This document shows positions 1 to 57,885 of a stretch of 57,885 nucleotides of DNA, piece after piece (positions within the stretch are counted from its first letter, which is position 1; each line of letters starts with the position of its first letter). The stretch lies in the NCBI GenBank assembly GCA_903954185.1, contig CAJBMM010000037.1, positions 1-57,885 on the forward strand, given 5' to 3'. The notes beneath the pieces are model-generated. The model saw nothing but the letters and a program-made list of their open reading frames with translations. It ran no database searches and was not told the origin of the DNA. This stretch comes from an uncultured Candidatus Berkelbacteria bacterium. Its GTDB lineage: Bacteria > Patescibacteriota > UBA1384 > CAJBMM01. The translations under genes and the position numbers were made by a program.

Positions 1-2
1 AA

Positions 3-95
3 CTGGTCTTTAGCTCCCAGATGAGCAATGTTGGATATGTATTTCATGAGCCGAGTATACCCATGAAATCCAAAGTTTAAATAGATCTGTTGCAT
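3..95 (-). CDS. 5' part of a hypothetical protein running off the window edge (MQQIYLNFGFHGYTRLMKY...)
   Basis: AAGGAG SD 4 nt before the ATG at 95; frame open to the window start. Confidence 0.45.
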   Translation of the reverse strand, partial: MQQIYLNFGFHGYTRLMKYISNIAHLGAKDQ

Positions 96-243
96 ACTGC
101 TCCTTATTCCTTGGAGTCCAGTATGTTAATGAACTTTTGCACCAAGAATAGTTGTTAGTAAATAGTGTTTGGTTCGTAGTTAATATACTAATAATAAATT
201 TTTTGTTATGATCACCGCATCTCGCGCCTCACAGGAGAAAGCA

Positions 244-468
244 ATGCCAGGATATGACATCCTAATTGCGCAGTACGGAGCGGTTAAGATTGAGAAAAGC
301 CGGGGATCAGAACCTGCAAAGCCAAAGTCCGACGCTCAATTAGAATACGAGCAGCATTTCCTCGAAACAATGGGGCACCCCATGCCTACACCGGAAGACC
401 CGCACGTTAAGCTGACCGATGCCGAACAAAGCCATCTTGACGCACTCGTCGAGAGATGCGGCGCTTAG
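244..468 (+). CDS. small hypothetical protein (~74 aa), GC-richer than flanks
   Basis: AGGAG SD before ATG at 244, inside ORF 208..468. Confidence 0.5.
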   Translation: MPGYDILIAQYGAVKIEKSRGSEPAKPKSDAQLEYEQHFLETMGHPMPTPEDPHVKLTDAEQSHLDALVERCGA

Positions 469-611
469 GCTGTGCAAGCGGTTTTGTCTGCTCTCGGGAC
501 AAGAATGTTCCTCGCCGGGCATCAGAAGCACTTTGAAGCCACCTGCCCGCATGAGGAATAATCTCAGGCAACGCAGCCTAGAATCACTCCAAGCCGCCCG
601 CACATCACACC

Positions 612-641
612 CGCCTCCGCAGACCACCGCGGAGGCGTTTT
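612..641 (+). terminator. intrinsic terminator
   Basis: CGCCTCCGC-8nt-GCGGAGGCG followed by TTTT, between convergent genes. Confidence 0.65.
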
Positions 642-656
642 CGTTTAAAATCTACA

Positions 657-2579
657 TTATTGTTGTGTTTTATTTATTTTAGGAAGCATTATAAGCAAAA
701 AACTCGCACATACTAAAACCAATAAAAGTATTTGAGACGCATGCATAACATCATCTCCGGTGGCAGCTAAGCCAATGTTAATACCAAGTTTAAATGAGGC
801 GAGCGTATACTGACCGTCGGTACCAACAGATTGGATTGTTACAGTATGATCTCCATTGGGAATATCTGAAGAGGGAGTACAAGACCAATTACCATCGTTA
901 TCGGTAATAGTAGAGCATGTAATAGGATCGGAATGGATTGTGACAGTTACGCTTGAATTTGGCGAAGCAATACCACTAAATGTTGGTCGATGGCCAGTGT
1001 AATAATATTGGCTATATTTCTCATTAAAGTTAATTGTACCCATTTTAAGTAAAGAAAGCGTAGCGCTGGTTGCGGTAACTGAGGTAGATGTCGATGTGGT
1101 AGTAGTTGGCGAGCTGGTGGCGGTAGAAGTTGCTAGTGTTGGAGATGGAGTTGGAGAGGGATCAGTATTATATGTCATACAGCCATAACACGTAGCAGAT
1201 TGTGTATAGTTAGTGACTACAACATCCGCAGTTCCCACAGCGTGTGCTGGAGCAGTGGCTGTGAGTTTTTCAGAAGAAACGAAAGCAATATTAGTAGCTG
1301 CTACTCCACCGATAGTTACGGCGGCAGTAGTTATGCCAGCAGTTGATGTTAATAAATCAACAAAATTTGTGCCATTAATCGTTATAGATTCACCACCTGT
1401 AATATTCTGGGGATTATTTCCTGTTACAGAAGTAATGGTGGGAGCTGCTGTTATACCAAGGTAATCAATAAGAACATCTGCAAACAGTTTATCTCCGGTT
1501 GTAGTCATATGAACTCCATCAATCCAAAGTCCCGCAGCATTGGCTGTTACATACGCGCCAGTAAACTTACTAACTTCAACATAACCATAACCATTTTGGC
1601 GCGCAAGATCTTGAAGCGATGGGAAATATGCACCAACGTCTCCGGCTGGTCCTGTTCGGGTTCCAATAGTCGGAGGAGTCAGAATAATCGGAACCGTTGG
1701 TTTTACCACTCTTATTCTGCCTATTATCGTTTCAATATTGGCTATATAATTGCTAACAGATACAGAGGATATATCATTCGTTCCCAAGGTAATAATTACC
1801 ACACTCGGATTAAGCTGTGTTATCTCGCTTTGCCATAAACCAGCATTTGCCGCTGCCCAATGTGATCCTCTTGAACCGCTCATCCCCAATTTATCAACTT
1901 TAATTCCTCCGGAATTAGCAATATTGCAATCAACACCAAACAAAGTGACACCTGTCGTGCCAGCTGTGTTGAGCGTCATTAGGATAGAGTGCTGTGCAAG
2001 TGTTTGGCCGCCAATATTAATTGTTCCTAGGGCATTTGAAGTATTGACGGTAGAAACTGTTGTCGCACTGCCAGAATCAATTGAATAATTGAACGAGCCT
2101 CCACCCGATTGTTTTAAATAATAAATTGTATAATCAGTACCAGTACAAGTAACACCTTTCGCTGCTGGCGTAGCGACATCAGTCGAATTAGTATGCATAA
2201 TATTAGGGCCTAAACCACGTGCAGCGGAAGAATCAGTCCATGTGCCCACAGATGTTTTTGTTGCATCGGCTAGAGCTATATTATAAGGATAAGAGTCTAC
2301 GGGTACATAACCGGCCCCAGCAAAAGGGTAACTGGAAACTATTTTATTATAGAACTCAAGAGCAACGTGATTTCCTGCCGTCCACGAATCTCCGATATAC
2401 GCTATTGTGCTGTTTGGATTAACTAAAAAACCACAGTTAATATTAGATGGATTGCAATTAGGATAAAGCGATTCACCTGGAATATAGGTAGCCGAATAAA
2501 CTGAAGTTAGAGTAATGAAGAAAAAGGCTACAAAAAAGAAAAATAATAAGCAAAATTTAAAAAATCTATGAATTTTTAT
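657..2579 (-). CDS. sortase-anchored SGNH/GDSL esterase with IPT/TIG domain, S/T linker, Ig-like domain and LAATG sorting signal; probable ATA/ATT start
   Basis: Frame is open 110 codons upstream of the listed GTG (2249). That stretch encodes a signal peptide (IKIHRFFKFCLLFFFFVAFFFITLTSVYSA) and SGNH block I (IAYIGDSWTAG). Block III TLGTND and block V DGVH lie downstream. C-terminus GLAATGDD + TM + basic tail. Confidence 0.85.
   Translation of the reverse strand: MKIHRFFKFCLLFFFFVAFFFITLTSVYSATYIPGESLYPNCNPSNINCGFLVNPNSTIAYIGDSWTAGNHVALEFYNKIVSSYPFAGAGYVPVDSYPYNIALADATKTSVGTWTDSSAARGLGPNIMHTNSTDVATPAAKGVTCTGTDYTIYYLKQSGGGSFNYSIDSGSATTVSTVNTSNALGTINIGGQTLAQHSILMTLNTAGTTGVTLFGVDCNIANSGGIKVDKLGMSGSRGSHWAAANAGLWQSEITQLNPSVVIITLGTNDISSVSVSNYIANIETIIGRIRVVKPTVPIILTPPTIGTRTGPAGDVGAYFPSLQDLARQNGYGYVEVSKFTGAYVTANAAGLWIDGVHMTTTGDKLFADVLIDYLGITAAPTITSVTGNNPQNITGGESITINGTNFVDLLTSTAGITTAAVTIGGVAATNIAFVSSEKLTATAPAHAVGTADVVVTNYTQSATCYGCMTYNTDPSPTPSPTLATSTATSSPTTTTSTSTSVTATSATLSLLKMGTINFNEKYSQYYYTGHRPTFSGIASPNSSVTVTIHSDPITCSTITDNDGNWSCTPSSDIPNGDHTVTIQSVGTDGQYTLASFKLGINIGLAATGDDVMHASQILLLVLVCASFLLIMLPKINKTQQ
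748..1056 (-). repeat. shared C-terminal Ig-like + LAATG cassette, copy 1 of 5
   Basis: near-identical DNA (acatcatctccggtggcagc...ctccattgggaat...) also at ~2666, 5096, 7436 and 10018. Confidence 0.9.
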
Positions 2580-4416
2580 CCTTAATTTTTAATTTGTTTC
2601 TTACTAAAAGTATTGCAAAAAATGATGCAGACAGGGTTATTATCAGCCATAAATTGATTTGTGAAACATCATCTCCGGTAGCGGCTAAGCCAATATTAAT
2701 ACCCAGTTTAAATGAGGCGAGCGTATATTGACCGTCGGTACCAACAGATTGAATGGTTACAGTATGATCTCCATTGGGAATGTCTGAGGTGGGAGTACAA
2801 GACCAATTACCAGCGTTATCGGTAATAGTAGAGCATGTAATTGGATCGGAATGGATTGTGACAGTTACGCTTGAATTTGGCGAAGCAATACCACTAAATG
2901 TTGGCCGATGGCCAGTATAATAATACTGGCTATATTTCTCATTAAAGTTAATTGTACCCATTTTTAGTAAAGAAAGTACGGGGGTGGTTTGCGAGGTGAC
3001 GGTAGATGTTGTCTGTACTACTGTTGAAGTTTCTTCTGTTGTGGTAGTTGGCGAAGCGGTAATGGTAGAAGTCGTTGCAGCAGGAGTTGGAATTGCTTCT
3101 GTGGTAGCCGAGGCACTTGCAGATGCATAACCAACACCTTGGGCATTTACACCGCGGACATAAACAGAATACGAGCTGTTAGGGTCAAGTATGTCCTGGG
3201 TCCAGTTGGAGGTTGCTGAGGTAATCGTTGTTAATAAGGTATTGTCAGCCGCATTATAAACTTTGTATCCCGTGGCTCCCGCAACATCATCCCAATCCCA
3301 AGAAATTGATGTTTGCGAGACGGTACTGCTGGTTAAGCCCGTGGGTTGGATTGGCGGTAAATAGGCTGTACCCAACCCTGGGCCTATTGACTCGGCAATG
3401 ACACTATCCATTGTATAACCAGCGCCAATATTTAGCGTTCCCGTTGAACCAGCAAGAGCGGCTACGATGATTGACCCGGTCCTTCTATTGACTACACCGC
3501 CATTAATCACGTTTAGTGTACCCGTGCCAGAGTAACCAACTCGAGGAGTGCCAGCAGTGAAATTTAATTGCGAGCCAGTTCCGGTCACGGTAACTGATCC
3601 ATTACTTCCTGCTAGTCCGCCGATTTGCCAAGGCCCAGCGGCAGTATTAACTACAGCACCATTTGAAATCGTTAATGTGGCAGTACCCGACAGGCCACGA
3701 CCAATATACCCCAACCCACCAGCAATATCAGAATTCCAAACGGTGTTTGCGCCGCCTACCTCAATATTTGCGGTTGTCCCAACATCATAAGCCGCGGAAA
3801 TATTACCCGTGCTAACTGTAGCACCGTTTAAAATATTAAGGTTACCGACACTCCCGGTAAAATTACCCATGCGGACACGCGTATCGCCACTAATGGTCTG
3901 TGTGAGCGAAGATCCAGAACCAGTTACGGTAATTGTTCCATTTCCTGTTGAGGCATTACCAATCACGATCCCGCTGCCGCCTGGGGGGGCAGTAACTGTT
4001 CCGCCATTTGATACATAAAAGGTACCACCGTCCGCTACTAATTGTGTGGCGATAATCACAGAAACGCCACTGACCGTGACTGTCCCCGTATAACCGGGAT
4101 TAGTTTTAAAATATTTAACTGATAAAGCAGAATCAACTGTGGCGCTATTTAAACAATTGCTCACAAAAGTTACGGTATCAGTTGGTCCTGGTATATTAAG
4201 GTTAGCGCTATCGGCACATGCGCCAGCAGAAGTTTTCCAATTGGCTGGATTGCTAGTATTGGAATTGGTAGTACCGCCAACCCAGTAATAAGTTGCGGCG
4301 GCGCGAGCAGGAAGAGGAGTCGCAAAGAAATACACTGCAAATATAAAAGGCGCAGCTAAGAATGTTATAAAACTATAAAACCTTTTATTGGCTATAATAT
4401 GAAGACTATTCATCAT
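2566..4416 (-). CDS. sortase-anchored adhesin-like protein: passenger-like Gly-rich beta repeats (T5SS/PEP-CTERM-associated-like), FN3, T/S linker, Ig-like domain, LAATG
   Basis: signal peptide; repeats of GxGTxTV(T/S)GxGS type; FN3 motif ISWDWDDVAGATGYKVY...YSVYVRGVN; GLAATG + TM + KK tail. Confidence 0.85.
   Translation of the reverse strand: MMNSLHIIANKRFYSFITFLAAPFIFAVYFFATPLPARAAATYYWVGGTTNSNTSNPANWKTSAGACADSANLNIPGPTDTVTFVSNCLNSATVDSALSVKYFKTNPGYTGTVTVSGVSVIIATQLVADGGTFYVSNGGTVTAPPGGSGIVIGNASTGNGTITVTGSGSSLTQTISGDTRVRMGNFTGSVGNLNILNGATVSTGNISAAYDVGTTANIEVGGANTVWNSDIAGGLGYIGRGLSGTATLTISNGAVVNTAAGPWQIGGLAGSNGSVTVTGTGSQLNFTAGTPRVGYSGTGTLNVINGGVVNRRTGSIIVAALAGSTGTLNIGAGYTMDSVIAESIGPGLGTAYLPPIQPTGLTSSTVSQTSISWDWDDVAGATGYKVYNAADNTLLTTITSATSNWTQDILDPNSSYSVYVRGVNAQGVGYASASASATTEAIPTPAATTSTITASPTTTTEETSTVVQTTSTVTSQTTPVLSLLKMGTINFNEKYSQYYYTGHRPTFSGIASPNSSVTVTIHSDPITCSTITDNAGNWSCTPTSDIPNGDHTVTIQSVGTDGQYTLASFKLGINIGLAATGDDVSQINLWLIITLSASFFAILLVRNKLKIKDKNS
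2666..2976 (-). repeat. shared C-terminal cassette, copy 2
   Basis: almost identical to copy 1 at the DNA level. Confidence 0.9.
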
Positions 4417-4460
4417 ATATAGTTTATTCTATAACTAGCAAGTTAGTCAATTGCATAGTG

Positions 4461-5027
4461 CTAATTTGGAATCGCTTTAACAACAATTCTTTTTAAAAGC
4501 GTTTCGTCGGAACATGTATAGATAATCAGTGCTCCATCATTAGTTGGGTTTAGAATTGAAATATCATCTTTGCTCACCTCAAAAATTGAGTCTACTGTGT
4601 AAAGATATTTCACCCCATCCCAATAGATAGCCAGAGCATCTCCATTTTTTAACTTATCCAAATTATACAAGGTGGTACGATTGGGAGGTAAATATTTAAA
4701 TCGATGACCTGCAATAACTACACTTGTAGTACCAACTTGACCAGCCTGAAGCCAAACCCCCTCTTGATTATCTAATACTCCTACTTCATCACCCTCAACA
4801 ATTTGAGAGTCTACATCTATTAAATGAATAACAAGCCTGCGACCGTCTGGAATCTTTTCACTTTCTAATATTTTAGTTTGATCAACGTTCCTCTTCACTG
4901 TAAAATGCTCAACGTTGTAGAATACTCTTGGCAATATCGGTAATAAAATAAATAATAATGAAATTAAAATAATAATAACCAAAATGATTTCTATAATACG
5001 ATTTTTAGTTAGTTTTAATTTTTTCAT
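4461..5027 (-). CDS. sortase
   Basis: N-terminal TM anchor; catalytic His (IAGHR), Cys (IIYTC, a TLxTC variant) and Arg (KRIVVKA); embedded among LAATG proteins. Confidence 0.9.
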   Translation of the reverse strand: MKKLKLTKNRIIEIILVIIILISLLFILLPILPRVFYNVEHFTVKRNVDQTKILESEKIPDGRRLVIHLIDVDSQIVEGDEVGVLDNQEGVWLQAGQVGTTSVVIAGHRFKYLPPNRTTLYNLDKLKNGDALAIYWDGVKYLYTVDSIFEVSKDDISILNPTNDGALIIYTCSDETLLKRIVVKAIPN

Positions 5028-7335
5028 ACTTAGTCCTAAACAATAATATGGTTATCGCTATTAATAATAAACTTAATATCTGTGATATATGCATAACATC
5101 ATCTCCGGTGGCAGCCAAGCCAATGTTAATACCAAGTTTAAATGAGGCGAGCGCATATTGACCGTCGGTACCAACAGATTGGATTGTTACAGTATGATCT
5201 CCATTGGGAATGTCTGTAGTTGGAGTGCAAGACCAGTTGCCGTTACCATCTGCGGTAGTGGTACAAGTAATTGGGTCAGATTGAATAGTAACAGTAACTT
5301 TAGCATTAGGTGGAGCAATGCCAGTAAATTTTGGTCGGTGGCCTGTGTAGTAGTAGCGGTTGTATTTAGAGTTAAAATTTATTGTACCCAACTTTACAAG
5401 CGTAAGAGCGGCAAGACTGTTAGATGAAGTGCTTTGAACAACGTCACTTGTTGTTTGAGTAGCATCACTAGAAGATGAGGCAGAAACAACCTCTAAATTT
5501 ATTGTTTTGCTATAAGTATCTGAAATTTGACCAATCGCATCCTTGTACTTTACATAAACTGTTTTGGCACCATTGCCATCACCAAGAGTCCAACTTTTAG
5601 TAGTAACGAAGTCTTCCCACTCTACACCACTAAATGACGCGTCGTTACTAATTTGCATTTGACTCACTTCGCCAAAATTAGAAATAGAGCTTAATGTTAA
5701 AGTAACTACCCTTGTTGGTGTGGAATTTGCACCATCTGCTATATCAATACCCCCACTCGCAAATGCTGCATAACTTACCGGGTCGGCCGCGACAGCAGAA
5801 AATTCAGATGTTGAGCCAAGGGTATTCGTAGCTGTTGCGGTAATTTTATCTATGGCTGTTGGGGTAGCGCCAGTTATCGGTACTGCCAACGCAATATCAT
5901 TTCCAATTTCTGTAGTTGTTACCGAACCAATAAATGTCTCTCCTGGTCCGCGGCCAGAAGAATGAATTGTAGTATTATTAAAGAATTCCAGTGTATATGG
6001 GGCTTCGTCCGCTTTAAAATCTAAATTAGCTTTAACTAATAATTTACCGTCGCTAGATAACCCCATTTTAGTAATTACGGGATAATTCATTCGATCATTA
6101 TAACTTGTATCTATATCACCTGCATCATTGGGGGTCGCTGTGCCGTATACTAAATCAATTGGTGTTCCTGTAACGTTATGTATGCTATTTTGACTAAAAC
6201 GATTCCATTTGGAATTTCCATTTTGCAAGGCAATAGCAGCATCTGATAGGTGCGCAAAAGTATTGCGAGCAATTGTCCAACCAGTAGCTACCCCATTGTC
6301 GGTAACTCCTGGCTCTACAAAACTGCTCTGCAAATCATCATTAAAAGCATTTGTGCCAAAATAGTTTCCTTGGATAATTCCATCAGATCCGGATATTCTT
6401 ACTAAAGTCCGCTTGTTAATATTGATACAAGCAAAAATATTACTTTCCTCAGTGTCAGAAACTCCATCGAGATTGGTTCCAATTCTTGTTCTATCGCCAT
6501 TTGCCTGCAGAAAATAACGGTACATCCCACCCGTTCCACATGTTCTGCTGGTTTTATCTACGCCAAAGTAGTTTCCAGAAACAATATTGTCTGAATCTGC
6601 CGCCGCAACAAATTGAAAAGCACCACCGCTTTGATTTGTTCCCCACATTTGAATTAAATTACGTTCGCCGTTGTCGTTTACGCCATCGCCGTTTGTGCCA
6701 AATATATTTGCTGTAGACCCAGTTTGCACGGTCGTAGTTCCAAATGCACTAGACGTACTTCCGCTAATGTTGGTTGCAATAAAATTGCCTTCTATCCAAT
6801 TATTACTAGATGCAGTAAATTGCATCCCCCCGGAAGTAGATGACCCCATATTTAAACCAGCAAGATGATTATTGCCAACATTAATAGTAAATAATGGACC
6901 GCCGGTTATAGAAACACGTATTTTCAAAACCGTATTAAGTGTTTCTCCAAATGCCGCTGTATTTCTTGAAGCGCCAGCTTGCGAATAACCATTAATAAAT
7001 ACACCTGCTGTATCGCTTAAGATGTAATTTGCGTTTGTTGAAAGCAAAAAATATCCTTGAACATCGCCTGCAGGGGGAATATAGCCGCCGTCAGATTCGG
7101 GAATATTAAAATTAATAGTATCGGCACCAACATTAGCATTTGCTGCTGCTACCGCCTCTCGCAAAGAACAATCGGCATTACAACTTCCATCGTTTGTATC
7201 TGCAGTTTTTGTAACAGTAAAGGTTGTGGAGCTAGCTTTAGTGAAATTTTGCACAAATAAAGAAGGCACTATAACAGCTAGAATAACTATTAATATTGAG
7301 AACTCTATATATTTATTGACTGCAAAATACCTCAT
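5005..7335 (-). CDS. sortase-anchored CSLREA-domain / parallel beta-helix surface protein
   Basis: FTVTKTADTNDGSCNADCSLREAV motif; GNYFGT/GNFIAT beta-helix repeats; shared Ig-LAATG-TM tail. Confidence 0.85.
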   Translation of the reverse strand: MRYFAVNKYIEFSILIVILAVIVPSLFVQNFTKASSTTFTVTKTADTNDGSCNADCSLREAVAAANANVGADTINFNIPESDGGYIPPAGDVQGYFLLSTNANYILSDTAGVFINGYSQAGASRNTAAFGETLNTVLKIRVSITGGPLFTINVGNNHLAGLNMGSSTSGGMQFTASSNNWIEGNFIATNISGSTSSAFGTTTVQTGSTANIFGTNGDGVNDNGERNLIQMWGTNQSGGAFQFVAAADSDNIVSGNYFGVDKTSRTCGTGGMYRYFLQANGDRTRIGTNLDGVSDTEESNIFACININKRTLVRISGSDGIIQGNYFGTNAFNDDLQSSFVEPGVTDNGVATGWTIARNTFAHLSDAAIALQNGNSKWNRFSQNSIHNVTGTPIDLVYGTATPNDAGDIDTSYNDRMNYPVITKMGLSSDGKLLVKANLDFKADEAPYTLEFFNNTTIHSSGRGPGETFIGSVTTTEIGNDIALAVPITGATPTAIDKITATATNTLGSTSEFSAVAADPVSYAAFASGGIDIADGANSTPTRVVTLTLSSISNFGEVSQMQISNDASFSGVEWEDFVTTKSWTLGDGNGAKTVYVKYKDAIGQISDTYSKTINLEVVSASSSSDATQTTSDVVQSTSSNSLAALTLVKLGTINFNSKYNRYYYTGHRPKFTGIAPPNAKVTVTIQSDPITCTTTADGNGNWSCTPTTDIPNGDHTVTIQSVGTDGQYALASFKLGINIGLAATGDDVMHISQILSLLLIAITILLFRTKYEKIKTN
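5096..5396 (-). repeat. shared C-terminal cassette, copy 3
   Basis: near-identical to copies 4 and 5. Confidence 0.9.
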
Positions 7336-9909
7336 TTAGTTAACCCGCTTTACCGCATCACCTTTGTTAATTAAGACAAAACCACCTAATAAAAGTGAGA
7401 TTAATACTATGAACAATATTGTATTAATTTTTTCAACATCATCTCCGGTGGCAGCTAAGCCAATGTTAATACCAAGTTTAAATGACGCGAGCGTATACTG
7501 ACCGTCGGTACCAACAGATTGGATTGTTACAGTATGATCTCCATTGGGAATATCTGTGGTTGGAGTGCAAGACCAGTTGCCGTTACCATCTGCGGTAGTG
7601 GTACAAGTAATTGGGTCAGATTGTATAGTAACAGTAACTTTAGCATTAGGTGCAGCAATGCCAGTAAATTTTGGTCGGTGACCTGTGTAGTAGTAATGAC
7701 CGTATTTAGAGTTGAAGTTAATAGTTCCTAATTTAAGTAAGGTTAATGTTGTCGTTTCACCATTCGAGTTAGTAATGGCACTAATGTTTCCTGCCAAATC
7801 TTTAAACTGTACATATACTACTCTACTAGAGTTAGAGAATGTCCATGTTTTTGAAGTTGAATAGTTTTCCCAAGATGCCTGGTTTAGAGCATCAATTGTT
7901 TCACCTAATCTCATGTAGCCCACTCCACTTGAAACACCACTACTAGTAGGGTCTGAAGCAGAGATATTTAAGGTGGCTGTGTTTAAAGATAGATTACCAG
8001 TGGAATCTAGTTTAATTGTACCGTTGGGAGCAGTGGTATCAATATTTAAGGTACTGGTACTACTAGTAGTAGTGTTTCCTGCTACATCATATGCCACAAC
8101 ATACCAAGAATGAGCTCCTTCAGAGATCCCAGCGGCTGGCGTGTAGGTGGTGGCAGTAGCAGATATATTATCTGCTAACAATGAATCGTCTAGATATAAT
8201 TGGTATTTAGCTAAACCAGATGCTGCATCGCTAGAGGCATCCCAGCTAAATGTGGGCATTGTCACATTAGTGGTGGCATTAGGTGAAGGTGATAAGGAAG
8301 AAAAAGATGAAGGAATGGCTGTATCTACAGTTACTGTCTTATTAATTGTCGTGCTATTTCCTGCAACATCATACGCAATAACCTCTATTGTGTGATCGCC
8401 TACGGCTAAACCAGAAATGGCATATGGCGAAACAGCAACAAGAGCAGCACTGCCATCTACAGAAACTGTGTAGTAGCTTATTCCGCTTAAATTATCAGAT
8501 GTTGCAAAAGTAATCGAGGTGTCTTGATGATTAAAATACGAGCCGTCATTTAGTCCAATAATAAAATCTAATGGACTAACTGAATCTGGTAACCAATTAG
8601 AATTATTATTCGAATTATTACTTGCCGGCCCGTAATAGATAGTAGATGAATTTACATTATTAGAATCTTTAACATCTACGTATTTAATGTCACGAGTACC
8701 TTGTGGATTAATTGAAAACTGAGTATCGGTAACAGATGATCGTAAAGATAATAAATTATTCGCCGCACCCTTAAGAGTTAGAGCCCCCTGGATAGTGGTA
8801 GTGGTTGAAGCTGGAAATGTTAATGTAGCTGCCGAAGTAACTGTTTTACTTAAATTATTAAAGGTAAAAGCACCGGCAATAGTTTGATTCGTACCAGTAA
8901 GTAGCATTGTGCCATTATTGTGATTAAATGTTCCGCCAGTATATGAAAGATTTCCAGAGACCTGCGTATTCCCCGAAGAAGCGGTGATTGAACCAGTGCT
9001 GCTAATCCCGAAATTTAAAAGCCGTGTTGCGCCAGCATTTGGCAGGATGATTGAACCTGAAGAAACTGCCAAATAAATATTATCAAAAGTTGTATAACTG
9101 GAAAAATCTAAATTTGCACCCTGTACATAAAATTCTTTTGTATTACCATAATAACCAGTAAACCCCTCAAACCCTGCGCCTGCATAATAATAAATCCGAT
9201 TATATTGGTTAAAAGTACCTGTACCTTGAATTTTACCAGATAATCCTATTCTGCCATAAGGAACACCAGCAGTCGAAGTGCCAACCGGCAAAGTACAAGT
9301 GCTTCCAATTGTTTTAAGAACGCTGCCCGACGTCCATCTTAATCTGACTTGATTAAATACGATATTGTTACAATTAATTGTTGATCCTACAGATCCATCA
9401 ATATAAAAAATTCCATTATTCGCATCAAAAGTACCACCATTTACCTGAAATCCTAAGGCAAAGTAGCTTGAGGCAGATGAAGCGATAAAGTTCGCCCCCA
9501 CATTCATGGTAAAATTACCATTAATATCTAACAGCTCATCGGTAGCATTAAAAGTACCAGCCGATTGGGTAAAAGTGCCAGTTGTTTGAAAAGATGCATT
9601 AAGTGTTAGCGTTCCGCCGTACCCTGCATTAATAGAGAGAGAGGCAACATTATACAAGCCTGCGTTTCTTAAATCAATCCAATTTTGATCGAGCACTGAA
9701 TCTGCGCTAGACGTGCCATCAAAAACAACGGTGTCGCCACTTACCGGACAAGCACTTGCCGACCAATTTGCGCATGTACTCCATAAGCTATCACCGCCTA
9801 AACCAGTCCAAGTTCTTGTAGCCGCTGCGTTAACAATCGGCACTCTAGAAAGCAACGCAAAGCTTAGAGCATAAAGTAAAAGTATTAATTTAACTTGAAA
9901 ATTCTTCAT
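7336..9909 (-). CDS. sortase-anchored surface protein: passenger-like beta-solenoid plus tandem Ig-like domains
   Basis: signal peptide; RTWTGLGGDSLWSTCANWS..CPVSGDTVVFD start; Ig repeats (YDVAGN, DTTAP); shared tail. Confidence 0.85.
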   Translation of the reverse strand: MKNFQVKLILLLYALSFALLSRVPIVNAAATRTWTGLGGDSLWSTCANWSASACPVSGDTVVFDGTSSADSVLDQNWIDLRNAGLYNVASLSINAGYGGTLTLNASFQTTGTFTQSAGTFNATDELLDINGNFTMNVGANFIASSASSYFALGFQVNGGTFDANNGIFYIDGSVGSTINCNNIVFNQVRLRWTSGSVLKTIGSTCTLPVGTSTAGVPYGRIGLSGKIQGTGTFNQYNRIYYYAGAGFEGFTGYYGNTKEFYVQGANLDFSSYTTFDNIYLAVSSGSIILPNAGATRLLNFGISSTGSITASSGNTQVSGNLSYTGGTFNHNNGTMLLTGTNQTIAGAFTFNNLSKTVTSAATLTFPASTTTTIQGALTLKGAANNLLSLRSSVTDTQFSINPQGTRDIKYVDVKDSNNVNSSTIYYGPASNNSNNNSNWLPDSVSPLDFIIGLNDGSYFNHQDTSITFATSDNLSGISYYTVSVDGSAALVAVSPYAISGLAVGDHTIEVIAYDVAGNSTTINKTVTVDTAIPSSFSSLSPSPNATTNVTMPTFSWDASSDAASGLAKYQLYLDDSLLADNISATATTYTPAAGISEGAHSWYVVAYDVAGNTTTSSTSTLNIDTTAPNGTIKLDSTGNLSLNTATLNISASDPTSSGVSSGVGYMRLGETIDALNQASWENYSTSKTWTFSNSSRVVYVQFKDLAGNISAITNSNGETTTLTLLKLGTINFNSKYGHYYYTGHRPKFTGIAAPNAKVTVTIQSDPITCTTTADGNGNWSCTPTTDIPNGDHTVTIQSVGTDGQYTLASFKLGINIGLAATGDDVEKINTILFIVLISLLLGGFVLINKGDAVKRVN
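7436..8340 (-). repeat. cassette copy 4 plus extended stalk duplication shared with 10018..10910
   Basis: ~0.9 kb of strong DNA similarity encoding PTFSWDASSDA...TTTLTLLKLGTINF...GLAATG. Confidence 0.85.
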
Positions 9910-12863
9910 TTAGCTTTTCCAAATATAATATTTTTAAGCAAGCTGTGATTTGTAAGTAAAACTAAAGTTAACCCAGTAAATGTTAGCAAAAGGGCAAAAA
10001 CCAATTCAACGCGTTTTACATCATCTCCGGTGGCAGCTAAGCCAATGTTAATACCAAGTTTAAATGAGGCTAAAGTATACTGACCGTCGGTGCCAACAGA
10101 TTGGATTGTTACAGTATGATCTCCATTGGGAATATCTGTGGTTGGAGTGCAAGACCAGTTGCCGTTACCATCTGCGGTAGTGGTACAAGTAATTGGGTCA
10201 GATTGTATAGTAACTACTACTTTAGAGTTAGCAGAGGCGATACCTGTAAATGTAGGGCGGTGTCCTGTGTAATAATAATGGCCGTATTTTTCATTAAAGT
10301 TAATAGTTCCTAATTTAAGTAAGGTTAATGTTGTCGTTTCACCGTTTGAGCTGGTAATGGCACTAATGTTTCCTGCTAAGTCTTTAAATTGAATGTAAAC
10401 AATACGGCTAGAATTGGCAAATGTCCATGTTTTTGAAGTTGAATAGTTTTCCCAAGATGCTTGATTTATGGCTTCTATCGATTCACCTAATCTCATGTAG
10501 CCCACTCCACTTGAAACACCACTACTAGCAGGGTCTGAGGCAGAGATATTAAGTGTTGCGGTATTGAGAGAAAGTGTACCAGTTGAATCTAGTTTAATTG
10601 TACCGTTAGGGGCTGTGGTATCAATATTTAAGGTACTGGTACTACTAGTAGTAGTGTTTCCTGCTACATCAGTTGCCACAACATACCAAGAGTGTGTGCC
10701 CTCAGATAATGCTGTGGAAGGTGTATAGGTAGTAGCAGAAGATATAATATTGTCTGCAAGTAATGTACCGTCCATATATATCTGGTACTTAGATAAACCA
10801 GATGTTGCATCGCTAGAGGCATCCCAGCTAAATGTTGGAGCGGTAATGTTCGTAAATGTATTAGATGAGGGTGATGAAGTGGAGAATGAAGAAGGCGCAG
10901 TGTTGTCCACAGTATAGTTAAAAGAGCTTGTGATGCCAGTATTAGTAAAGTTGGTTGGCAAAGAATCGAATGTAGTAGTTATGTCTGTTGTGATTTTATA
11001 TGCAGCTGCCTGCACAGAAGCGCTCTTTAATCCAGGCAAGGAATCTGCTGGAACAGTGTAGGTTCCTGTCCAGGTAGTATTAGTACCGTCGGTAGAAGCA
11101 TAGGTTAAAATAACTTTATCGCCATTTGGCATAACTGCTTGTACAATATTATTATCGGTGGTCGCCGGGTCATTTTTTAACATAGAAGAAGTGGCTGTTA
11201 TTTCTATAGTGCTTCCTGCACGAGTATAAGTTGGAGAAGAGGAAGTGAGCGTCCAATCCTTCATTGAAGTGATAGACGCTACTCCACCACGATACGAACT
11301 AAAATATAAATGCTTATTTGCACCAATTGCGACATTCTGCCCTGAGGAAAAAGATGAATTTTGCCATTTTTTTGAACCATCGGTAGCATCGATTCCAAAG
11401 CCGGGAGAATAATAAATCATATTGTTTCCGGCATAAAGCATATTGTCGGTGCCAGCATTGTTAGAATAAGTATCGGTAGATGTCATCTGAACACTGCCGT
11501 CTGTAGTTGAATATGCCCGAAGTTTAAAATCGCCAATAGCGGGATAGTTAGCTATTAAGTAATAAAGAGAGTCATTTCTAGATAAATTCCCACTGGTATA
11601 ATTTTTAAGATTATCGCTAGTGGCAAATTTAAGGGTTCCGTCTGAGTTCATACCGTAAAACCCAAGCGCACCGCCTAATGCTGGAGAGTAAGCACTACCA
11701 TCCGCTGCAACAGATGGAGCTCTAAGTGTTCCCTGAGTTGCAGCGCCAATCATAGCGCGCAAACGTCCATCAGGATACGAGCTACTAAATTTGCGGCTGT
11801 CATGAACTGAATAAATAATTCCAGTATTTGGATCTATACTATCGCCACCAGAACGATTATTAATATTAACGCTTGTATATTTTAGCGATCCATCAGAATT
11901 GTAAATACAGCTATTGTTTCTGCCTGTAGCATAAACAGAACCGTCAACTCCGATGTTTACCGCTCCTTTCGAGCTAGTTGTGAGATTAGTACAAAGATTC
12001 GACCACAATTGCGTTCCAGTATTCTTATCCAAAGCTGTTACATAGTGTGTCCCAGTCATAAAATAGATCGAACCATTTTGAGAAAGCGCCGCAAACGATG
12101 GCGCAGACGTTGCAACACTCCAGCGCAACACGCCACTTGAGGTGTAAGACATATACGCCGAATCAGTTCCGAAATATAGATTACCGTCACCATCGACAAG
12201 TATGCCGCTATAACTAACGTTTGCCCCCGATGCAGTTGGCACACTCCATTCTAAGGTCGAATATTCTGGCCCTAATAGCGCAGTATTGCCCGAAGATCGC
12301 ATATCAATTTGGTATTTTGGATTAGGGGCACTCGTATCAAGCCCGTCGTCTGTTGTTGTGATGGAAAAAGTTGCAGATGTTGTTGGGCCGTCAATGTTAA
12401 CGTCTACCGATGTTTTTGTTTCAACCGATCCTGTATATGTTGAGGCGGAAGTAGAGTTGTTGGTGATGTTGTCTAGTACAATGTATTTTGCTCCAGCAGC
12501 TGAAGCGGTTCCTGTTGCATCGCGAGTAATTGTAATTACCTGTCCTGCTATGGAAACCGATCTACCACCATCAATTCCACTCCAAGAGTCAAAAGTAACT
12601 CCAGACACCCCAAAACCATCTGGAAAAGTAATAATAATCTTAGCATTGTTTGGTGTAGAAGAAACTGTAGTAAAATTAATTGTATATTTACCCGTTGTGG
12701 AAATGTCGGAATTCCAAGGAACAATTGTTACAGAAGTTAAAGATGCTGCGTTAACTGGAGTAAGTTGAATAAATAATGAAGTGCACAGCAAAGTAAGAGC
12801 AAAAAGTATATTAAAACAAATTGGCTGACCTATTTTTCTGAAAATAATATAACTATTCATCAT
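9906..12863 (-). CDS. sortase-anchored surface protein with PQQ-like beta-propeller and Ig-like stalk
   Basis: signal peptide; PQQ-like repeats (DGNLYFGT, GTQLWS, DGSLKY, DGSKKW); shared tail; ATGA overlap with the next gene. Confidence 0.85.
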   Translation of the reverse strand: MMNSYIIFRKIGQPICFNILFALTLLCTSLFIQLTPVNAASLTSVTIVPWNSDISTTGKYTINFTTVSSTPNNAKIIITFPDGFGVSGVTFDSWSGIDGGRSVSIAGQVITITRDATGTASAAGAKYIVLDNITNNSTSASTYTGSVETKTSVDVNIDGPTTSATFSITTTDDGLDTSAPNPKYQIDMRSSGNTALLGPEYSTLEWSVPTASGANVSYSGILVDGDGNLYFGTDSAYMSYTSSGVLRWSVATSAPSFAALSQNGSIYFMTGTHYVTALDKNTGTQLWSNLCTNLTTSSKGAVNIGVDGSVYATGRNNSCIYNSDGSLKYTSVNINNRSGGDSIDPNTGIIYSVHDSRKFSSSYPDGRLRAMIGAATQGTLRAPSVAADGSAYSPALGGALGFYGMNSDGTLKFATSDNLKNYTSGNLSRNDSLYYLIANYPAIGDFKLRAYSTTDGSVQMTSTDTYSNNAGTDNMLYAGNNMIYYSPGFGIDATDGSKKWQNSSFSSGQNVAIGANKHLYFSSYRGGVASITSMKDWTLTSSSPTYTRAGSTIEITATSSMLKNDPATTDNNIVQAVMPNGDKVILTYASTDGTNTTWTGTYTVPADSLPGLKSASVQAAAYKITTDITTTFDSLPTNFTNTGITSSFNYTVDNTAPSSFSTSSPSSNTFTNITAPTFSWDASSDATSGLSKYQIYMDGTLLADNIISSATTYTPSTALSEGTHSWYVVATDVAGNTTTSSTSTLNIDTTAPNGTIKLDSTGTLSLNTATLNISASDPASSGVSSGVGYMRLGESIEAINQASWENYSTSKTWTFANSSRIVYIQFKDLAGNISAITSSNGETTTLTLLKLGTINFNEKYGHYYYTGHRPTFTGIASANSKVVVTIQSDPITCTTTADGNGNWSCTPTTDIPNGDHTVTIQSVGTDGQYTLASFKLGINIGLAATGDDVKRVELVFALLLTFTGLTLVLLTNHSLLKNIIFGKAK
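10018..10910 (-). repeat. cassette copy 5 plus extended stalk duplication
   Basis: matches 7436..8340. Confidence 0.85.
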
Positions 12864-12867
12864 ATTT

Positions 12868-12896
12868 ATTCTATCTACTAATCATGAAGTAATCAA
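12868..12896 (-). promoter_or_regulatory. sigma70 promoter, probably leaderless, for the sortase operon
   Basis: TTGATT-17-TAGAAT ending 4 nt before ATG ATG. Confidence 0.55.
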
Positions 12897-12974
12897 TAAA
12901 ACACCGGTAATCTAACCTTTATTTACTATAAAGAGATAGGATGTTATTTCATAAACAAAATACTTGTAAATAAA

Positions 12975-13028
12975 TTACAACTTAACACACCAAGTCCAAC
13001 GGCCAAATTTAGATCCACGCAATTTACA
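12975..13028 (-). pseudogene. 17-codon remnant homologous to the C-terminus of the 17514..20246 protein
   Basis: translates CKLRGSKFGRWTWCVKL*, versus CEPTKQIRSRWTWCVKL*; DNA ttaacacaccaagtcca is repeated at 17521. Confidence 0.7.
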
Positions 13029-16000
13029 CTAACGAATTATATTAAGCACGCTTTTAGTAGAACTGGACTCAAACCAATCGTCCCCGCTAAGACTACAATC
13101 TACACGATGAACGCCCAAGGTAATGCCCTTCGGTGGAGTGTAACGGATAGTCGCCCAACCGTCAGCATCTGTCCAGGCGCCTCCTATGTAATTGCCGTCT
13201 ACCGAGAATGTTAAGTAGGCATAATCGAAAGGAGGATTACCGCTCATTAAATATCTCGCTAATGCCCTAATTTCGACTTCCTCTCCAGCCGCAGCGGATC
13301 TGTTGCCAGAAAATAGATATGTTTTCATTTTACTAACAGTGAAGGTGGCTGTATTCTGGGATGACTTAAACTGGCTATCTCCAAGCCATTTTACCGTAAT
13401 GTTACTTTGCTGGTTGGGATAAAACTCTAAACCTTGGGTGGAAAGCTGAGCTTTCCCTTCGCCGTCAGTGACAGATGAGCCGACAAGTTTATCACCTAAC
13501 CAAAAATTTAATATCTTCCCCGAGATTGGCTGGCTATTTGAAGATTTGTAAAGATACCCCTTAAGAATTGTCGTGTTACCGTATTGAATATCGCGATTCG
13601 GTACATATATTTTGCTATTTTCGGAAGTACTTGTATATACCTCATCGGACTCAATACTTTCTTGGCCATTTCTCACAGCAGTAACAACATAAAAATAATT
13701 TGTTTTTGCGGTTAAACCAGTGTGAGTGTATGGAGTTGGTATATTTTCAATCTTCTGACCAGTCTTTTTATCAACTCCCTTGTTTTCACTCCAATATAAA
13801 TTATAGGAGGTTGCGCCGTTAACAGGGTTCCACTTTAAACTCACACTATTTTCGCTAGCGGTTATTGAAACATTTTGTGGAGCATTTGGTGCAGTGTTTT
13901 GTGGTGGTTTGATGTAAAAACGACTGGAGTATGAGTCATGCAGATTCATGGGCCATTCGTTATTAACTGAAGGTCCGTTCGTTTTTATTACGTTAATAAG
14001 CATTTTATGCACAACAGAATTATACGTAATAAACACAATCTCATTTTTGCCATCAGCGTCTATGTCACCTGCGGCACTACCGGTACTGTAAAATTCGCCA
14101 CTCGATATTTTGGGGTACCCATTAATAGCATGGCCAGTACCATCATAAATATTATAACTCGATGTCCATGCTGAGCCCTCTGCATAACCCCAATACCCAG
14201 TTGTGAAAATATTTTGACGGCCATCATTTTTCGCACCAATTATCGCCATGTCTTCACGATCATTTACAGAGAGAAATGGCCTGCATTCGTTCATGTAACC
14301 GTATGTATCATAAATTAGCACTCCACTTGGGGTATAAAACATTGGGCACTGCTCGGATGCAAACGCTAGCTCTGGTTTACCGTCATTATTAATATCGCCC
14401 ACAGCTATGCTTTCCGTATTATAGAAATTATTGATATCATGTAGAGCAGGTTGCCAGTTATATAGTTCTTGGCCATTGTTTGCCAATACGATTATCCTTC
14501 CAACAGCATTCGAGGTGTATGGCCACTGCCTCAATGTCCTAATAATAATCTCTTTATTGCCATCGTTATCAATATCTGCCACAACCAAAGCAGATGCACT
14601 TATTTGCATTCTTAATGGCCAGCCTGGTAATTGTCGGCCTTCCATGTCTACAACTGACACCATAGCATTTAGCTGGTTTTCGGTGTTAATGCGTTGGCTT
14701 AGCAAGATTATTTCGTTTTTCCCGTCGCCATTAATATCTCCAACTGATGGATAAAGCCCATTAGTTAACCCACCATAATTTAATCCCGGGATTTTTCTGG
14801 AAACAATTTTTTCCCCAGTATAACTCCATATAGCCGCATCTATGAATGGATTAGTATTATCGTTGTAGTTCATCATGCTAAAAGTAACAATGTCTAGTAC
14901 GCCATCAGCATTCATATCTGCCAACAAAACGGTGCGAGTGTTAACATACTTCGGCCAGCCCGATAACAAAATGCCATCCGAGTTATAGACATATAGACTA
15001 TTGCCATTTCCGGCCACAATTTCTATTTTACTATCACCATTAATATCACCCGCAAGAAACGGTTCAATAGAAAAGTTAGTGGGACCGACTCTAACAGGCC
15101 ATCCAGGCAACTCATTTCCATCTCCAGAAAAAGCGTGAATTAAGCCGTTACGATAAACTAAGACATCTGATTTCCCATCTGAATTAATATCTGCAACCAG
15201 CGGCGATTTAACATCAAATTCATAATCCCCGTCACTCATACTTAAAGAAATAGGCCAACCATTTTCCATATCAGCATCTATGTAAACCTGAATTGATGAT
15301 TCTCTTTTAATATTAGCGTTTACAGTGAGCTTTAAGAGATATGGGCCAGACTTAATACCGGGAATAAGTGACGGCGTCCATTTACCCAAAACCCCCATAT
15401 TTACAGTTCTCACTCCATCAGCATCCAGTGTAATGCCCGTAGATTGCCAACCTTCTTTGCAGTCACGGGTGCGGCCAACGCGATTATAAAAACCATCCAT
15501 TAAATTTACCTTGCACCAAGAGAGATAATAATTTTTAAACCCCTCACCCGACGCAACGCCCTTGATTTCAATTTCATTATTCACCATATGAATAATCTCT
15601 GCGTCTTTGCCGTTTCCAAATGGTAGCGGGCTTGTTATGATTGCATGATTGACCCGCACTAGGGCATTATCTATGTTTGTTCCCGTATCAGAAAGAACAA
15701 TTAGCCTCAAATAAATATCAACGCCATCGTTAATGCGAGCTATATTCCACTTTGCAAGCTCACCATTGGTTACAGGGGTGCTAGATTCAGCTATTAATTC
15801 CCATCCAGAGGGATTAGAAGAATAAGTGTAATATAATTGATAATTAGTAAACCCTTTTCCATACGCAGAACCAATAATACTAGTGTTATTTTCAGAAATC
15901 AGCCCATTTGTCGAGATACTTGAAGTAGGTGGTGGATTAGCAGCAGATACCGCTTTGTATGCGTCCACGCGCCCAAATCCTTGGGTATTAAGATCATACT

Positions 16001-17495
16001 CGCTGTTTGTACCCGGAATTTTTAGCTTTTGCGCTGTCATGCGTAAATCTGATTTTATATTATCTGGCGTCCAATTTGGATGGGCTTGTTTTACCAATGC
16101 TGCCACACCGCTTACAATTGGGGTAGCCATACTTGTACCAGCCGAAAGAATATGATTATCATCTACACATTTGACGTAACGTCCTTGCTCTACCTTACTA
16201 GCAATTCTCGAGGCACATATTAGCGCTCCCGGAGCTACAACATCGGGCTTATTTAATAATTGAATGGTTTCACCCCATCTTACCGGACCTCTTGAACTAA
16301 AGCTAGCAATTTGATCTTTTCTCGGGTCACTTTCTCCCCAATACGATCCTGAATAGTCTTTCTTAAATGTAGCCCCAACTGTAATTGCTTTTCGCGCTGA
16401 TCCAGGCGATCCAACAGAATTATCCGATGGGCCAGAATTACCAGCGGCCACTACTGCCACAATGCCATTTCCAACCACATTATCAATTGCCTGACTAAGC
16501 GGATCGTCTGGGTCACCATTGCCACCAAGACTAAGACTAATAATATCAAGCTTGTCACTATAGTTCCCGTCATTATTAGGGTCTAATGATGCTTCTATCC
16601 CAGATATTACCCCTGACCAATACCCCGACCCACTATCGTCTAAAACTTTATAAGCAAAAAGAATCGCGTCCGGAGCAACTCCTTTTACATTACCATTAGA
16701 GGCAACAGTTCCGGCAACATGCGTACCATGTCCACTTCCGTCCATCGGATTATTATCACCATTGACAAAATCGTATCCTCCCGCCACCTTTGCGCATGCA
16801 CGATTTATGAATTGATCAGTTGTGCAACCGCCAAAATCACCATGGGTATAATCTATCCCCGTATCGATAATCCCAACTTTTACCCCCACGCCCGTAACTG
16901 TATTATTATTTTGGTCTTTAACCTCACGCCACACCCTATCGGCACCAATCAGTGGCACAGAATCCATTAAAGTCGCCGCAACTTCACGATTTGGATAAAC
17001 TTTCTCTACCTGGGGTAATCTAGAAATTTGACTTGCCTGCGTATGCGTTAACTGTTTTATTAAAATCGCATTAACAGCGTTGCCCCAGCTTACAGCAACC
17101 GTAGGTAATGATTGATCTTTATTATTTTTATCTTGACTGATTTTAATACCAATAGTGTCCGTTTTTGCATAAAAACTATCCCTTTCGGCCTGAATGACGG
17201 ATTTTTGTTTGATTATATTTGTACTCATTTGTGCTGAAGATAACACAGTGGTTGATACCGCGGCTGTCGAGGCTTTTGACAAAGGATCTGCTTTAAATTC
17301 CACAATGTAACCATCAAATTTATCCGAAAGCATGGAACCTTGTACAGCGTTTGCAGCACCCTCTGAGGCACTGCTGCCAAAAACCATTCTCCACACAATA
17401 ACTGCCACAACTGCAATTATTAGTACAAAAATAGCCGCAAATATAATATTTTTACGGCCGAATCGATAGCTTATCCACAACCAAATTTTTTCCAT
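13029..17495 (-). CDS. membrane-anchored S8 (subtilisin-family) serine protease with FG-GAP/VCBS repeats, FN3 and Ig-like domains
   Basis: catalytic motifs IIDTGID, HGTHVAG, GTSMATP; repeated D(I/M)NxDGKxE; N-terminal TM. Confidence 0.92.
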   Translation of the reverse strand: MEKIWLWISYRFGRKNIIFAAIFVLIIAVVAVIVWRMVFGSSASEGAANAVQGSMLSDKFDGYIVEFKADPLSKASTAAVSTTVLSSAQMSTNIIKQKSVIQAERDSFYAKTDTIGIKISQDKNNKDQSLPTVAVSWGNAVNAILIKQLTHTQASQISRLPQVEKVYPNREVAATLMDSVPLIGADRVWREVKDQNNNTVTGVGVKVGIIDTGIDYTHGDFGGCTTDQFINRACAKVAGGYDFVNGDNNPMDGSGHGTHVAGTVASNGNVKGVAPDAILFAYKVLDDSGSGYWSGVISGIEASLDPNNDGNYSDKLDIISLSLGGNGDPDDPLSQAIDNVVGNGIVAVVAAGNSGPSDNSVGSPGSARKAITVGATFKKDYSGSYWGESDPRKDQIASFSSRGPVRWGETIQLLNKPDVVAPGALICASRIASKVEQGRYVKCVDDNHILSAGTSMATPIVSGVAALVKQAHPNWTPDNIKSDLRMTAQKLKIPGTNSEYDLNTQGFGRVDAYKAVSAANPPPTSSISTNGLISENNTSIIGSAYGKGFTNYQLYYTYSSNPSGWELIAESSTPVTNGELAKWNIARINDGVDIYLRLIVLSDTGTNIDNALVRVNHAIITSPLPFGNGKDAEIIHMVNNEIEIKGVASGEGFKNYYLSWCKVNLMDGFYNRVGRTRDCKEGWQSTGITLDADGVRTVNMGVLGKWTPSLIPGIKSGPYLLKLTVNANIKRESSIQVYIDADMENGWPISLSMSDGDYEFDVKSPLVADINSDGKSDVLVYRNGLIHAFSGDGNELPGWPVRVGPTNFSIEPFLAGDINGDSKIEIVAGNGNSLYVYNSDGILLSGWPKYVNTRTVLLADMNADGVLDIVTFSMMNYNDNTNPFIDAAIWSYTGEKIVSRKIPGLNYGGLTNGLYPSVGDINGDGKNEIILLSQRINTENQLNAMVSVVDMEGRQLPGWPLRMQISASALVVADIDNDGNKEIIIRTLRQWPYTSNAVGRIIVLANNGQELYNWQPALHDINNFYNTESIAVGDINNDGKPELAFASEQCPMFYTPSGVLIYDTYGYMNECRPFLSVNDREDMAIIGAKNDGRQNIFTTGYWGYAEGSAWTSSYNIYDGTGHAINGYPKISSGEFYSTGSAAGDIDADGKNEIVFITYNSVVHKMLINVIKTNGPSVNNEWPMNLHDSYSSRFYIKPPQNTAPNAPQNVSITASENSVSLKWNPVNGATSYNLYWSENKGVDKKTGQKIENIPTPYTHTGLTAKTNYFYVVTAVRNGQESIESDEVYTSTSENSKIYVPNRDIQYGNTTILKGYLYKSSNSQPISGKILNFWLGDKLVGSSVTDGEGKAQLSTQGLEFYPNQQSNITVKWLGDSQFKSSQNTATFTVSKMKTYLFSGNRSAAAGEEVEIRALARYLMSGNPPFDYAYLTFSVDGNYIGGAWTDADGWATIRYTPPKGITLGVHRVDCSLSGDDWFESSSTKSVLNIIR

Positions 17496-17513
17496 TCTAA
17501 CTCCTATTGTTTA

Positions 17514-20246
17514 TTATAGCTTAACACACCAAGTCCAGCGGCTGCGAATTTGCTTGGTGGGTTCGCAATTGCCCGCATCGTCTGGTTTATTTTCTAATAA
17601 TGCGGTAATTTTGGCAGAAGTTCCATTATTGGAAAAAGTATAATAGTAATCTGGCCACTCCGGATCTTCGAGCACGTAATCTAATTCACCCGCATCGAAC
17701 ATCTGCTTCATAATGCCAGAATTAGGATCTAATTTTTCGTCACCGCTGGTTTTATATTTACTAAAACCAGAGCTTCCATTGTTTGCTGCCTTAAAGGATG
17801 CCATAAAATGGGTCAAATCTGACTTTCGAATATTATCATTATCTTCGCTGTGAGTTGGATTTGTTTGCGAAACGTCACCCAGCGGATTTAAGTATCCGTC
17901 TATATTAAATATGGAGGCAGATTTGGTTTTAATTAACTTATCAATTTCATCAAACTCATCTTTGGAGAGCGTAACAACAGGCACTGTGGTAATGCCAGTA
18001 TTATGATTTGTTTCGGAATGTGAAGCGATAGTAACACTTGGGAAAACTTTCAGTAATGCATTTACTACACGCTCTTGGTCCGAGGTAGTTAAATCTGCAT
18101 TGCCAGTTAATGCGCGAATAGAATCGACTACCCCATAATAAATATTATTCGAATTGGCATATACAAACAAACGGCTTGGCACAGCTACTGTTTTTATATC
18201 ACTTTTCATTTGCTTATCGCTTTCTAAAGTATCACCTGTTAAATTAAGCAAATCTTTCACGCCATTAAAATTGCTAGATAAGATAAGCCGATTATCTTTA
18301 ATAGCATACGATGGAGAAAAAATTGAGTTAAAGTCGTAAACCGATCCGAATAAATTTCCCACAGAAAATGTAGTAACCGTGGTTTCGCCAACCATGTAAT
18401 AATTTACACCCATCTCTAGCCCTGCGTCATTTAATAATGTTTCTAATTTTGTTTTAACAGAATCTAACGATGAAGATAATGCCACGGCATCATTCACCTC
18501 GGCTTGTAAAACCAATCCAGAATTAGATTTGGGTAAATATGCGAATGAATACTTACCGCTAAATAAATTAGCAATGTCTAAAAGCTTTACGCCGTAATTT
18601 TGATCAAATATTTCATTAAATGATTGCGTTTCATTATATTTTAAGTTGGCTAACTGCTCTACTTTTGCTCCAAAGTTGCCTTCTTCTCCGTAGAAACCAG
18701 TAGATGCCGGTAATGTTTTGGGATAAATTAAATCACTATCTTTATCCGATAACACTTTGCCAGTTAGTGCATCGGTTTTAGCCGAATCGTAATACAGCTC
18801 GCCCCTAAGTATAAGCCCCGAACTCTCTGCCGAAACCTGCCCGCTCCAAGATTTATACCCATTTAAAGCATCGAGATAACTAGATAGGCTATCTGCACTC
18901 GAAACATACTTTTGCCTTAGCCCTGCAACAGTTGATTCAACATTCACATAAACATTTGCAAGAGATGGTTTTTCTTGTGCAACACGAATATATGACGGGT
19001 TAGAAGATAGAGCTTTTTGATTTTGTAAACTTTGATCGATATACGTTTTTATTTGCTGCACAGATCCACCGATAATTACAAACCTATCAAGCACAGTAAC
19101 TGCAGGAGCAACTGTTTCAGGATTTGTGGTAACACTTGTGTTACATGCATTCGTTGGCGGAGTACAATTTGACGATTGGGCTAAAGCGATTTTTTTAGAA
19201 TTATTATTTAAATTAAGTGCCTGCAATAAATTTTTATAAGTTGGAATGTTTACATTAGAAGATTTCATCCCATAAATATTGATGCCGCGATAATTTTCGG
19301 TAGTTGGAAATAAAGTATCACCAGAATTTGAAGATTGTATCTTAGTTAATAACTCTGCTCCTTTTGCCACATCTTTAACTTTAATAGCTGCTAATATTGA
19401 GGAATTTCCCTCTATGTTAGGAATAGCAATATAGGCTGTTTCGGCAAATGTATTAGCAATATCGTCCGCGAGAGAAATACCATATTCAGATTGAAGAGTT
19501 CTATTTAATTCAGATTTAAATTCATCACCCGAAGAGCTTAATCCGGGAATTCGCTTAATAACATCGTTAAAATTAGCCGATTGCCCGCTTTTACTACCGT
19601 AGTTTATAGTTATCAACACCTCAGTATCGGCGGGCAACATTTGCGCAAAATCTTGATGCAGTGGCCAAAGAGCATTAATTTTAGATGACATAGATGTTGG
19701 GGTAAAGCGATAAAATACCGAAGGGGCAAACCTGTAAGCTAATACATAACCGCCTGAACTAAAAACAACAATAGCTGCAATTGAAGCAAAAACAATTTTT
19801 ATTAATTTCCCAATAGCCAGTTTGTTAGTAGTTGGTTTAGGACTAGGTATAGTTTGTGGTGGATTCGGCGGCTGTTGGGTTGGGGGCGCCAAAACTGGCC
19901 CTGGTGCAGCAGGTGCCAAAACTACTGGCTCAGATTCTTTAATTAAATTAGGCTCACTCGAATTTACACCAGGACTTGTTATGTGTGGCAAAACAGCGGG
20001 TGTTTCGAAAGTTTGTGGTGCCGGTGGCGAAGATGGCGTATTCGGCACTGGCGACTCTGCAGGAACAAAAGCAGTTGCGTCGGAAACAACTTGAGTAGAT
20101 TTTAAGCTATCAAAGTCTTTGGGCACGGCACTTTGCGTTTGAGCGCTAGAAGAAATACTTGCCGATAACCCGTCAAATGCATCTCTATTAGTAGGTGATG
20201 AATCTTCTACCACCTCTTGCGAAATAACTTGAGCATCATCTGTCAA
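17514..20246 (-). CDS. Pro-rich N-terminus, TM, DUF3352-like extracellular domain, and C-terminal pilin/GspG-like domain
   Basis: FAQMLPADT and KTLPAST DUF3352-like motifs; DNIRKSDL...DP...YYY...ALLEN...C-x12-C tail; TTG start with GAGG SD. Confidence 0.6.
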   Translation of the reverse strand: MTDDAQVISQEVVEDSSPTNRDAFDGLSASISSSAQTQSAVPKDFDSLKSTQVVSDATAFVPAESPVPNTPSSPPAPQTFETPAVLPHITSPGVNSSEPNLIKESEPVVLAPAAPGPVLAPPTQQPPNPPQTIPSPKPTTNKLAIGKLIKIVFASIAAIVVFSSGGYVLAYRFAPSVFYRFTPTSMSSKINALWPLHQDFAQMLPADTEVLITINYGSKSGQSANFNDVIKRIPGLSSSGDEFKSELNRTLQSEYGISLADDIANTFAETAYIAIPNIEGNSSILAAIKVKDVAKGAELLTKIQSSNSGDTLFPTTENYRGINIYGMKSSNVNIPTYKNLLQALNLNNNSKKIALAQSSNCTPPTNACNTSVTTNPETVAPAVTVLDRFVIIGGSVQQIKTYIDQSLQNQKALSSNPSYIRVAQEKPSLANVYVNVESTVAGLRQKYVSSADSLSSYLDALNGYKSWSGQVSAESSGLILRGELYYDSAKTDALTGKVLSDKDSDLIYPKTLPASTGFYGEEGNFGAKVEQLANLKYNETQSFNEIFDQNYGVKLLDIANLFSGKYSFAYLPKSNSGLVLQAEVNDAVALSSSLDSVKTKLETLLNDAGLEMGVNYYMVGETTVTTFSVGNLFGSVYDFNSIFSPSYAIKDNRLILSSNFNGVKDLLNLTGDTLESDKQMKSDIKTVAVPSRLFVYANSNNIYYGVVDSIRALTGNADLTTSDQERVVNALLKVFPSVTIASHSETNHNTGITTVPVVTLSKDEFDEIDKLIKTKSASIFNIDGYLNPLGDVSQTNPTHSEDNDNIRKSDLTHFMASFKAANNGSSGFSKYKTSGDEKLDPNSGIMKQMFDAGELDYVLEDPEWPDYYYTFSNNGTSAKITALLENKPDDAGNCEPTKQIRSRWTWCVKL

Positions 20247-20260
20247 AATATCCTCACAAT

Positions 20261-20785
20261 CTATACTCTAGATGTGCTACCACGACGGAAACCCGACCAT
20301 ATAAGTAAGAAGGCGGGCAAAACTAACCACCAAACATGATATTGCCAAACAAGATGCATTAAATTGGATTGAGTTACATAAACTAGCCTTTTTTCGTCTG
20401 GGATGAATGAAAGAATTGTAGAGATAACAAAAGTTACCCATAAAAAGCTATACAAAAATAGCTCAAAAAAACCTAAATTATCTGATTTTCTACCAGTTGG
20501 AATTACCGAAAGAAAACTAGCTAACAAAACAGTTAGGCCTAAAAAAATAAGGCTCGAAACCATTTGCGGAGATGCATTTGATTGAATCCAAATTTGTTTT
20601 AAAAATATTTTATTGCCGATAAAAAATTCGTGCACAGGAGAGCTGATAACAGATGTAACCGCTAATGCAATATAAGCAGCAGCAATATGCCCAGCCACCC
20701 TATCGCGATGCAATATGATGTTGTAGCCCATGCCAATAATATAGATAAGTATTATTACTGCATCCCAACTTGGAGATGAACCCAT
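20261..20785 (-). CDS. hypothetical multi-pass membrane protein
   Basis: about 5 hydrophobic segments; GAGGGG SD. Confidence 0.75.
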   Translation of the reverse strand: MGSSPSWDAVIILIYIIGMGYNIILHRDRVAGHIAAAYIALAVTSVISSPVHEFFIGNKIFLKQIWIQSNASPQMVSSLIFLGLTVLLASFLSVIPTGRKSDNLGFFELFLYSFLWVTFVISTILSFIPDEKRLVYVTQSNLMHLVWQYHVWWLVLPAFLLIWSGFRRGSTSRV

Positions 20786-20852
20786 TTGCTTCCCCTCACT
20801 TTTTCTTACTCTAGTATGGAATATAAGTTGGAGAAGGTCAAGAGGAGGAGCG

Positions 20853-21461
20853 TTAGCGGCTATTTTTTAGTTTTTCATATAAATCGCGTTGCTCGCGAGA
20901 AATGTGGCGAGGTATTTTTACGTGCACCGACACAATAAGGTCGCCAACACCGCCCTTAAACTGCCTGCCTTTGCCACGCAACTGAAACTGCTGCCCATCT
21001 TGTGTTCCAGCGGGAATATTTAACTCAATATTCTTACCATCTATATTAAATTTTAATAAATCACCTAAAACTGCCTGGGGTATAGATATTTCTATTTGCA
21101 CCTGTAACTGTGCCATAGCCTGACCAAAAAGCCCTTCAAAAATGTCACCTATACCGCCTCCATAGCCAAATCCGCCCGAAAAATCGTAATTCCCAAAGCC
21201 AAAATCTGATGCGCCTCTGCCCTGACCACCCCCAAATTGTGGCCCATCAGTAGTGCCGAACTGATCGTACATCGATTTTTTCTGCGGATCTGATAGTACT
21301 TGGTATGCTTCGTTTATTTCTTTAAATTTAGCTTCGGCATCGCTACCCCCACCTTTATCGGGATGATGCTTCATAGCCATACGCCTAAATGCCGCCTTTA
21401 TTTGATCGGGCGTTGCATCTTTAGAAATTCCTAGCGTCTCGTAATAATTTTTATTGGCCAA
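20853..21461 (-). CDS. dnaJ: DnaJ-class co-chaperone without zinc finger (CbpA/type II-like)
   Basis: J-domain with HPD, G/F region, single C-terminal domain; no CxxCxGxG repeats. Confidence 0.85.
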
Positions 21462-21521
21462 TAAACTCTCCTAAGCATGCATTTTAGCACAAATGTCAAA
21501 TAATTTTAAGTATCATCGCGT

Positions 21522-21546
21522 GTCATTCCTGCGGAGGCAGGAATCT
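21522..21546. repeat. GTCAT-type REP-like palindrome
   Basis: gtcattcctgcggaggcaggaatct. Confidence 0.6.
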
Positions 21547-21696
21547 ACATAATTTATTTGGTATAGACTTGACTCTTGGCTACGCCAGTCTTGTTCGGGG
21601 CGAACAGCCGAGGCTGGCAAGGGCGACAGTAACCGGCGTCATCTTTAAATACAATGGTTAAGCGCTATATACATTTAAAGTTTTTAATAAGCTATT

Positions 21697-22410
21697 TTAT
21701 TCCGCAACCAATGTTTTTGTTTTAGCGTCCATCTTTACCGTAAGCGAGTTGGTATTTTCGCTTGTTTTGTAAGTAACTACCCAATAAAGATAATTATTCG
21801 GCGCGGTACGTAATAAATTTGCATCTATGGCTGTAACACTATTCGTTTTCATAAAATCGCTTCCACCGTTTTTATCGGCAAATTGAATTGCATCTACATA
21901 ATTTGATTGCCAAAACTCGCTATTTATTGGCAAAAGTGCCCCCTGATAATCTGCTTTAGGCACAAGGGCACGAAGCGAATTTCCGCTGGCTTGAGATACA
22001 GATATTGTGTAGTGATTGCTGGCATCTGAAGCAGAATCGAATACGTAAATTTCGTTGACCGAATCTAAAATTAAGTATTGGTCGAATGTCATAAATAAAC
22101 CACTAAATTGGGCATCACTTTTCCACAGTGGCCAAGCAGACAGCCTGGCTTGAGCATCGGCGAAGCGCTTTTTACTACTTGTTGCAACAGAAACTGCATC
22201 TGCAGTTAAAATTGAATTTGCAGGAACCGAGGAACTTGTTGAAGTAGTAGATGAAGCTGAAGTGGTGGTAGCAGAGGTGGATGAAGTGGGAGTTGCGGTA
22301 TTAGGAGTATTTTTATTGGTCAGCAATAAGTAACCACCACCAAAGACAATCAATAATAAGACCACAACGCCAAATATGATTACAATTTTGCTATTCATAC
22401 GCCCCTCCAT
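21697..22410 (-). CDS. membrane-anchored hypothetical protein with S/T linker
   Basis: N-terminal TM, S/T-rich linker, globular C-terminus. Confidence 0.75.
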   Translation of the reverse strand: MEGRMNSKIVIIFGVVVLLLIVFGGGYLLLTNKNTPNTATPTSSTSATTTSASSTTSTSSSVPANSILTADAVSVATSSKKRFADAQARLSAWPLWKSDAQFSGLFMTFDQYLILDSVNEIYVFDSASDASNHYTISVSQASGNSLRALVPKADYQGALLPINSEFWQSNYVDAIQFADKNGGSDFMKTNSVTAIDANLLRTAPNNYLYWVVTYKTSENTNSLTVKMDAKTKTLVAE

Positions 22411-22498
22411 CGATTGTTGCTAGTTGATAGTTTTAGTCGTCAGTTTTAGTTCTTATCAGCCCACCTGAACCCTGCTACCTACTAAATGCAACCTTCAT

Positions 22499-24424
22499 TT
22501 ATTTCTTATCCTCTTCTGGCTCCTCGACAGGTTTTTCTTCCGCTTTTGGCTCGTCTGCATCTTTTTCGTCTGATTTTGATTGATCTTCAGTCGATCCATC
22601 ACCAGAGACTGGCTGCTCATATGCTGCTTGGCCAAGTTTAGACAAACTTTCGCTCAACTTATCAACAGCGGCCTTGATTTCCTCGACGTTAGTGCTAGAC
22701 TCAACGCCTTTAACCGCCAACACGCCATCTTCTACATCACGCTTAAGCTCTGGCTTCGCTTTATCCCCAAGCTCTTTTAGCGTTTTTTCGGCTGTATATA
22801 ACATATTATCGGCTATATTCTTTGCCTCTACAAGTTCACGCTTCTTTTTATCGTCTTCGGCATGAGCTTCTGCGTCTTGACGCATTTTTTCAACTTCAGC
22901 ATCCGATAATCCCGAGGACGCAGTGATGGTAATTTTCTGTTCTTTACCAGTAGCTTTATCTTTAGCATTTACATGAACAATACCGTTTGCATCAATATCA
23001 AAGGTAACTTCTACCTGCGGAATTCCTCTTGGTGCAGGCGGAATACCATCTAATACAAATCTACCAAGTGTCTTATTATCTGTAGCCATATCGCGCTCAC
23101 CCTGCAAAACATGTATCTCTACGGCTGGTTGGTTATCTGAAGCAGTCGAGAATATTTGCGATTTTGATGTAGGAATAGTGGTATTGCGCTCAATTAGCTT
23201 GGTCATTACACCACCTAAAGTTTCTAGCCCAAGTGATAATGGCGTAACATCTAATAACAAAACATCTTTTACATCGCCGCCCAATACACCACCTTGAATA
23301 GCAGCACCAAGCGCCACAGCTTCATCTGGATTAACACTTTTATTTGGTTCTTTACCAAAAAAGTCTTTAACCGCAGCTACTACTCTAGGCATGCGAATTT
23401 GACCGCCGACTAGAATAACTTCATTAATATCTGAAGGTGAAAGCTTAGCATCAGCCAATGCCTTTTTGCATGGTTCTAGTGTTCTTTGAATCAAATCTTC
23501 TACTAATTGCTCTAATCTTGCCCGCGTTAATTTTAGAACTAAATGTTTTGGACCAGATGCATCGGCGGTAATAAATGGCAGGTTGATTTCTGTTTCCTGA
23601 GTAGTTGATAACTCAATTTTTGCTTTCTCGGCTGCCTCTTTAACACGCTGCAACGCCATCACATCTTTAGACAAATCTATACCTTGATCTTTTTGGAACG
23701 TATCGAGTAATTCTTTCATCACTCGCTGATCAAAATCGTCTCCACCCAAATGTGTATCACCGGTAGTTGATATAACTTCAAAGCTAGATTCGCCATCGGT
23801 TGTAGCCAATTCTAATATAGTAATATCAAATGTACCACCGCCCAAATCGAATACAGCAACTTTTTCATTTTTTTTCTTTTCTAAACCATATGCCAATGCG
23901 GCAGCGGTTGGTTCGTTAATGATTCGCGCTACATTTAAGCCGGCAATTTTACCTGCATCTTTAGTTGCTTGACGCTGAGCGTCGTCAAAATAAGCGGGAA
24001 CAGTAATAACAGCGTCTGTTACAGGCTCACCTAAATAACTTTCGGCATCTTGCTTAATTTTAGCTAAAATGTGAGAAGAAATTTCTTGCGCAGTGTATTC
24101 TTTACCGCTCATCATTACATTAACACTGCCATTAGAGTTTTTAACAGCTTTATAAGGCACATGTTTTAAATCTTCTTGCACTTCTTTATCATCAAATTTG
24201 CGGCCAATAAAGCGCTTTACAGAAGAAACTGTATTTTCTGGATTAGTAACGGCTTGACGCTTGGCAATTTGCCCAACAAGCCTTTCACCATTCTTATTTA
24301 TTGCTACAATTGATGGCACGAGTGTTCCACCTTCGGCTGTTGGGATAACTTTGGCAGTTCCTGCCTCCATTACCGCTCCAACAGAGTTGGTAGTTCCTAA
24401 GTCTATGCCGATAATTTTACCCAT
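22499..24424 (-). CDS. dnaK: molecular chaperone DnaK
   Basis: [19 protein letters not shown] and GIPPAPRG Hsp70 signatures. Confidence 0.99.
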
Positions 24425-24479
24425 AATATCCTCCGATAATTATATATTTATTGTACTTCATTTTATTATATACTTAAAC

Positions 24480-24509
24480 AAATGTAAAGTACTCTTTACA
24501 TTTTGTCAA
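24480..24509 (-). promoter_or_regulatory. dnaK promoter overlapped by a perfect inverted repeat (putative operator)
   Basis: TTGACA-17-TACATT on the minus strand; AAATGTAAAG-N4-CTTTACATTT at 24480-24503. Confidence 0.6.
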
Positions 24510-24588
24510 TAATCACGCTGTATTTTAAAGAGGATGCATTCTACTAATGCCAAACTAAAGTTTGCGCTACCAGTTATTGGATTCAGAC

Positions 24589-24912
24589 TTAAATATTTTC
24601 CAGTAACTTATCGTTTTCCCACGAACGCGTTTGGTTGCGCTCCATTTTAGCAACTATATATTTTTCAATATCAATATCAAATATCCCGCACAAATGCACT
24701 ACGCGAATAACAACATCGCCTAATTCCTCGTAAAAACCATCTTCGCCCTCCATATTGTGATGACGATAAGCCTCTAGCGCCTCCGAAACCTCTGAGTGTA
24801 CCAATGCCAGCATTTCACCAACATTAACATTACTTGGTTTTGTATGAAATTTTTTCTCTTTAGCTAGCTGCATTACTTTGCTTGTTAATTCTTTAATTGT
24901 TAAATCATTCAT
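24589..24912 (-). CDS. MazG-like nucleotide pyrophosphohydrolase
   Basis: HSEVSEALEA...EELGDVVI motif. Confidence 0.85.
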   Translation of the reverse strand: MNDLTIKELTSKVMQLAKEKKFHTKPSNVNVGEMLALVHSEVSEALEAYRHHNMEGEDGFYEELGDVVIRVVHLCGIFDIDIEKYIVAKMERNQTRSWENDKLLENI

Positions 24913-25028
24913 TCATACTCCCACTTCCTCTACTACAATTTGCGATACTTATTCTTATTTCTGATTTCGATTTCGATTCGAATTTCTGACTTCGAATTTC
25001 CGTAACTTTTCTCTCTTATACTACTTCT

Positions 25029-25541
25029 TTATCCCTGCCCCTTATTCGCTGCTTCCTGCGTGCTACCTTTACTCACTTTTACTTTAGATGGGCGGATAAC
25101 TCGGTCGTTATACATATATCCATATTCAATTTCAGATACGATGCTGTCTTCTGGAAGATCCGAGACTTCGCTAACTAATGCTTCGTGTTTATTGGGATTG
25201 AATTCATCACCCTCGTTTACCATTATTTGAGTTACGCCAATAGATGAAAGCACTTGTTCAAACTGTTTTTCGATTGCTTTTACTCCCTCGACCCAGTTTT
25301 TTACTACGCTGTCCTCGGTTTCTGGAGTGTGAATTGCCGCCCGCTTAAAATTATCGAAAACAGGAAGCACGGCTAAAATAAAATCTAAATTGGCATATTT
25401 AATAAATGCAGCCTTCTCTTCGTCACTGCGCTTACGATAATTTACTAAATCTGCCTGCACTCTTTGCCACGCAGCTAAATACTCTTCGGCTTTTGTTTGC
25501 CATTCATTTTTTTCGTTGATATTATCTTTTTTCTTCGGCAT
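25029..25541 (-). CDS. grpE: nucleotide exchange factor GrpE
   Basis: RVQADLVNYRKR, LPVFDNF, FNPNKHEA, GY...RVIRPSKVKV. Confidence 0.97.
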   Translation of the reverse strand: MPKKKDNINEKNEWQTKAEEYLAAWQRVQADLVNYRKRSDEEKAAFIKYANLDFILAVLPVFDNFKRAAIHTPETEDSVVKNWVEGVKAIEKQFEQVLSSIGVTQIMVNEGDEFNPNKHEALVSEVSDLPEDSIVSEIEYGYMYNDRVIRPSKVKVSKGSTQEAANKGQG

Positions 25542-25652
25542 CGTGCCTCCATTAATAAAGTATTTGCACTAATTTTGTTTATTTTATCAAATTTTGACCA
25601 ATCTTGGTATAGGTTATTTTACCATTTAAGCACATGGTGATAAGTTAACAAC

Positions 25653-27113
25653 ATGGAATTACAATCTAGAATTTCCGCCATCTGCACAATATGCATTGGA
25701 TTATTACTTGGATTTGTATTAGCTGAGTACCTGCCGTGGAATATTTTATGGTGGTATTTGCTAGTTGGGCTTTTTGCCTGCCTTGTTTTACTTTGGAAAA
25801 ATACAATCGGTCGCATTTGCCTTGTTTGCCTTGTTAGCTTTATTATTGGAATTTTATATTGGCAGCATAGGTACAAAGTTTGGAATATAGATCCACCAGT
25901 TAAAGAACAAATGACAATTACAGGATGGGTTTCAGCGCCGGTGCAAGATAGAGAAAAAGATAGCCGCACAATTATTACAACTACAAGCATGGTAAAAGAC
26001 GGTTTTACGCTAAAAATGAAAAGCTCTCGCTTAGTCGCCTATATTCCACACAATAGTGGCTTAAAGTACGGCGATGAAATTAAGTTTGATACGAAGCTAG
26101 AATTATTACCAAAATTTGCTGGTTTTGATGGCGAAAAATACTGGCGGACCAAAAATGTTCAATCTCAAATTCACCTAAAAAATTGGAATATCATCGGCCA
26201 CAACAAGGGAAACCCAATAACCCGTCTAATTTACAAATTACGCAACCAAATTAATACTAAAGTACTTGCCACTCTCCCTGCAACCGAGGGTAATTTACTA
26301 CTTGGTTTACTTTTTGGTAATCAAGGACAATTACCTAAAAACATCACCGATAACTTTCGCACTCTTGGAATTTCGCATTTAACAGCTGTTTCTGGCTACA
26401 ATTTAACCATAATTTCACTTTGGCCCATTGCTTTAGCAGGATTTATACCTAAACGGTGGTCGGTATTTATGGCTGCTATGTTAGTGTTAATTTTCGTAAT
26501 ATTCACCGCCGCACCAAGTTCTATTGTAAGAGCGGCAATAATGGCTTGGGTAGTGCTTTTAGGAAAATTTATGGGGCGAAAGCCACACTCTATTGTTTTG
26601 ATTTTGTGCACCGCTACTTTAATGTCTTCTTTAAACCCGTTTATTGTTAAAGACGATGCCGGATTTATACTTTCATTTTTGGCATTCTTTGGTTTAGTTG
26701 AAATCGGACCGCTAATTTATAATAAAGCAAAGGGAATAATACAAATAGTTATCGAAACTTTGGGTGCACAATTGGCCGCATTGCCATATTTACTAGGAGC
26801 ATTTGGTCAGCTCACTCTTATTGGACCACTTTCTAATGCAATAATATTGCCGACAATTCCAGCGATAATGATTGGCGGATTGTTAATTGTCATACTTAGT
26901 ATGATACCTGTAAATGGAATTGAAAGAATTTTATGGATTGCTTATTACCCCCTACACTCATTTTTATTTTTGATAGAAAAGGCCGCAAAAATTCCTTACG
27001 CTTCGATGCCGTGGCCAAAAGGTGGATTATTTCCGTGGTATTTAGGAGTTGTGGTATTGGGGTGGTGGATATATAAAAAGTCAAAATTCAAAGGTCAAAA
27101 GTCAAAAATGTAA
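25653..27113 (+). CDS. comEC: ComEC/Rec2 competence membrane protein
   Basis: GISHLTAVSGYN, SIVRAAIM, GFILSF motifs; OB-like N-terminal domain. Confidence 0.93.
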   Translation: MELQSRISAICTICIGLLLGFVLAEYLPWNILWWYLLVGLFACLVLLWKNTIGRICLVCLVSFIIGILYWQHRYKVWNIDPPVKEQMTITGWVSAPVQDREKDSRTIITTTSMVKDGFTLKMKSSRLVAYIPHNSGLKYGDEIKFDTKLELLPKFAGFDGEKYWRTKNVQSQIHLKNWNIIGHNKGNPITRLIYKLRNQINTKVLATLPATEGNLLLGLLFGNQGQLPKNITDNFRTLGISHLTAVSGYNLTIISLWPIALAGFIPKRWSVFMAAMLVLIFVIFTAAPSSIVRAAIMAWVVLLGKFMGRKPHSIVLILCTATLMSSLNPFIVKDDAGFILSFLAFFGLVEIGPLIYNKAKGIIQIVIETLGAQLAALPYLLGAFGQLTLIGPLSNAIILPTIPAIMIGGLLIVILSMIPVNGIERILWIAYYPLHSFLFLIEKAAKIPYASMPWPKGGLFPWYLGVVVLGWWIYKKSKFKGQKSKM

Positions 27114-27130
27114 ATTAAAAGTATTTCGCT

Positions 27131-27250
27131 GTCATCCTCGACGCGAGTATGACGAGCAATTATTCGAGGATCTAAAAAAGGATTCACAGTTATATAGATT
27201 CCGGATCAAAAGTCCGGAATGACAATAAAAATATTCCAAAACTTTTGACT
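27131..27250 (+). repeat. composite REP/MITE-like element; inverted copy at 53740-53862
   Basis: gtcatcctcgacgcgag..gacgagcaattattcgaggatc...agattccggatc..gtccggaatgac. Confidence 0.75.
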
Positions 27251-27256
27251 TTTGCC

Positions 27257-28225
27257 TTAACCCCTCAGGTACTTCCCCGCAATCTCTGGCAGCACAGTTT
27301 CTACTGTCATATCTGCCCCTAGCTCAAAACCACCAAACATAGCAATGCGTGGAGCAATCTCTATATGCCAATGATAAGTTGGCGCCAAATGATGATCGAT
27401 ACCGCGTGATGTATGAATGTACCAATTTAAAGCAGGCTTTCCCAGCTTCTTATCCATATTTTTTATCACAAATCGCAATAATTCGGCTACATCGTGAATA
27501 GATTCATCCGATGCCCGCATAAAGGAATTTGTATGTTTTAACGGCACTATCCACGTCTCAAATAAAAATCTTGGCGCAAAAGCTGCAAAAGCCACAGCGT
27601 AATTATTTTTTGCAATTACTCTAATATCTTCTTTAATCTCGAATTTGGCCATTTTGCAATAAACGCAACGATTATTTTCTTTATAATACTTTGCAGTATA
27701 TTCGAATTCGTGCTTTAAACGGCCGGGAATAACGGGGCTTGCAAATAGTTGCGCGTGAGGATGGGCGATAGTGGCCCCAGAGCCCATACCATGATTATAT
27801 ATTGGCACAACCGACGCTACATCGGGGTTCTTTTCGGCTATTTTAGCACGAGATTGCAACGCTTTTAGCAAATCGTACATAGCTATTGTAGAAATACTAT
27901 CTTGAGTATCCTTTGGATCTGTTAGTACAATGACTTCGTGCACACCAGAGCTCGAATCGTCACTATAAAATCCGTGCCCCATCTCCTCGATATTTAGCCC
28001 GCTTGAAAATGCGGGGTATTTGTTTGGAATAGTATAGGTATATTTTGTGACAGATTCAAAATAATGTGTTTGCCAAGCTTCGCCACCATGACAAAAACGA
28101 CACTGCTTATCGTGAATTAGCTGCGCAGCAAATGGCCGCACTTTAAAATCTTCGGGCCGATTGGCACGCTCTGGCGAAACAACCATCCATTCACCCGTGG
28201 TAATATTTTGTCTTAGTCTAGGCAT
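27257..28225 (-). CDS. galT: galactose-1-phosphate uridylyltransferase family protein
   Basis: RANRP, C..CHG, PNKYPA, HPHAQ catalytic motif, YHWHIEI. Confidence 0.9.
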   Translation of the reverse strand: MPRLRQNITTGEWMVVSPERANRPEDFKVRPFAAQLIHDKQCRFCHGGEAWQTHYFESVTKYTYTIPNKYPAFSSGLNIEEMGHGFYSDDSSSGVHEVIVLTDPKDTQDSISTIAMYDLLKALQSRAKIAEKNPDVASVVPIYNHGMGSGATIAHPHAQLFASPVIPGRLKHEFEYTAKYYKENNRCVYCKMAKFEIKEDIRVIAKNNYAVAFAAFAPRFLFETWIVPLKHTNSFMRASDESIHDVAELLRFVIKNMDKKLGKPALNWYIHTSRGIDHHLAPTYHWHIEIAPRIAMFGGFELGADMTVETVLPEIAGKYLRG

Positions 28226-28321
28226 ACATTTATCATAATCAAATTATGTCAAATGGTCTAATTTAATTATGATAAACAATTTTCAATTCACAATTTTCAA
28301 TTATGGAAGCAAATTATTATT

Positions 28322-28351
28322 GTCATCCTCGACCCTTGTATTCGAGGATCC
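28322..28351. repeat. GTCAT-type REP-like palindrome
   Basis: gtcatcctcga...tcgaggatcc. Confidence 0.6.
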
Positions 28352-28458
28352 AAAAATAGATTATTCCATAACTTTTCACTTTTCACTTTCAACTATTGAT
28401 ATGGCAAGCGGGCGAAGCACCTAAGTGCTCCGCCCGCTTTAGCTCGCCTTTCACCGAG

Positions 28459-29793
28459 CTAGATGCCTGCCCGTTCGAAGATACCGTCGATGTTCCGAAG
28501 CTGCCAGTCTATATCGAAGCACTGGTCAAGGTCGTATCGAGCGACGAATCCCAGAAGGCCGCGGTCGATCATCTCGTCCTTGAGATGGCGGTTGGGCCAA
28601 GCGGCAAAGGCGCATGCCTGAACCCACTCGTAGATCGGGCGATCGACGCCGTCGAAGGGCAAAACTTCCACCCCACTCCTTATCAGCAGGTCTTTGACGT
28701 ACCCCGAGGCGGTTTGGCCTTGCGAGGCGGCGATGTTAACTAGCATGCGATCGGGAAAGAACTCGACCCCCTTGATCACGCTGGTCAACCTCACTAACAT
28801 GAAGTGCACGATGGAAGTTGCGCCGGGCCAAGCAATGCGCTCGACGCAGGATTGGCTGATGTCGCGTTCGTCTGCGGTAGCGATCATCTCTTGCGCCATA
28901 GATTGGAAACCGCGCACCGCGGCAGCCAGTCCTCTCAGGTTCTCGCCCAAGATTGGATTCTTCTTGTGTGGGGCGCGAGAAGACCCCCTCTGGTTAGCTC
29001 GGAATGGCTCGCGTGCTTCGCCTCGGCAAGATTGGCACATCAACCAGATGTTCAGAGCAACGTGCTCCAGATTAGAGGCTAGGATAGCCAGGGCAGCCAT
29101 GTACTGAGCGTGAATGTCGCGGTGGATAATCTGAGTGCCAAGGACTGGTCTTTGACCAAGTCTCCTACACGCAGCCGCCTCGAGTTGAGGAGTGAGGTTA
29201 CCGTAGACCCCAACTATCCCCGCAAACTTACCAACAGTCAGTTGCCCGCGAGCTGTACGTAGACGTTCCAAGTCGCGTTCGAGCGCCTCGATGTAGACCA
29301 CAAACTTGGCGCCCAGCGTGATTGGCTCAGCCCACTGCCCATGAGTGACGCCCATCATGGCAGTGTGCTTGTGCTCCTGTGCCCGTGTAACCAAGGCGAC
29401 CCTTAGCTTGGCCAGCTCCTTGATAATCAGATCGAGAGAGCGGACCAGTTGCAGCATGAAAGCCGGATCTTCCACGTCGTACGAGGTGACAGACTCGTGG
29501 AAGCGATTGACCATGTCTTCGGGAACGCCAGCTTTGCGAAGGCGTTCCTTCACATTCTCGATGAACGCGTTCATGTCGTGACGAAAACCACTCGGGCCCT
29601 CGTCAAGGAAAGTAATGCGCCGCACGCTATACTTGGCGGCGTCGCGAACTCGACGGTACGTGTCCCGGGTGATCTCTCTAGCCAGCATACGCGCCCACAG
29701 CACAGCCAGCTCAACGCGGAGCCATAGGCCATACTTAGTGCGCATGCTCCAGAGGTGTTTCATCTCGGGACGTGTGTAACGGTCTAGATGCAA
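28459..29793 (-). CDS. purB: adenylosuccinate lyase (GC-rich, likely acquired)
   Basis: RY..PEM..LWS, RHDMNAF, THGQWAEP, GSSRAPHKKNP, ERDISQSCVER. Confidence 0.9.
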   Translation of the reverse strand: MHLDRYTRPEMKHLWSMRTKYGLWLRVELAVLWARMLAREITRDTYRRVRDAAKYSVRRITFLDEGPSGFRHDMNAFIENVKERLRKAGVPEDMVNRFHESVTSYDVEDPAFMLQLVRSLDLIIKELAKLRVALVTRAQEHKHTAMMGVTHGQWAEPITLGAKFVVYIEALERDLERLRTARGQLTVGKFAGIVGVYGNLTPQLEAAACRRLGQRPVLGTQIIHRDIHAQYMAALAILASNLEHVALNIWLMCQSCRGEAREPFRANQRGSSRAPHKKNPILGENLRGLAAAVRGFQSMAQEMIATADERDISQSCVERIAWPGATSIVHFMLVRLTSVIKGVEFFPDRMLVNIAASQGQTASGYVKDLLIRSGVEVLPFDGVDRPIYEWVQACAFAAWPNRHLKDEMIDRGLLGFVARYDLDQCFDIDWQLRNIDGIFERAGI

Positions 29794-29939
29794 TTCTAAC
29801 CCCTCCTTTTCCGATCGACTTAGACCAAGTTGTTAGCGTGCTCCCCCGTTAGCTGTACAGCTAAAACAGGTTTACGGAGAAGCCGTTAGCATGCCTACTT
29901 TGTATCACAAAGTGATAATATGCGCAATGAAGGCAATAG

Positions 29940-30060
29940 TAACAGTTCACAACTTTGAAAAATTATTGTTCGAGGAGCTCTGAGCGACGAGAACTATCTA
30001 CCAACTAGAGTTCTCGCCGTGCTCGAACAGAAACAAGTTCTTCATAACTGTGAACTGTTA
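29940..30060. repeat. long hairpin repeat, family 2; related copy at 30748-30806
   Basis: TAACAGTTCACA...TGTGAACTGTTA enclosing TGTTCGAG..GAGAACT..AGTTCTCG..CTCGAACA. Confidence 0.7.
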
Positions 30061-30125
30061 CAGGCAATAGAAAGTATATTGTAAGCAACAAGTGACAAAT
30101 TAAGAGTGCTGGAATTATTATATAA

Positions 30126-30698
30126 TTAATCTGCCTTAACTTTTAACTTCTCACTTTTCACTTTCAACTTCTTTTCTGGCTTGTAATCTACAATAAACTC
30201 TGGCCTAGTAGCCAAACCTGTTAAGTAGCAATGAGTTAAGGCTAGCCCAATCGCATCCCAAGCATCATCGGTTTTAACATGTTCTTTTTCGAGCATTAAA
30301 ATGCGCTTAATCATCTCTTTGACTTGTTTTTTTTCTGCTTTACCATAGCCAGTCATTTGCTGTTTCATTTGCATTGGTGTGTAGCCAACCACAGCTACTC
30401 CTGCTTGCTCTGCAGAAAGCAGAATTACTCCGCGCGCCTCACCTACAGCTAGGGCTGTGGTTACGTTGCGGGCAAAAAATAGCTTTTCAATTGATATTAC
30501 ATCTGGTTTGTAAGTTCTTAGTAAGTTGGTCATGCCATCATACAAATCGGACAATCGACGCTCGGCAGTTCTGTCTTTTTCGGTGGTAATGCAGCCGTAA
30601 AAAGCATGATGATTACCACAATGCACCTCACCCCGCTCGCACTCTATCATGCCATAGCCAATGATGGCTGTTCCTGGGTCTATTCCTAATATTCTCAT
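30126..30698 (-). CDS. ruvC: Holliday junction resolvase RuvC
   Basis: MRILGIDPG, IEKLFF, GYGKAEKKQV, DDAWDA. Confidence 0.95.
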   Translation of the reverse strand: MRILGIDPGTAIIGYGMIECERGEVHCGNHHAFYGCITTEKDRTAERRLSDLYDGMTNLLRTYKPDVISIEKLFFARNVTTALAVGEARGVILLSAEQAGVAVVGYTPMQMKQQMTGYGKAEKKQVKEMIKRILMLEKEHVKTDDAWDAIGLALTHCYLTGLATRPEFIVDYKPEKKLKVKSEKLKVKAD

Positions 30699-30747
30699 TT
30701 TCCCCACTTTCAACCTGCTTTGTACACACCCGATGTACACATTTTAA

Positions 30748-30806
30748 TTATTGTTCGAACACAGTGAGAACTAACCTACGACAGTTCTCGCATCGGCTCG
30801 AACAAT
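30748..30806. repeat. hairpin repeat family 2, second copy
   Basis: ttgttcgaa..gagaact..agttctcg..ctcgaacaa. Confidence 0.6.
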
Positions 30807-30967
30807 ATTTTTTCTACTTTCCTGCCCAGTATACACCCCAACCTAGCTCGTTCATATAGCAAGTATTTATTGCGCGATCGCGCAATAAGTACTTTGTTTA
30901 AATAAGAAAGTGCAAGAAGCTGAAAAACTAAGGTGGGTGCACATTCAAATCTAATATTGATTATTAA

Positions 30968-31066
30968 GTCATTGCGAGCCATTGAGCAATGCGAAAGGCG
31001 CGACAATCTTTTATCTACTTTACTTAGATTGCTTCGTCGACTACTCTCTTCGCTCCACGCAATGAC
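30968..31066. repeat. GTCATTGCGAG...GCAATGAC palindromic element (RPE/REP-like)
   Basis: gtcattgcgag...caatct / agattgcttcg...cgcaatgac. Confidence 0.65.
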
Positions 31067-31126
31067 CGACTATGGCTGATTGGGCACGAATATAAAAATC
31101 TTATTAACGTCAGGACAATTCTTCCA

Positions 31127-31155
31127 TTGACATAACCGCACTATTATGATACTAT
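31127..31155 (+). promoter_or_regulatory. sigma70 promoter
   Basis: TTGACA-17-TACTAT with extended TG. Confidence 0.7.
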
Positions 31156-31258
31156 ATAGCTTCTAACGCAATTGTGCGCTAGAAGTACCTCACATCGGGA
31201 TATCATTCGATATCCCACTTTACGCCTGATCCCGGGCTAATGGGAGAGGAGACATACC

Positions 31259-31648
31259 GTGGCCTTTTCGGGTCTTCAACTGATTGCCTGGAAGCGCAAC
31301 ATGAGCCCACGCGAAGGTGCTGAAACCGAGTGCATTGGCCACATGCCAAACGGCACAGTGGTCTTTCCTGCTCGAATCGGTTATACCCCTGTACAGGGAG
31401 CACAGGCAACTTCTCGTACCAAAGAGACGTTACCCAGCCCAGATACCACCGAAATGTGTTGGGTGGAGCAGAAGGAAGGTCAGAACTTCGCCGCCGCGTA
31501 CCCTGCTGTTCCTAGCATACTGCGGATCTCTACAACATCGATCGTCATCGATGGAACGATTGTCGCCGTCCCTGCGCCCGAGTTCAAGGTGTCGTACCAT
31601 TATGCCGGATCTAGGTTGGTGGTGGAGATCGAGCTGAACGAGCTGTAG
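31259..31648 (+). CDS. GC-rich hypothetical protein
   Basis: GGAGAGGAG SD before GTG; has its own promoter and downstream terminator. Confidence 0.6.
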   Translation: MAFSGLQLIAWKRNMSPREGAETECIGHMPNGTVVFPARIGYTPVQGAQATSRTKETLPSPDTTEMCWVEQKEGQNFAAAYPAVPSILRISTTSIVIDGTIVAVPAPEFKVSYHYAGSRLVVEIELNEL

Positions 31649-31869
31649 CCGTACTTGTTTATTGGAATGACGGTCAGTGTCTAGTCAGGATAAATTTAGG
31701 CCGCACGCTTGCTGAAATGCCGCTGAGAGCTGAAAAATACAGCCAGGTATTTGCGTAGATAGCCGTATCCCAGCTGCTGAGAGTTGGGCATTTGCCCTTC
31801 TCAATTAGCATAAACCAGAAAAATAGCCTCCTTTTTAATAATAAACGCGTGTCAATTTAGATTGATGTG

Positions 31870-31915
31870 CGGTAACCCGGCGGTGCTTAGTCACTTGGCC
31901 GGGTTTGCCGTTTTT
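31870..31915 (+). terminator. intrinsic terminator
   Basis: CGGTAACCCGGC...GGCCGGGTTTGCCG followed by TTTTT. Confidence 0.55.
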
Positions 31916-32058
31916 ATAGGGGGTTTATTCCACCCCCTCTAACTCCCCCTCAACAAGGGGGCGAACACAAAAATCCAATTCCATGCCAATAAATATTAAT
32001 CCCGCGATAGCAGAATTAATATTTATTATATGGGTTTGCTGATCAATTTTCACCAAAC

Positions 32059-32775
32059 TCAGGCAACGTTAGTATCAATTGTAGTTACATCGTCTAATAG
32101 GTCTAAATTATCAATTAATCTATCTAATTTTACATGATCTTCATCAGAAAGCTCATGTGGTATTTTGCATATCCACTTTAAATCGGCCTCATCTACCGTA
32201 AAACCACCGTCAATTAGCCCTTGACGTACTTTTTGCAGATCGTGAGAAGACGTGATTATGCGGGTCAATTCGCCTTCTGTATCTACATCGTCTACTCCTA
32301 AATCGATAGCAGCAAGCTGAACATCATCTGATTGCTCGGGTTTATGCGATACAATAATTTGCCCCTTTTTATCGAACATGTAACTAACCGAACCCGCCTC
32401 TGCCATTCTGCCACCAAATTTATTTACTGTAGATCTGATATCGGTAAATGCGCGTAATTTATTATCAGTCAAGGCAGTAATTATTAAAGCAGAACCGCCT
32501 GGGCCGTATGCCTCGTATGTCAGCTCTTCAACCTTATTCGCACCATCGCCCTTGCCAGTACCCCGAGTAATAGCACGCTCAATATTATCTTTAGGCATAC
32601 TGGTGGCTTTAGCTTTTTCTACCGCTAAACGTAATTTAAAATTGAACTCCGGATCGCCGCCCTCGCGAGCTGCGATAGTAATCATATTTGCAATTTTGGT
32701 AAATGCAGCACCTCGACGAGCATCGGTAACAGCTTTTTGATGTTTTGTAGTGGCCCATTTAGAGTGTCCAGACAT
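32059..32775 (-). CDS. yebC: YebC/PmpR family protein
   Basis: MSGHSKW, MPKDNIERAI, YEAYGPGG, LTDN. Confidence 0.97.
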   Translation of the reverse strand: MSGHSKWATTKHQKAVTDARRGAAFTKIANMITIAAREGGDPEFNFKLRLAVEKAKATSMPKDNIERAITRGTGKGDGANKVEELTYEAYGPGGSALIITALTDNKLRAFTDIRSTVNKFGGRMAEAGSVSYMFDKKGQIIVSHKPEQSDDVQLAAIDLGVDDVDTEGELTRIITSSHDLQKVRQGLIDGGFTVDEADLKWICKIPHELSDEDHVKLDRLIDNLDLLDDVTTIDTNVA

Positions 32776-32921
32776 GAGAGACTCCTTTCTTACACTTAGG
32801 CATAATATAGCACAAAGCTAATGATCAGAGAACAGAGTTTATGGAACATTGAACTTGAAGCATGAAACTTTACAAATAATAAATTCGACATTTTTATATA
32901 TTACTGGTATAATGAGATATT

Positions 32922-34103
32922 ATGAAAAATATAAATTACGCCAAAGAGCTAGCTGATAAAGAAAGAAAAGTAAGAGTTATTTATATTGGAAGTTATATTC
33001 CGCGAGAATGTGGCATAGCTACCTTCACCAAAGACCTCACCACATCAATAAACATGCTTAACCCTCATTGTTTAGCAGAAATTGTGGCCGTAAACCCACC
33101 AAATTTAACTTACGATTACCCTTGGGAGGTAAAATATCGTTTTAATCAAGAACATCCAACCACCTATAAAAATGCCACATCATATATTAACCAATCATCT
33201 GCAGAGGTTGTGTGTTTGCAACACGAATTTGGTCTTTATGGCGGCAAATCTGGAGAAAAGATTATTCCTTTTTTAAAAACAATTAATAAACCAATTGTTG
33301 CAACTTTTCATACAATTCTGCCTAATCCAAACGATCACTACAAAAAAATACTCTCCGAGATATCATCTTTGTGCGAAGCCGTTGTAGTTATGATTAATTC
33401 AGCTGCTGAATGTTTAGTTAGAGACTATGGCGTAGATGCAAACAAAATTGTGGTAATTCCGCATGGCGTACCCGATATCGCCTTTAGCAAAGAACCCAAA
33501 AATAGACAAAAAATGGGGTTAGAAAACAAAACAATTATTGCAACTTTTGGATTGTTAAGCAGTGGGAAAGGTATTGAAAATGTAATTGAGGCAATGCCAG
33601 CTATCGTAAAAAAGATTCCAAATGCTACGTATCTACTACTAGGTCAAACTCATCCAGTTGTAAAAAGGCTTGAGGGAGAAAAATACCGACATCAGCTAGA
33701 AGAAAAGGTAAAAGCGCTAGGAATGAGCAACCATGTAAGCTACATCAATCGCTATTTATCTTTAGACGAACTAATTGCCTATCTTCAAACTATTGATATT
33801 TATATTACCCCTTACCTTAATCCCAACCAAATTACTTCTGGAACATTGGCATATGCTGTAGGCGCTGGTCTGGCTTGTATCTCTACACCATACGTTTACG
33901 CTCAAGAAGTATTAGACGGAAACAGGGGTGTGTTGGTAGATTATGCCAATAATAAAGAAATTGCCAAAGCTGTAATAGATTTATGTGAACATCCACGAAA
34001 AAAACTCTCACTGCGAAAACAGGCATACGAATACGGACGCCAAATGACTTGGGATAACGTGGCTTTAAAATATCTTGATTTGTTTACAAGTGTGATAAAG
34101 TAG
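32922..34103 (+). CDS. GT4 family glycosyltransferase
   Basis: PRECGIATF, QHEFGLYGG, FGLLSSGKGIE, TSGTLAYA. Confidence 0.9.
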   Translation: MKNINYAKELADKERKVRVIYIGSYIPRECGIATFTKDLTTSINMLNPHCLAEIVAVNPPNLTYDYPWEVKYRFNQEHPTTYKNATSYINQSSAEVVCLQHEFGLYGGKSGEKIIPFLKTINKPIVATFHTILPNPNDHYKKILSEISSLCEAVVVMINSAAECLVRDYGVDANKIVVIPHGVPDIAFSKEPKNRQKMGLENKTIIATFGLLSSGKGIENVIEAMPAIVKKIPNATYLLLGQTHPVVKRLEGEKYRHQLEEKVKALGMSNHVSYINRYLSLDELIAYLQTIDIYITPYLNPNQITSGTLAYAVGAGLACISTPYVYAQEVLDGNRGVLVDYANNKEIAKAVIDLCEHPRKKLSLRKQAYEYGRQMTWDNVALKYLDLFTSVIK

Positions 34104-34112
34104 AATAATAAG

Positions 34113-35177
34113 ATGCACAATTATAAATTTAAGATAAAACGCAATCTTCCGAGCCTAAAAACCATTTTAGCCCTAACAAATAATATTGGGATAGTTCAGC
34201 ATACGCGTTATAAAACCCCAGATTTACGACATGGATATTGTTTAGACGATAATGGACGGGCGCTGGTTTTTACCACCCGATATTTAAATTATACTAACAA
34301 AAACCGAGAAATGATTCTTAAATTATCAAACACGTATTTAAGCTACATTAACGTTTGTCAAAAACCCAATGGCTGGATGCACAATTTTATTAGTTTTGAT
34401 AATCATTTTTTAGAAAATACCGGGTCTGAAGACTCATTTGGCAGAGCAATTTGGGGATTAGGAGAATGCGCCGCAAATAGCAAAGATGAAAGTCAAAGAC
34501 AACTAGCAACTGATATTTTGTTAAATAGTTTAAACAATATTACAAAGCTAGAATCACCAAGGGCGGTAGCGTATTCTTTATTAGGCTTAAATGCTTACTA
34601 TTCTTCTTGTAAACAAGCTCATATTATCAAATATATTGAATTTGGACACAACTTACTGCTTCATAAATTTAATCATAATAGCACAAATAAATGGCCGTGG
34701 TTTGAAAATATTCTAGCATATTCTAACGCACTTTTACCATTAGCACTGTTTATGAGTGCAAAAAATTTAGATATTCCATCATCAGAGAAAGTTGCATTAA
34801 AATCCTTTGACTGGTTGCTAACACAAACCGAAGTTATGCAAGATGGTAAATCTATCCCATCGCCAATAGGAAACCGCGGCTGGTATCGTAAAAATGGCTT
34901 AAAAGCTACTTTAGATCAACAACCAATAGATGTAGCACTAACCGTTATGGCTGCTGGGCACTTTTTTCGAGCCACAAAAAATAAAATCTACCAAGACGCT
35001 GCCAATCTTTGGTTCACATGGTTTTTAGGAAATAATATCGAAAATGTAAAAGTGGCAAATTTAGACGATGGTTACAGCTATGATGGTTTACAAAGCAAAA
35101 GCACTAACCAAAACCACGGCGCCGAATCTGTAATAGCATTTTTACTGGCACAATTAGAGATATGCAAACTTAAATGA
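34113..35177 (+). CDS. six-hairpin (alpha/alpha)6 glycosidase-like protein, typical partner of this GT4 subfamily
   Basis: HGYCLDDNGRAL, EDSFGRAIWGLG, DQQPID, NQNHGAES. Confidence 0.75.
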   Translation: MHNYKFKIKRNLPSLKTILALTNNIGIVQHTRYKTPDLRHGYCLDDNGRALVFTTRYLNYTNKNREMILKLSNTYLSYINVCQKPNGWMHNFISFDNHFLENTGSEDSFGRAIWGLGECAANSKDESQRQLATDILLNSLNNITKLESPRAVAYSLLGLNAYYSSCKQAHIIKYIEFGHNLLLHKFNHNSTNKWPWFENILAYSNALLPLALFMSAKNLDIPSSEKVALKSFDWLLTQTEVMQDGKSIPSPIGNRGWYRKNGLKATLDQQPIDVALTVMAAGHFFRATKNKIYQDAANLWFTWFLGNNIENVKVANLDDGYSYDGLQSKSTNQNHGAESVIAFLLAQLEICKLK

Positions 35178-35220
35178 ACTACTCATTAACCAAGTATTCT
35201 AAAGCAATTATTTTTGAGCT

Positions 35221-37581
35221 CTATTTCATTTCGACTTGAACGTTTACGACTGTCGCATCTTTGAATAATGGTAATACGACACCATCTAGCTTATGGCCAT
35301 TAGCAATAATTTCTTTGACGCCTTTGCAAACATGATTTGGATTATTAAATTCAATGATATAGCTGCATCCTCTAAAATCACGCTTTACCTTCCATTTACT
35401 CCATTTTTTGGGCACACAAGGATCGATCAGCAGCCCTTCCAAAACTGGGCGAACTCCTAATATATAATCTGTACAAGCCCGGTAGTTCCAAGCGGCAGAT
35501 CCAGTAATCCAAGTATAAGATCCTTGACCAAATTTTGGATGTTCGGGCCCATACATATATTCTGGATATACATATGGCTCAGATTTATATTTTGGATCTC
35601 GACTACGAGTAATAAACGATGCTCTTCGCCAAATTTCGTACGCTTCATCGCCTCGCCCCAAAATACACTCTGCAATAATTGCCCAAGTTGTAGGATGTAA
35701 AAATATTGTGCCGTTTTCTTTTGTTCCGGGCGTAAACTGCGAAATAATTCCGAGTTGTGAATTTTTCTTTGTGTAAGAAGGCAAAAAGATAGTAGGACCG
35801 TATGGGGTCATTAGCTTTTTCCAAACTTGCTTCATAGCCTTAATTCCACGATCTTTGTATTGCGCAACGCCAGATATTATTGGCCAAGTTTGTCCGTTAA
35901 GGTGTATTACCCCCTCATTATTTTTGTGGCTTCCTATAGTTTTCTTTGTATCTTCAGTTGCTCTAATGTACCATTGCCCATCCCACGCGAATTTATTTAA
36001 GTTATGGGATATTCGTTCATAATGTGCAAAGTAATGTGCGGCAGCGTCCTGATCATTTCTTGCATGTAGAATAGGAATTAATTCACGTAAATTCCAACAC
36101 AACTGGTTGGCGACCATCATAGATTCACCAATTCCCTCGGAAGACCCGCTTAAAGCATCATTCCAATCGGCTTTTTGTCGTAAAGATATGCCACGATCAC
36201 TTTCACGCGCCAAGGTATAATCTAATGCTTTTATGAGATGATCGTACACTTCTCCATCGCCCCCATCATAATATGGTACGTGTTGACTTAAATAAGACAA
36301 ATCGCCTGTTTCTTTAATAAAATTTAATATCGCCATAGCCAGCCACTGCGGATCGTCTGAATGGTTGGTAACAGTACCTTTTTTATTAAATGTGTCCCAA
36401 TTGTGGACCGTCATCCCACTTTTAAATTGGTGAATTAGCAAATCATGCAAACGTTTACAATACAACTCTGTATCGTGAGGCAATATTCCATATATATGTT
36501 GAGCTTCATCTCGAAAACCAAACACTCCAGAACCAGCAATATAATAACTATCCATTTCAGACCATTGCGCAGTTACCCAACATTGATAGCGATTCCACAC
36601 ATTAACCGAAGCGTCAAAACTTTTATCGGGTGTTTCTGAGTTTAAATGACTATTATATTTTTGCCAATAGCTATTCACCTCTTTTAGCGCCATAACTATT
36701 TTATTTCGAGATAAAAATTTTTGCCTAATTTTGTGAGCCTGCTCTTCATTCTTTACCGTACCTAAAATACAATCAAACTCATGCGTCTCGTTTGGCTTTA
36801 GCACCACCTCTTGCACTAAACAAGAAATTGCATCGGCGCTATCGCCAATATGATGCGGCATCAAGCCTTCTTTTACCATATTAGGAGAACTTAAATACTG
36901 ATATTCACCTAAAAATCGCTCACGCATAGTTTCGTGACCCTCAACTGGCACATTAAGTGTGGCAAAAAATGTTTTATCCCAAGCCATAATTTTCCCATCT
37001 GGGTTATGCCAGCGACTTTTTGTGGCAAATAAAACATTTTTGTCAAACCATGTTTTGTTAAATAAGTTAACAAAACTTCTATCATCAATATCTGTCTTAA
37101 ATTCACCTAGTACCAGCTCCGAATAAGTATAAATTCGAAGTGTGCGTTGTTTTTTGGACAAATTTTTTAAATTTACCATCCAAACTTCTATATCCTCATC
37201 CATCGGCACAAAATAGGTTACATCACTTTGTAATTTGTTTGTAATAGCAGAGATTGCAGTGTAGCCTAATCCTACTCGCGCTTCGTAATATGTAAGTGGA
37301 GCAAGCGCAGGCTGCCAGTTTAGCGACCAAATTTTACCCGTTTCAACCTCGTGAACATAAACATATCTACCGGGCCGATCTTCGAATATTTCATCTCCAG
37401 GATGTTCACGGGTAATTCGATTGTAGCCCGAATCATCCACAAACGAATAACCACCGCCCGTATGTGAACATATAGCGCAATAATGACCATTTGTTAAATA
37501 GTTAATCCACGGACGCGGCGTGCTAGGATTAGTAACAATATACTCGCGCCCGTCTTCTGAAAAATGTCCCCATTTACCCAA
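35221..37581 (-). CDS. GH94 glycoside phosphorylase (cellobiose/chitobiose phosphorylase family)
   Basis: TPRPWINYL, GFRD, DWND, GTKENG, WITGSAAW. Confidence 0.9.
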   Translation of the reverse strand: MGKWGHFSEDGREYIVTNPSTPRPWINYLTNGHYCAICSHTGGGYSFVDDSGYNRITREHPGDEIFEDRPGRYVYVHEVETGKIWSLNWQPALAPLTYYEARVGLGYTAISAITNKLQSDVTYFVPMDEDIEVWMVNLKNLSKKQRTLRIYTYSELVLGEFKTDIDDRSFVNLFNKTWFDKNVLFATKSRWHNPDGKIMAWDKTFFATLNVPVEGHETMRERFLGEYQYLSSPNMVKEGLMPHHIGDSADAISCLVQEVVLKPNETHEFDCILGTVKNEEQAHKIRQKFLSRNKIVMALKEVNSYWQKYNSHLNSETPDKSFDASVNVWNRYQCWVTAQWSEMDSYYIAGSGVFGFRDEAQHIYGILPHDTELYCKRLHDLLIHQFKSGMTVHNWDTFNKKGTVTNHSDDPQWLAMAILNFIKETGDLSYLSQHVPYYDGGDGEVYDHLIKALDYTLARESDRGISLRQKADWNDALSGSSEGIGESMMVANQLCWNLRELIPILHARNDQDAAAHYFAHYERISHNLNKFAWDGQWYIRATEDTKKTIGSHKNNEGVIHLNGQTWPIISGVAQYKDRGIKAMKQVWKKLMTPYGPTIFLPSYTKKNSQLGIISQFTPGTKENGTIFLHPTTWAIIAECILGRGDEAYEIWRRASFITRSRDPKYKSEPYVYPEYMYGPEHPKFGQGSYTWITGSAAWNYRACTDYILGVRPVLEGLLIDPCVPKKWSKWKVKRDFRGCSYIIEFNNPNHVCKGVKEIIANGHKLDGVVLPLFKDATVVNVQVEMK

Positions 37582-37694
37582 TGCCTTTTCCTCCTATATT
37601 TATATTATACGATAATTAACGCTATTCAAATTTTACATTCTAAATACAAATAATTTCTTTTGCATTTTAGAAATTGAATTGATAACATGAATAC

Positions 37695-38252
37695 ATGCAT
37701 ACAATTACACCAGCTATCAGAAACACAGTAAACCATTACTCTGTTGATAGTGGCACCAAGGCGGGTATTTTACGTATTTTTGAAGAATGCGGCGTATTAA
37801 AATCTAATCAAGAGCTACGCTCGCTTAACGAGCGCGAACAAGGATGGTTTCACAAAGGCTTTGAGCATTATATAGATGATCACGAGCACCCGGTGCGATC
37901 ATTACATAATCCACACCATTGGGGAAAATGGATATACTTTCTTTCATTGTTTTATTATTTATCTTTAGTTGCATGGATAACTTTGCTAGCAAATGCGGCC
38001 GTGCAAGAAAATGCCGTAGTGGTTTGGTCTAAAGTATGGCCATGGGTTGGTATTGCCTCTATATTTAATGTAGCCCTAACTTTTTATGGCATAAGCTTAG
38101 AAATTAAAGCCTTTAAAGGACAATTTACTTACTCACATAAGATAGTGGCAACTTTGGCAATTATCGTCCTAGTAATTGCAATTGCGGGAAATATTATCAC
38201 CCCCTTAATTGGTAGTGCAGATATCGTATCACCATTTATGATTTCTAAATAA
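37695..38252 (+). CDS. hypothetical membrane protein (3 TM)
   Basis: 185-aa ORF with hydrophobic C-terminal helices. Confidence 0.7.
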   Translation: MHTITPAIRNTVNHYSVDSGTKAGILRIFEECGVLKSNQELRSLNEREQGWFHKGFEHYIDDHEHPVRSLHNPHHWGKWIYFLSLFYYLSLVAWITLLANAAVQENAVVVWSKVWPWVGIASIFNVALTFYGISLEIKAFKGQFTYSHKIVATLAIIVLVIAIAGNIITPLIGSADIVSPFMISK

Positions 38253-38281
38253 TTGACAAATGTGCTTGTTATAAGTATAAT
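38253..38281 (+). promoter_or_regulatory. consensus sigma70 promoter
   Basis: TTGACA-17-TATAAT. Confidence 0.8.
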
Positions 38282-38388
38282 TTGGGCGATCTAATAGATC
38301 GTTCTTTTAAAGTAGATGAAGTTGCGTTGAGATCACCTTTTCAACGCGGCACACGCCGCACGCTGCATGGCAAAGGAGGTACTGAGCC

Positions 38389-39174
38389 ATGATACCCAGA
38401 AGACGTACCGGATTTACCCTGATCGAACTACTGGTGGTTATCGCGATCATCGCCATTCTGGCGGCGATCCTCTTCCCCGTCTTTGCGCAGGCCCGCGAGC
38501 AGGCACGCAAGACCAGTTGCCTCAGCAACATGAAGCAGCTTGGGCTTGGCGTGCTGATGTACGTGCAAGACTACGATCAGCGCTCACCCCACGGCTGGGC
38601 CGACGACTGCGGATTTACCGTCCCCAGCGGCTGGCCGTATTGGAGCTGGGGCTGCGGCCCCGAAGTCTCCTGGCGCTGGATGATCTCGCCGTACGTGAAG
38701 AATGGCGGGCTTTACACCTGCCCCAGTTTTGAGCAGCCGGATGAGCCCCTATGGCGCTATATCCGCGATGAGGTCGAGGCCAAGATCCACCGCAGCTACG
38801 CTCTGAACTACAGCATGGCTCACTGGTGGTGCCCCGGCAACAAGATGGACAACTGCATCCGGCCTGCAAGTTCTATCATGATCACCGAGAGCCGCGAGTG
38901 GAATGCTGACTGGGCGATGGGCATGGTGTCGGGCCGCGCATGGTTCGACGGCTCTAAGGGCCTCATGACCACGCACAGCGGCGTCAGCAACTTCACCTTC
39001 TACGACGGCCACGCCAAGGCCATGCGGTTGAAGGCGACGTTCGGCAACCTGAGTTACTGCGAGTCCTGTACACCAAGCGACGACCAGCTTTGGGCTTGGT
39101 GGAACGGCGGCGACTGGGAGCACCCCAGCTGGCTGCGCAACCAGATCGCCAACATGGCGCCAGAGTACCAGTAA
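38389..39174 (+). CDS. prepilin-type N-terminal cleavage/methylation protein with H-X9-DG motif (DUF1559-like), GC-rich
   Basis: [46 protein letters not shown]...Y.QDYD; [13 protein letters not shown]; AAGGAGG SD. Confidence 0.92.
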
Positions 39175-39188
39175 CCGCCCCAAACAGC

Positions 39189-39217
39189 GTGCCCCGCCTC
39201 CCTTGGAGACGGGGCAC
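39189..39217 (+). terminator. hairpin/terminator after the prepilin-like gene
   Basis: GTGCCCCG.CTCC-CTT-GGAG.CGGGGCAC. Confidence 0.55.
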
Positions 39218-39312
39218 TGCTCTTTATATCACCCATTTTTCGCAAAATAGATCAAGATATGATAAAGTAAGGTCGTGTTCTGCGCATCTCGCATCGCACA
39301 TCACATTTGCTA

Positions 39313-39388
39313 GCCCCTTTAGCTCAGTGGATAGAGCGCTACGCTTCGGACGTAGAGGTCGCAGGTTCAAATCCTGTGAGGGGTACCA
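39313..39388 (+). tRNA. tRNA-Arg(TCG)
   Basis: full cloverleaf; anticodon arm CTACG-CT TCG GA-CGTAG; A20; CCA encoded. Confidence 0.95.
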
Positions 39389-39446
39389 AAGAAAATTATC
39401 GAGTACTAATTTTCATTTTAAGAAGTGTTTGTACAGTCGCGCAAAA

Positions 39447-39658
39447 GTTCGCACCCGTCAAGCGACGGTTAGTAATCACTTTGTGATTGTGAGATAATTG
39501 CTACTGTTCGTAGCAAGTATATAACCTGCTTGCGGGTTCTCACTTCGTTCGCACCCGTCAAGCGACGGTTAGTAATCACTTTGTGATTGTGAGATAATTG
39601 CTACTGTTCGTAGCAAGTATATAACCTGCTTGCGGGTTCTCACTTCGTTCGCACCCGT
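39447..39658 (+). repeat. exact 100-bp tandem duplication ending in the 5' end of tRNA-Lys
   Basis: gttcgcacccgt at 39447, 39547 and 39647; the intervening sequences are identical. Confidence 0.9.
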
Positions 39659-39726
39659 AGCTCAATTGGCAGAGCAGCTCCCTCTTAAGGAGACGGTTGG
39701 AGGTTCGATTCCCCCCGGGTGCACCA
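39651..39726 (+). tRNA. tRNA-Lys(CTT)
   Basis: cloverleaf GCACCCG/CGGGTGC; loop CT CTT AA; CCA encoded. Confidence 0.93.
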
Positions 39727-39978
39727 AGATAGAAGATAGAAGTATGAAGTTGGAAGTCAGATGGTTTAATCATATTCGATACTCGTGATTAATTAAACAA
39801 CCTCAGTGAATTACAAACCAAGTTTCAACACCTCTGTCATTCCCCGAACCTGAACATTTGAGAGCGGTTCAAGGCCTTATTATCAGATTAATCGCATAGT
39901 ATTACTCACTTAAACAGCCACATTTAAACACAAAAATAGCCCTTAATTTGGGCTTTTTTTTAGTATAAAATTTTATTG

Positions 39979-40011
39979 GTGTGGGGCGGCAAACTCGTCG
40001 CCACCCCACAC
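39979..40011 (-). terminator. strong GC hairpin closing the small-ORF unit
   Basis: GTGTGGGG.GGC...GCC.CCCCACAC. Confidence 0.5.
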
Positions 40012-40080
40012 ACATCGCCCAACTGTCGGGCCCCCCAGCACTAGGTGCCGCAGCACTGGGGAGATACGGATCACCTCCTC

Positions 40081-40143
40081 TCAGAACTGGCCGTCGAGCA
40101 CAGTCGCGCACGTCAAGCCGAACAAGATTTTCCGAAAATCCAT
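40081..40143 (-). CDS. 20-aa small ORF MDFRKILFGLTCATVLDGQF
   Basis: AAGGAG SD 8 nt before ATG; extended -10-like TGCTATATT upstream. Confidence 0.5.
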   Translation of the reverse strand: MDFRKILFGLTCATVLDGQF

Positions 40144-40430
40144 AACGGCCACTCCTTGAGTTGGTAAACTGTCGCCCTGTGCGACAGAGTTAGTTACGCT
40201 TACTTAAGCGTATCTGCGCATAATATAGCAATAATATAGCTAGAGCGCTAGGTTGTAGCTGGTAGGGGGTATGAAAATTATAAAGAAGTGATCTTTGTTC
40301 TTTGATCTTTGTTCTTTGATCTTTGTTCTCTGTTACATGCTCCATGCTTCTTACTTCATGCTCCTCGCCTTGACCATCACTATAAATAAGGAATAATATA
40401 TAATTGTAATTAAATATTCGAAAGGAGAAT

Positions 40431-41564
40431 ATGAAAAAATTATGGATTTTTGGCTTATTGCTTGGTTTAGTTGCTTTCGCAACACCAGCGCTTGCAGCAG
40501 ATTTTAGAGCCCCAGTAAGCGATTCGGGAAACATCACCGTTGGAGAAGAAGAACAAGTTGGAAATTTGTATCTAGCTGGCACTAATGTCACCTCTAACCC
40601 CATAGTCACAGGTGATTTAATTACAGCAGGTTCCAACGTTACAATAAACGGTACGGTACAACAAAGCATACTAGCAGCAGGTGGAACTTTAACTATCAAT
40701 GCGAATGTTGGACAAAGCGCTCGAGTTGCAGGTGGTACTGTTACGTTTAATGGGCAGGTTACTGAAGATTTAGCAATCGGAGGTGGCACTATCGATTTGA
40801 CGAAGAACTCACTAGTAACAGGTGATTTACTAATTGCCGGAGGAGCGATTAAAATTGACGGTACAATAGGGGGTAAAGTTTATGGTTCAGGAGGAGATGT
40901 AATAATAAGCGGGCATGTAAAAGGCGATGTTAAATTAACCGATATCAACTCATTAGAATTGACAAGTGGAGCGATTATTGACGGTATGTTGACCTATAGC
41001 TCTATCTCTGAAGCAAAGATAAATAGCAACGCACAGGTTTTAGGTGGCACTAATTATGACAAAACCGCTGTCCGAAATAATAATTATAAGAGTGATTACT
41101 CATTTTCAATTTGGATGGCTTTGGCTTCGTTAATGCTCGGACTATTCATAGTTTACGGATTCAAGCGAACCACGCTCAAAATCGTTGAAGAAAACAAGAA
41201 AAAGTTTTGGGCAGCATTGGGAATTGGTGTTGTTGTAGCAATTATTGCTCCAATAATTGGATTTGTCTTAATGGTTACGGTAATTGGCGTTAAAATTTCA
41301 ATGCTTTTAGGCATATTTTTCTGGATGTTTGTACTGTTGGGCGGAGTGTTTAATTCAATTTTTCTTGGAAGCGAAATTTATCATTTAGCTAAAAAAGAAG
41401 AACCAATTAGGCTTGACTGGCTAACCGTCCTCATTGGAGTAGTGGTCAATTCCCTCTTGTTTGCGATACCAGTATTTGGCTGGATCGTATGGGCCGGAAT
41501 TTTTATGTCATCATTCGGCACTCTAATTAAACATATCTTTGCCGATTTTCCACAAAAAGCGTAG
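40431..41564 (+). CDS. bactofilin-like (polymer-forming) beta-helix membrane protein
   Basis: signal peptide; GD/L.xAGG.V.I.G.V repeats; about 5 C-terminal TM helices. Confidence 0.8.
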   Translation: MKKLWIFGLLLGLVAFATPALAADFRAPVSDSGNITVGEEEQVGNLYLAGTNVTSNPIVTGDLITAGSNVTINGTVQQSILAAGGTLTINANVGQSARVAGGTVTFNGQVTEDLAIGGGTIDLTKNSLVTGDLLIAGGAIKIDGTIGGKVYGSGGDVIISGHVKGDVKLTDINSLELTSGAIIDGMLTYSSISEAKINSNAQVLGGTNYDKTAVRNNNYKSDYSFSIWMALASLMLGLFIVYGFKRTTLKIVEENKKKFWAALGIGVVVAIIAPIIGFVLMVTVIGVKISMLLGIFFWMFVLLGGVFNSIFLGSEIYHLAKKEEPIRLDWLTVLIGVVVNSLLFAIPVFGWIVWAGIFMSSFGTLIKHIFADFPQKA

Positions 41565-41573
41565 TTACATACT

Positions 41574-41614
41574 AACAAAAAAGCCCCTCGAATATGTACG
41601 GGGGCTTTTTTGTT
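41574..41614. terminator. bidirectional terminator
   Basis: AACAAAAAAGCCCC...GGGGCTTTTTTGTT between convergent genes. Confidence 0.8.
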
Positions 41615-41618
41615 ATAC

Positions 41619-42194
41619 TTAGGAATTCTTGGTAATGAAACCAACTATTTTACTAAAGTTCATAGGAATAACGCGAGTAGAAACGAATCCAGAAAAATAA
41701 TTACGCTCCAATAAAACTAATTTATTACCATTAATCGCTTTGATGGCCGCAGCGTGTCCAACCGAGCTCTCTTTAGTAATAATAATATCTCCAGCACGAG
41801 GCGTAGAAGTATTAGGTTTATTACTAATAGCAGCACCAGAAATTTGGATACCAGTAATAGCACGAGCAAATGGAACACACTGGCCAGCTTCGGGATATAA
41901 TTTTGTCACATCCGTAGAAGCGCCAACAGTTTGAGCAGCCTTAGCTAATTTAGCCAATCTTTCTTTTTCTTTTTTAAGTTTAATATCATTTTCGGAATCC
42001 GCTATCTTAAACTGAATTTTTTGCTGATCACAAACTAAACCTGGGTTGTTTATGCCTAAATTAGGAACACAAACGGCTTGGTTGTCATTAACGGATTTTG
42101 ATACTTCTGTAGCGTGAATTTCGGTCGGCCTGTTAAAAGGAAGTAGGGTTATCGCAATGGCGATAATCCACCGTACCGTCTTAGACGTACAAAT
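41619..42194 (-). CDS. secreted CHAP-domain cell-wall amidase/peptidase; probable ATT start
   Basis: Frame open from AAGGAG-N7-ATT (42194) through a signal-peptide-like segment (TVRWIIAIAITLLPF) to the CHAP motifs GQCVPFAR, VGHAA, LERNY. Confidence 0.75.
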   Translation of the reverse strand: MCTSKTVRWIIAIAITLLPFNRPTEIHATEVSKSVNDNQAVCVPNLGINNPGLVCDQQKIQFKIADSENDIKLKKEKERLAKLAKAAQTVGASTDVTKLYPEAGQCVPFARAITGIQISGAAISNKPNTSTPRAGDIIITKESSVGHAAAIKAINGNKLVLLERNYFSGFVSTRVIPMNFSKIVGFITKNS

Positions 42195-42324
42195 AATTAT
42201 TCTCCTTGTTATGAATAGGACGGCAAGCGTGCCCCTCTTACTCCACGGTCCTGTCTCCTGTTGGCGATCCCCCTAATTAAAAACAATCTGGTATAAAACC
42301 AGATCGCTCAACAAAGACAAGTAC

Positions 42325-42353
42325 ATTATAGCGTACACGCTTGTATTTGTCAA
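42325..42353 (-). promoter_or_regulatory. consensus sigma70 promoter followed by a structured ~125-nt 5' leader
   Basis: TTGACA-17-TATAAT; leader stem TGTCTTTGTTGAGCGATC/GATCGCCAACAGGAGACA. Confidence 0.75.
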
Positions 42354-42375
42354 TACCCCCACGCTTAAATTTGTA

Positions 42376-43800
42376 TTATTTGTGCTCACTCAAAGGTGGT
42401 AAATATTTCTCTATTGAATAGCCAAAACTATCCCTTAAATCGGAATTAAAGGTAATTTTAGCCTCTTTACCACTATTAATTCCAAATCTATTCTGACACA
42501 CATAAGTAATATAAACTGGATCTGTTTTACCGTTAACCACTATCTCAATATTATTTTGAGATTGATCTTTAATAACTTGGCATATCTTTTTTTCGGTTTC
42601 ATACTGCCTATCTCCATCAACAATGTCGGTTTTAAATAATAAAAGGTTTTCTTGTAAAACAAAAACGATTACGAGCAAGGATACAATAATCGTCTCTTTA
42701 TGTTGGAATAAAATTTGCAACAAAAAAGTAGCCAAAATAGCGTATACAACAAACAAATGTTCACTGAGATGGATGTACAATATGCCTGGGTAATAAGAGA
42801 AAATAAGCAGCGAAAATAGTAAAGATAAAAGCAAGTAAGCAGGCATAAGTATGCTTTCTGGTTTCTTCCAATCTTTGAATTGCGCAATTAAAGCAATTAG
42901 CCCTGAACATATAAATACCTCTCTAGTAACTTCTGGCAATTTTAGGGTGTTATCAAACATAAATGCCATATAATTTAAACCACTAGTTATGTGTTGCCAA
43001 AATGAAAGCTCAGATTTATTGCCGAGCATTTCTAATATGCCCCGAACCATCTCAAAGTTGTGAGCAAATTCATAATATAAAGTTGGTATCCATGGTATTA
43101 GCGCTGCAACTACGCTTAATATCCAAATATTTTTGTTTTTTGTAACCCGATATATCAAAGGAATCAGCAAGAAATAGATTGGTATAAAGATGAAACCCCC
43201 AACATGCAACTGGGTTATGCTTCCTAATGCAAACGAAAATAATATTAAATATTTTTCCTTTTTTTGCCCAACTTTGGCTAAGGCAAAAAGTGAAAGAGCC
43301 ATAAAAAACGGCACCAAATTTGGATTCCATATCCAGCGCCCATATAGTACAGTTTCATACGATACAGCCAGCAATAGTGCTGCAATAATACCCGAAACTT
43401 TACCATAACGAATTTCTACTGCACGACCTAAGAAATAGACGGCTAAAGTACTAAGTAGCGCACAAAAACCACCAACAATAATTGGATTCCCCTTAGATAT
43501 CAATGCGGGAATTAGTAATAAATAATAGTAGTACGCACCATGATACAAACCTACGCCATTTGATGTTGGAGGACCTTTAGCAATCAACTGATGATTTATT
43601 ATCATCTCGTATGTCGTTTTCACATGAGATGCCTCGTCTATATCAAAATGCATGAGTGAACTAAGCAGGTAAAAACGCAAGAACGCACCAACACCAACAA
43701 TTGATAGCAAGATAAACCATTGCCAGTTAGCTTTTATAAATTTAGTACAAAATAAAAAAGCCCGTTTTAATTGTAAAATATATTGGTCTTTTTTAGCCAT
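42376..43800 (-). CDS. GT-C fold (ArnT/PMT-like) membrane glycosyltransferase
   Basis: LRFY...FDIDE luminal motif, GPP..G.YY, RWIWNPN; many TM helices. Confidence 0.8.
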   Translation of the reverse strand: MAKKDQYILQLKRAFLFCTKFIKANWQWFILLSIVGVGAFLRFYLLSSLMHFDIDEASHVKTTYEMIINHQLIAKGPPTSNGVGLYHGAYYYYLLLIPALISKGNPIIVGGFCALLSTLAVYFLGRAVEIRYGKVSGIIAALLLAVSYETVLYGRWIWNPNLVPFFMALSLFALAKVGQKKEKYLILFSFALGSITQLHVGGFIFIPIYFLLIPLIYRVTKNKNIWILSVVAALIPWIPTLYYEFAHNFEMVRGILEMLGNKSELSFWQHITSGLNYMAFMFDNTLKLPEVTREVFICSGLIALIAQFKDWKKPESILMPAYLLLSLLFSLLIFSYYPGILYIHLSEHLFVVYAILATFLLQILFQHKETIIVSLLVIVFVLQENLLLFKTDIVDGDRQYETEKKICQVIKDQSQNNIEIVVNGKTDPVYITYVCQNRFGINSGKEAKITFNSDLRDSFGYSIEKYLPPLSEHK

Positions 43801-43910
43801 AATTCATTATTATTTTTACCATATTTAACGCATAAGTTCAATCCACAAAATAATACCAAGGTTGAATATATGACCTCAAACTGGTAATCTTTATGTAGAA
43901 AAAGGAGCAT

Positions 43911-45008
43911 GTGAAGACTTTAATCATTATCCCAACTTACAACGAGCAAGAGAATATTGCTAATTTAATTGAATCACTTCGCAATTTGAAAATCTCCAAT
44001 TTGGAGATTTTAGTTGTAGATGATTCTTCGCCAGACGGAACTGGTGATATTGTTACGCATGAATCAAAAAAACCAGGTTTAGCCATTCATCTTTTAACAC
44101 AAACTACCAAAGGCGGATTAGGTAAAGCGTACGCAAACGGATTCCAGTGGGCGATTAAACATGACTATACACATGTCATCTCTATGGACGCAGATTTTTC
44201 GCACGACCCAAAATATGTACCAGAAATGCTAAAAGTAGATGAAAATGTTGGTATTGTTATTGGTTCGCGCTATATAAAAGGCGGCGGAATTGTTGGCTGG
44301 GATACAAAACGCTATCTAAACAGTTACGGAGCAAATATTGTTACCCGAATAGCCCTAGGATTAAAGCCCAAGGATGTAACCGCTGGGTACAAACGATACA
44401 CACGAGAATTCTTAGAATCAATAGACTATAAACACATTATTGCCTCGGGTTACGCTTTTCAGGTAGAAATGATTTACGAAGCACAAAATTATGGATTTAG
44501 TATTGTAGAAATTCCAATAATTTTTGCCGATCGCAGGGTTGGACAAAGTAAAATTTCTGGCGAATTAAAAAGATCTGCAAAAGTTGTATGGAAACTAACT
44601 AAAAAACGAGAGGGCGTGCGTCAATTTATCAAATTTTGCATAGTTGGAGCAATAAATACGATTGTCGATTGGGCATTTTATGCCATTTTTAAAACTTTCA
44701 TTGGCAGTTCAACACAAACACTGAAGCAAATTGCTAAGGCTTGCTCTTTTGTAATAGCTGCCACCTCTAGCTATATTATGAATAGAAAATGGACATTTCG
44801 ATCTACTGATAACCAAATTTTAAAACAAGCAATTAAGTTTATTGCAATTTCGGTCGGCGGACTAGTAATTAATAACTCTGTATTTTATCTTATTACTTCA
44901 CCTAAGTTCTTACATTTGGCCGATATTCTTGGTTTAATTTCGGGTACAGCTATAGCCACATTTTGGAACTTTTTTGGCAACAGAAAGTGGACTTTTAAAG
45001 AAGATTAG
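43911..45008 (+). CDS. polyprenol-phosphate mannose synthase (GT2) fused to a GtrA flippase-like domain
   Basis: IPTYNE, VDDSSPDGT, MDADFSH, GYAFQVE; C-terminal QFIKFCIVG...NRKWTF. Confidence 0.9.
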   Translation: MKTLIIIPTYNEQENIANLIESLRNLKISNLEILVVDDSSPDGTGDIVTHESKKPGLAIHLLTQTTKGGLGKAYANGFQWAIKHDYTHVISMDADFSHDPKYVPEMLKVDENVGIVIGSRYIKGGGIVGWDTKRYLNSYGANIVTRIALGLKPKDVTAGYKRYTREFLESIDYKHIIASGYAFQVEMIYEAQNYGFSIVEIPIIFADRRVGQSKISGELKRSAKVVWKLTKKREGVRQFIKFCIVGAINTIVDWAFYAIFKTFIGSSTQTLKQIAKACSFVIAATSSYIMNRKWTFRSTDNQILKQAIKFIAISVGGLVINNSVFYLITSPKFLHLADILGLISGTAIATFWNFFGNRKWTFKED

Positions 45009-45020
45009 CAATTTTTTATT

Positions 45021-46088
45021 TTATTTTGGAATTGGAATAAAATATTTTTGGACAGTTGTGAATGCTGGTTTTTTATCGCCGATTGTGCACACACTGACAG
45101 TTTTTTTGTTGACACTCACCAACCCCATACGCCCCTCGCTTTTATCTAGCAGGTTGCACATATCGGTCAATGGAAAAATAAAAATTCCAGAAATTAATTT
45201 CTCGTCGGCTGCATAATTAATAAAATTAGCAAGATAAGTTGATTGAGCATTAAAATCATTATCTAGGGTACCTTTATGCCTGTTTATCTCAATTACCCAA
45301 AATTCTTTATTATATTTACTAAGGTATTGTGGGATATTTAATGTCTTGCCGTCGCTATCCTTTTTAACTAAGGAGCTGCCCATATCATCATACCAATTCC
45401 ATCCGACAATTTCGAAGTGAACGCCATCATCAACAAGCCGATCGATAATTCCTACGCCTAGCCAATTTGCGGTAATAATTCGTTTTGCCGAAGGGTCATT
45501 ATCAAAAATACCGTTGCTTAATCCCTTTATCCAATTTAAAAAGACTGCATATTTTTGGTCGTCGTAATCAGTCTTTTTATCGCCTGGATAGCTAGGTTTA
45601 ATATTTACGCCCGAAGCCTCATTCGCTAATTGATAGTATTTTACCTTATTTTTATATCTAATTGCATAATCACTTGCCAGGCTATACGCCAAATCGTACG
45701 AAGCTGTATTAAAAAAATCTGGCAGAGATGGTTCGATAATTAAAACCGGATTTAAGCCATTTTCAATCGCAATTGATACAAAATCATCATTAATAGCAGC
45801 CGAGGATTCAATATTTGCCCTAACATCCGAAGCACCCAATTCTTTAGCGAGCATTATTTGGCTTGTTAAATCAGCTTTTGAATATTCACCGAGGGCATAA
45901 GGCCTAACTAGTACACCGCGATGAAAATCTGAACCGCTTATACGTTTGATATTTGTTGAGTTTTCAATTGCAACATCTTCATCGGCAGTATTATTTATCG
46001 TGCCTGCCGACCTGGTATTATTTATATACCAAAATGCACCCGCACCAATAATTACTAATACAATTAATGAAATTATGATTTTAATCAA
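45021..46088 (-). CDS. membrane-anchored clan GH-A glycoside hydrolase-like protein
   Basis: TM anchor; YYQLANE (acid/base), GWNWY, FWVIEIN (nucleophile). Confidence 0.65.
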   Translation of the reverse strand: MIKIIISLIVLVIIGAGAFWYINNTRSAGTINNTADEDVAIENSTNIKRISGSDFHRGVLVRPYALGEYSKADLTSQIMLAKELGASDVRANIESSAAINDDFVSIAIENGLNPVLIIEPSLPDFFNTASYDLAYSLASDYAIRYKNKVKYYQLANEASGVNIKPSYPGDKKTDYDDQKYAVFLNWIKGLSNGIFDNDPSAKRIITANWLGVGIIDRLVDDGVHFEIVGWNWYDDMGSSLVKKDSDGKTLNIPQYLSKYNKEFWVIEINRHKGTLDNDFNAQSTYLANFINYAADEKLISGIFIFPLTDMCNLLDKSEGRMGLVSVNKKTVSVCTIGDKKPAFTTVQKYFIPIPK

Positions 46089-46189
46089 ACCACTCCTTAG
46101 TTATCGCATAGTTGCTGCTTGTAACTATAACATTATTACAGTCTTGGCGTAAAACAGCAATATCTAGCAGATTAAGGTATAATAAACCT

Positions 46190-46933
46190 ATGAATAATAC
46201 ACGAAAAATGGTTGCGGCAGGCAAGTTTTACCCCGAAAATCCGGGGGATTTATCACGAGCCATATCTGAATGCTACAATAGTCAGGTGCTTTGTGAATCG
46301 CTAATTAAGCCAAAAATTCTTATAGTGCCTCATGCAGGATATCAATACTCTGGTCCAATTGCCGCATCTTCATATCAACTAGCTAAGCATAAAAAACGGT
46401 TCATAATTATTGGTACATCTCATAATTACCCAATTGAAGGAATTATCGGTTCACCAGAAGCCTACTGGCAGACACCATTTGGAAATTTAAAAACATTTTA
46501 CCTCAATGGATTGCCATTAAATAACTTATTGCATTCAGATGAACACTCAATTGAAGTTCAGCTTCCTTTTATTCATAATATATATGATAAAAACGAAATA
46601 TGCCCATTATTGATGGGGTCCGGTATTAACGAAAGTGAATTTTTAATTATCGAAAAAGCCATGGACGGTGCAGTAATTATTGTCAGTTCCGACTTATCTC
46701 ATTATAACCCTTATCCTACCGCCAACGCGATTGACCACAAAACTATTGATAAAATTCTTAATTTTAAGCCAGTTTCCGCCGATGAAGCATGTGGTTGCTA
46801 TGGAATTAATATGGCGATGATTTTAGCCAAAAGACAAAAGCTAACCCCCAGATTAATTGATTATCGCAATTCAGGTGATACTTTTGGTGATAAAACAGCA
46901 GTTGTTGGTTATGCATCAATTGGATTTTTTTAA
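46190..46933 (+). CDS. MEMO1 family protein (AmmeMemoRadiSam protein B)
   Basis: AGKFYP, VPHAGYQYSG, EHSIEVQLPF, SSDLSHY, CG, NSGD, VVGYAS. Confidence 0.93.
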   Translation: MNNTRKMVAAGKFYPENPGDLSRAISECYNSQVLCESLIKPKILIVPHAGYQYSGPIAASSYQLAKHKKRFIIIGTSHNYPIEGIIGSPEAYWQTPFGNLKTFYLNGLPLNNLLHSDEHSIEVQLPFIHNIYDKNEICPLLMGSGINESEFLIIEKAMDGAVIIVSSDLSHYNPYPTANAIDHKTIDKILNFKPVSADEACGCYGINMAMILAKRQKLTPRLIDYRNSGDTFGDKTAVVGYASIGFF

Positions 46934-46934
46934 G

Positions 46935-47462
46935 ATGGAAAATGATCAAATTATCGCTATCGCAAAACAAGCAATTATTAGTAAAATAAATGGCGAAAAT
47001 TTTACATTTGAAAATATTTCGTCAGATCTTTTGCAACCAAAAGCCTGTTTTGTAACATTAACTATTAACGGAAGACTGCGCGGTTGTATCGGCTCGCTTA
47101 ACGCACATCGCCCACTAGTAGAAGATATTAAAGCAAACGCAATAGCGGCAGCATTTGAAGATAATCGCTTTTTACCATTGACCAAGAAAGAAGTTGGCAA
47201 AATTAACGTTGCAGTATCGGTATTAAGCCAGCCATTTGATATAGAATATCATAATGCAGAAGAGCTACTTTCTCAAATAAATTCAGATATGGGAATAATA
47301 TTATCCTACCAAAATAAAAGTGCCACATTTTTACCTCAAGTTTGGCAAGATATTCCAGATAAGGTAGAATTACTGGAAGCCCTAGCACAAAAAGCTGGAT
47401 TAAAAACGGACGATTGGAAACATGCCAAAATGAATGGATACTATGTCACTGCGTATCACTAA
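46935..47462 (+). CDS. AMMECR1 domain protein (AmmeMemoRadiSam protein A)
   Basis: FVTL...LRGCIG, AAFEDNRF, ATFLPQVW, KAG. Confidence 0.93.
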   Translation: MENDQIIAIAKQAIISKINGENFTFENISSDLLQPKACFVTLTINGRLRGCIGSLNAHRPLVEDIKANAIAAAFEDNRFLPLTKKEVGKINVAVSVLSQPFDIEYHNAEELLSQINSDMGIILSYQNKSATFLPQVWQDIPDKVELLEALAQKAGLKTDDWKHAKMNGYYVTAYH

Positions 47463-49182
47463 ATTTTATCGAATTGCATTGTTTATTGTGATCGTATTAA
47501 TTTTAGGATTTTTTACCTATATTTATTTTGGCCAACATATGGAGCTGTCTTCAATCTTAAAAACAAATTACACATCTAATATATCTACAATTATTGTGCC
47601 GCATTACAATTTAGAATCAGAAAAACGACTCAATTTTATTAAAAGTATAAAAGATAGAGCTGCAACGGATAAAATAGTCCTAATTTCGGTTAATCATTTA
47701 AACGAAGGAAACGGAAACATTATTGCTACCGATAAAAAATGGGACTTTTTTGGAAAAGGCAATGTTAAACTTAACCAATTATTATTAAATAATTTAACTT
47801 CAAATAATGTAGTGAAAAATGAACTTGGGCCGTTCACTAACGAACACGGTGTTTTTAATGTTTTGCCAGATTTAGTAAGCACTTGGCCAGACGCTCAATT
47901 CTTACCAATAATTATAAAAGACAGCACTCCAAAATCTGAAGTCGACAATTTGCTAAATAACCTTAATGAAAGCTGCCCCGATTGCTTAATCGTAGCCTCG
48001 ATTGATTTGTCACATTATAATCCAAATTCTTTAGCCCAAATTCATGATAGCTCAACAATTAGCGCTTTATCTACAACAAATGCGAATAAAGCTTGGAGCT
48101 CAGAAACCGATTCGCCACAATCTATGTATTTAGCCACAAGTTGGGCAAATCTGCATAAGACAACAAATTTTCACCTTAATTATCATACAAACTCTGGAGA
48201 GCTAGCAAAAGATAACACTGCCGAGACCACAAGTTATTTATTAGGATATTACACCAGTAGCGCATCAGATAAAACTGATTTAGTCGCCTCAACATCTTTT
48301 TTATTTGGCGGCGATTTAATGTTTGATAGAGGGGTTAACCATTTTTATAAAGATACTGGTATCAAATCTGTTTTTGATAATTTGGGTAATCGCGTATTTT
48401 GGGGTGTAGATTTGGCTATTGCTAACCTAGAAGGACCAATTTCAGAAACTGCTATTAATGACGATTATTTAAGCGGTAGCATGATTTTTAATTTTCCGCC
48501 GGACGCAATTAACGCGCTAAAGTATTTAGGAGTAAACGCACTCTCTTTAGCAAATAATCACTCCGAAAATGCTGGCCAAAAAGGTTTAGATTATACCAGA
48601 CAATTATTAACAGATAGCAACATTACACCTATCGGTAGCCAAACAAAATATAATTCAACCAGTGTAAAAAACTTCAAAACCGATATTTCATTGGCGGTCA
48701 TTGGCGTAGATATGCTAGAGGATCCTAATTTAGACTCAATTGATAGTGATATTAAGGCAAATGAAGCTAATTATGTGATAGTTTACCCTCACTGGGGCGC
48801 AGAGTATCAGGTAAAGCACGGCTCTAGCCAAGAAAATTTGGCGAAACGTTGGATTGATGCCGGAGCAGATTTGATAATTGGATCACATCCACATGTAGTA
48901 CAAGATTGCCAAATTTATAAAGGAAAATTTATCGCATACTCAATGGGCAACTTTGTCTTTGATCAAAATTTTTCCCAAGAAACCATGCGCGGCATGCTTG
49001 TGGGTGGAATTATTTCTAAACAATCGACTACGATTTCATTATTTCCAATATCTATCAACAAATCTCAACCACAGCTATCCACAGGTTCGAACAGGCAACT
49101 TTATTTAGATAGATGTCTTGCAAGTTTAGACAATTCGTTATTTAATAAAGTAAGTGAAGACACCATTACAATTAACAATTAG
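47443..49182 (+). CDS. membrane-anchored MEMO-like + CapA (PGA_cap metallophosphoesterase) fusion
   Basis: N-terminal TM; VPH, NH, EHG, SIDLSHY; then GDLMFDRG, NLEG, LANNH, HWG.EY, GSHPHV, YSMGNF. Confidence 0.88.
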   Translation: MSLRITKFYRIALFIVIVLILGFFTYIYFGQHMELSSILKTNYTSNISTIIVPHYNLESEKRLNFIKSIKDRAATDKIVLISVNHLNEGNGNIIATDKKWDFFGKGNVKLNQLLLNNLTSNNVVKNELGPFTNEHGVFNVLPDLVSTWPDAQFLPIIIKDSTPKSEVDNLLNNLNESCPDCLIVASIDLSHYNPNSLAQIHDSSTISALSTTNANKAWSSETDSPQSMYLATSWANLHKTTNFHLNYHTNSGELAKDNTAETTSYLLGYYTSSASDKTDLVASTSFLFGGDLMFDRGVNHFYKDTGIKSVFDNLGNRVFWGVDLAIANLEGPISETAINDDYLSGSMIFNFPPDAINALKYLGVNALSLANNHSENAGQKGLDYTRQLLTDSNITPIGSQTKYNSTSVKNFKTDISLAVIGVDMLEDPNLDSIDSDIKANEANYVIVYPHWGAEYQVKHGSSQENLAKRWIDAGADLIIGSHPHVVQDCQIYKGKFIAYSMGNFVFDQNFSQETMRGMLVGGIISKQSTTISLFPISINKSQPQLSTGSNRQLYLDRCLASLDNSLFNKVSEDTITINN

Positions 49183-49216
49183 CAAGTAACAATTACCAAT
49201 TGTCGGAGGGATAATT

Positions 49217-50911
49217 ATGGAAGAAGAGCAAGTAGTAAAACAAAAGCCAGATATTAAAAATTGGATAATTATCGGACTTGTTACCGCCCTCTTATTATTA
49301 GGAGGTTATGAGGCATATAATTACTATACCCAAAATTTACCATCTGAGGAAAATACTTCAACAACTACGACGCTAAAAACCGTCGGCACCGCTACCACTG
49401 CCGCAACCCAAATCACTCCTGTATTCTCTGATGGAATTACATGGATATCACCCGTAAAACTGAGCGATTTAGGATTATTTAAGATTCTTAGCTCAAGTAC
49501 ACAAAATGTTACTAAAAGTTTAATTGTGGAAACTTCATATTATAAAGTCGGCACCAAATTAAACGGCGACGAGATAATTCTTGCGCAAGTAGCCCCAGAC
49601 GGTATGGGGATTGTTTATGATTTTCAGAGATTTATAAAGAGTTCTGAAAAATATGCTTTAGTTACACAAAACAGCGACGGAATAGATAAATATGACAGCA
49701 AAACTTTGGGCACTTTTACTATAGATACCACCACAAAGTTTGATTCTATAATGCCCGATACGATAATATCCAAAGGCGATACAAAACTTACTAAACAAGG
49801 ACATATTGGTATAAGTGAAACAAGGTTTGTAACCACATCTGAATCTGTTATTGCTACTACTAGTTGGGGCAAACTTTATCGCGGTGTAATGTATAGCACG
49901 GCTCTAAAAGGAGATAACATTAAGGTTGGCTCCTATTATATTAAGCTCGCAGATTCTACCTTAACCCTCTATTCTATTAAACCCACAAATATTAGCGACG
50001 ATGGTGTGTTTAGTGGAGTAACATGGGCAACCACAGTTGGTAGCACCGCAAAGTTTTCTCCAATGCGAACCAGCGGTTGTGGATCGGTCCTATCTGCTTT
50101 TCCGATGGTGGCAAACGAAACCGCTTACAATAGCAAAAAACAGGCAGAAGACACATCGACACATAAATATAAAATTTATTCAACGTCTAGTAAAGATAAT
50201 GAATTAATTACTCTTGGATATGGAATTTACAATCCAGATGGAACAGCGTCGAGTGGGGCAACCGCAAGAAAATCAATAGACGATTATTGGTCCAATTTAG
50301 GCACAATTACCTGGACTGATGACTATGGAACAACCGTTATTTACAACAATCAAGCATATGAACCATTAGCCGAATGTGGAAAACCAGTTATTTATCTTTA
50401 TCCAGAAAAAACTACTGCTGTCTCAGTTAAGGTAGGGGCAAAAGTAACTAAATCTGAGCCTGTGTACAATAATGGCTGGGAGGCTACTGCAGATCCAGAT
50501 GGCAAGCTTGTAGTTGGCCAAAAAACGTTTGATTCATTATTCTGGGAAGGAATTGGAATTGGTGAATATCCAACCATAACAACAGGCAGCATAGTAGCAA
50601 ATAGTGATGTAAAAAACACAATTACAAATCAACTCTCGTACATCGGCTTGAATACAAAAGAAACAGATGACTTTCTAGATTTTTGGATGCCTAAAATGCC
50701 TTCCACTCATTACGTACGGCTTTCTTGGCTGCAAAACAGTGAAATGGACAAGCTAGCTCCGCTAACTATCTCACCAACCCCAACATCGGTTATTAGAGTA
50801 TTCCTAGATTTTGAAGGTTTAAACACTATAACCAATTTACCTGTGCAAAAATTAATCCCAATGAAACGCACCGGATTCACTGTTGTTGAATGGGGCGGGC
50901 TCTTAAAATAA
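49217..50911 (+). CDS. membrane-anchored hypothetical protein with conserved C-terminal KPVIYLYP...VVEWGG domain
   Basis: TM anchor; KPVIYLYP, LFWEG, VIRVF, GFTVVEWGG motifs. Confidence 0.75.
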   Translation: MEEEQVVKQKPDIKNWIIIGLVTALLLLGGYEAYNYYTQNLPSEENTSTTTTLKTVGTATTAATQITPVFSDGITWISPVKLSDLGLFKILSSSTQNVTKSLIVETSYYKVGTKLNGDEIILAQVAPDGMGIVYDFQRFIKSSEKYALVTQNSDGIDKYDSKTLGTFTIDTTTKFDSIMPDTIISKGDTKLTKQGHIGISETRFVTTSESVIATTSWGKLYRGVMYSTALKGDNIKVGSYYIKLADSTLTLYSIKPTNISDDGVFSGVTWATTVGSTAKFSPMRTSGCGSVLSAFPMVANETAYNSKKQAEDTSTHKYKIYSTSSKDNELITLGYGIYNPDGTASSGATARKSIDDYWSNLGTITWTDDYGTTVIYNNQAYEPLAECGKPVIYLYPEKTTAVSVKVGAKVTKSEPVYNNGWEATADPDGKLVVGQKTFDSLFWEGIGIGEYPTITTGSIVANSDVKNTITNQLSYIGLNTKETDDFLDFWMPKMPSTHYVRLSWLQNSEMDKLAPLTISPTPTSVIRVFLDFEGLNTITNLPVQKLIPMKRTGFTVVEWGGLLK

Positions 50912-50937
50912 ATATTACAATTATTTAAGGATGAAAA

Positions 50938-51378
50938 ATGAACAACAGCGAAATTGTTGCTACTTGTGAAATAGAAAAAGATATCGATAGTGTATTTAGT
51001 TTTATATTTGATCCAAAAAACAAACCAATGGTTATGCCAGATTTAATCAGTGTATCAAATATTTCTGACTTCCCGTTAAAACTAGGATCGACCTTTAATT
51101 TTGTATTTCAAATGGCTGGCGTATCGTTGAACGGTATATGGGAGGTGACATCGGTAAACAAGCCAATTTATTATGAAGCTACTACCACAGGAGATATCGA
51201 GAGCGTTTGGCGATACAAACTAGCTAAGCTAGAAGACAAAACAAATCTTTCGCTTACAATTACCTATACCCCACCTAAAAGTGTACTTGGTGCCATGAAA
51301 GGATTGGTGCTATCGCAAGTTAACAAGAGAGTGGCCGAACTTTATTTAAAAAACATTAAAACAATTTTAGAAACCTAA
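50938..51378 (+). CDS. SRPBCC/polyketide cyclase-like protein
   Basis: size and motif pattern (I...VFSFIFDP, C-terminal helix ending LKNIKTILE). Confidence 0.7.
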   Translation: MNNSEIVATCEIEKDIDSVFSFIFDPKNKPMVMPDLISVSNISDFPLKLGSTFNFVFQMAGVSLNGIWEVTSVNKPIYYEATTTGDIESVWRYKLAKLEDKTNLSLTITYTPPKSVLGAMKGLVLSQVNKRVAELYLKNIKTILET

Positions 51379-51383
51379 ATAAA

Positions 51384-51446
51384 TGGAGCCGATAGCCCCG
51401 CTTAGCGGGACAAACTTTGCTTTACAAAAGCACTGCTCTACCAACT
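51384..51446 (-). pseudogene. partial tRNA-Thr duplicate with TGT anticodon and replaced T-arm
   Basis: AGTTGGTAGAGCAGTGCTTTTGTAAAGCAAAG...CTATCGGCTCCA; no 5' acceptor strand. Confidence 0.75.
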
Positions 51447-51502
51447 AATGTGTCCTCCGTAGTCGTAACGAAGAATGGATGCGAAGGAGGGAGCGGACAT
51501 AA

Positions 51503-51578
51503 TGGAGCCGATAGTCGGGATTGAACCGACGACCTTTGCTTTACGAAAGCACTGCTCTACCAACTGAGCTATATCGGC
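51503..51578 (-). tRNA. tRNA-Thr(CGT)
   Basis: GCCGATA/TATCGGC acceptor stem; loop TT CGT AA; CCA encoded. Confidence 0.95.
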
Positions 51579-51745
51579 ATTGCACCCATTCTAGCAAAAA
51601 ATCTCCGTCTAAACCACCACCACGTTAGCTGTTAGCTGTTCATAACATTAGTCATTAGTCATTATTAGTCATTAGTCATTATTATAAATGATACCGTAAT
51701 TCTGCATTCTGCGCTCCCCATTCTCCATTACCTTCCGCGCTGTTT

Positions 51746-51956
51746 GGAGAACACGCTTTAGTGTGGCTACTGCCAGATTAAAACCTGTTCTCCAAGAAGA
51801 ACCGGAGTGCAGACTTTAGTCTGGTTAGGCCATGTTAAAACGCGTGCTACAATAAATTCTTCCGAATATTTACAATTTATGCCGCCCGCTGTGCCGTCCG
51901 TAGCCAAACGCGAAGGATGAGAGCTTGATTTATACCAGACTAAAGTCTGTTCTACA
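51746..51956. repeat. cluster of REP-like inverted repeats
   Basis: TGGAGAACA..TTTAG../..TGTTCTCCA and CAGACTTTAGTCTGG/CCAGACTAAAGTCTG pairs. Confidence 0.65.
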
Positions 51957-51996
51957 AAGAAATATTCCTTAATTTTGGTCTTTGGACTCTATTGGA

Positions 51997-52410
51997 TTAT
52001 TTATCCAACTTTCTCAACCATCTCCAGTGGGTAACAAATAAAATGATGACTAACAATAGTAGCGAGCCATACATGGTCATGCTCTTAGCGGAACCAACTT
52101 TTACGGATCTTATTTGACTATCACGAGCCGCCTCATAATTATCTCGCAATTGCTCCTCTGTTAATACGGGCGAAGTTGAAATCTTTTCACCAGTCGGCGC
52201 GTTTTGATTAGCTTGGTAAGATGCCTTATATGCTTCAAATGACGAAACATCATTTGCCGAGGTTGAGTAATTGTAATTATGCACATTTGTCGGGTCTATG
52301 CGATCGAATGCGGCACTCACAATATTGCCAACTGCAATAAGTGTCACAATAACCGAAACCAAACATACTGCGTAGCCATAAATTTTGGGTATTAAATGAT
52401 TTTTCTCCAT
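51997..52410 (-). CDS. hypothetical two-TM membrane protein (DUF5671-like)
   Basis: IYGYAVCLVS N-terminal TM; C-terminal TM ending HWRW. Confidence 0.7.
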   Translation of the reverse strand: MEKNHLIPKIYGYAVCLVSVIVTLIAVGNIVSAAFDRIDPTNVHNYNYSTSANDVSSFEAYKASYQANQNAPTGEKISTSPVLTEEQLRDNYEAARDSQIRSVKVGSAKSMTMYGSLLLLVIILFVTHWRWLRKLDK

Positions 52411-52639
52411 ATTTTCCTTTCATAATTCTTAATATTATCTTAGTTATACTCTAAGATATAAATCAGACAAGAGGCATGTGATTTAAAATTTCGTTATTCA
52501 AATTTGGTTCGTCATTTTAAATTCTTAATTAATCATTATAGTTCTTTGCGATATGATTTCTGTTCTGTTATCCTCGGGCGGACACATGAGTCACGCCCCT
52601 ACGTCGGTATAGTACCAGCTACTGGCTACAAACTATAAG

Positions 52640-53647
52640 CTATAAGGATTGCCCCACTAGCATCGCTTCTTCTACCAATCTATTGGCATAACCCCATTCA
52701 TTATCATACCAAGCCACCACCTTCACCAAATCGCCATCTACAACCTGTGTTAAACTTAAATCGACAATCGATGAATATGGGCTGCCTATAAAATCTGATG
52801 ATACAAGCGGTTCTTCTGTGTAACTTAATATACCATCGTAACGTTTCATTTTATCTACCGCTTTTTTAAAGACAGCATTAACTGATTTTACATCCGTTTT
52901 TTTCTTGAGCAAAAAGGTAAAATCTGCCAACGATACAACAGATGTTGGTACTCTGATAGCCAAACCATCAAACAGCCCTTTAAGCTCGGGTACAACCAAA
53001 TTGGCTGCGCTAGCTGCCCCGGTGGATGTAGGCACAATATTCATCCCCGCAGATCTTGCTCTGCGTAAATCTTTATGCGGACCATCTTGTAAATTTTGAT
53101 CAGCCGTATACGAATGTATTGTAGTCATCATCGCCTTTTTTACACCAAAATTTTCTACAAGTATCTGGGCAACCGGTGCAATGCAATTAGTTGTGCAAGA
53201 TGCATTTGAAATAATGTCATTTTTACCATAACTGTGCGAATTTACCCCCATAACCACTGTAGCTGCGCCATCCCCTTTTGCAGGCGCAGAAATTATGACC
53301 TTCTTGGCTCCTGCCTGAATATGATCTTTGGCCATACTAGGATCGGTGAAGCGCCCCGTGCATTCTAATACCACGTCAATATTTTCTTTTTTCCATGGGA
53401 GCAACTTGGGATCTTTTTCTGCATGAACTAAAATCTTTTTTGAGTTGACTACTAAGTCACTACCTTCAACTTTTACCGATTCCCCATATTTTCCATAGTT
53501 TGTATCGTATAATAATAGGTGCGCCAAAGTTTTAGCATCTGTTAAATCATTTACCGAGACAATGTTTAACATTGGTTTTGTTGACGCAATTTTAAATGCG
53601 TTACGCCCTATTCGACCAAATCCATTAATCGCAATATTTATCGACAT
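52640..53647 (-). CDS. gap: glyceraldehyde-3-phosphate dehydrogenase, type I
   Basis: INGFGRIGR, SNASCTTNC, WYDNEWGY. Confidence 0.99.
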   Translation of the reverse strand: MSINIAINGFGRIGRNAFKIASTKPMLNIVSVNDLTDAKTLAHLLLYDTNYGKYGESVKVEGSDLVVNSKKILVHAEKDPKLLPWKKENIDVVLECTGRFTDPSMAKDHIQAGAKKVIISAPAKGDGAATVVMGVNSHSYGKNDIISNASCTTNCIAPVAQILVENFGVKKAMMTTIHSYTADQNLQDGPHKDLRRARSAGMNIVPTSTGAASAANLVVPELKGLFDGLAIRVPTSVVSLADFTFLLKKKTDVKSVNAVFKKAVDKMKRYDGILSYTEEPLVSSDFIGSPYSSIVDLSLTQVVDGDLVKVVAWYDNEWGYANRLVEEAMLVGQSL

Positions 53648-53739
53648 TATTCCTCCATAAAATTTTAGTCTTATTTACAATAATAAACTTTTCTCAATGT
53701 TTTATTTCTCGGTTAATATAAGTTAAAGGTGAAAAGTTA

Positions 53740-53862
53740 AGAGTTAAAAGTTTTGTAATATTTTTCGTTGTCATTCCAGACTTCTGATCCGGAGTCTACA
53801 TAACAGCGAATTCTTTATTGGATCCTCGAGTAATTGCTCGTCGCACTCGCGTCAAGGATGAC
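53740..53862 (-). repeat. composite REP/MITE-like element, inverted copy of 27131-27250
   Basis: reverse complement reads gtcatccttgacgcgagtgcgacgagcaattactcgaggatc...agactccggatcagaagtctggaatgac. Confidence 0.75.
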
Positions 53863-53911
53863 GACTGAACACTGCCGCTGTTCACTTTTCACTCTCAACT
53901 TCTAACTTTTC

Positions 53912-54856
53912 CTACCGGCTAAATACAATACCTGTCTTTGCTCCGTACTTTGTTACGACATGTTTTGCATTTAGCATTCCAAGTTCTAAAGATCGTTTAA
54001 AATTTAACCCCTTTAACAATCCTGCCACAATGCCGCTTCCAAATGCATCGCCCGCACCGGTTTCATCTACTGCTTTGACGGGTTCTGGATAAATGACAGA
54101 TATTGTTTTACCATCAATAACCGCCATTGCTTCAACCCCATCGGTAATTATTGCTCTAGACATGCCGTATTTTTGCATCTCCGCTGCCAAATCTCCGACT
54201 TCACCATCATGTCCAATAAGAGCTGCGGCCTCACAACGGTTTACGATAATAAGCGACACATGTTTAAGCCATTTTTTAACTGCAATCCTGTGGTTTTCCA
54301 CCTCTGCTAACCCTGGATTCCATGCAATTTTTACCGAATTCTCAACCGCCCATCCAAGCAATGTTTCTATGGTTTTAATTTCACCATTTAATGATGTCAG
54401 GTATAGCCATCGCGACTTAATACTACTTAAACCAGCTAAATCATCGGGATGAATATGACCCGATGTACCCCTATCGGTTAAGATTGTACGCTCACCATTC
54501 GGATCAACCAAAATTATTGATTGCCCAGAAGTTCCAGCACTAGTTTTAACAAAATGCTCCGTTTTTAGCCCCTCATTTTCAAGTTCTTCAATTATCTGTC
54601 TACCTACACCATCACTTCCCACCTTACTCATGATTAATGTAGAAAGAGACTGGCGATGAAATGTCAAAGCGGCATTGGTTGCCCCGCCCCCAGACTGTTG
54701 AATAATTCTTTTGACTTCGTGCTTCGCACCCAAAACAAAACATTCATCTAATAAATTGCTGTTTTTCGCATCGGCTTGCAAATAAGCCTTTGGCAACAAA
54801 ACAAAGTAATCCATAACCGCAGAACCAACACATACAACATCTACCATTTTATCCAT
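53912..54856 (-). CDS. PfkB/ribokinase-family carbohydrate kinase
   Basis: GGGATNAA, VDETGAGDAFGSG signatures; lies between fba and gap. Confidence 0.9.
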   Translation of the reverse strand: MDKMVDVVCVGSAVMDYFVLLPKAYLQADAKNSNLLDECFVLGAKHEVKRIIQQSGGGATNAALTFHRQSLSTLIMSKVGSDGVGRQIIEELENEGLKTEHFVKTSAGTSGQSIILVDPNGERTILTDRGTSGHIHPDDLAGLSSIKSRWLYLTSLNGEIKTIETLLGWAVENSVKIAWNPGLAEVENHRIAVKKWLKHVSLIIVNRCEAAALIGHDGEVGDLAAEMQKYGMSRAIITDGVEAMAVIDGKTISVIYPEPVKAVDETGAGDAFGSGIVAGLLKGLNFKRSLELGMLNAKHVVTKYGAKTGIVFSR

Positions 54857-55701
54857 TACGCTTTTCCTATTGAATTAAAAATTGATATTTTTTTTGCGAC
54901 AACATGGTAGATAGCTTCACGCCCAGCTCCAATAATTTCTCTTGTATCATAAATGTCAGGATTGGCGTGCATGAATTTTCTAAGCGCTGTACTAAAAGCA
55001 AGTCGTATATCTGTATCGATATTTATCTTCACAACACCCAGCCTGATTGCTTTCGTAATTTCACTTGCCGCAGTAGATGATGCCCCATGCAACACTAACG
55101 GAAAATTTGTCGCTTTTTGAATTTTTTCTAATATATCAAAATGAAGTTTCTCGTTGGCCATAGGAACACCATGGGCATTGCCAATTCCTACTGCCAGCAC
55201 TGTTGCACCCGAACGCTGAACAAATTGAACCGCCTCACCTACATCTGTTAGCCTTGGAGCAGAATTCTTTACGTAATCTTCTCGCCCCATAATTCCCCCA
55301 AGCTCTGCTTCTACACTAGCACCATACTGCTTTGCAATTTTGACAATTTCTATAGTACGACTTAAATTATCGGCAAACGGAAGCTTATTTAAATCTATCA
55401 TTACCGAGGAATAACCTGCCGTTAAACACTTTTTAGCAATATCTACGGATCTTCCATGATCTAAATGTACCACCACAGGAACAGTGGATTTTTTTGCCAT
55501 CCCTAAGACAATTCCTACTAAATTATCAAATCCTGCATAATCTAATGCTTTTTCAGAAGTTTGCACGATAACAGGAGATTTTAACTCTTCCGCAGCGCTA
55601 ATCACCGCCTGAGTAGTTTCGATATTCGTAACATTAAAAGCCCCAACAGCATAATGCTGACGGTATGCTTGTGGTATCACATCTGAAAGTGAAACTAAAA
55701 T
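54856..55701 (-). CDS. fba: class II fructose-bisphosphate aldolase; probable ATT start
   Basis: YAVGAFN, HLDHG, VEAELG, GNAHG, LVLHG, KINIDTD; AAGGAG-N6-ATT TTA GTT TCA is in frame with the listed GTG. Confidence 0.93.
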   Translation of the reverse strand: MLVSLSDVIPQAYRQHYAVGAFNVTNIETTQAVISAAEELKSPVIVQTSEKALDYAGFDNLVGIVLGMAKKSTVPVVVHLDHGRSVDIAKKCLTAGYSSVMIDLNKLPFADNLSRTIEIVKIAKQYGASVEAELGGIMGREDYVKNSAPRLTDVGEAVQFVQRSGATVLAVGIGNAHGVPMANEKLHFDILEKIQKATNFPLVLHGASSTAASEITKAIRLGVVKINIDTDIRLAFSTALRKFMHANPDIYDTREIIGAGREAIYHVVAKKISIFNSIGKA

Positions 55702-55914
55702 ACCCCGCTCCTTATATGATTATTGTAGCACATTTTTATTAAATAATTTTCAATGATCAATTTACAATTTTCAAAGAATCACTAATATCACAATGAACAA
55801 TACGGCTTTAGAAATTATTAAGGTTTCTTCGCAAGTTAAATGTTAAATATTAATTGAAAATTGAAAATTGTTACTTGAAAATTATTTTTGTTAGTATGCT
55901 ATAATATATTGACT

Positions 55915-57117
55915 ATGAAAAAATATCTTACCGTTTTGTTATCAATTTCAATGCTTTTACTTTCTGCACCAACTGCTGCAGAAGCAAAAACTGCAACTCA
56001 ATTACAGCAAGAATTAGATGCGGCAAAAAAACAAGCGGAGCTTATAAAGCAGCAAAAAGCACAAAAAGAAAAAGATGCCTCGGCCATAGCGTCACTAATT
56101 AAAAGAATTGATGGCGATATAAAATCAACACAAAGTTCACTCCAATCAACCTCGCAAAAATTAGTAAATGTCGCAAATGACATTTCAACCACAAACGAAC
56201 AGCTATCAAAATCGGAAGCCAGAATGGCAGAGTTAAAAGTGCAGATTGAACAGCTTATTGCTGAGCAATACCAGCAATATATAACTAAATCAGATATCAT
56301 AACGGCGTTCTCAGGATCTACATTAAAAGAAAGCGTTGAAATTGCCGATTATCAAGCATCACTCGATTCGGAGTTAGAAAAGATTGCCGCAGACGAGGAA
56401 ATAACACGCAATCAAATTAGAGATACACGAACAAGTTTAGAGCAGCAACAATCACAGCTTCAGGGTTTAAAAGAACAGCAAGTGGCACAAAAAAATAATC
56501 TTGAGTCTGAACAGCAAAAAAAGAACAAGGCGCTAACCGATACAAAAGGAACAATAGCGGACTTAGCTCAAGACGAGGCTGAAGTTGCTAAAAAGATTAA
56601 AGAAGTTCAAGCGCAAATTACGGCACTTGCAAATACCAAACGTTGGGGCGGCCAGATTATTTCTGATAACGACAGCAGCTGGTATTTTAGCCAACTAGAT
56701 TATCCGAACAATAAATTGGGTAATTCTCGATATACTATTGCTCAATATGGTTGTTTAATTACATCGTTAGGAATGGTAGCAACTTTTTACGGATCGCGAA
56801 ATGATCCGCCAACTGCAGTCGCTAATTCTAGCTTTAATTCGGGTGGATATTTACTATCTACCAATATTGTAAATGATGGTGGCTCTCAGGCAGTAAATTG
56901 GGATTATATAGATCTTGAGTTAAGCAAAGACCACCCAGTTATTGTTGGAGTTTATCTTTCTTCTATTGGGTCTTTAAATAGCTATGGCGTTTCTCATTTT
57001 ATTGTTATAAAAGGCAAAAACTCCGCTGGAAAATATTTGATGCACGACCCAATTGGTGCCGGGCGTGGATACGATCTATCACAAGTTAAAGCAATGCGTA
57101 TTATTAGACCGAATTAG
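55915..57117 (+). CDS. secreted coiled-coil protein with C-terminal C39-like cysteine peptidase (PcsB/CwlO-like architecture)
   Basis: signal peptide MKKYLTVLL..AEA; long coiled coil; FSQ, YGCLITSLGMV, HFIV, HDP. Confidence 0.82.
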   Translation: MKKYLTVLLSISMLLLSAPTAAEAKTATQLQQELDAAKKQAELIKQQKAQKEKDASAIASLIKRIDGDIKSTQSSLQSTSQKLVNVANDISTTNEQLSKSEARMAELKVQIEQLIAEQYQQYITKSDIITAFSGSTLKESVEIADYQASLDSELEKIAADEEITRNQIRDTRTSLEQQQSQLQGLKEQQVAQKNNLESEQQKKNKALTDTKGTIADLAQDEAEVAKKIKEVQAQITALANTKRWGGQIISDNDSSWYFSQLDYPNNKLGNSRYTIAQYGCLITSLGMVATFYGSRNDPPTAVANSSFNSGGYLLSTNIVNDGGSQAVNWDYIDLELSKDHPVIVGVYLSSIGSLNSYGVSHFIVIKGKNSAGKYLMHDPIGAGRGYDLSQVKAMRIIRPN

Positions 57118-57270
57118 GGGATAGGCATCAGGCTATAGGATACGGGAAGTAACAGAAATTCGAAATTCGAAATTCGAAAACAACATTAAAAAATTTCTTT
57201 CCAATCGGACAATCAATCGATCAGACGCACAGGCATCCACAACCCTACTCCCTACAAACTGGACTCAGGC

Positions 57271-57323
57271 TTGACACGCTCTGAGTAAAAGCGTATAAAT
57301 ACCTCAAATGACCATTTATGGTC
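57271..57323 (+). promoter_or_regulatory. sigma70 promoter with downstream palindrome (putative operator) for the tRNA-like array
   Basis: TTGACA-17-TATAAA; GACCAT-TT-ATGGTC at 57310-57323. Confidence 0.75.
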
Positions 57324-57332
57324 TATTTATAT

Positions 57333-57413
57333 GCCCAGATCGCCTAGTGGTTATGGCAGCGGTAGCCGCGCAAGCTTACAGCCGTTTATGAGGTTCGAAA
57401 CCTGCTGTGGGCT
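57333..57413 (+). ncRNA. aberrant tRNA-Cys-like RNA with a 17-nt anticodon region
   Basis: GCCCAGA/TGTGGGC acceptor, U73, D-arm GCC-TAGTGGTTAT-GGC, GCGGT/GCCGT stem, GGTTCGAAACC T-loop. Confidence 0.6.
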
Positions 57414-57426
57414 CACATGAATTCTT

Positions 57427-57885: not shown

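Follow-up and report, generated by a model that had tools for sequence, protein, structure and literature searches.

Mosaic families of wall-anchored proteins occur in Gram-positive cocci, among them the alpha-like proteins of group B streptococci, the M-like proteins and the Sdr proteins. They carry variable N-terminal heads on a conserved wall-associated C-terminus with a sorting signal, and their tandem paralogues are shaped by recombination or gene conversion. The 'choice-of-anchor' concept of NCBIfam covers a single family of heads with alternative C-terminal anchors. In Actinobacteria, the class E/LAXTG display systems comprise, in the accessible parts of the sources, SrtE1/E2 of S. coelicolor with the chaplins and SrtF of C. 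diphtheriae, whose substrate table includes the LAATG proteins DIP2062 and DIP2093 (PMC5148588, PMC12445094). According to passages of one of these papers, a conserved Tyr in the beta3/beta4 loop of class E enzymes reads Ala at P3, and the class D enzyme of Clostridium perfringens (CpSrtD) favours LPQTGS and leaves LAETG unprocessed (PMC5148588).

Among CPR bacteria, the sortase family fam000526 was found in more than half of the genomes and is near-ubiquitous in Microgenomates; the relevant passages of that report give its presence only, without substrates, motif or locus structure (Meheust et al. 2019; PMC6744442). Substrates or motifs were not found in the passages of the CPR sortase literature, publications on Patescibacteria and LPXTG offered nothing on the topic by title or abstract, and in the portions of the literature searched, sortase arrays with LAATG are not described for such small-genome bacteria; the motif itself was met in a single paper, on C. 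diphtheriae. Gene conversion or concerted evolution of sortase-substrate arrays was likewise absent from the literature matches listed.

Here we report such an array in an uncultured Candidatus Berkelbacteria bacterium from a lake, located in a window of 57,885 nt that comprises the whole stretch of DNA analysed (contig CAJBMM010000037.1). The locus probably represents one operon for sortase-mediated display, with a module that is kept alike by purifying selection and gene conversion and with parts that are re-associated by rarer exchanges. Like the coccal families, the array has variable heads on a constant C-terminus and recombining paralogues; unlike them, it has a constant unit that consists of one Ig domain with the motif attached directly, and its heads are enzymes or binders of five different folds, encoded in a genome of ~1 Mb together with a divergent sortase. 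As in 'choice-of-anchor' families, the head of one protein (g1) occurs with alternative C-termini in relatives, but that term names a concept and not a mechanism, and here the donor of the anchor is identifiable as a neighbouring gene of the g2 type. What the locus has in common with fam000526 is the presence of a sortase in a very small bacterial genome.

Layout of the locus and its five surface proteins

The genome is a draft of 43 contigs (998 kb, 96.6% completeness), and within this analysis its size alone points to CPR. The array lies on the minus strand from 12863 to 657 and forms a tight operon in the order g5-g4-g3-sortase-g2-g1 (Table 1), in which the reading frame of g3 overlaps the start of the sortase by 23 nt. 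The five same-strand open reading frames around a 188-aa sortase, which matched PF04203 with 64.1 bits (cut-off 26.6), agree with the original prediction that five secreted proteins flank a sortase. The hairpin behind g1 is terminator-like and probably marks the end of the operon, and the start probably lies within the gap upstream of g5, where the promoter-like hexamer pairs scored no better than shuffled controls in a consensus scan.

Table 1. Features of the array and their positions in the window
Feature	Position	Strand	Description
GC-rich hairpin	612..637	.	9 pairs, 8 G-C; 20 nt downstream of g1 stop; consensus scan
g1	657..2573	-	Listed as 657-2249 (GTG start); ATT at 2573 is the likely, inferred start
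Cassette in g1	747..1055	-	103 codons to V of LAATGDDV; 129-nt high-identity block 747-875
g2	2566..4416	-	616 aa, secreted
Cassette in g2	2665..2973	-	High-identity block 2665-2793
Sortase	4461..5027	-	188 aa
g3	5005..7335	-	776 aa, secreted
Cassette in g3	5095..5403	-	High-identity block 5095-5223
g4	7336..9909	-	857 aa, secreted
Cassette in g4	7435..7743	-	Chimera: g5-like upstream, g3-like from ~codon -80 on; stalk common to g5 reaches 8316
g5	9906..12863	-	985 aa, secreted
Cassette in g5	10017..10325	-	Stalk common to g4 reaches 10898
Gap upstream of g5	12864..13028	-	165 nt; three promoter-like hexamer pairs

All five proteins end alike, with a Big_13 Ig domain, GLAATG with an acidic DDV, a membrane helix or hydrophobic stretch and a basic tail of K/R. 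Big_13 (PF19077) scored above its cut-off of 27 bits in each of them (34-75 bits), and 5/5 have the layout of a sortase substrate, with a signal peptide at the N-terminus, read directly from the sequence, and with the pentapeptide, a hydrophobic stretch and then a basic tail at the C-terminus. Ahead of the cassette, LAATG, TM helix and tail, g1 consists of an SGNH/GDSL esterase, a TIG domain and an S/T-P linker, with a weak match (22.9 bits) to CoaZ, an NCBIfam 'choice-of-anchor' family name. The corresponding parts are T5SS/PEP-CTERM-associated repeats, an fn3 domain and an S/T-P linker in g2, and a CSLREA N-terminal domain, a stalk domain and an S/T linker in g3. In g4, the head is followed by a stalk of 294 codons that is common to g5; g5 itself comprises the signal peptide, a conserved N-terminal domain, a PQQ_2/BamB-like propeller, two Big_13/OmpL47-like domains and the stalk domain. 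An N-terminal cap common to the heads of g2 and g4 was detected weakly (E 0.003). The head families originally proposed for g1, g2, g3 and g5 were thus recovered, but the beta-solenoid proposed for g4 was not: profile searches with this head gave no family match, and the sole lead is an Atlas match to a G8-containing cluster (G8/beta-helix-like).

The gene g1 is longer than listed. Its frame stays open to 2588, and both the signal peptide and the catalytic GDS block are encoded upstream of the listed GTG start, in a region that contains no ATG, GTG or TTG; the signal peptide therefore sits upstream of any canonical start codon. The likely start is the ATT at 2573, which is located 5 nt after AAGGA (2583-2579) and from which g1 overlaps the stop codon of g2 (2566-2568). 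In P0156, an orthologue of the g1 head, a canonical start is found 11 residues further upstream. Without a canonical start codon, g1 may be poorly expressed or decaying.

The sortase and the sorting signals

The sortase carries an N-terminal TM helix and the predicted catalytic residues His108, Cys172 and Arg180; His108 and Cys172 were invariant in 10/10 aligned sequences, and Arg180 in all eight that cover the column. TIGR01076 matched with 39.5 bits (cut-off 39.35), the structural model had a pLDDT of 81, and the top PDB fold matches were all sortases. By sequence and model, the protein is a member of the sortase superfamily with a predicted His-Cys-Arg triad on the sortase beta-barrel.

By profile score, it fits no curated class. 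The class E model (NF033747) gave 22.4 bits against a cut-off of 160, which is below the scores of the class D models (NF033746, 37.1 vs 165; NF058671, 42 vs 140) and of the class C model (35.4 vs 160). The best PDB match in both sequence (E 7e-9, residues 48-184, 28% identity) and fold (E 1.2e-9) is the class D sortase of C. perfringens (4d70), and structures of class E rank 39-44 in the fold search; since fold scores for all classes lie within E 1e-9 to 4e-8, this search does not discriminate class and was discarded as a means of class assignment. In the phmmer alignment, Trp92 is placed opposite the Phe of the IGHFEN stretch of 4d70 (chain position 91, hand count), in a loop without Tyr, and this placement is uncertain because relatives have 5 more residues in the beta3/beta4 loop. 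We take the Phe at chain position 91 to be the residue published as F92, the non-Tyr equivalent. As far as the passages of the source go, that Phe is equated with the Tyr of class E (PMC5148588). The class E identity implied in the original prediction is therefore not supported by the profile score or by the best structural match; compared with class E enzymes, the beta3/beta4 region is also shorter, and Trp92 may lie at the position of the diagnostic Tyr.

The substrates nevertheless recall class E systems, in that the pentapeptide has Ala at P3, with the exact LAATG occurring also in C. diphtheriae, and in the logic of a housekeeping anchor (secreted protein, motif, TM helix, basic tail). 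They differ from those of class E in being clustered in one operon and in having a whole Ig domain in common, and from the situation in CpSrtD in that the neighbours of the sortase carry LAATG. Among the 1264 open frames of at least 100 aa in the genome, the plausible sorting signals were five LAATG, all in the array, one LVATG (contig C12) and one LPKTG (contig C36). LAXTG-type motifs, here LAATG, are present in 5/5 neighbours of the sortase, and this adjacency suggests that enzyme and substrates form a pair. The genome also encodes two MraY-type proteins and three PBP transpeptidases of the peptidoglycan machinery. Homologues of the sortase were found in 23 of 40 relatives, at most ~41% identical; among 29 short loci around them, plausible sorting signals were seen in four (two LPETG, LVSSG, LVSTG) and LAATG in none, a weak result because the flanks comprised only 1.5 kb.

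A polymerising sortase of the pilus type, which would join some or all of the five proteins into a fibre via their Ig domains, is an improbable alternative. No class model scores higher than those for classes C and D (35-42 bits), class C structures are among the top fold matches, and a division of labour is suggested by another sortase encoded in the genome together with the separate LPKTG protein, which carries DUF11 domains. Against a fibre, all scores are far below the class cut-offs, the substrates are multidomain enzymes or binders of 600-1000 aa and not small pilins, and a YPK pilin motif or E-box-like motif was present in 0/5 proteins (regular expressions); a sortase-assembled pilus was rejected on the motif search and the class C score.

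Mosaic identity of the cassettes and exchange of modules

A direct repeat of 300 nt, corresponding to the cassette, is present five times in the window. A sixth copy, unlinked and located on contig C12, has the motif LVATG, 65% aa identity and a Big_13 score of 43 bits, and shows 59-66% nucleotide identity in both blocks defined below. The genome contains six coding copies only, and a search for short or broken cassette-bearing proteins gave no match among 210 candidates. A library-wide search with Big_13 yielded 3582 proteins at E <=0.001, led by giant multi-repeat proteins at 27-45% identity. Two classifications of the repeats were tried and discarded: a DGR target (three reverse-transcriptase (RT) genes are encoded on C39 and C13, outside the window; six coding cassette copies only and no template repeat) and a shufflon or invertible segment (two weak inverted pairs of 24 nt only; no recombinase domain among the array proteins).

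The final 129 nt of the cassette before the boundary (3' block) are 88-96% identical in 10/10 pairs. In the preceding 180 nt (5' block), the copies fall into two subfamilies, g1/g2 and g3/g4/g5, which are 68-71% identical to each other; within the subgroups, identity is 97% for g1/g2 and 78-89% for g3/g4/g5. Between subfamilies, 27-29 of ~34 synonymous sites of the 5' block differ at a dN of 0.13-0.17; the two subfamilies are old, and synonymous sites in this block are saturated. The six between-subfamily pairs differ at 5-15 of 129 nt in the 3' block vs 52-57 of 180 nt in the 5' block (Fisher p 1e-9 to 2e-4), and the contrast between blocks has p<0.01 in 8/10 pairs overall. The topology flips as well: g1 is nearest to g2 in the 5' block (97%, vs 70% to g4), but nearer to g4 (96%) than to g2 (92%) in the 3' block. 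Along the stalk common to g4 and g5, runs of identity alternate with clustered substitutions in a patchwork. The cassettes had been described as nearly identical in DNA, including most synonymous positions, which is accurate for the last ~129 nt and within subgroups but not for the 180 nt upstream when subgroups are compared.

Identity stops 0-3 nt after ...GATGATGT and falls to 27-51% directly past the boundary, which confirms that it ends a few bases after LAATGDDV and that the TM and tail sequences differ. A separate feature of this boundary is that identity peaks at the 3' edge before it stops within 3 nt; simple conversion that needs homology on both sides predicts a decay towards the edge, which this peak does not fit.

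Mosaic synonymous divergence and discordant topology are both observed, as expected of the predicted array of sortase substrates with a constant C-terminal module homogenised by recombination, and they identify concerted evolution by gene conversion. Since synonymous sites are saturated in the 5' block although dN is low there, protein selection cannot explain the identical synonymous sites in the 3' block.

Orthologues and paralogues were compared at the protein level, because DNA of close relatives for a comparison of dS was not obtained: a scan of metagenome contigs with the cassette gave just two distant Big_13 loci (44-48%), a scan of genome contigs with P0006 just three unrelated weak loci (27-41%), and among 40 relatives, none of the same genus, the best cassette match was 50% over 62 aa. 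For four of the five heads, relatives encode orthologues that are 62-90% identical; the g3 head was found in 0/40 relatives searched. The nearest orthologues of the g1 head (P0156, 90%; P0159, 89%; P0157, P0158 and P0163, 74-83%) have no Ig-LAATG cassette but a plain TM anchor at their end, and the SGNH+TIG head has at least four other C-termini in relatives (plain TM anchor; long extra region with TM; LysM; peptidoglycan-binding-like end). The g2 orthologue P0008 is 75% identical and carries a tail of the g1 type, and the g4 orthologue P0006 is 84% identical overall but has a g5-like cassette where g4 has a g3-like one. In the g5 orthologue P0005, the propeller (~residues 200-540) is only 16-34% identical and its flanks 66-100%. 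P0005 and P0006 are encoded on one contig of 8731 nt, and P0008 and P0156 presumably on one of 4446 nt. Tails do not follow heads in two of three orthologue pairs.

In some windows, paralogues appear more alike than orthologues at the protein level. The final 40 residues up to LAATGDDV are identical in g2 and g4, vs 27/40 in g2 and P0008 (hand count), and the 50-column window over the cassette end of g2 and P0008 reaches 56%, vs 64-90% in windows over the head; similarly, g4 matches g5 at 27/30 residues and its orthologue P0006 at 18/30. In other windows, the orthologues are the closer pair, and g5 and P0005 are identical at 60/60 residues across two cassette windows despite the diverged propellers; part of the likeness is therefore not due to conversion. 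The proposal that heads are recombined onto a constant anchor is supported as far as re-association is concerned (g1-head orthologues without the cassette, the tail of P0008, the discordant cassette of g4). The rapid 'plug-and-play' switching that went with it is not, and the orthology of 4/5 heads indicates evolutionary tinkering rather than a fast switch.

Active variation, in which the cassettes serve as high-frequency recombination sites that shuffle heads, tails or expression and create variation in host attachment within a population, as in shufflons, pilin cassette systems or DGR targets, is very unlikely. It would agree with five direct repeats that have a razor-sharp common 3' boundary, with past exchanges that are certain from the orthologue comparisons, with the hypervariable g5 propeller, with the three RT genes elsewhere in the genome and with a large serine recombinase that adjoins the C12 copy. 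Yet the array consists of five complete genes, each with a signal peptide, and has no silent or promoterless cassettes, no recombinase and no RT; inverted repeats are negligible (both pairs at 79%), and neither an extra cassette copy nor a template lies near the RTs. Most heads are retained in relatives, as described above, and the Logan contigs of four runs contain no alternative joints or variant letters, though contigs drop rare variants. These contigs break at each cassette and therefore neither bridge the repeats nor show recombinant joints, so that they provide no evidence against rare variants. The modularity is evolutionary and not a programmed switch.

The same contig sets bear on an assembly artefact, in which a short-read assembly would have collapsed, duplicated or mis-joined the repeat, so that copy number or the pairing of heads and tails would be wrong. 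All four runs, available as short-read contigs, stem from a single study of lake water, and the source sample may be among them; together with the fragmented draft and the breaks, this leaves the linkage of heads to tails resting on the original assembly, since no contig bridges any cassette. An artefact is nonetheless highly unlikely: the Logan contigs match every base of 1-14000, copy-specific variants being reproduced in four runs without one differing letter, and depth over unique parts is even (~23-41x). The longest exact repeat that two copies share measures 26-122 nt, mostly <=70 nt, a length that ordinary paired reads can handle. Calls of the same full-length proteins recur on 5-12 contigs (g2 and g3, identical, on 12 each), and P0005, P0006 and P0008, from other assemblies, keep the same head-cassette architecture.

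Least probable of all is old paralogy with purifying selection alone, under which protein and codons would be constrained without gene conversion: the cassette protein is indeed near-invariant between genomes (g5 vs P0005) as heads diverge, but one domain under similar constraint has saturated synonymous sites 5' and nearly identical ones 3', the tree flips between the blocks, identical and diverged runs alternate in g4/g5, the unlinked C12 copy is diverged throughout, and the 3' block of P0008 is diverged, so that the cassette protein sequence is not absolutely constrained.

Evolution and significance of the array

Display combined with selection and conversion, the reading preferred here, would operate as follows. 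Each protein would be exported by its own signal peptide and would present a different enzymatic or binding head on the common C-terminal module. The membrane sortase (His108/Cys172/Arg180) would cut LAATG after the T, ahead of the G, and attach the Thr to precursors of peptidoglycan, for which the genome has the machinery; cleavage by the co-encoded enzyme and anchoring to the wall are suggested by the sequences and the gene neighbourhood. Two forces would keep the copies alike. The first is strong purifying selection on the protein of the module, presumably because the Ig-LAATG unit must fit both sortase and wall. The second is repeated short-tract gene conversion among the tandem copies, which would have made the last ~130 nt uniform across the five copies and left patchwork identity further upstream. 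The same homology may have allowed rarer exchanges that re-associated heads, cassettes and tails: a g2-like gene appears to have supplied g1 with its linker, cassette and tail, and the cassette of g3 to have overwritten that of g4, with direction and mechanism deduced in each case from the pattern of similarity.

The design of the array is a familiar Gram-positive one and overturns nothing; particular to this locus are the visible copy correction of the module and its transfer to a new protein (g1). A bolder view, possible but clearly tentative, is that Ig-LAATG is a portable, self-homogenising anchor and recombination hub that captures heads (g1 being caught in the act, its orthologues plain membrane-anchored esterases) and retargets binding modules (the replaced or hypervariable propeller of g5), served by an unclassified sortase lineage whose specificity for Ala at P3 (LAxTG/LVxTG) would be independent of actinobacterial class E and which might read the Ig domain as an extended signal.

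Little is known about how the cell surface is built and altered in bacteria with very small genomes, and the proteins of this array are obvious candidates for contact with other cells or substrates; they may, as originally suggested for an episymbiotic cell, have a role in host attachment. The locus provides a testable set of five (an esterase, two beta-helix-like proteins, a CSLREA protein and a propeller) and a candidate sortase whose preference for LAxTG, if true, would be independent of class E. Within 12 kb, it also offers a clean natural case for separating gene conversion from purifying selection and from module transfer.

Organization of the array

The genome that carries the window (998,031 bases in 43 contigs, rated 96.6% complete) contains on contig C37 six tightly packed minus-strand genes that run from 12863 down to 657. 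They are bounded by a 165-nt gap upstream of g5 and a GC-rich hairpin downstream of g1 (612-637), and we infer that g5-g4-g3-sortase-g2-g1 form one operon. Directly upstream, on the same strand, lie two large genes (13029-17495 and 17514-20246) that probably encode further envelope proteins: one product, a membrane-anchored subtilase of 1488 aa, has FG-GAP repeats, fn3 and Big_3_5 but lacks a sorting signal, and the other, of 910 aa, has a Pro-rich N-terminus and no Pfam family.

All five secreted proteins (g1-g5) end in the same order of elements: a Big_13 immunoglobulin-like domain (34-75 bits; cut-off 27), GLAATGDDV no more than five residues after it, a hydrophobic helix, and a tail rich in Lys and Arg. 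Four of the five head identities originally predicted (g1, g2, g3 and g5) were borne out by Pfam and NCBIfam, but neither library matched a family to the g4 head, for which the sole lead is an Atlas cluster with a G8 domain in 14% of its members. The heads are in general unrelated, as had been claimed, except for a weak N-terminal cap common to those of g2 and g4 (E 0.003). The Big_13 domain in itself is widespread: a library-wide search recovered 3582 proteins at E ≤0.001, the top matches being giant multi-repeat proteins with 27-45% identity. Cassette identities of at least 84% were reached in that search only by proteins of this lineage, and the best match among 40 relatives, none of them of the same genus, was a generic Big_13 match (50% identity).

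Features of the array and of related loci in the same genome (window positions unless a contig or locus is named)
Feature	Location	Strand	Description
g5	9906-12863	minus	PQQ_2/BamB-like propeller head (Pfam/NCBIfam); 4-nt overlap with g4
g4	7336-9909	minus	abuts g3
g3	5005-7335	minus	CSLREA N-terminal domain in head (Pfam/NCBIfam); 23-nt overlap with sortase gene
Sortase	4461-5027	minus	188 aa; 44-nt gap, then g2
g2	2566-4416	minus	T5SS/PEP-CTERM-associated repeats + fn3 in head (Pfam/NCBIfam); stop overlapped by g1 start region
g1	657-2573	minus	SGNH/GDSL esterase + TIG in head (Pfam/NCBIfam); longer than listed ORF
C12 cassette gene	G000:C12:12801-14954 (L058:3802-5946)	minus	NHL repeats, two stalk domains, Big_13, LVATG
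Large serine recombinase	L058:2058-3665	plus	535 aa; Resolvase + Recombinase + Zn ribbon
LPKTG/DUF11 pair, C36	L059:3659-5260 and 5260-7206	minus	LPKTG protein follows 648-aa protein with three DUF11 stretches
Second sortase	G000:C41:8073-8243		cut off at contig end
RVT_1 genes	C39:12847-13482; C39:19632-20144; C13:15576-16079		reverse transcriptases

Mosaic identity of the cassettes

A repeat search yielded one family of five direct copies of 300 nt. The five cassettes (Big_13 domain and LAATG; 103 codons, the last one being the V of LAATGDDV) were aligned codon by codon, and heterogeneity between blocks was assessed for each pair by Fisher test. The description of the cassettes as nearly identical in DNA is accurate for the last 129 nt (88-96% in all ten pairs) and fails between subfamilies in the preceding 180 nt (68-71%). 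This 5' block separates two subfamilies (g1/g2, 97%; g3/g4/g5, 78-89%), between which, in the 147 nt of the 5' half that entered the codon analysis, 27-29 of some 34 synonymous sites are changed at a dN of only 0.13-0.17. The sharp end of identity was confirmed: right after ...GATGATGT it falls to 27-51% across the next 45 nt. Heterogeneity between blocks was significant in eight of the ten pairs (p<0.01), the exceptions, g1-g2 and g3-g4, both being within-subfamily. The topology also flips, with g1 nearest g2 in the 5' block and nearer g4 (5 differences) than g2 (10) in the 3' block. Additionally, g4 and g5 have a common stalk, and in an alignment of 294 codons up to the V of LAATGDDV, identical runs of up to approximately 40 codons alternate with clustered synonymous and non-synonymous changes. 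Because synonymous sites are diverged in one half and identical in the other, neither protein-level selection nor codon bias can be the cause; together with the discordant topology, this mosaic is a signature that points to gene conversion among the linked copies.

That the repeats or their pairings are an artefact of assembly is highly improbable. Four public runs contain the stretch, all from a single lake-water study and possibly including the source sample; their contigs stop at each cassette without spanning any of them, as an artefact might lead one to expect, but they cover all bins of window 1-14000, and neither a variant letter nor a joint appears in them. Between copies, the longest stretches of exact repeat measure only 26-122 nt and are hence within reach of paired reads; the full-length g2 and g3 proteins were each called, in identical form, on 12 contigs, and the head-cassette architecture recurs in orthologues from other assemblies.

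Exchange of heads, cassettes and tails

A word-index search returned three foreign proteins with the cassette: orthologues of g5 (P0005, 62% identical) and g4 (P0006, 84%), each on a single 8731-nt contig that is taken to be the same one, and of g2 (P0008, 75%; 4446-nt contig). In the last 40 residues leading up to LAATGDDV, g2 and g4 do not differ, whereas P0008 matches g2 at 27 of them (manual count), so that paralogues are closer than orthologues in this block; a 50-column window over it gives 56% for g2 versus P0008, compared with 64-90% in head windows. Here the 5' part of the g4 cassette resembles g3, whereas that of P0006 resembles g5 and P0005, and the g4 DNA, g5-like upstream, becomes g3-like near codon -80; the sequences indicate a g3-to-g4 conversion in this lineage. 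In the stalk, g4 and g5 agree at 27/30 positions where g4 and P0006 agree at 18/30, the orthologues being closer in other windows. The tail of P0008 is of the g1 type and not that of g2, the tail of P0006 is unlike that of g4, and tails correspond only for g5 and P0005.

The g5 propeller (approximately residues 200-540; window about 11240-12260) is 16-34% identical to that of P0005, while its flanks are 66-100% identical overall (N-terminal domain, 86-96%; C-terminal stalk, 66-100%); judging from this comparison, the propeller was either replaced or has been diversifying very fast. The cassette protein is nearly invariant between genomes (60/60 in two windows of g5 versus P0005), which argues for strong purifying selection in its own right.

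The frame of g1 stays open as far as 2588; this extension beyond the listed ORF encodes a signal peptide together with the catalytic GDS block. ATG, GTG and TTG are all absent from this extension; an ATT (2573-2571), 5 nt after AAGGA (2583-2579), overlaps the last g2 codons, and an in-frame TAA (2591-2589) precedes both (all minus strand). The g1 orthologue P0156, located like P0008 on a 4446-nt contig, has a Met start 11 residues further upstream than this ATT, and since the g2 tail fills the DNA where such a start would be, a rearrangement junction probably lies near window 2566-2590. The cassette is absent altogether from the g1-head orthologues P0156 (90% identical), P0159 (89%), P0157, P0158 and P0163 (74-83%), whose C-termini consist of a linker or extra domains and then a plain TM helix with a basic tail. 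Homology of g1 to these proteins ends right after the TIG domain; everything past it, the linker as well, shows homology to g2, and each 60-nt window across the cassette contains 54-60 identical positions. The linker, cassette and tail of g1 therefore appear to have been acquired from a g2-type gene. In P0164, a 1095-aa protein of another organism with a peptidoglycan-binding-like C-terminus, a g2-type head (T5SS/PEP-CTERM repeats + fn3) is fused to a g1-type SGNH domain, which suggests that the two heads work together.

Sortase, related loci and proposed function

The sortase (Pfam Sortase, 64 bits) carries a TM helix at its N-terminus. When it was aligned with nine homologues from relatives, His108 and Cys172 did not vary, and Arg180 is kept in all eight sequences covering that position. 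Among PDB folds, its model (pLDDT 81) matches only sortases; hits to classes A, C, D and E all lie between E 1e-9 and 4e-8, and C. perfringens SrtD (CpSrtD; 4d70) is the closest solved structure. LAxTG is the motif of class E sortases, as originally stated, but the enzyme of the array is not of that class: no NCBIfam class model came near its cut-off (140-165), with 37-42 bits for class D, 35 for class C and 22 for class E. In the class E sortases treated in PMC5148588, the beta3/beta4 loop has a conserved Tyr that reads Ala at P3; CpSrtD, described there as not processing LAETG, has Phe92 at this position. Trp92 of the array sortase lies opposite this Phe in a phmmer alignment, an equivalence that is uncertain because the loop is five residues shorter than in relatives. 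LAATG is listed among C. diphtheriae substrates in PMC12445094.

A sixth cassette, on contig C12, has an NHL-repeat head and an LVATG motif (65% amino acid identity; 59-66% nucleotide identity to the array copies in both blocks). Its gene converges with that of a serine recombinase 136 nt away and may lie at the edge of a mobile element. In two distant relatives (G015 and G037), genes adjoining sortase homologues (loci L048 and L050) encode LVSSG or LVSTG ends with a TM helix and basic tail, which resemble the LVATG motif on C12; sorting signals with a P3 residue other than proline may be widespread in this class. The genome encodes one LPKTG protein (533 aa, DUF11 domains, contig C36), which together with the second sortase makes two sortase-motif pairs plausible; the genes on C36 and C41 may represent a second, pilin-like sortase system. 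Three reverse-transcriptase (RVT_1) genes in this genome of ~1 Mb may be DGRs or retrons; located on C39 and C13, they have no linkage to the array.

By the established sortase mechanism, the five proteins would be exported via Sec, retained by the TM helix and basic tail, cut by Cys172 between Thr and Gly of LAATG, and passed to lipid II; the genome has MraY-type and PBP genes and can thus supply a peptidoglycan acceptor. The adjoining Ig domain would form a pedestal and might also belong to an extended recognition signal, which would account for its near-invariance between genomes. The tails would be discarded after cleavage and hence be free to diverge, and diverged tails could halt heteroduplex extension and so produce the sharp identity boundary; this proposal leaves unaccounted for that identity is highest at the very edge of the cassette, with no decay towards it.

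Gram-positive surface-protein families combine a variable head, a conserved wall-proximal region and a sorting signal, and their tandem paralogues are shaped by recombination. The array has the same design, but its host is a bacterium with a genome of ~1 Mb, its sortase falls outside every curated class yet lies amid LAATG substrates, its constant unit is a whole Ig domain fused to the motif, and one of its heads is documented as having gained this module. The literature searched contained no account of a locus of this kind; Meheust et al. (2019; PMC6744442) list a sortase family as common in CPR, in terms of presence only. Although unsupported as an active mechanism, the 'plug-and-play' assembly of the original prediction holds over evolutionary timescales, as the re-association of head, cassette and tail in the orthologue comparisons.
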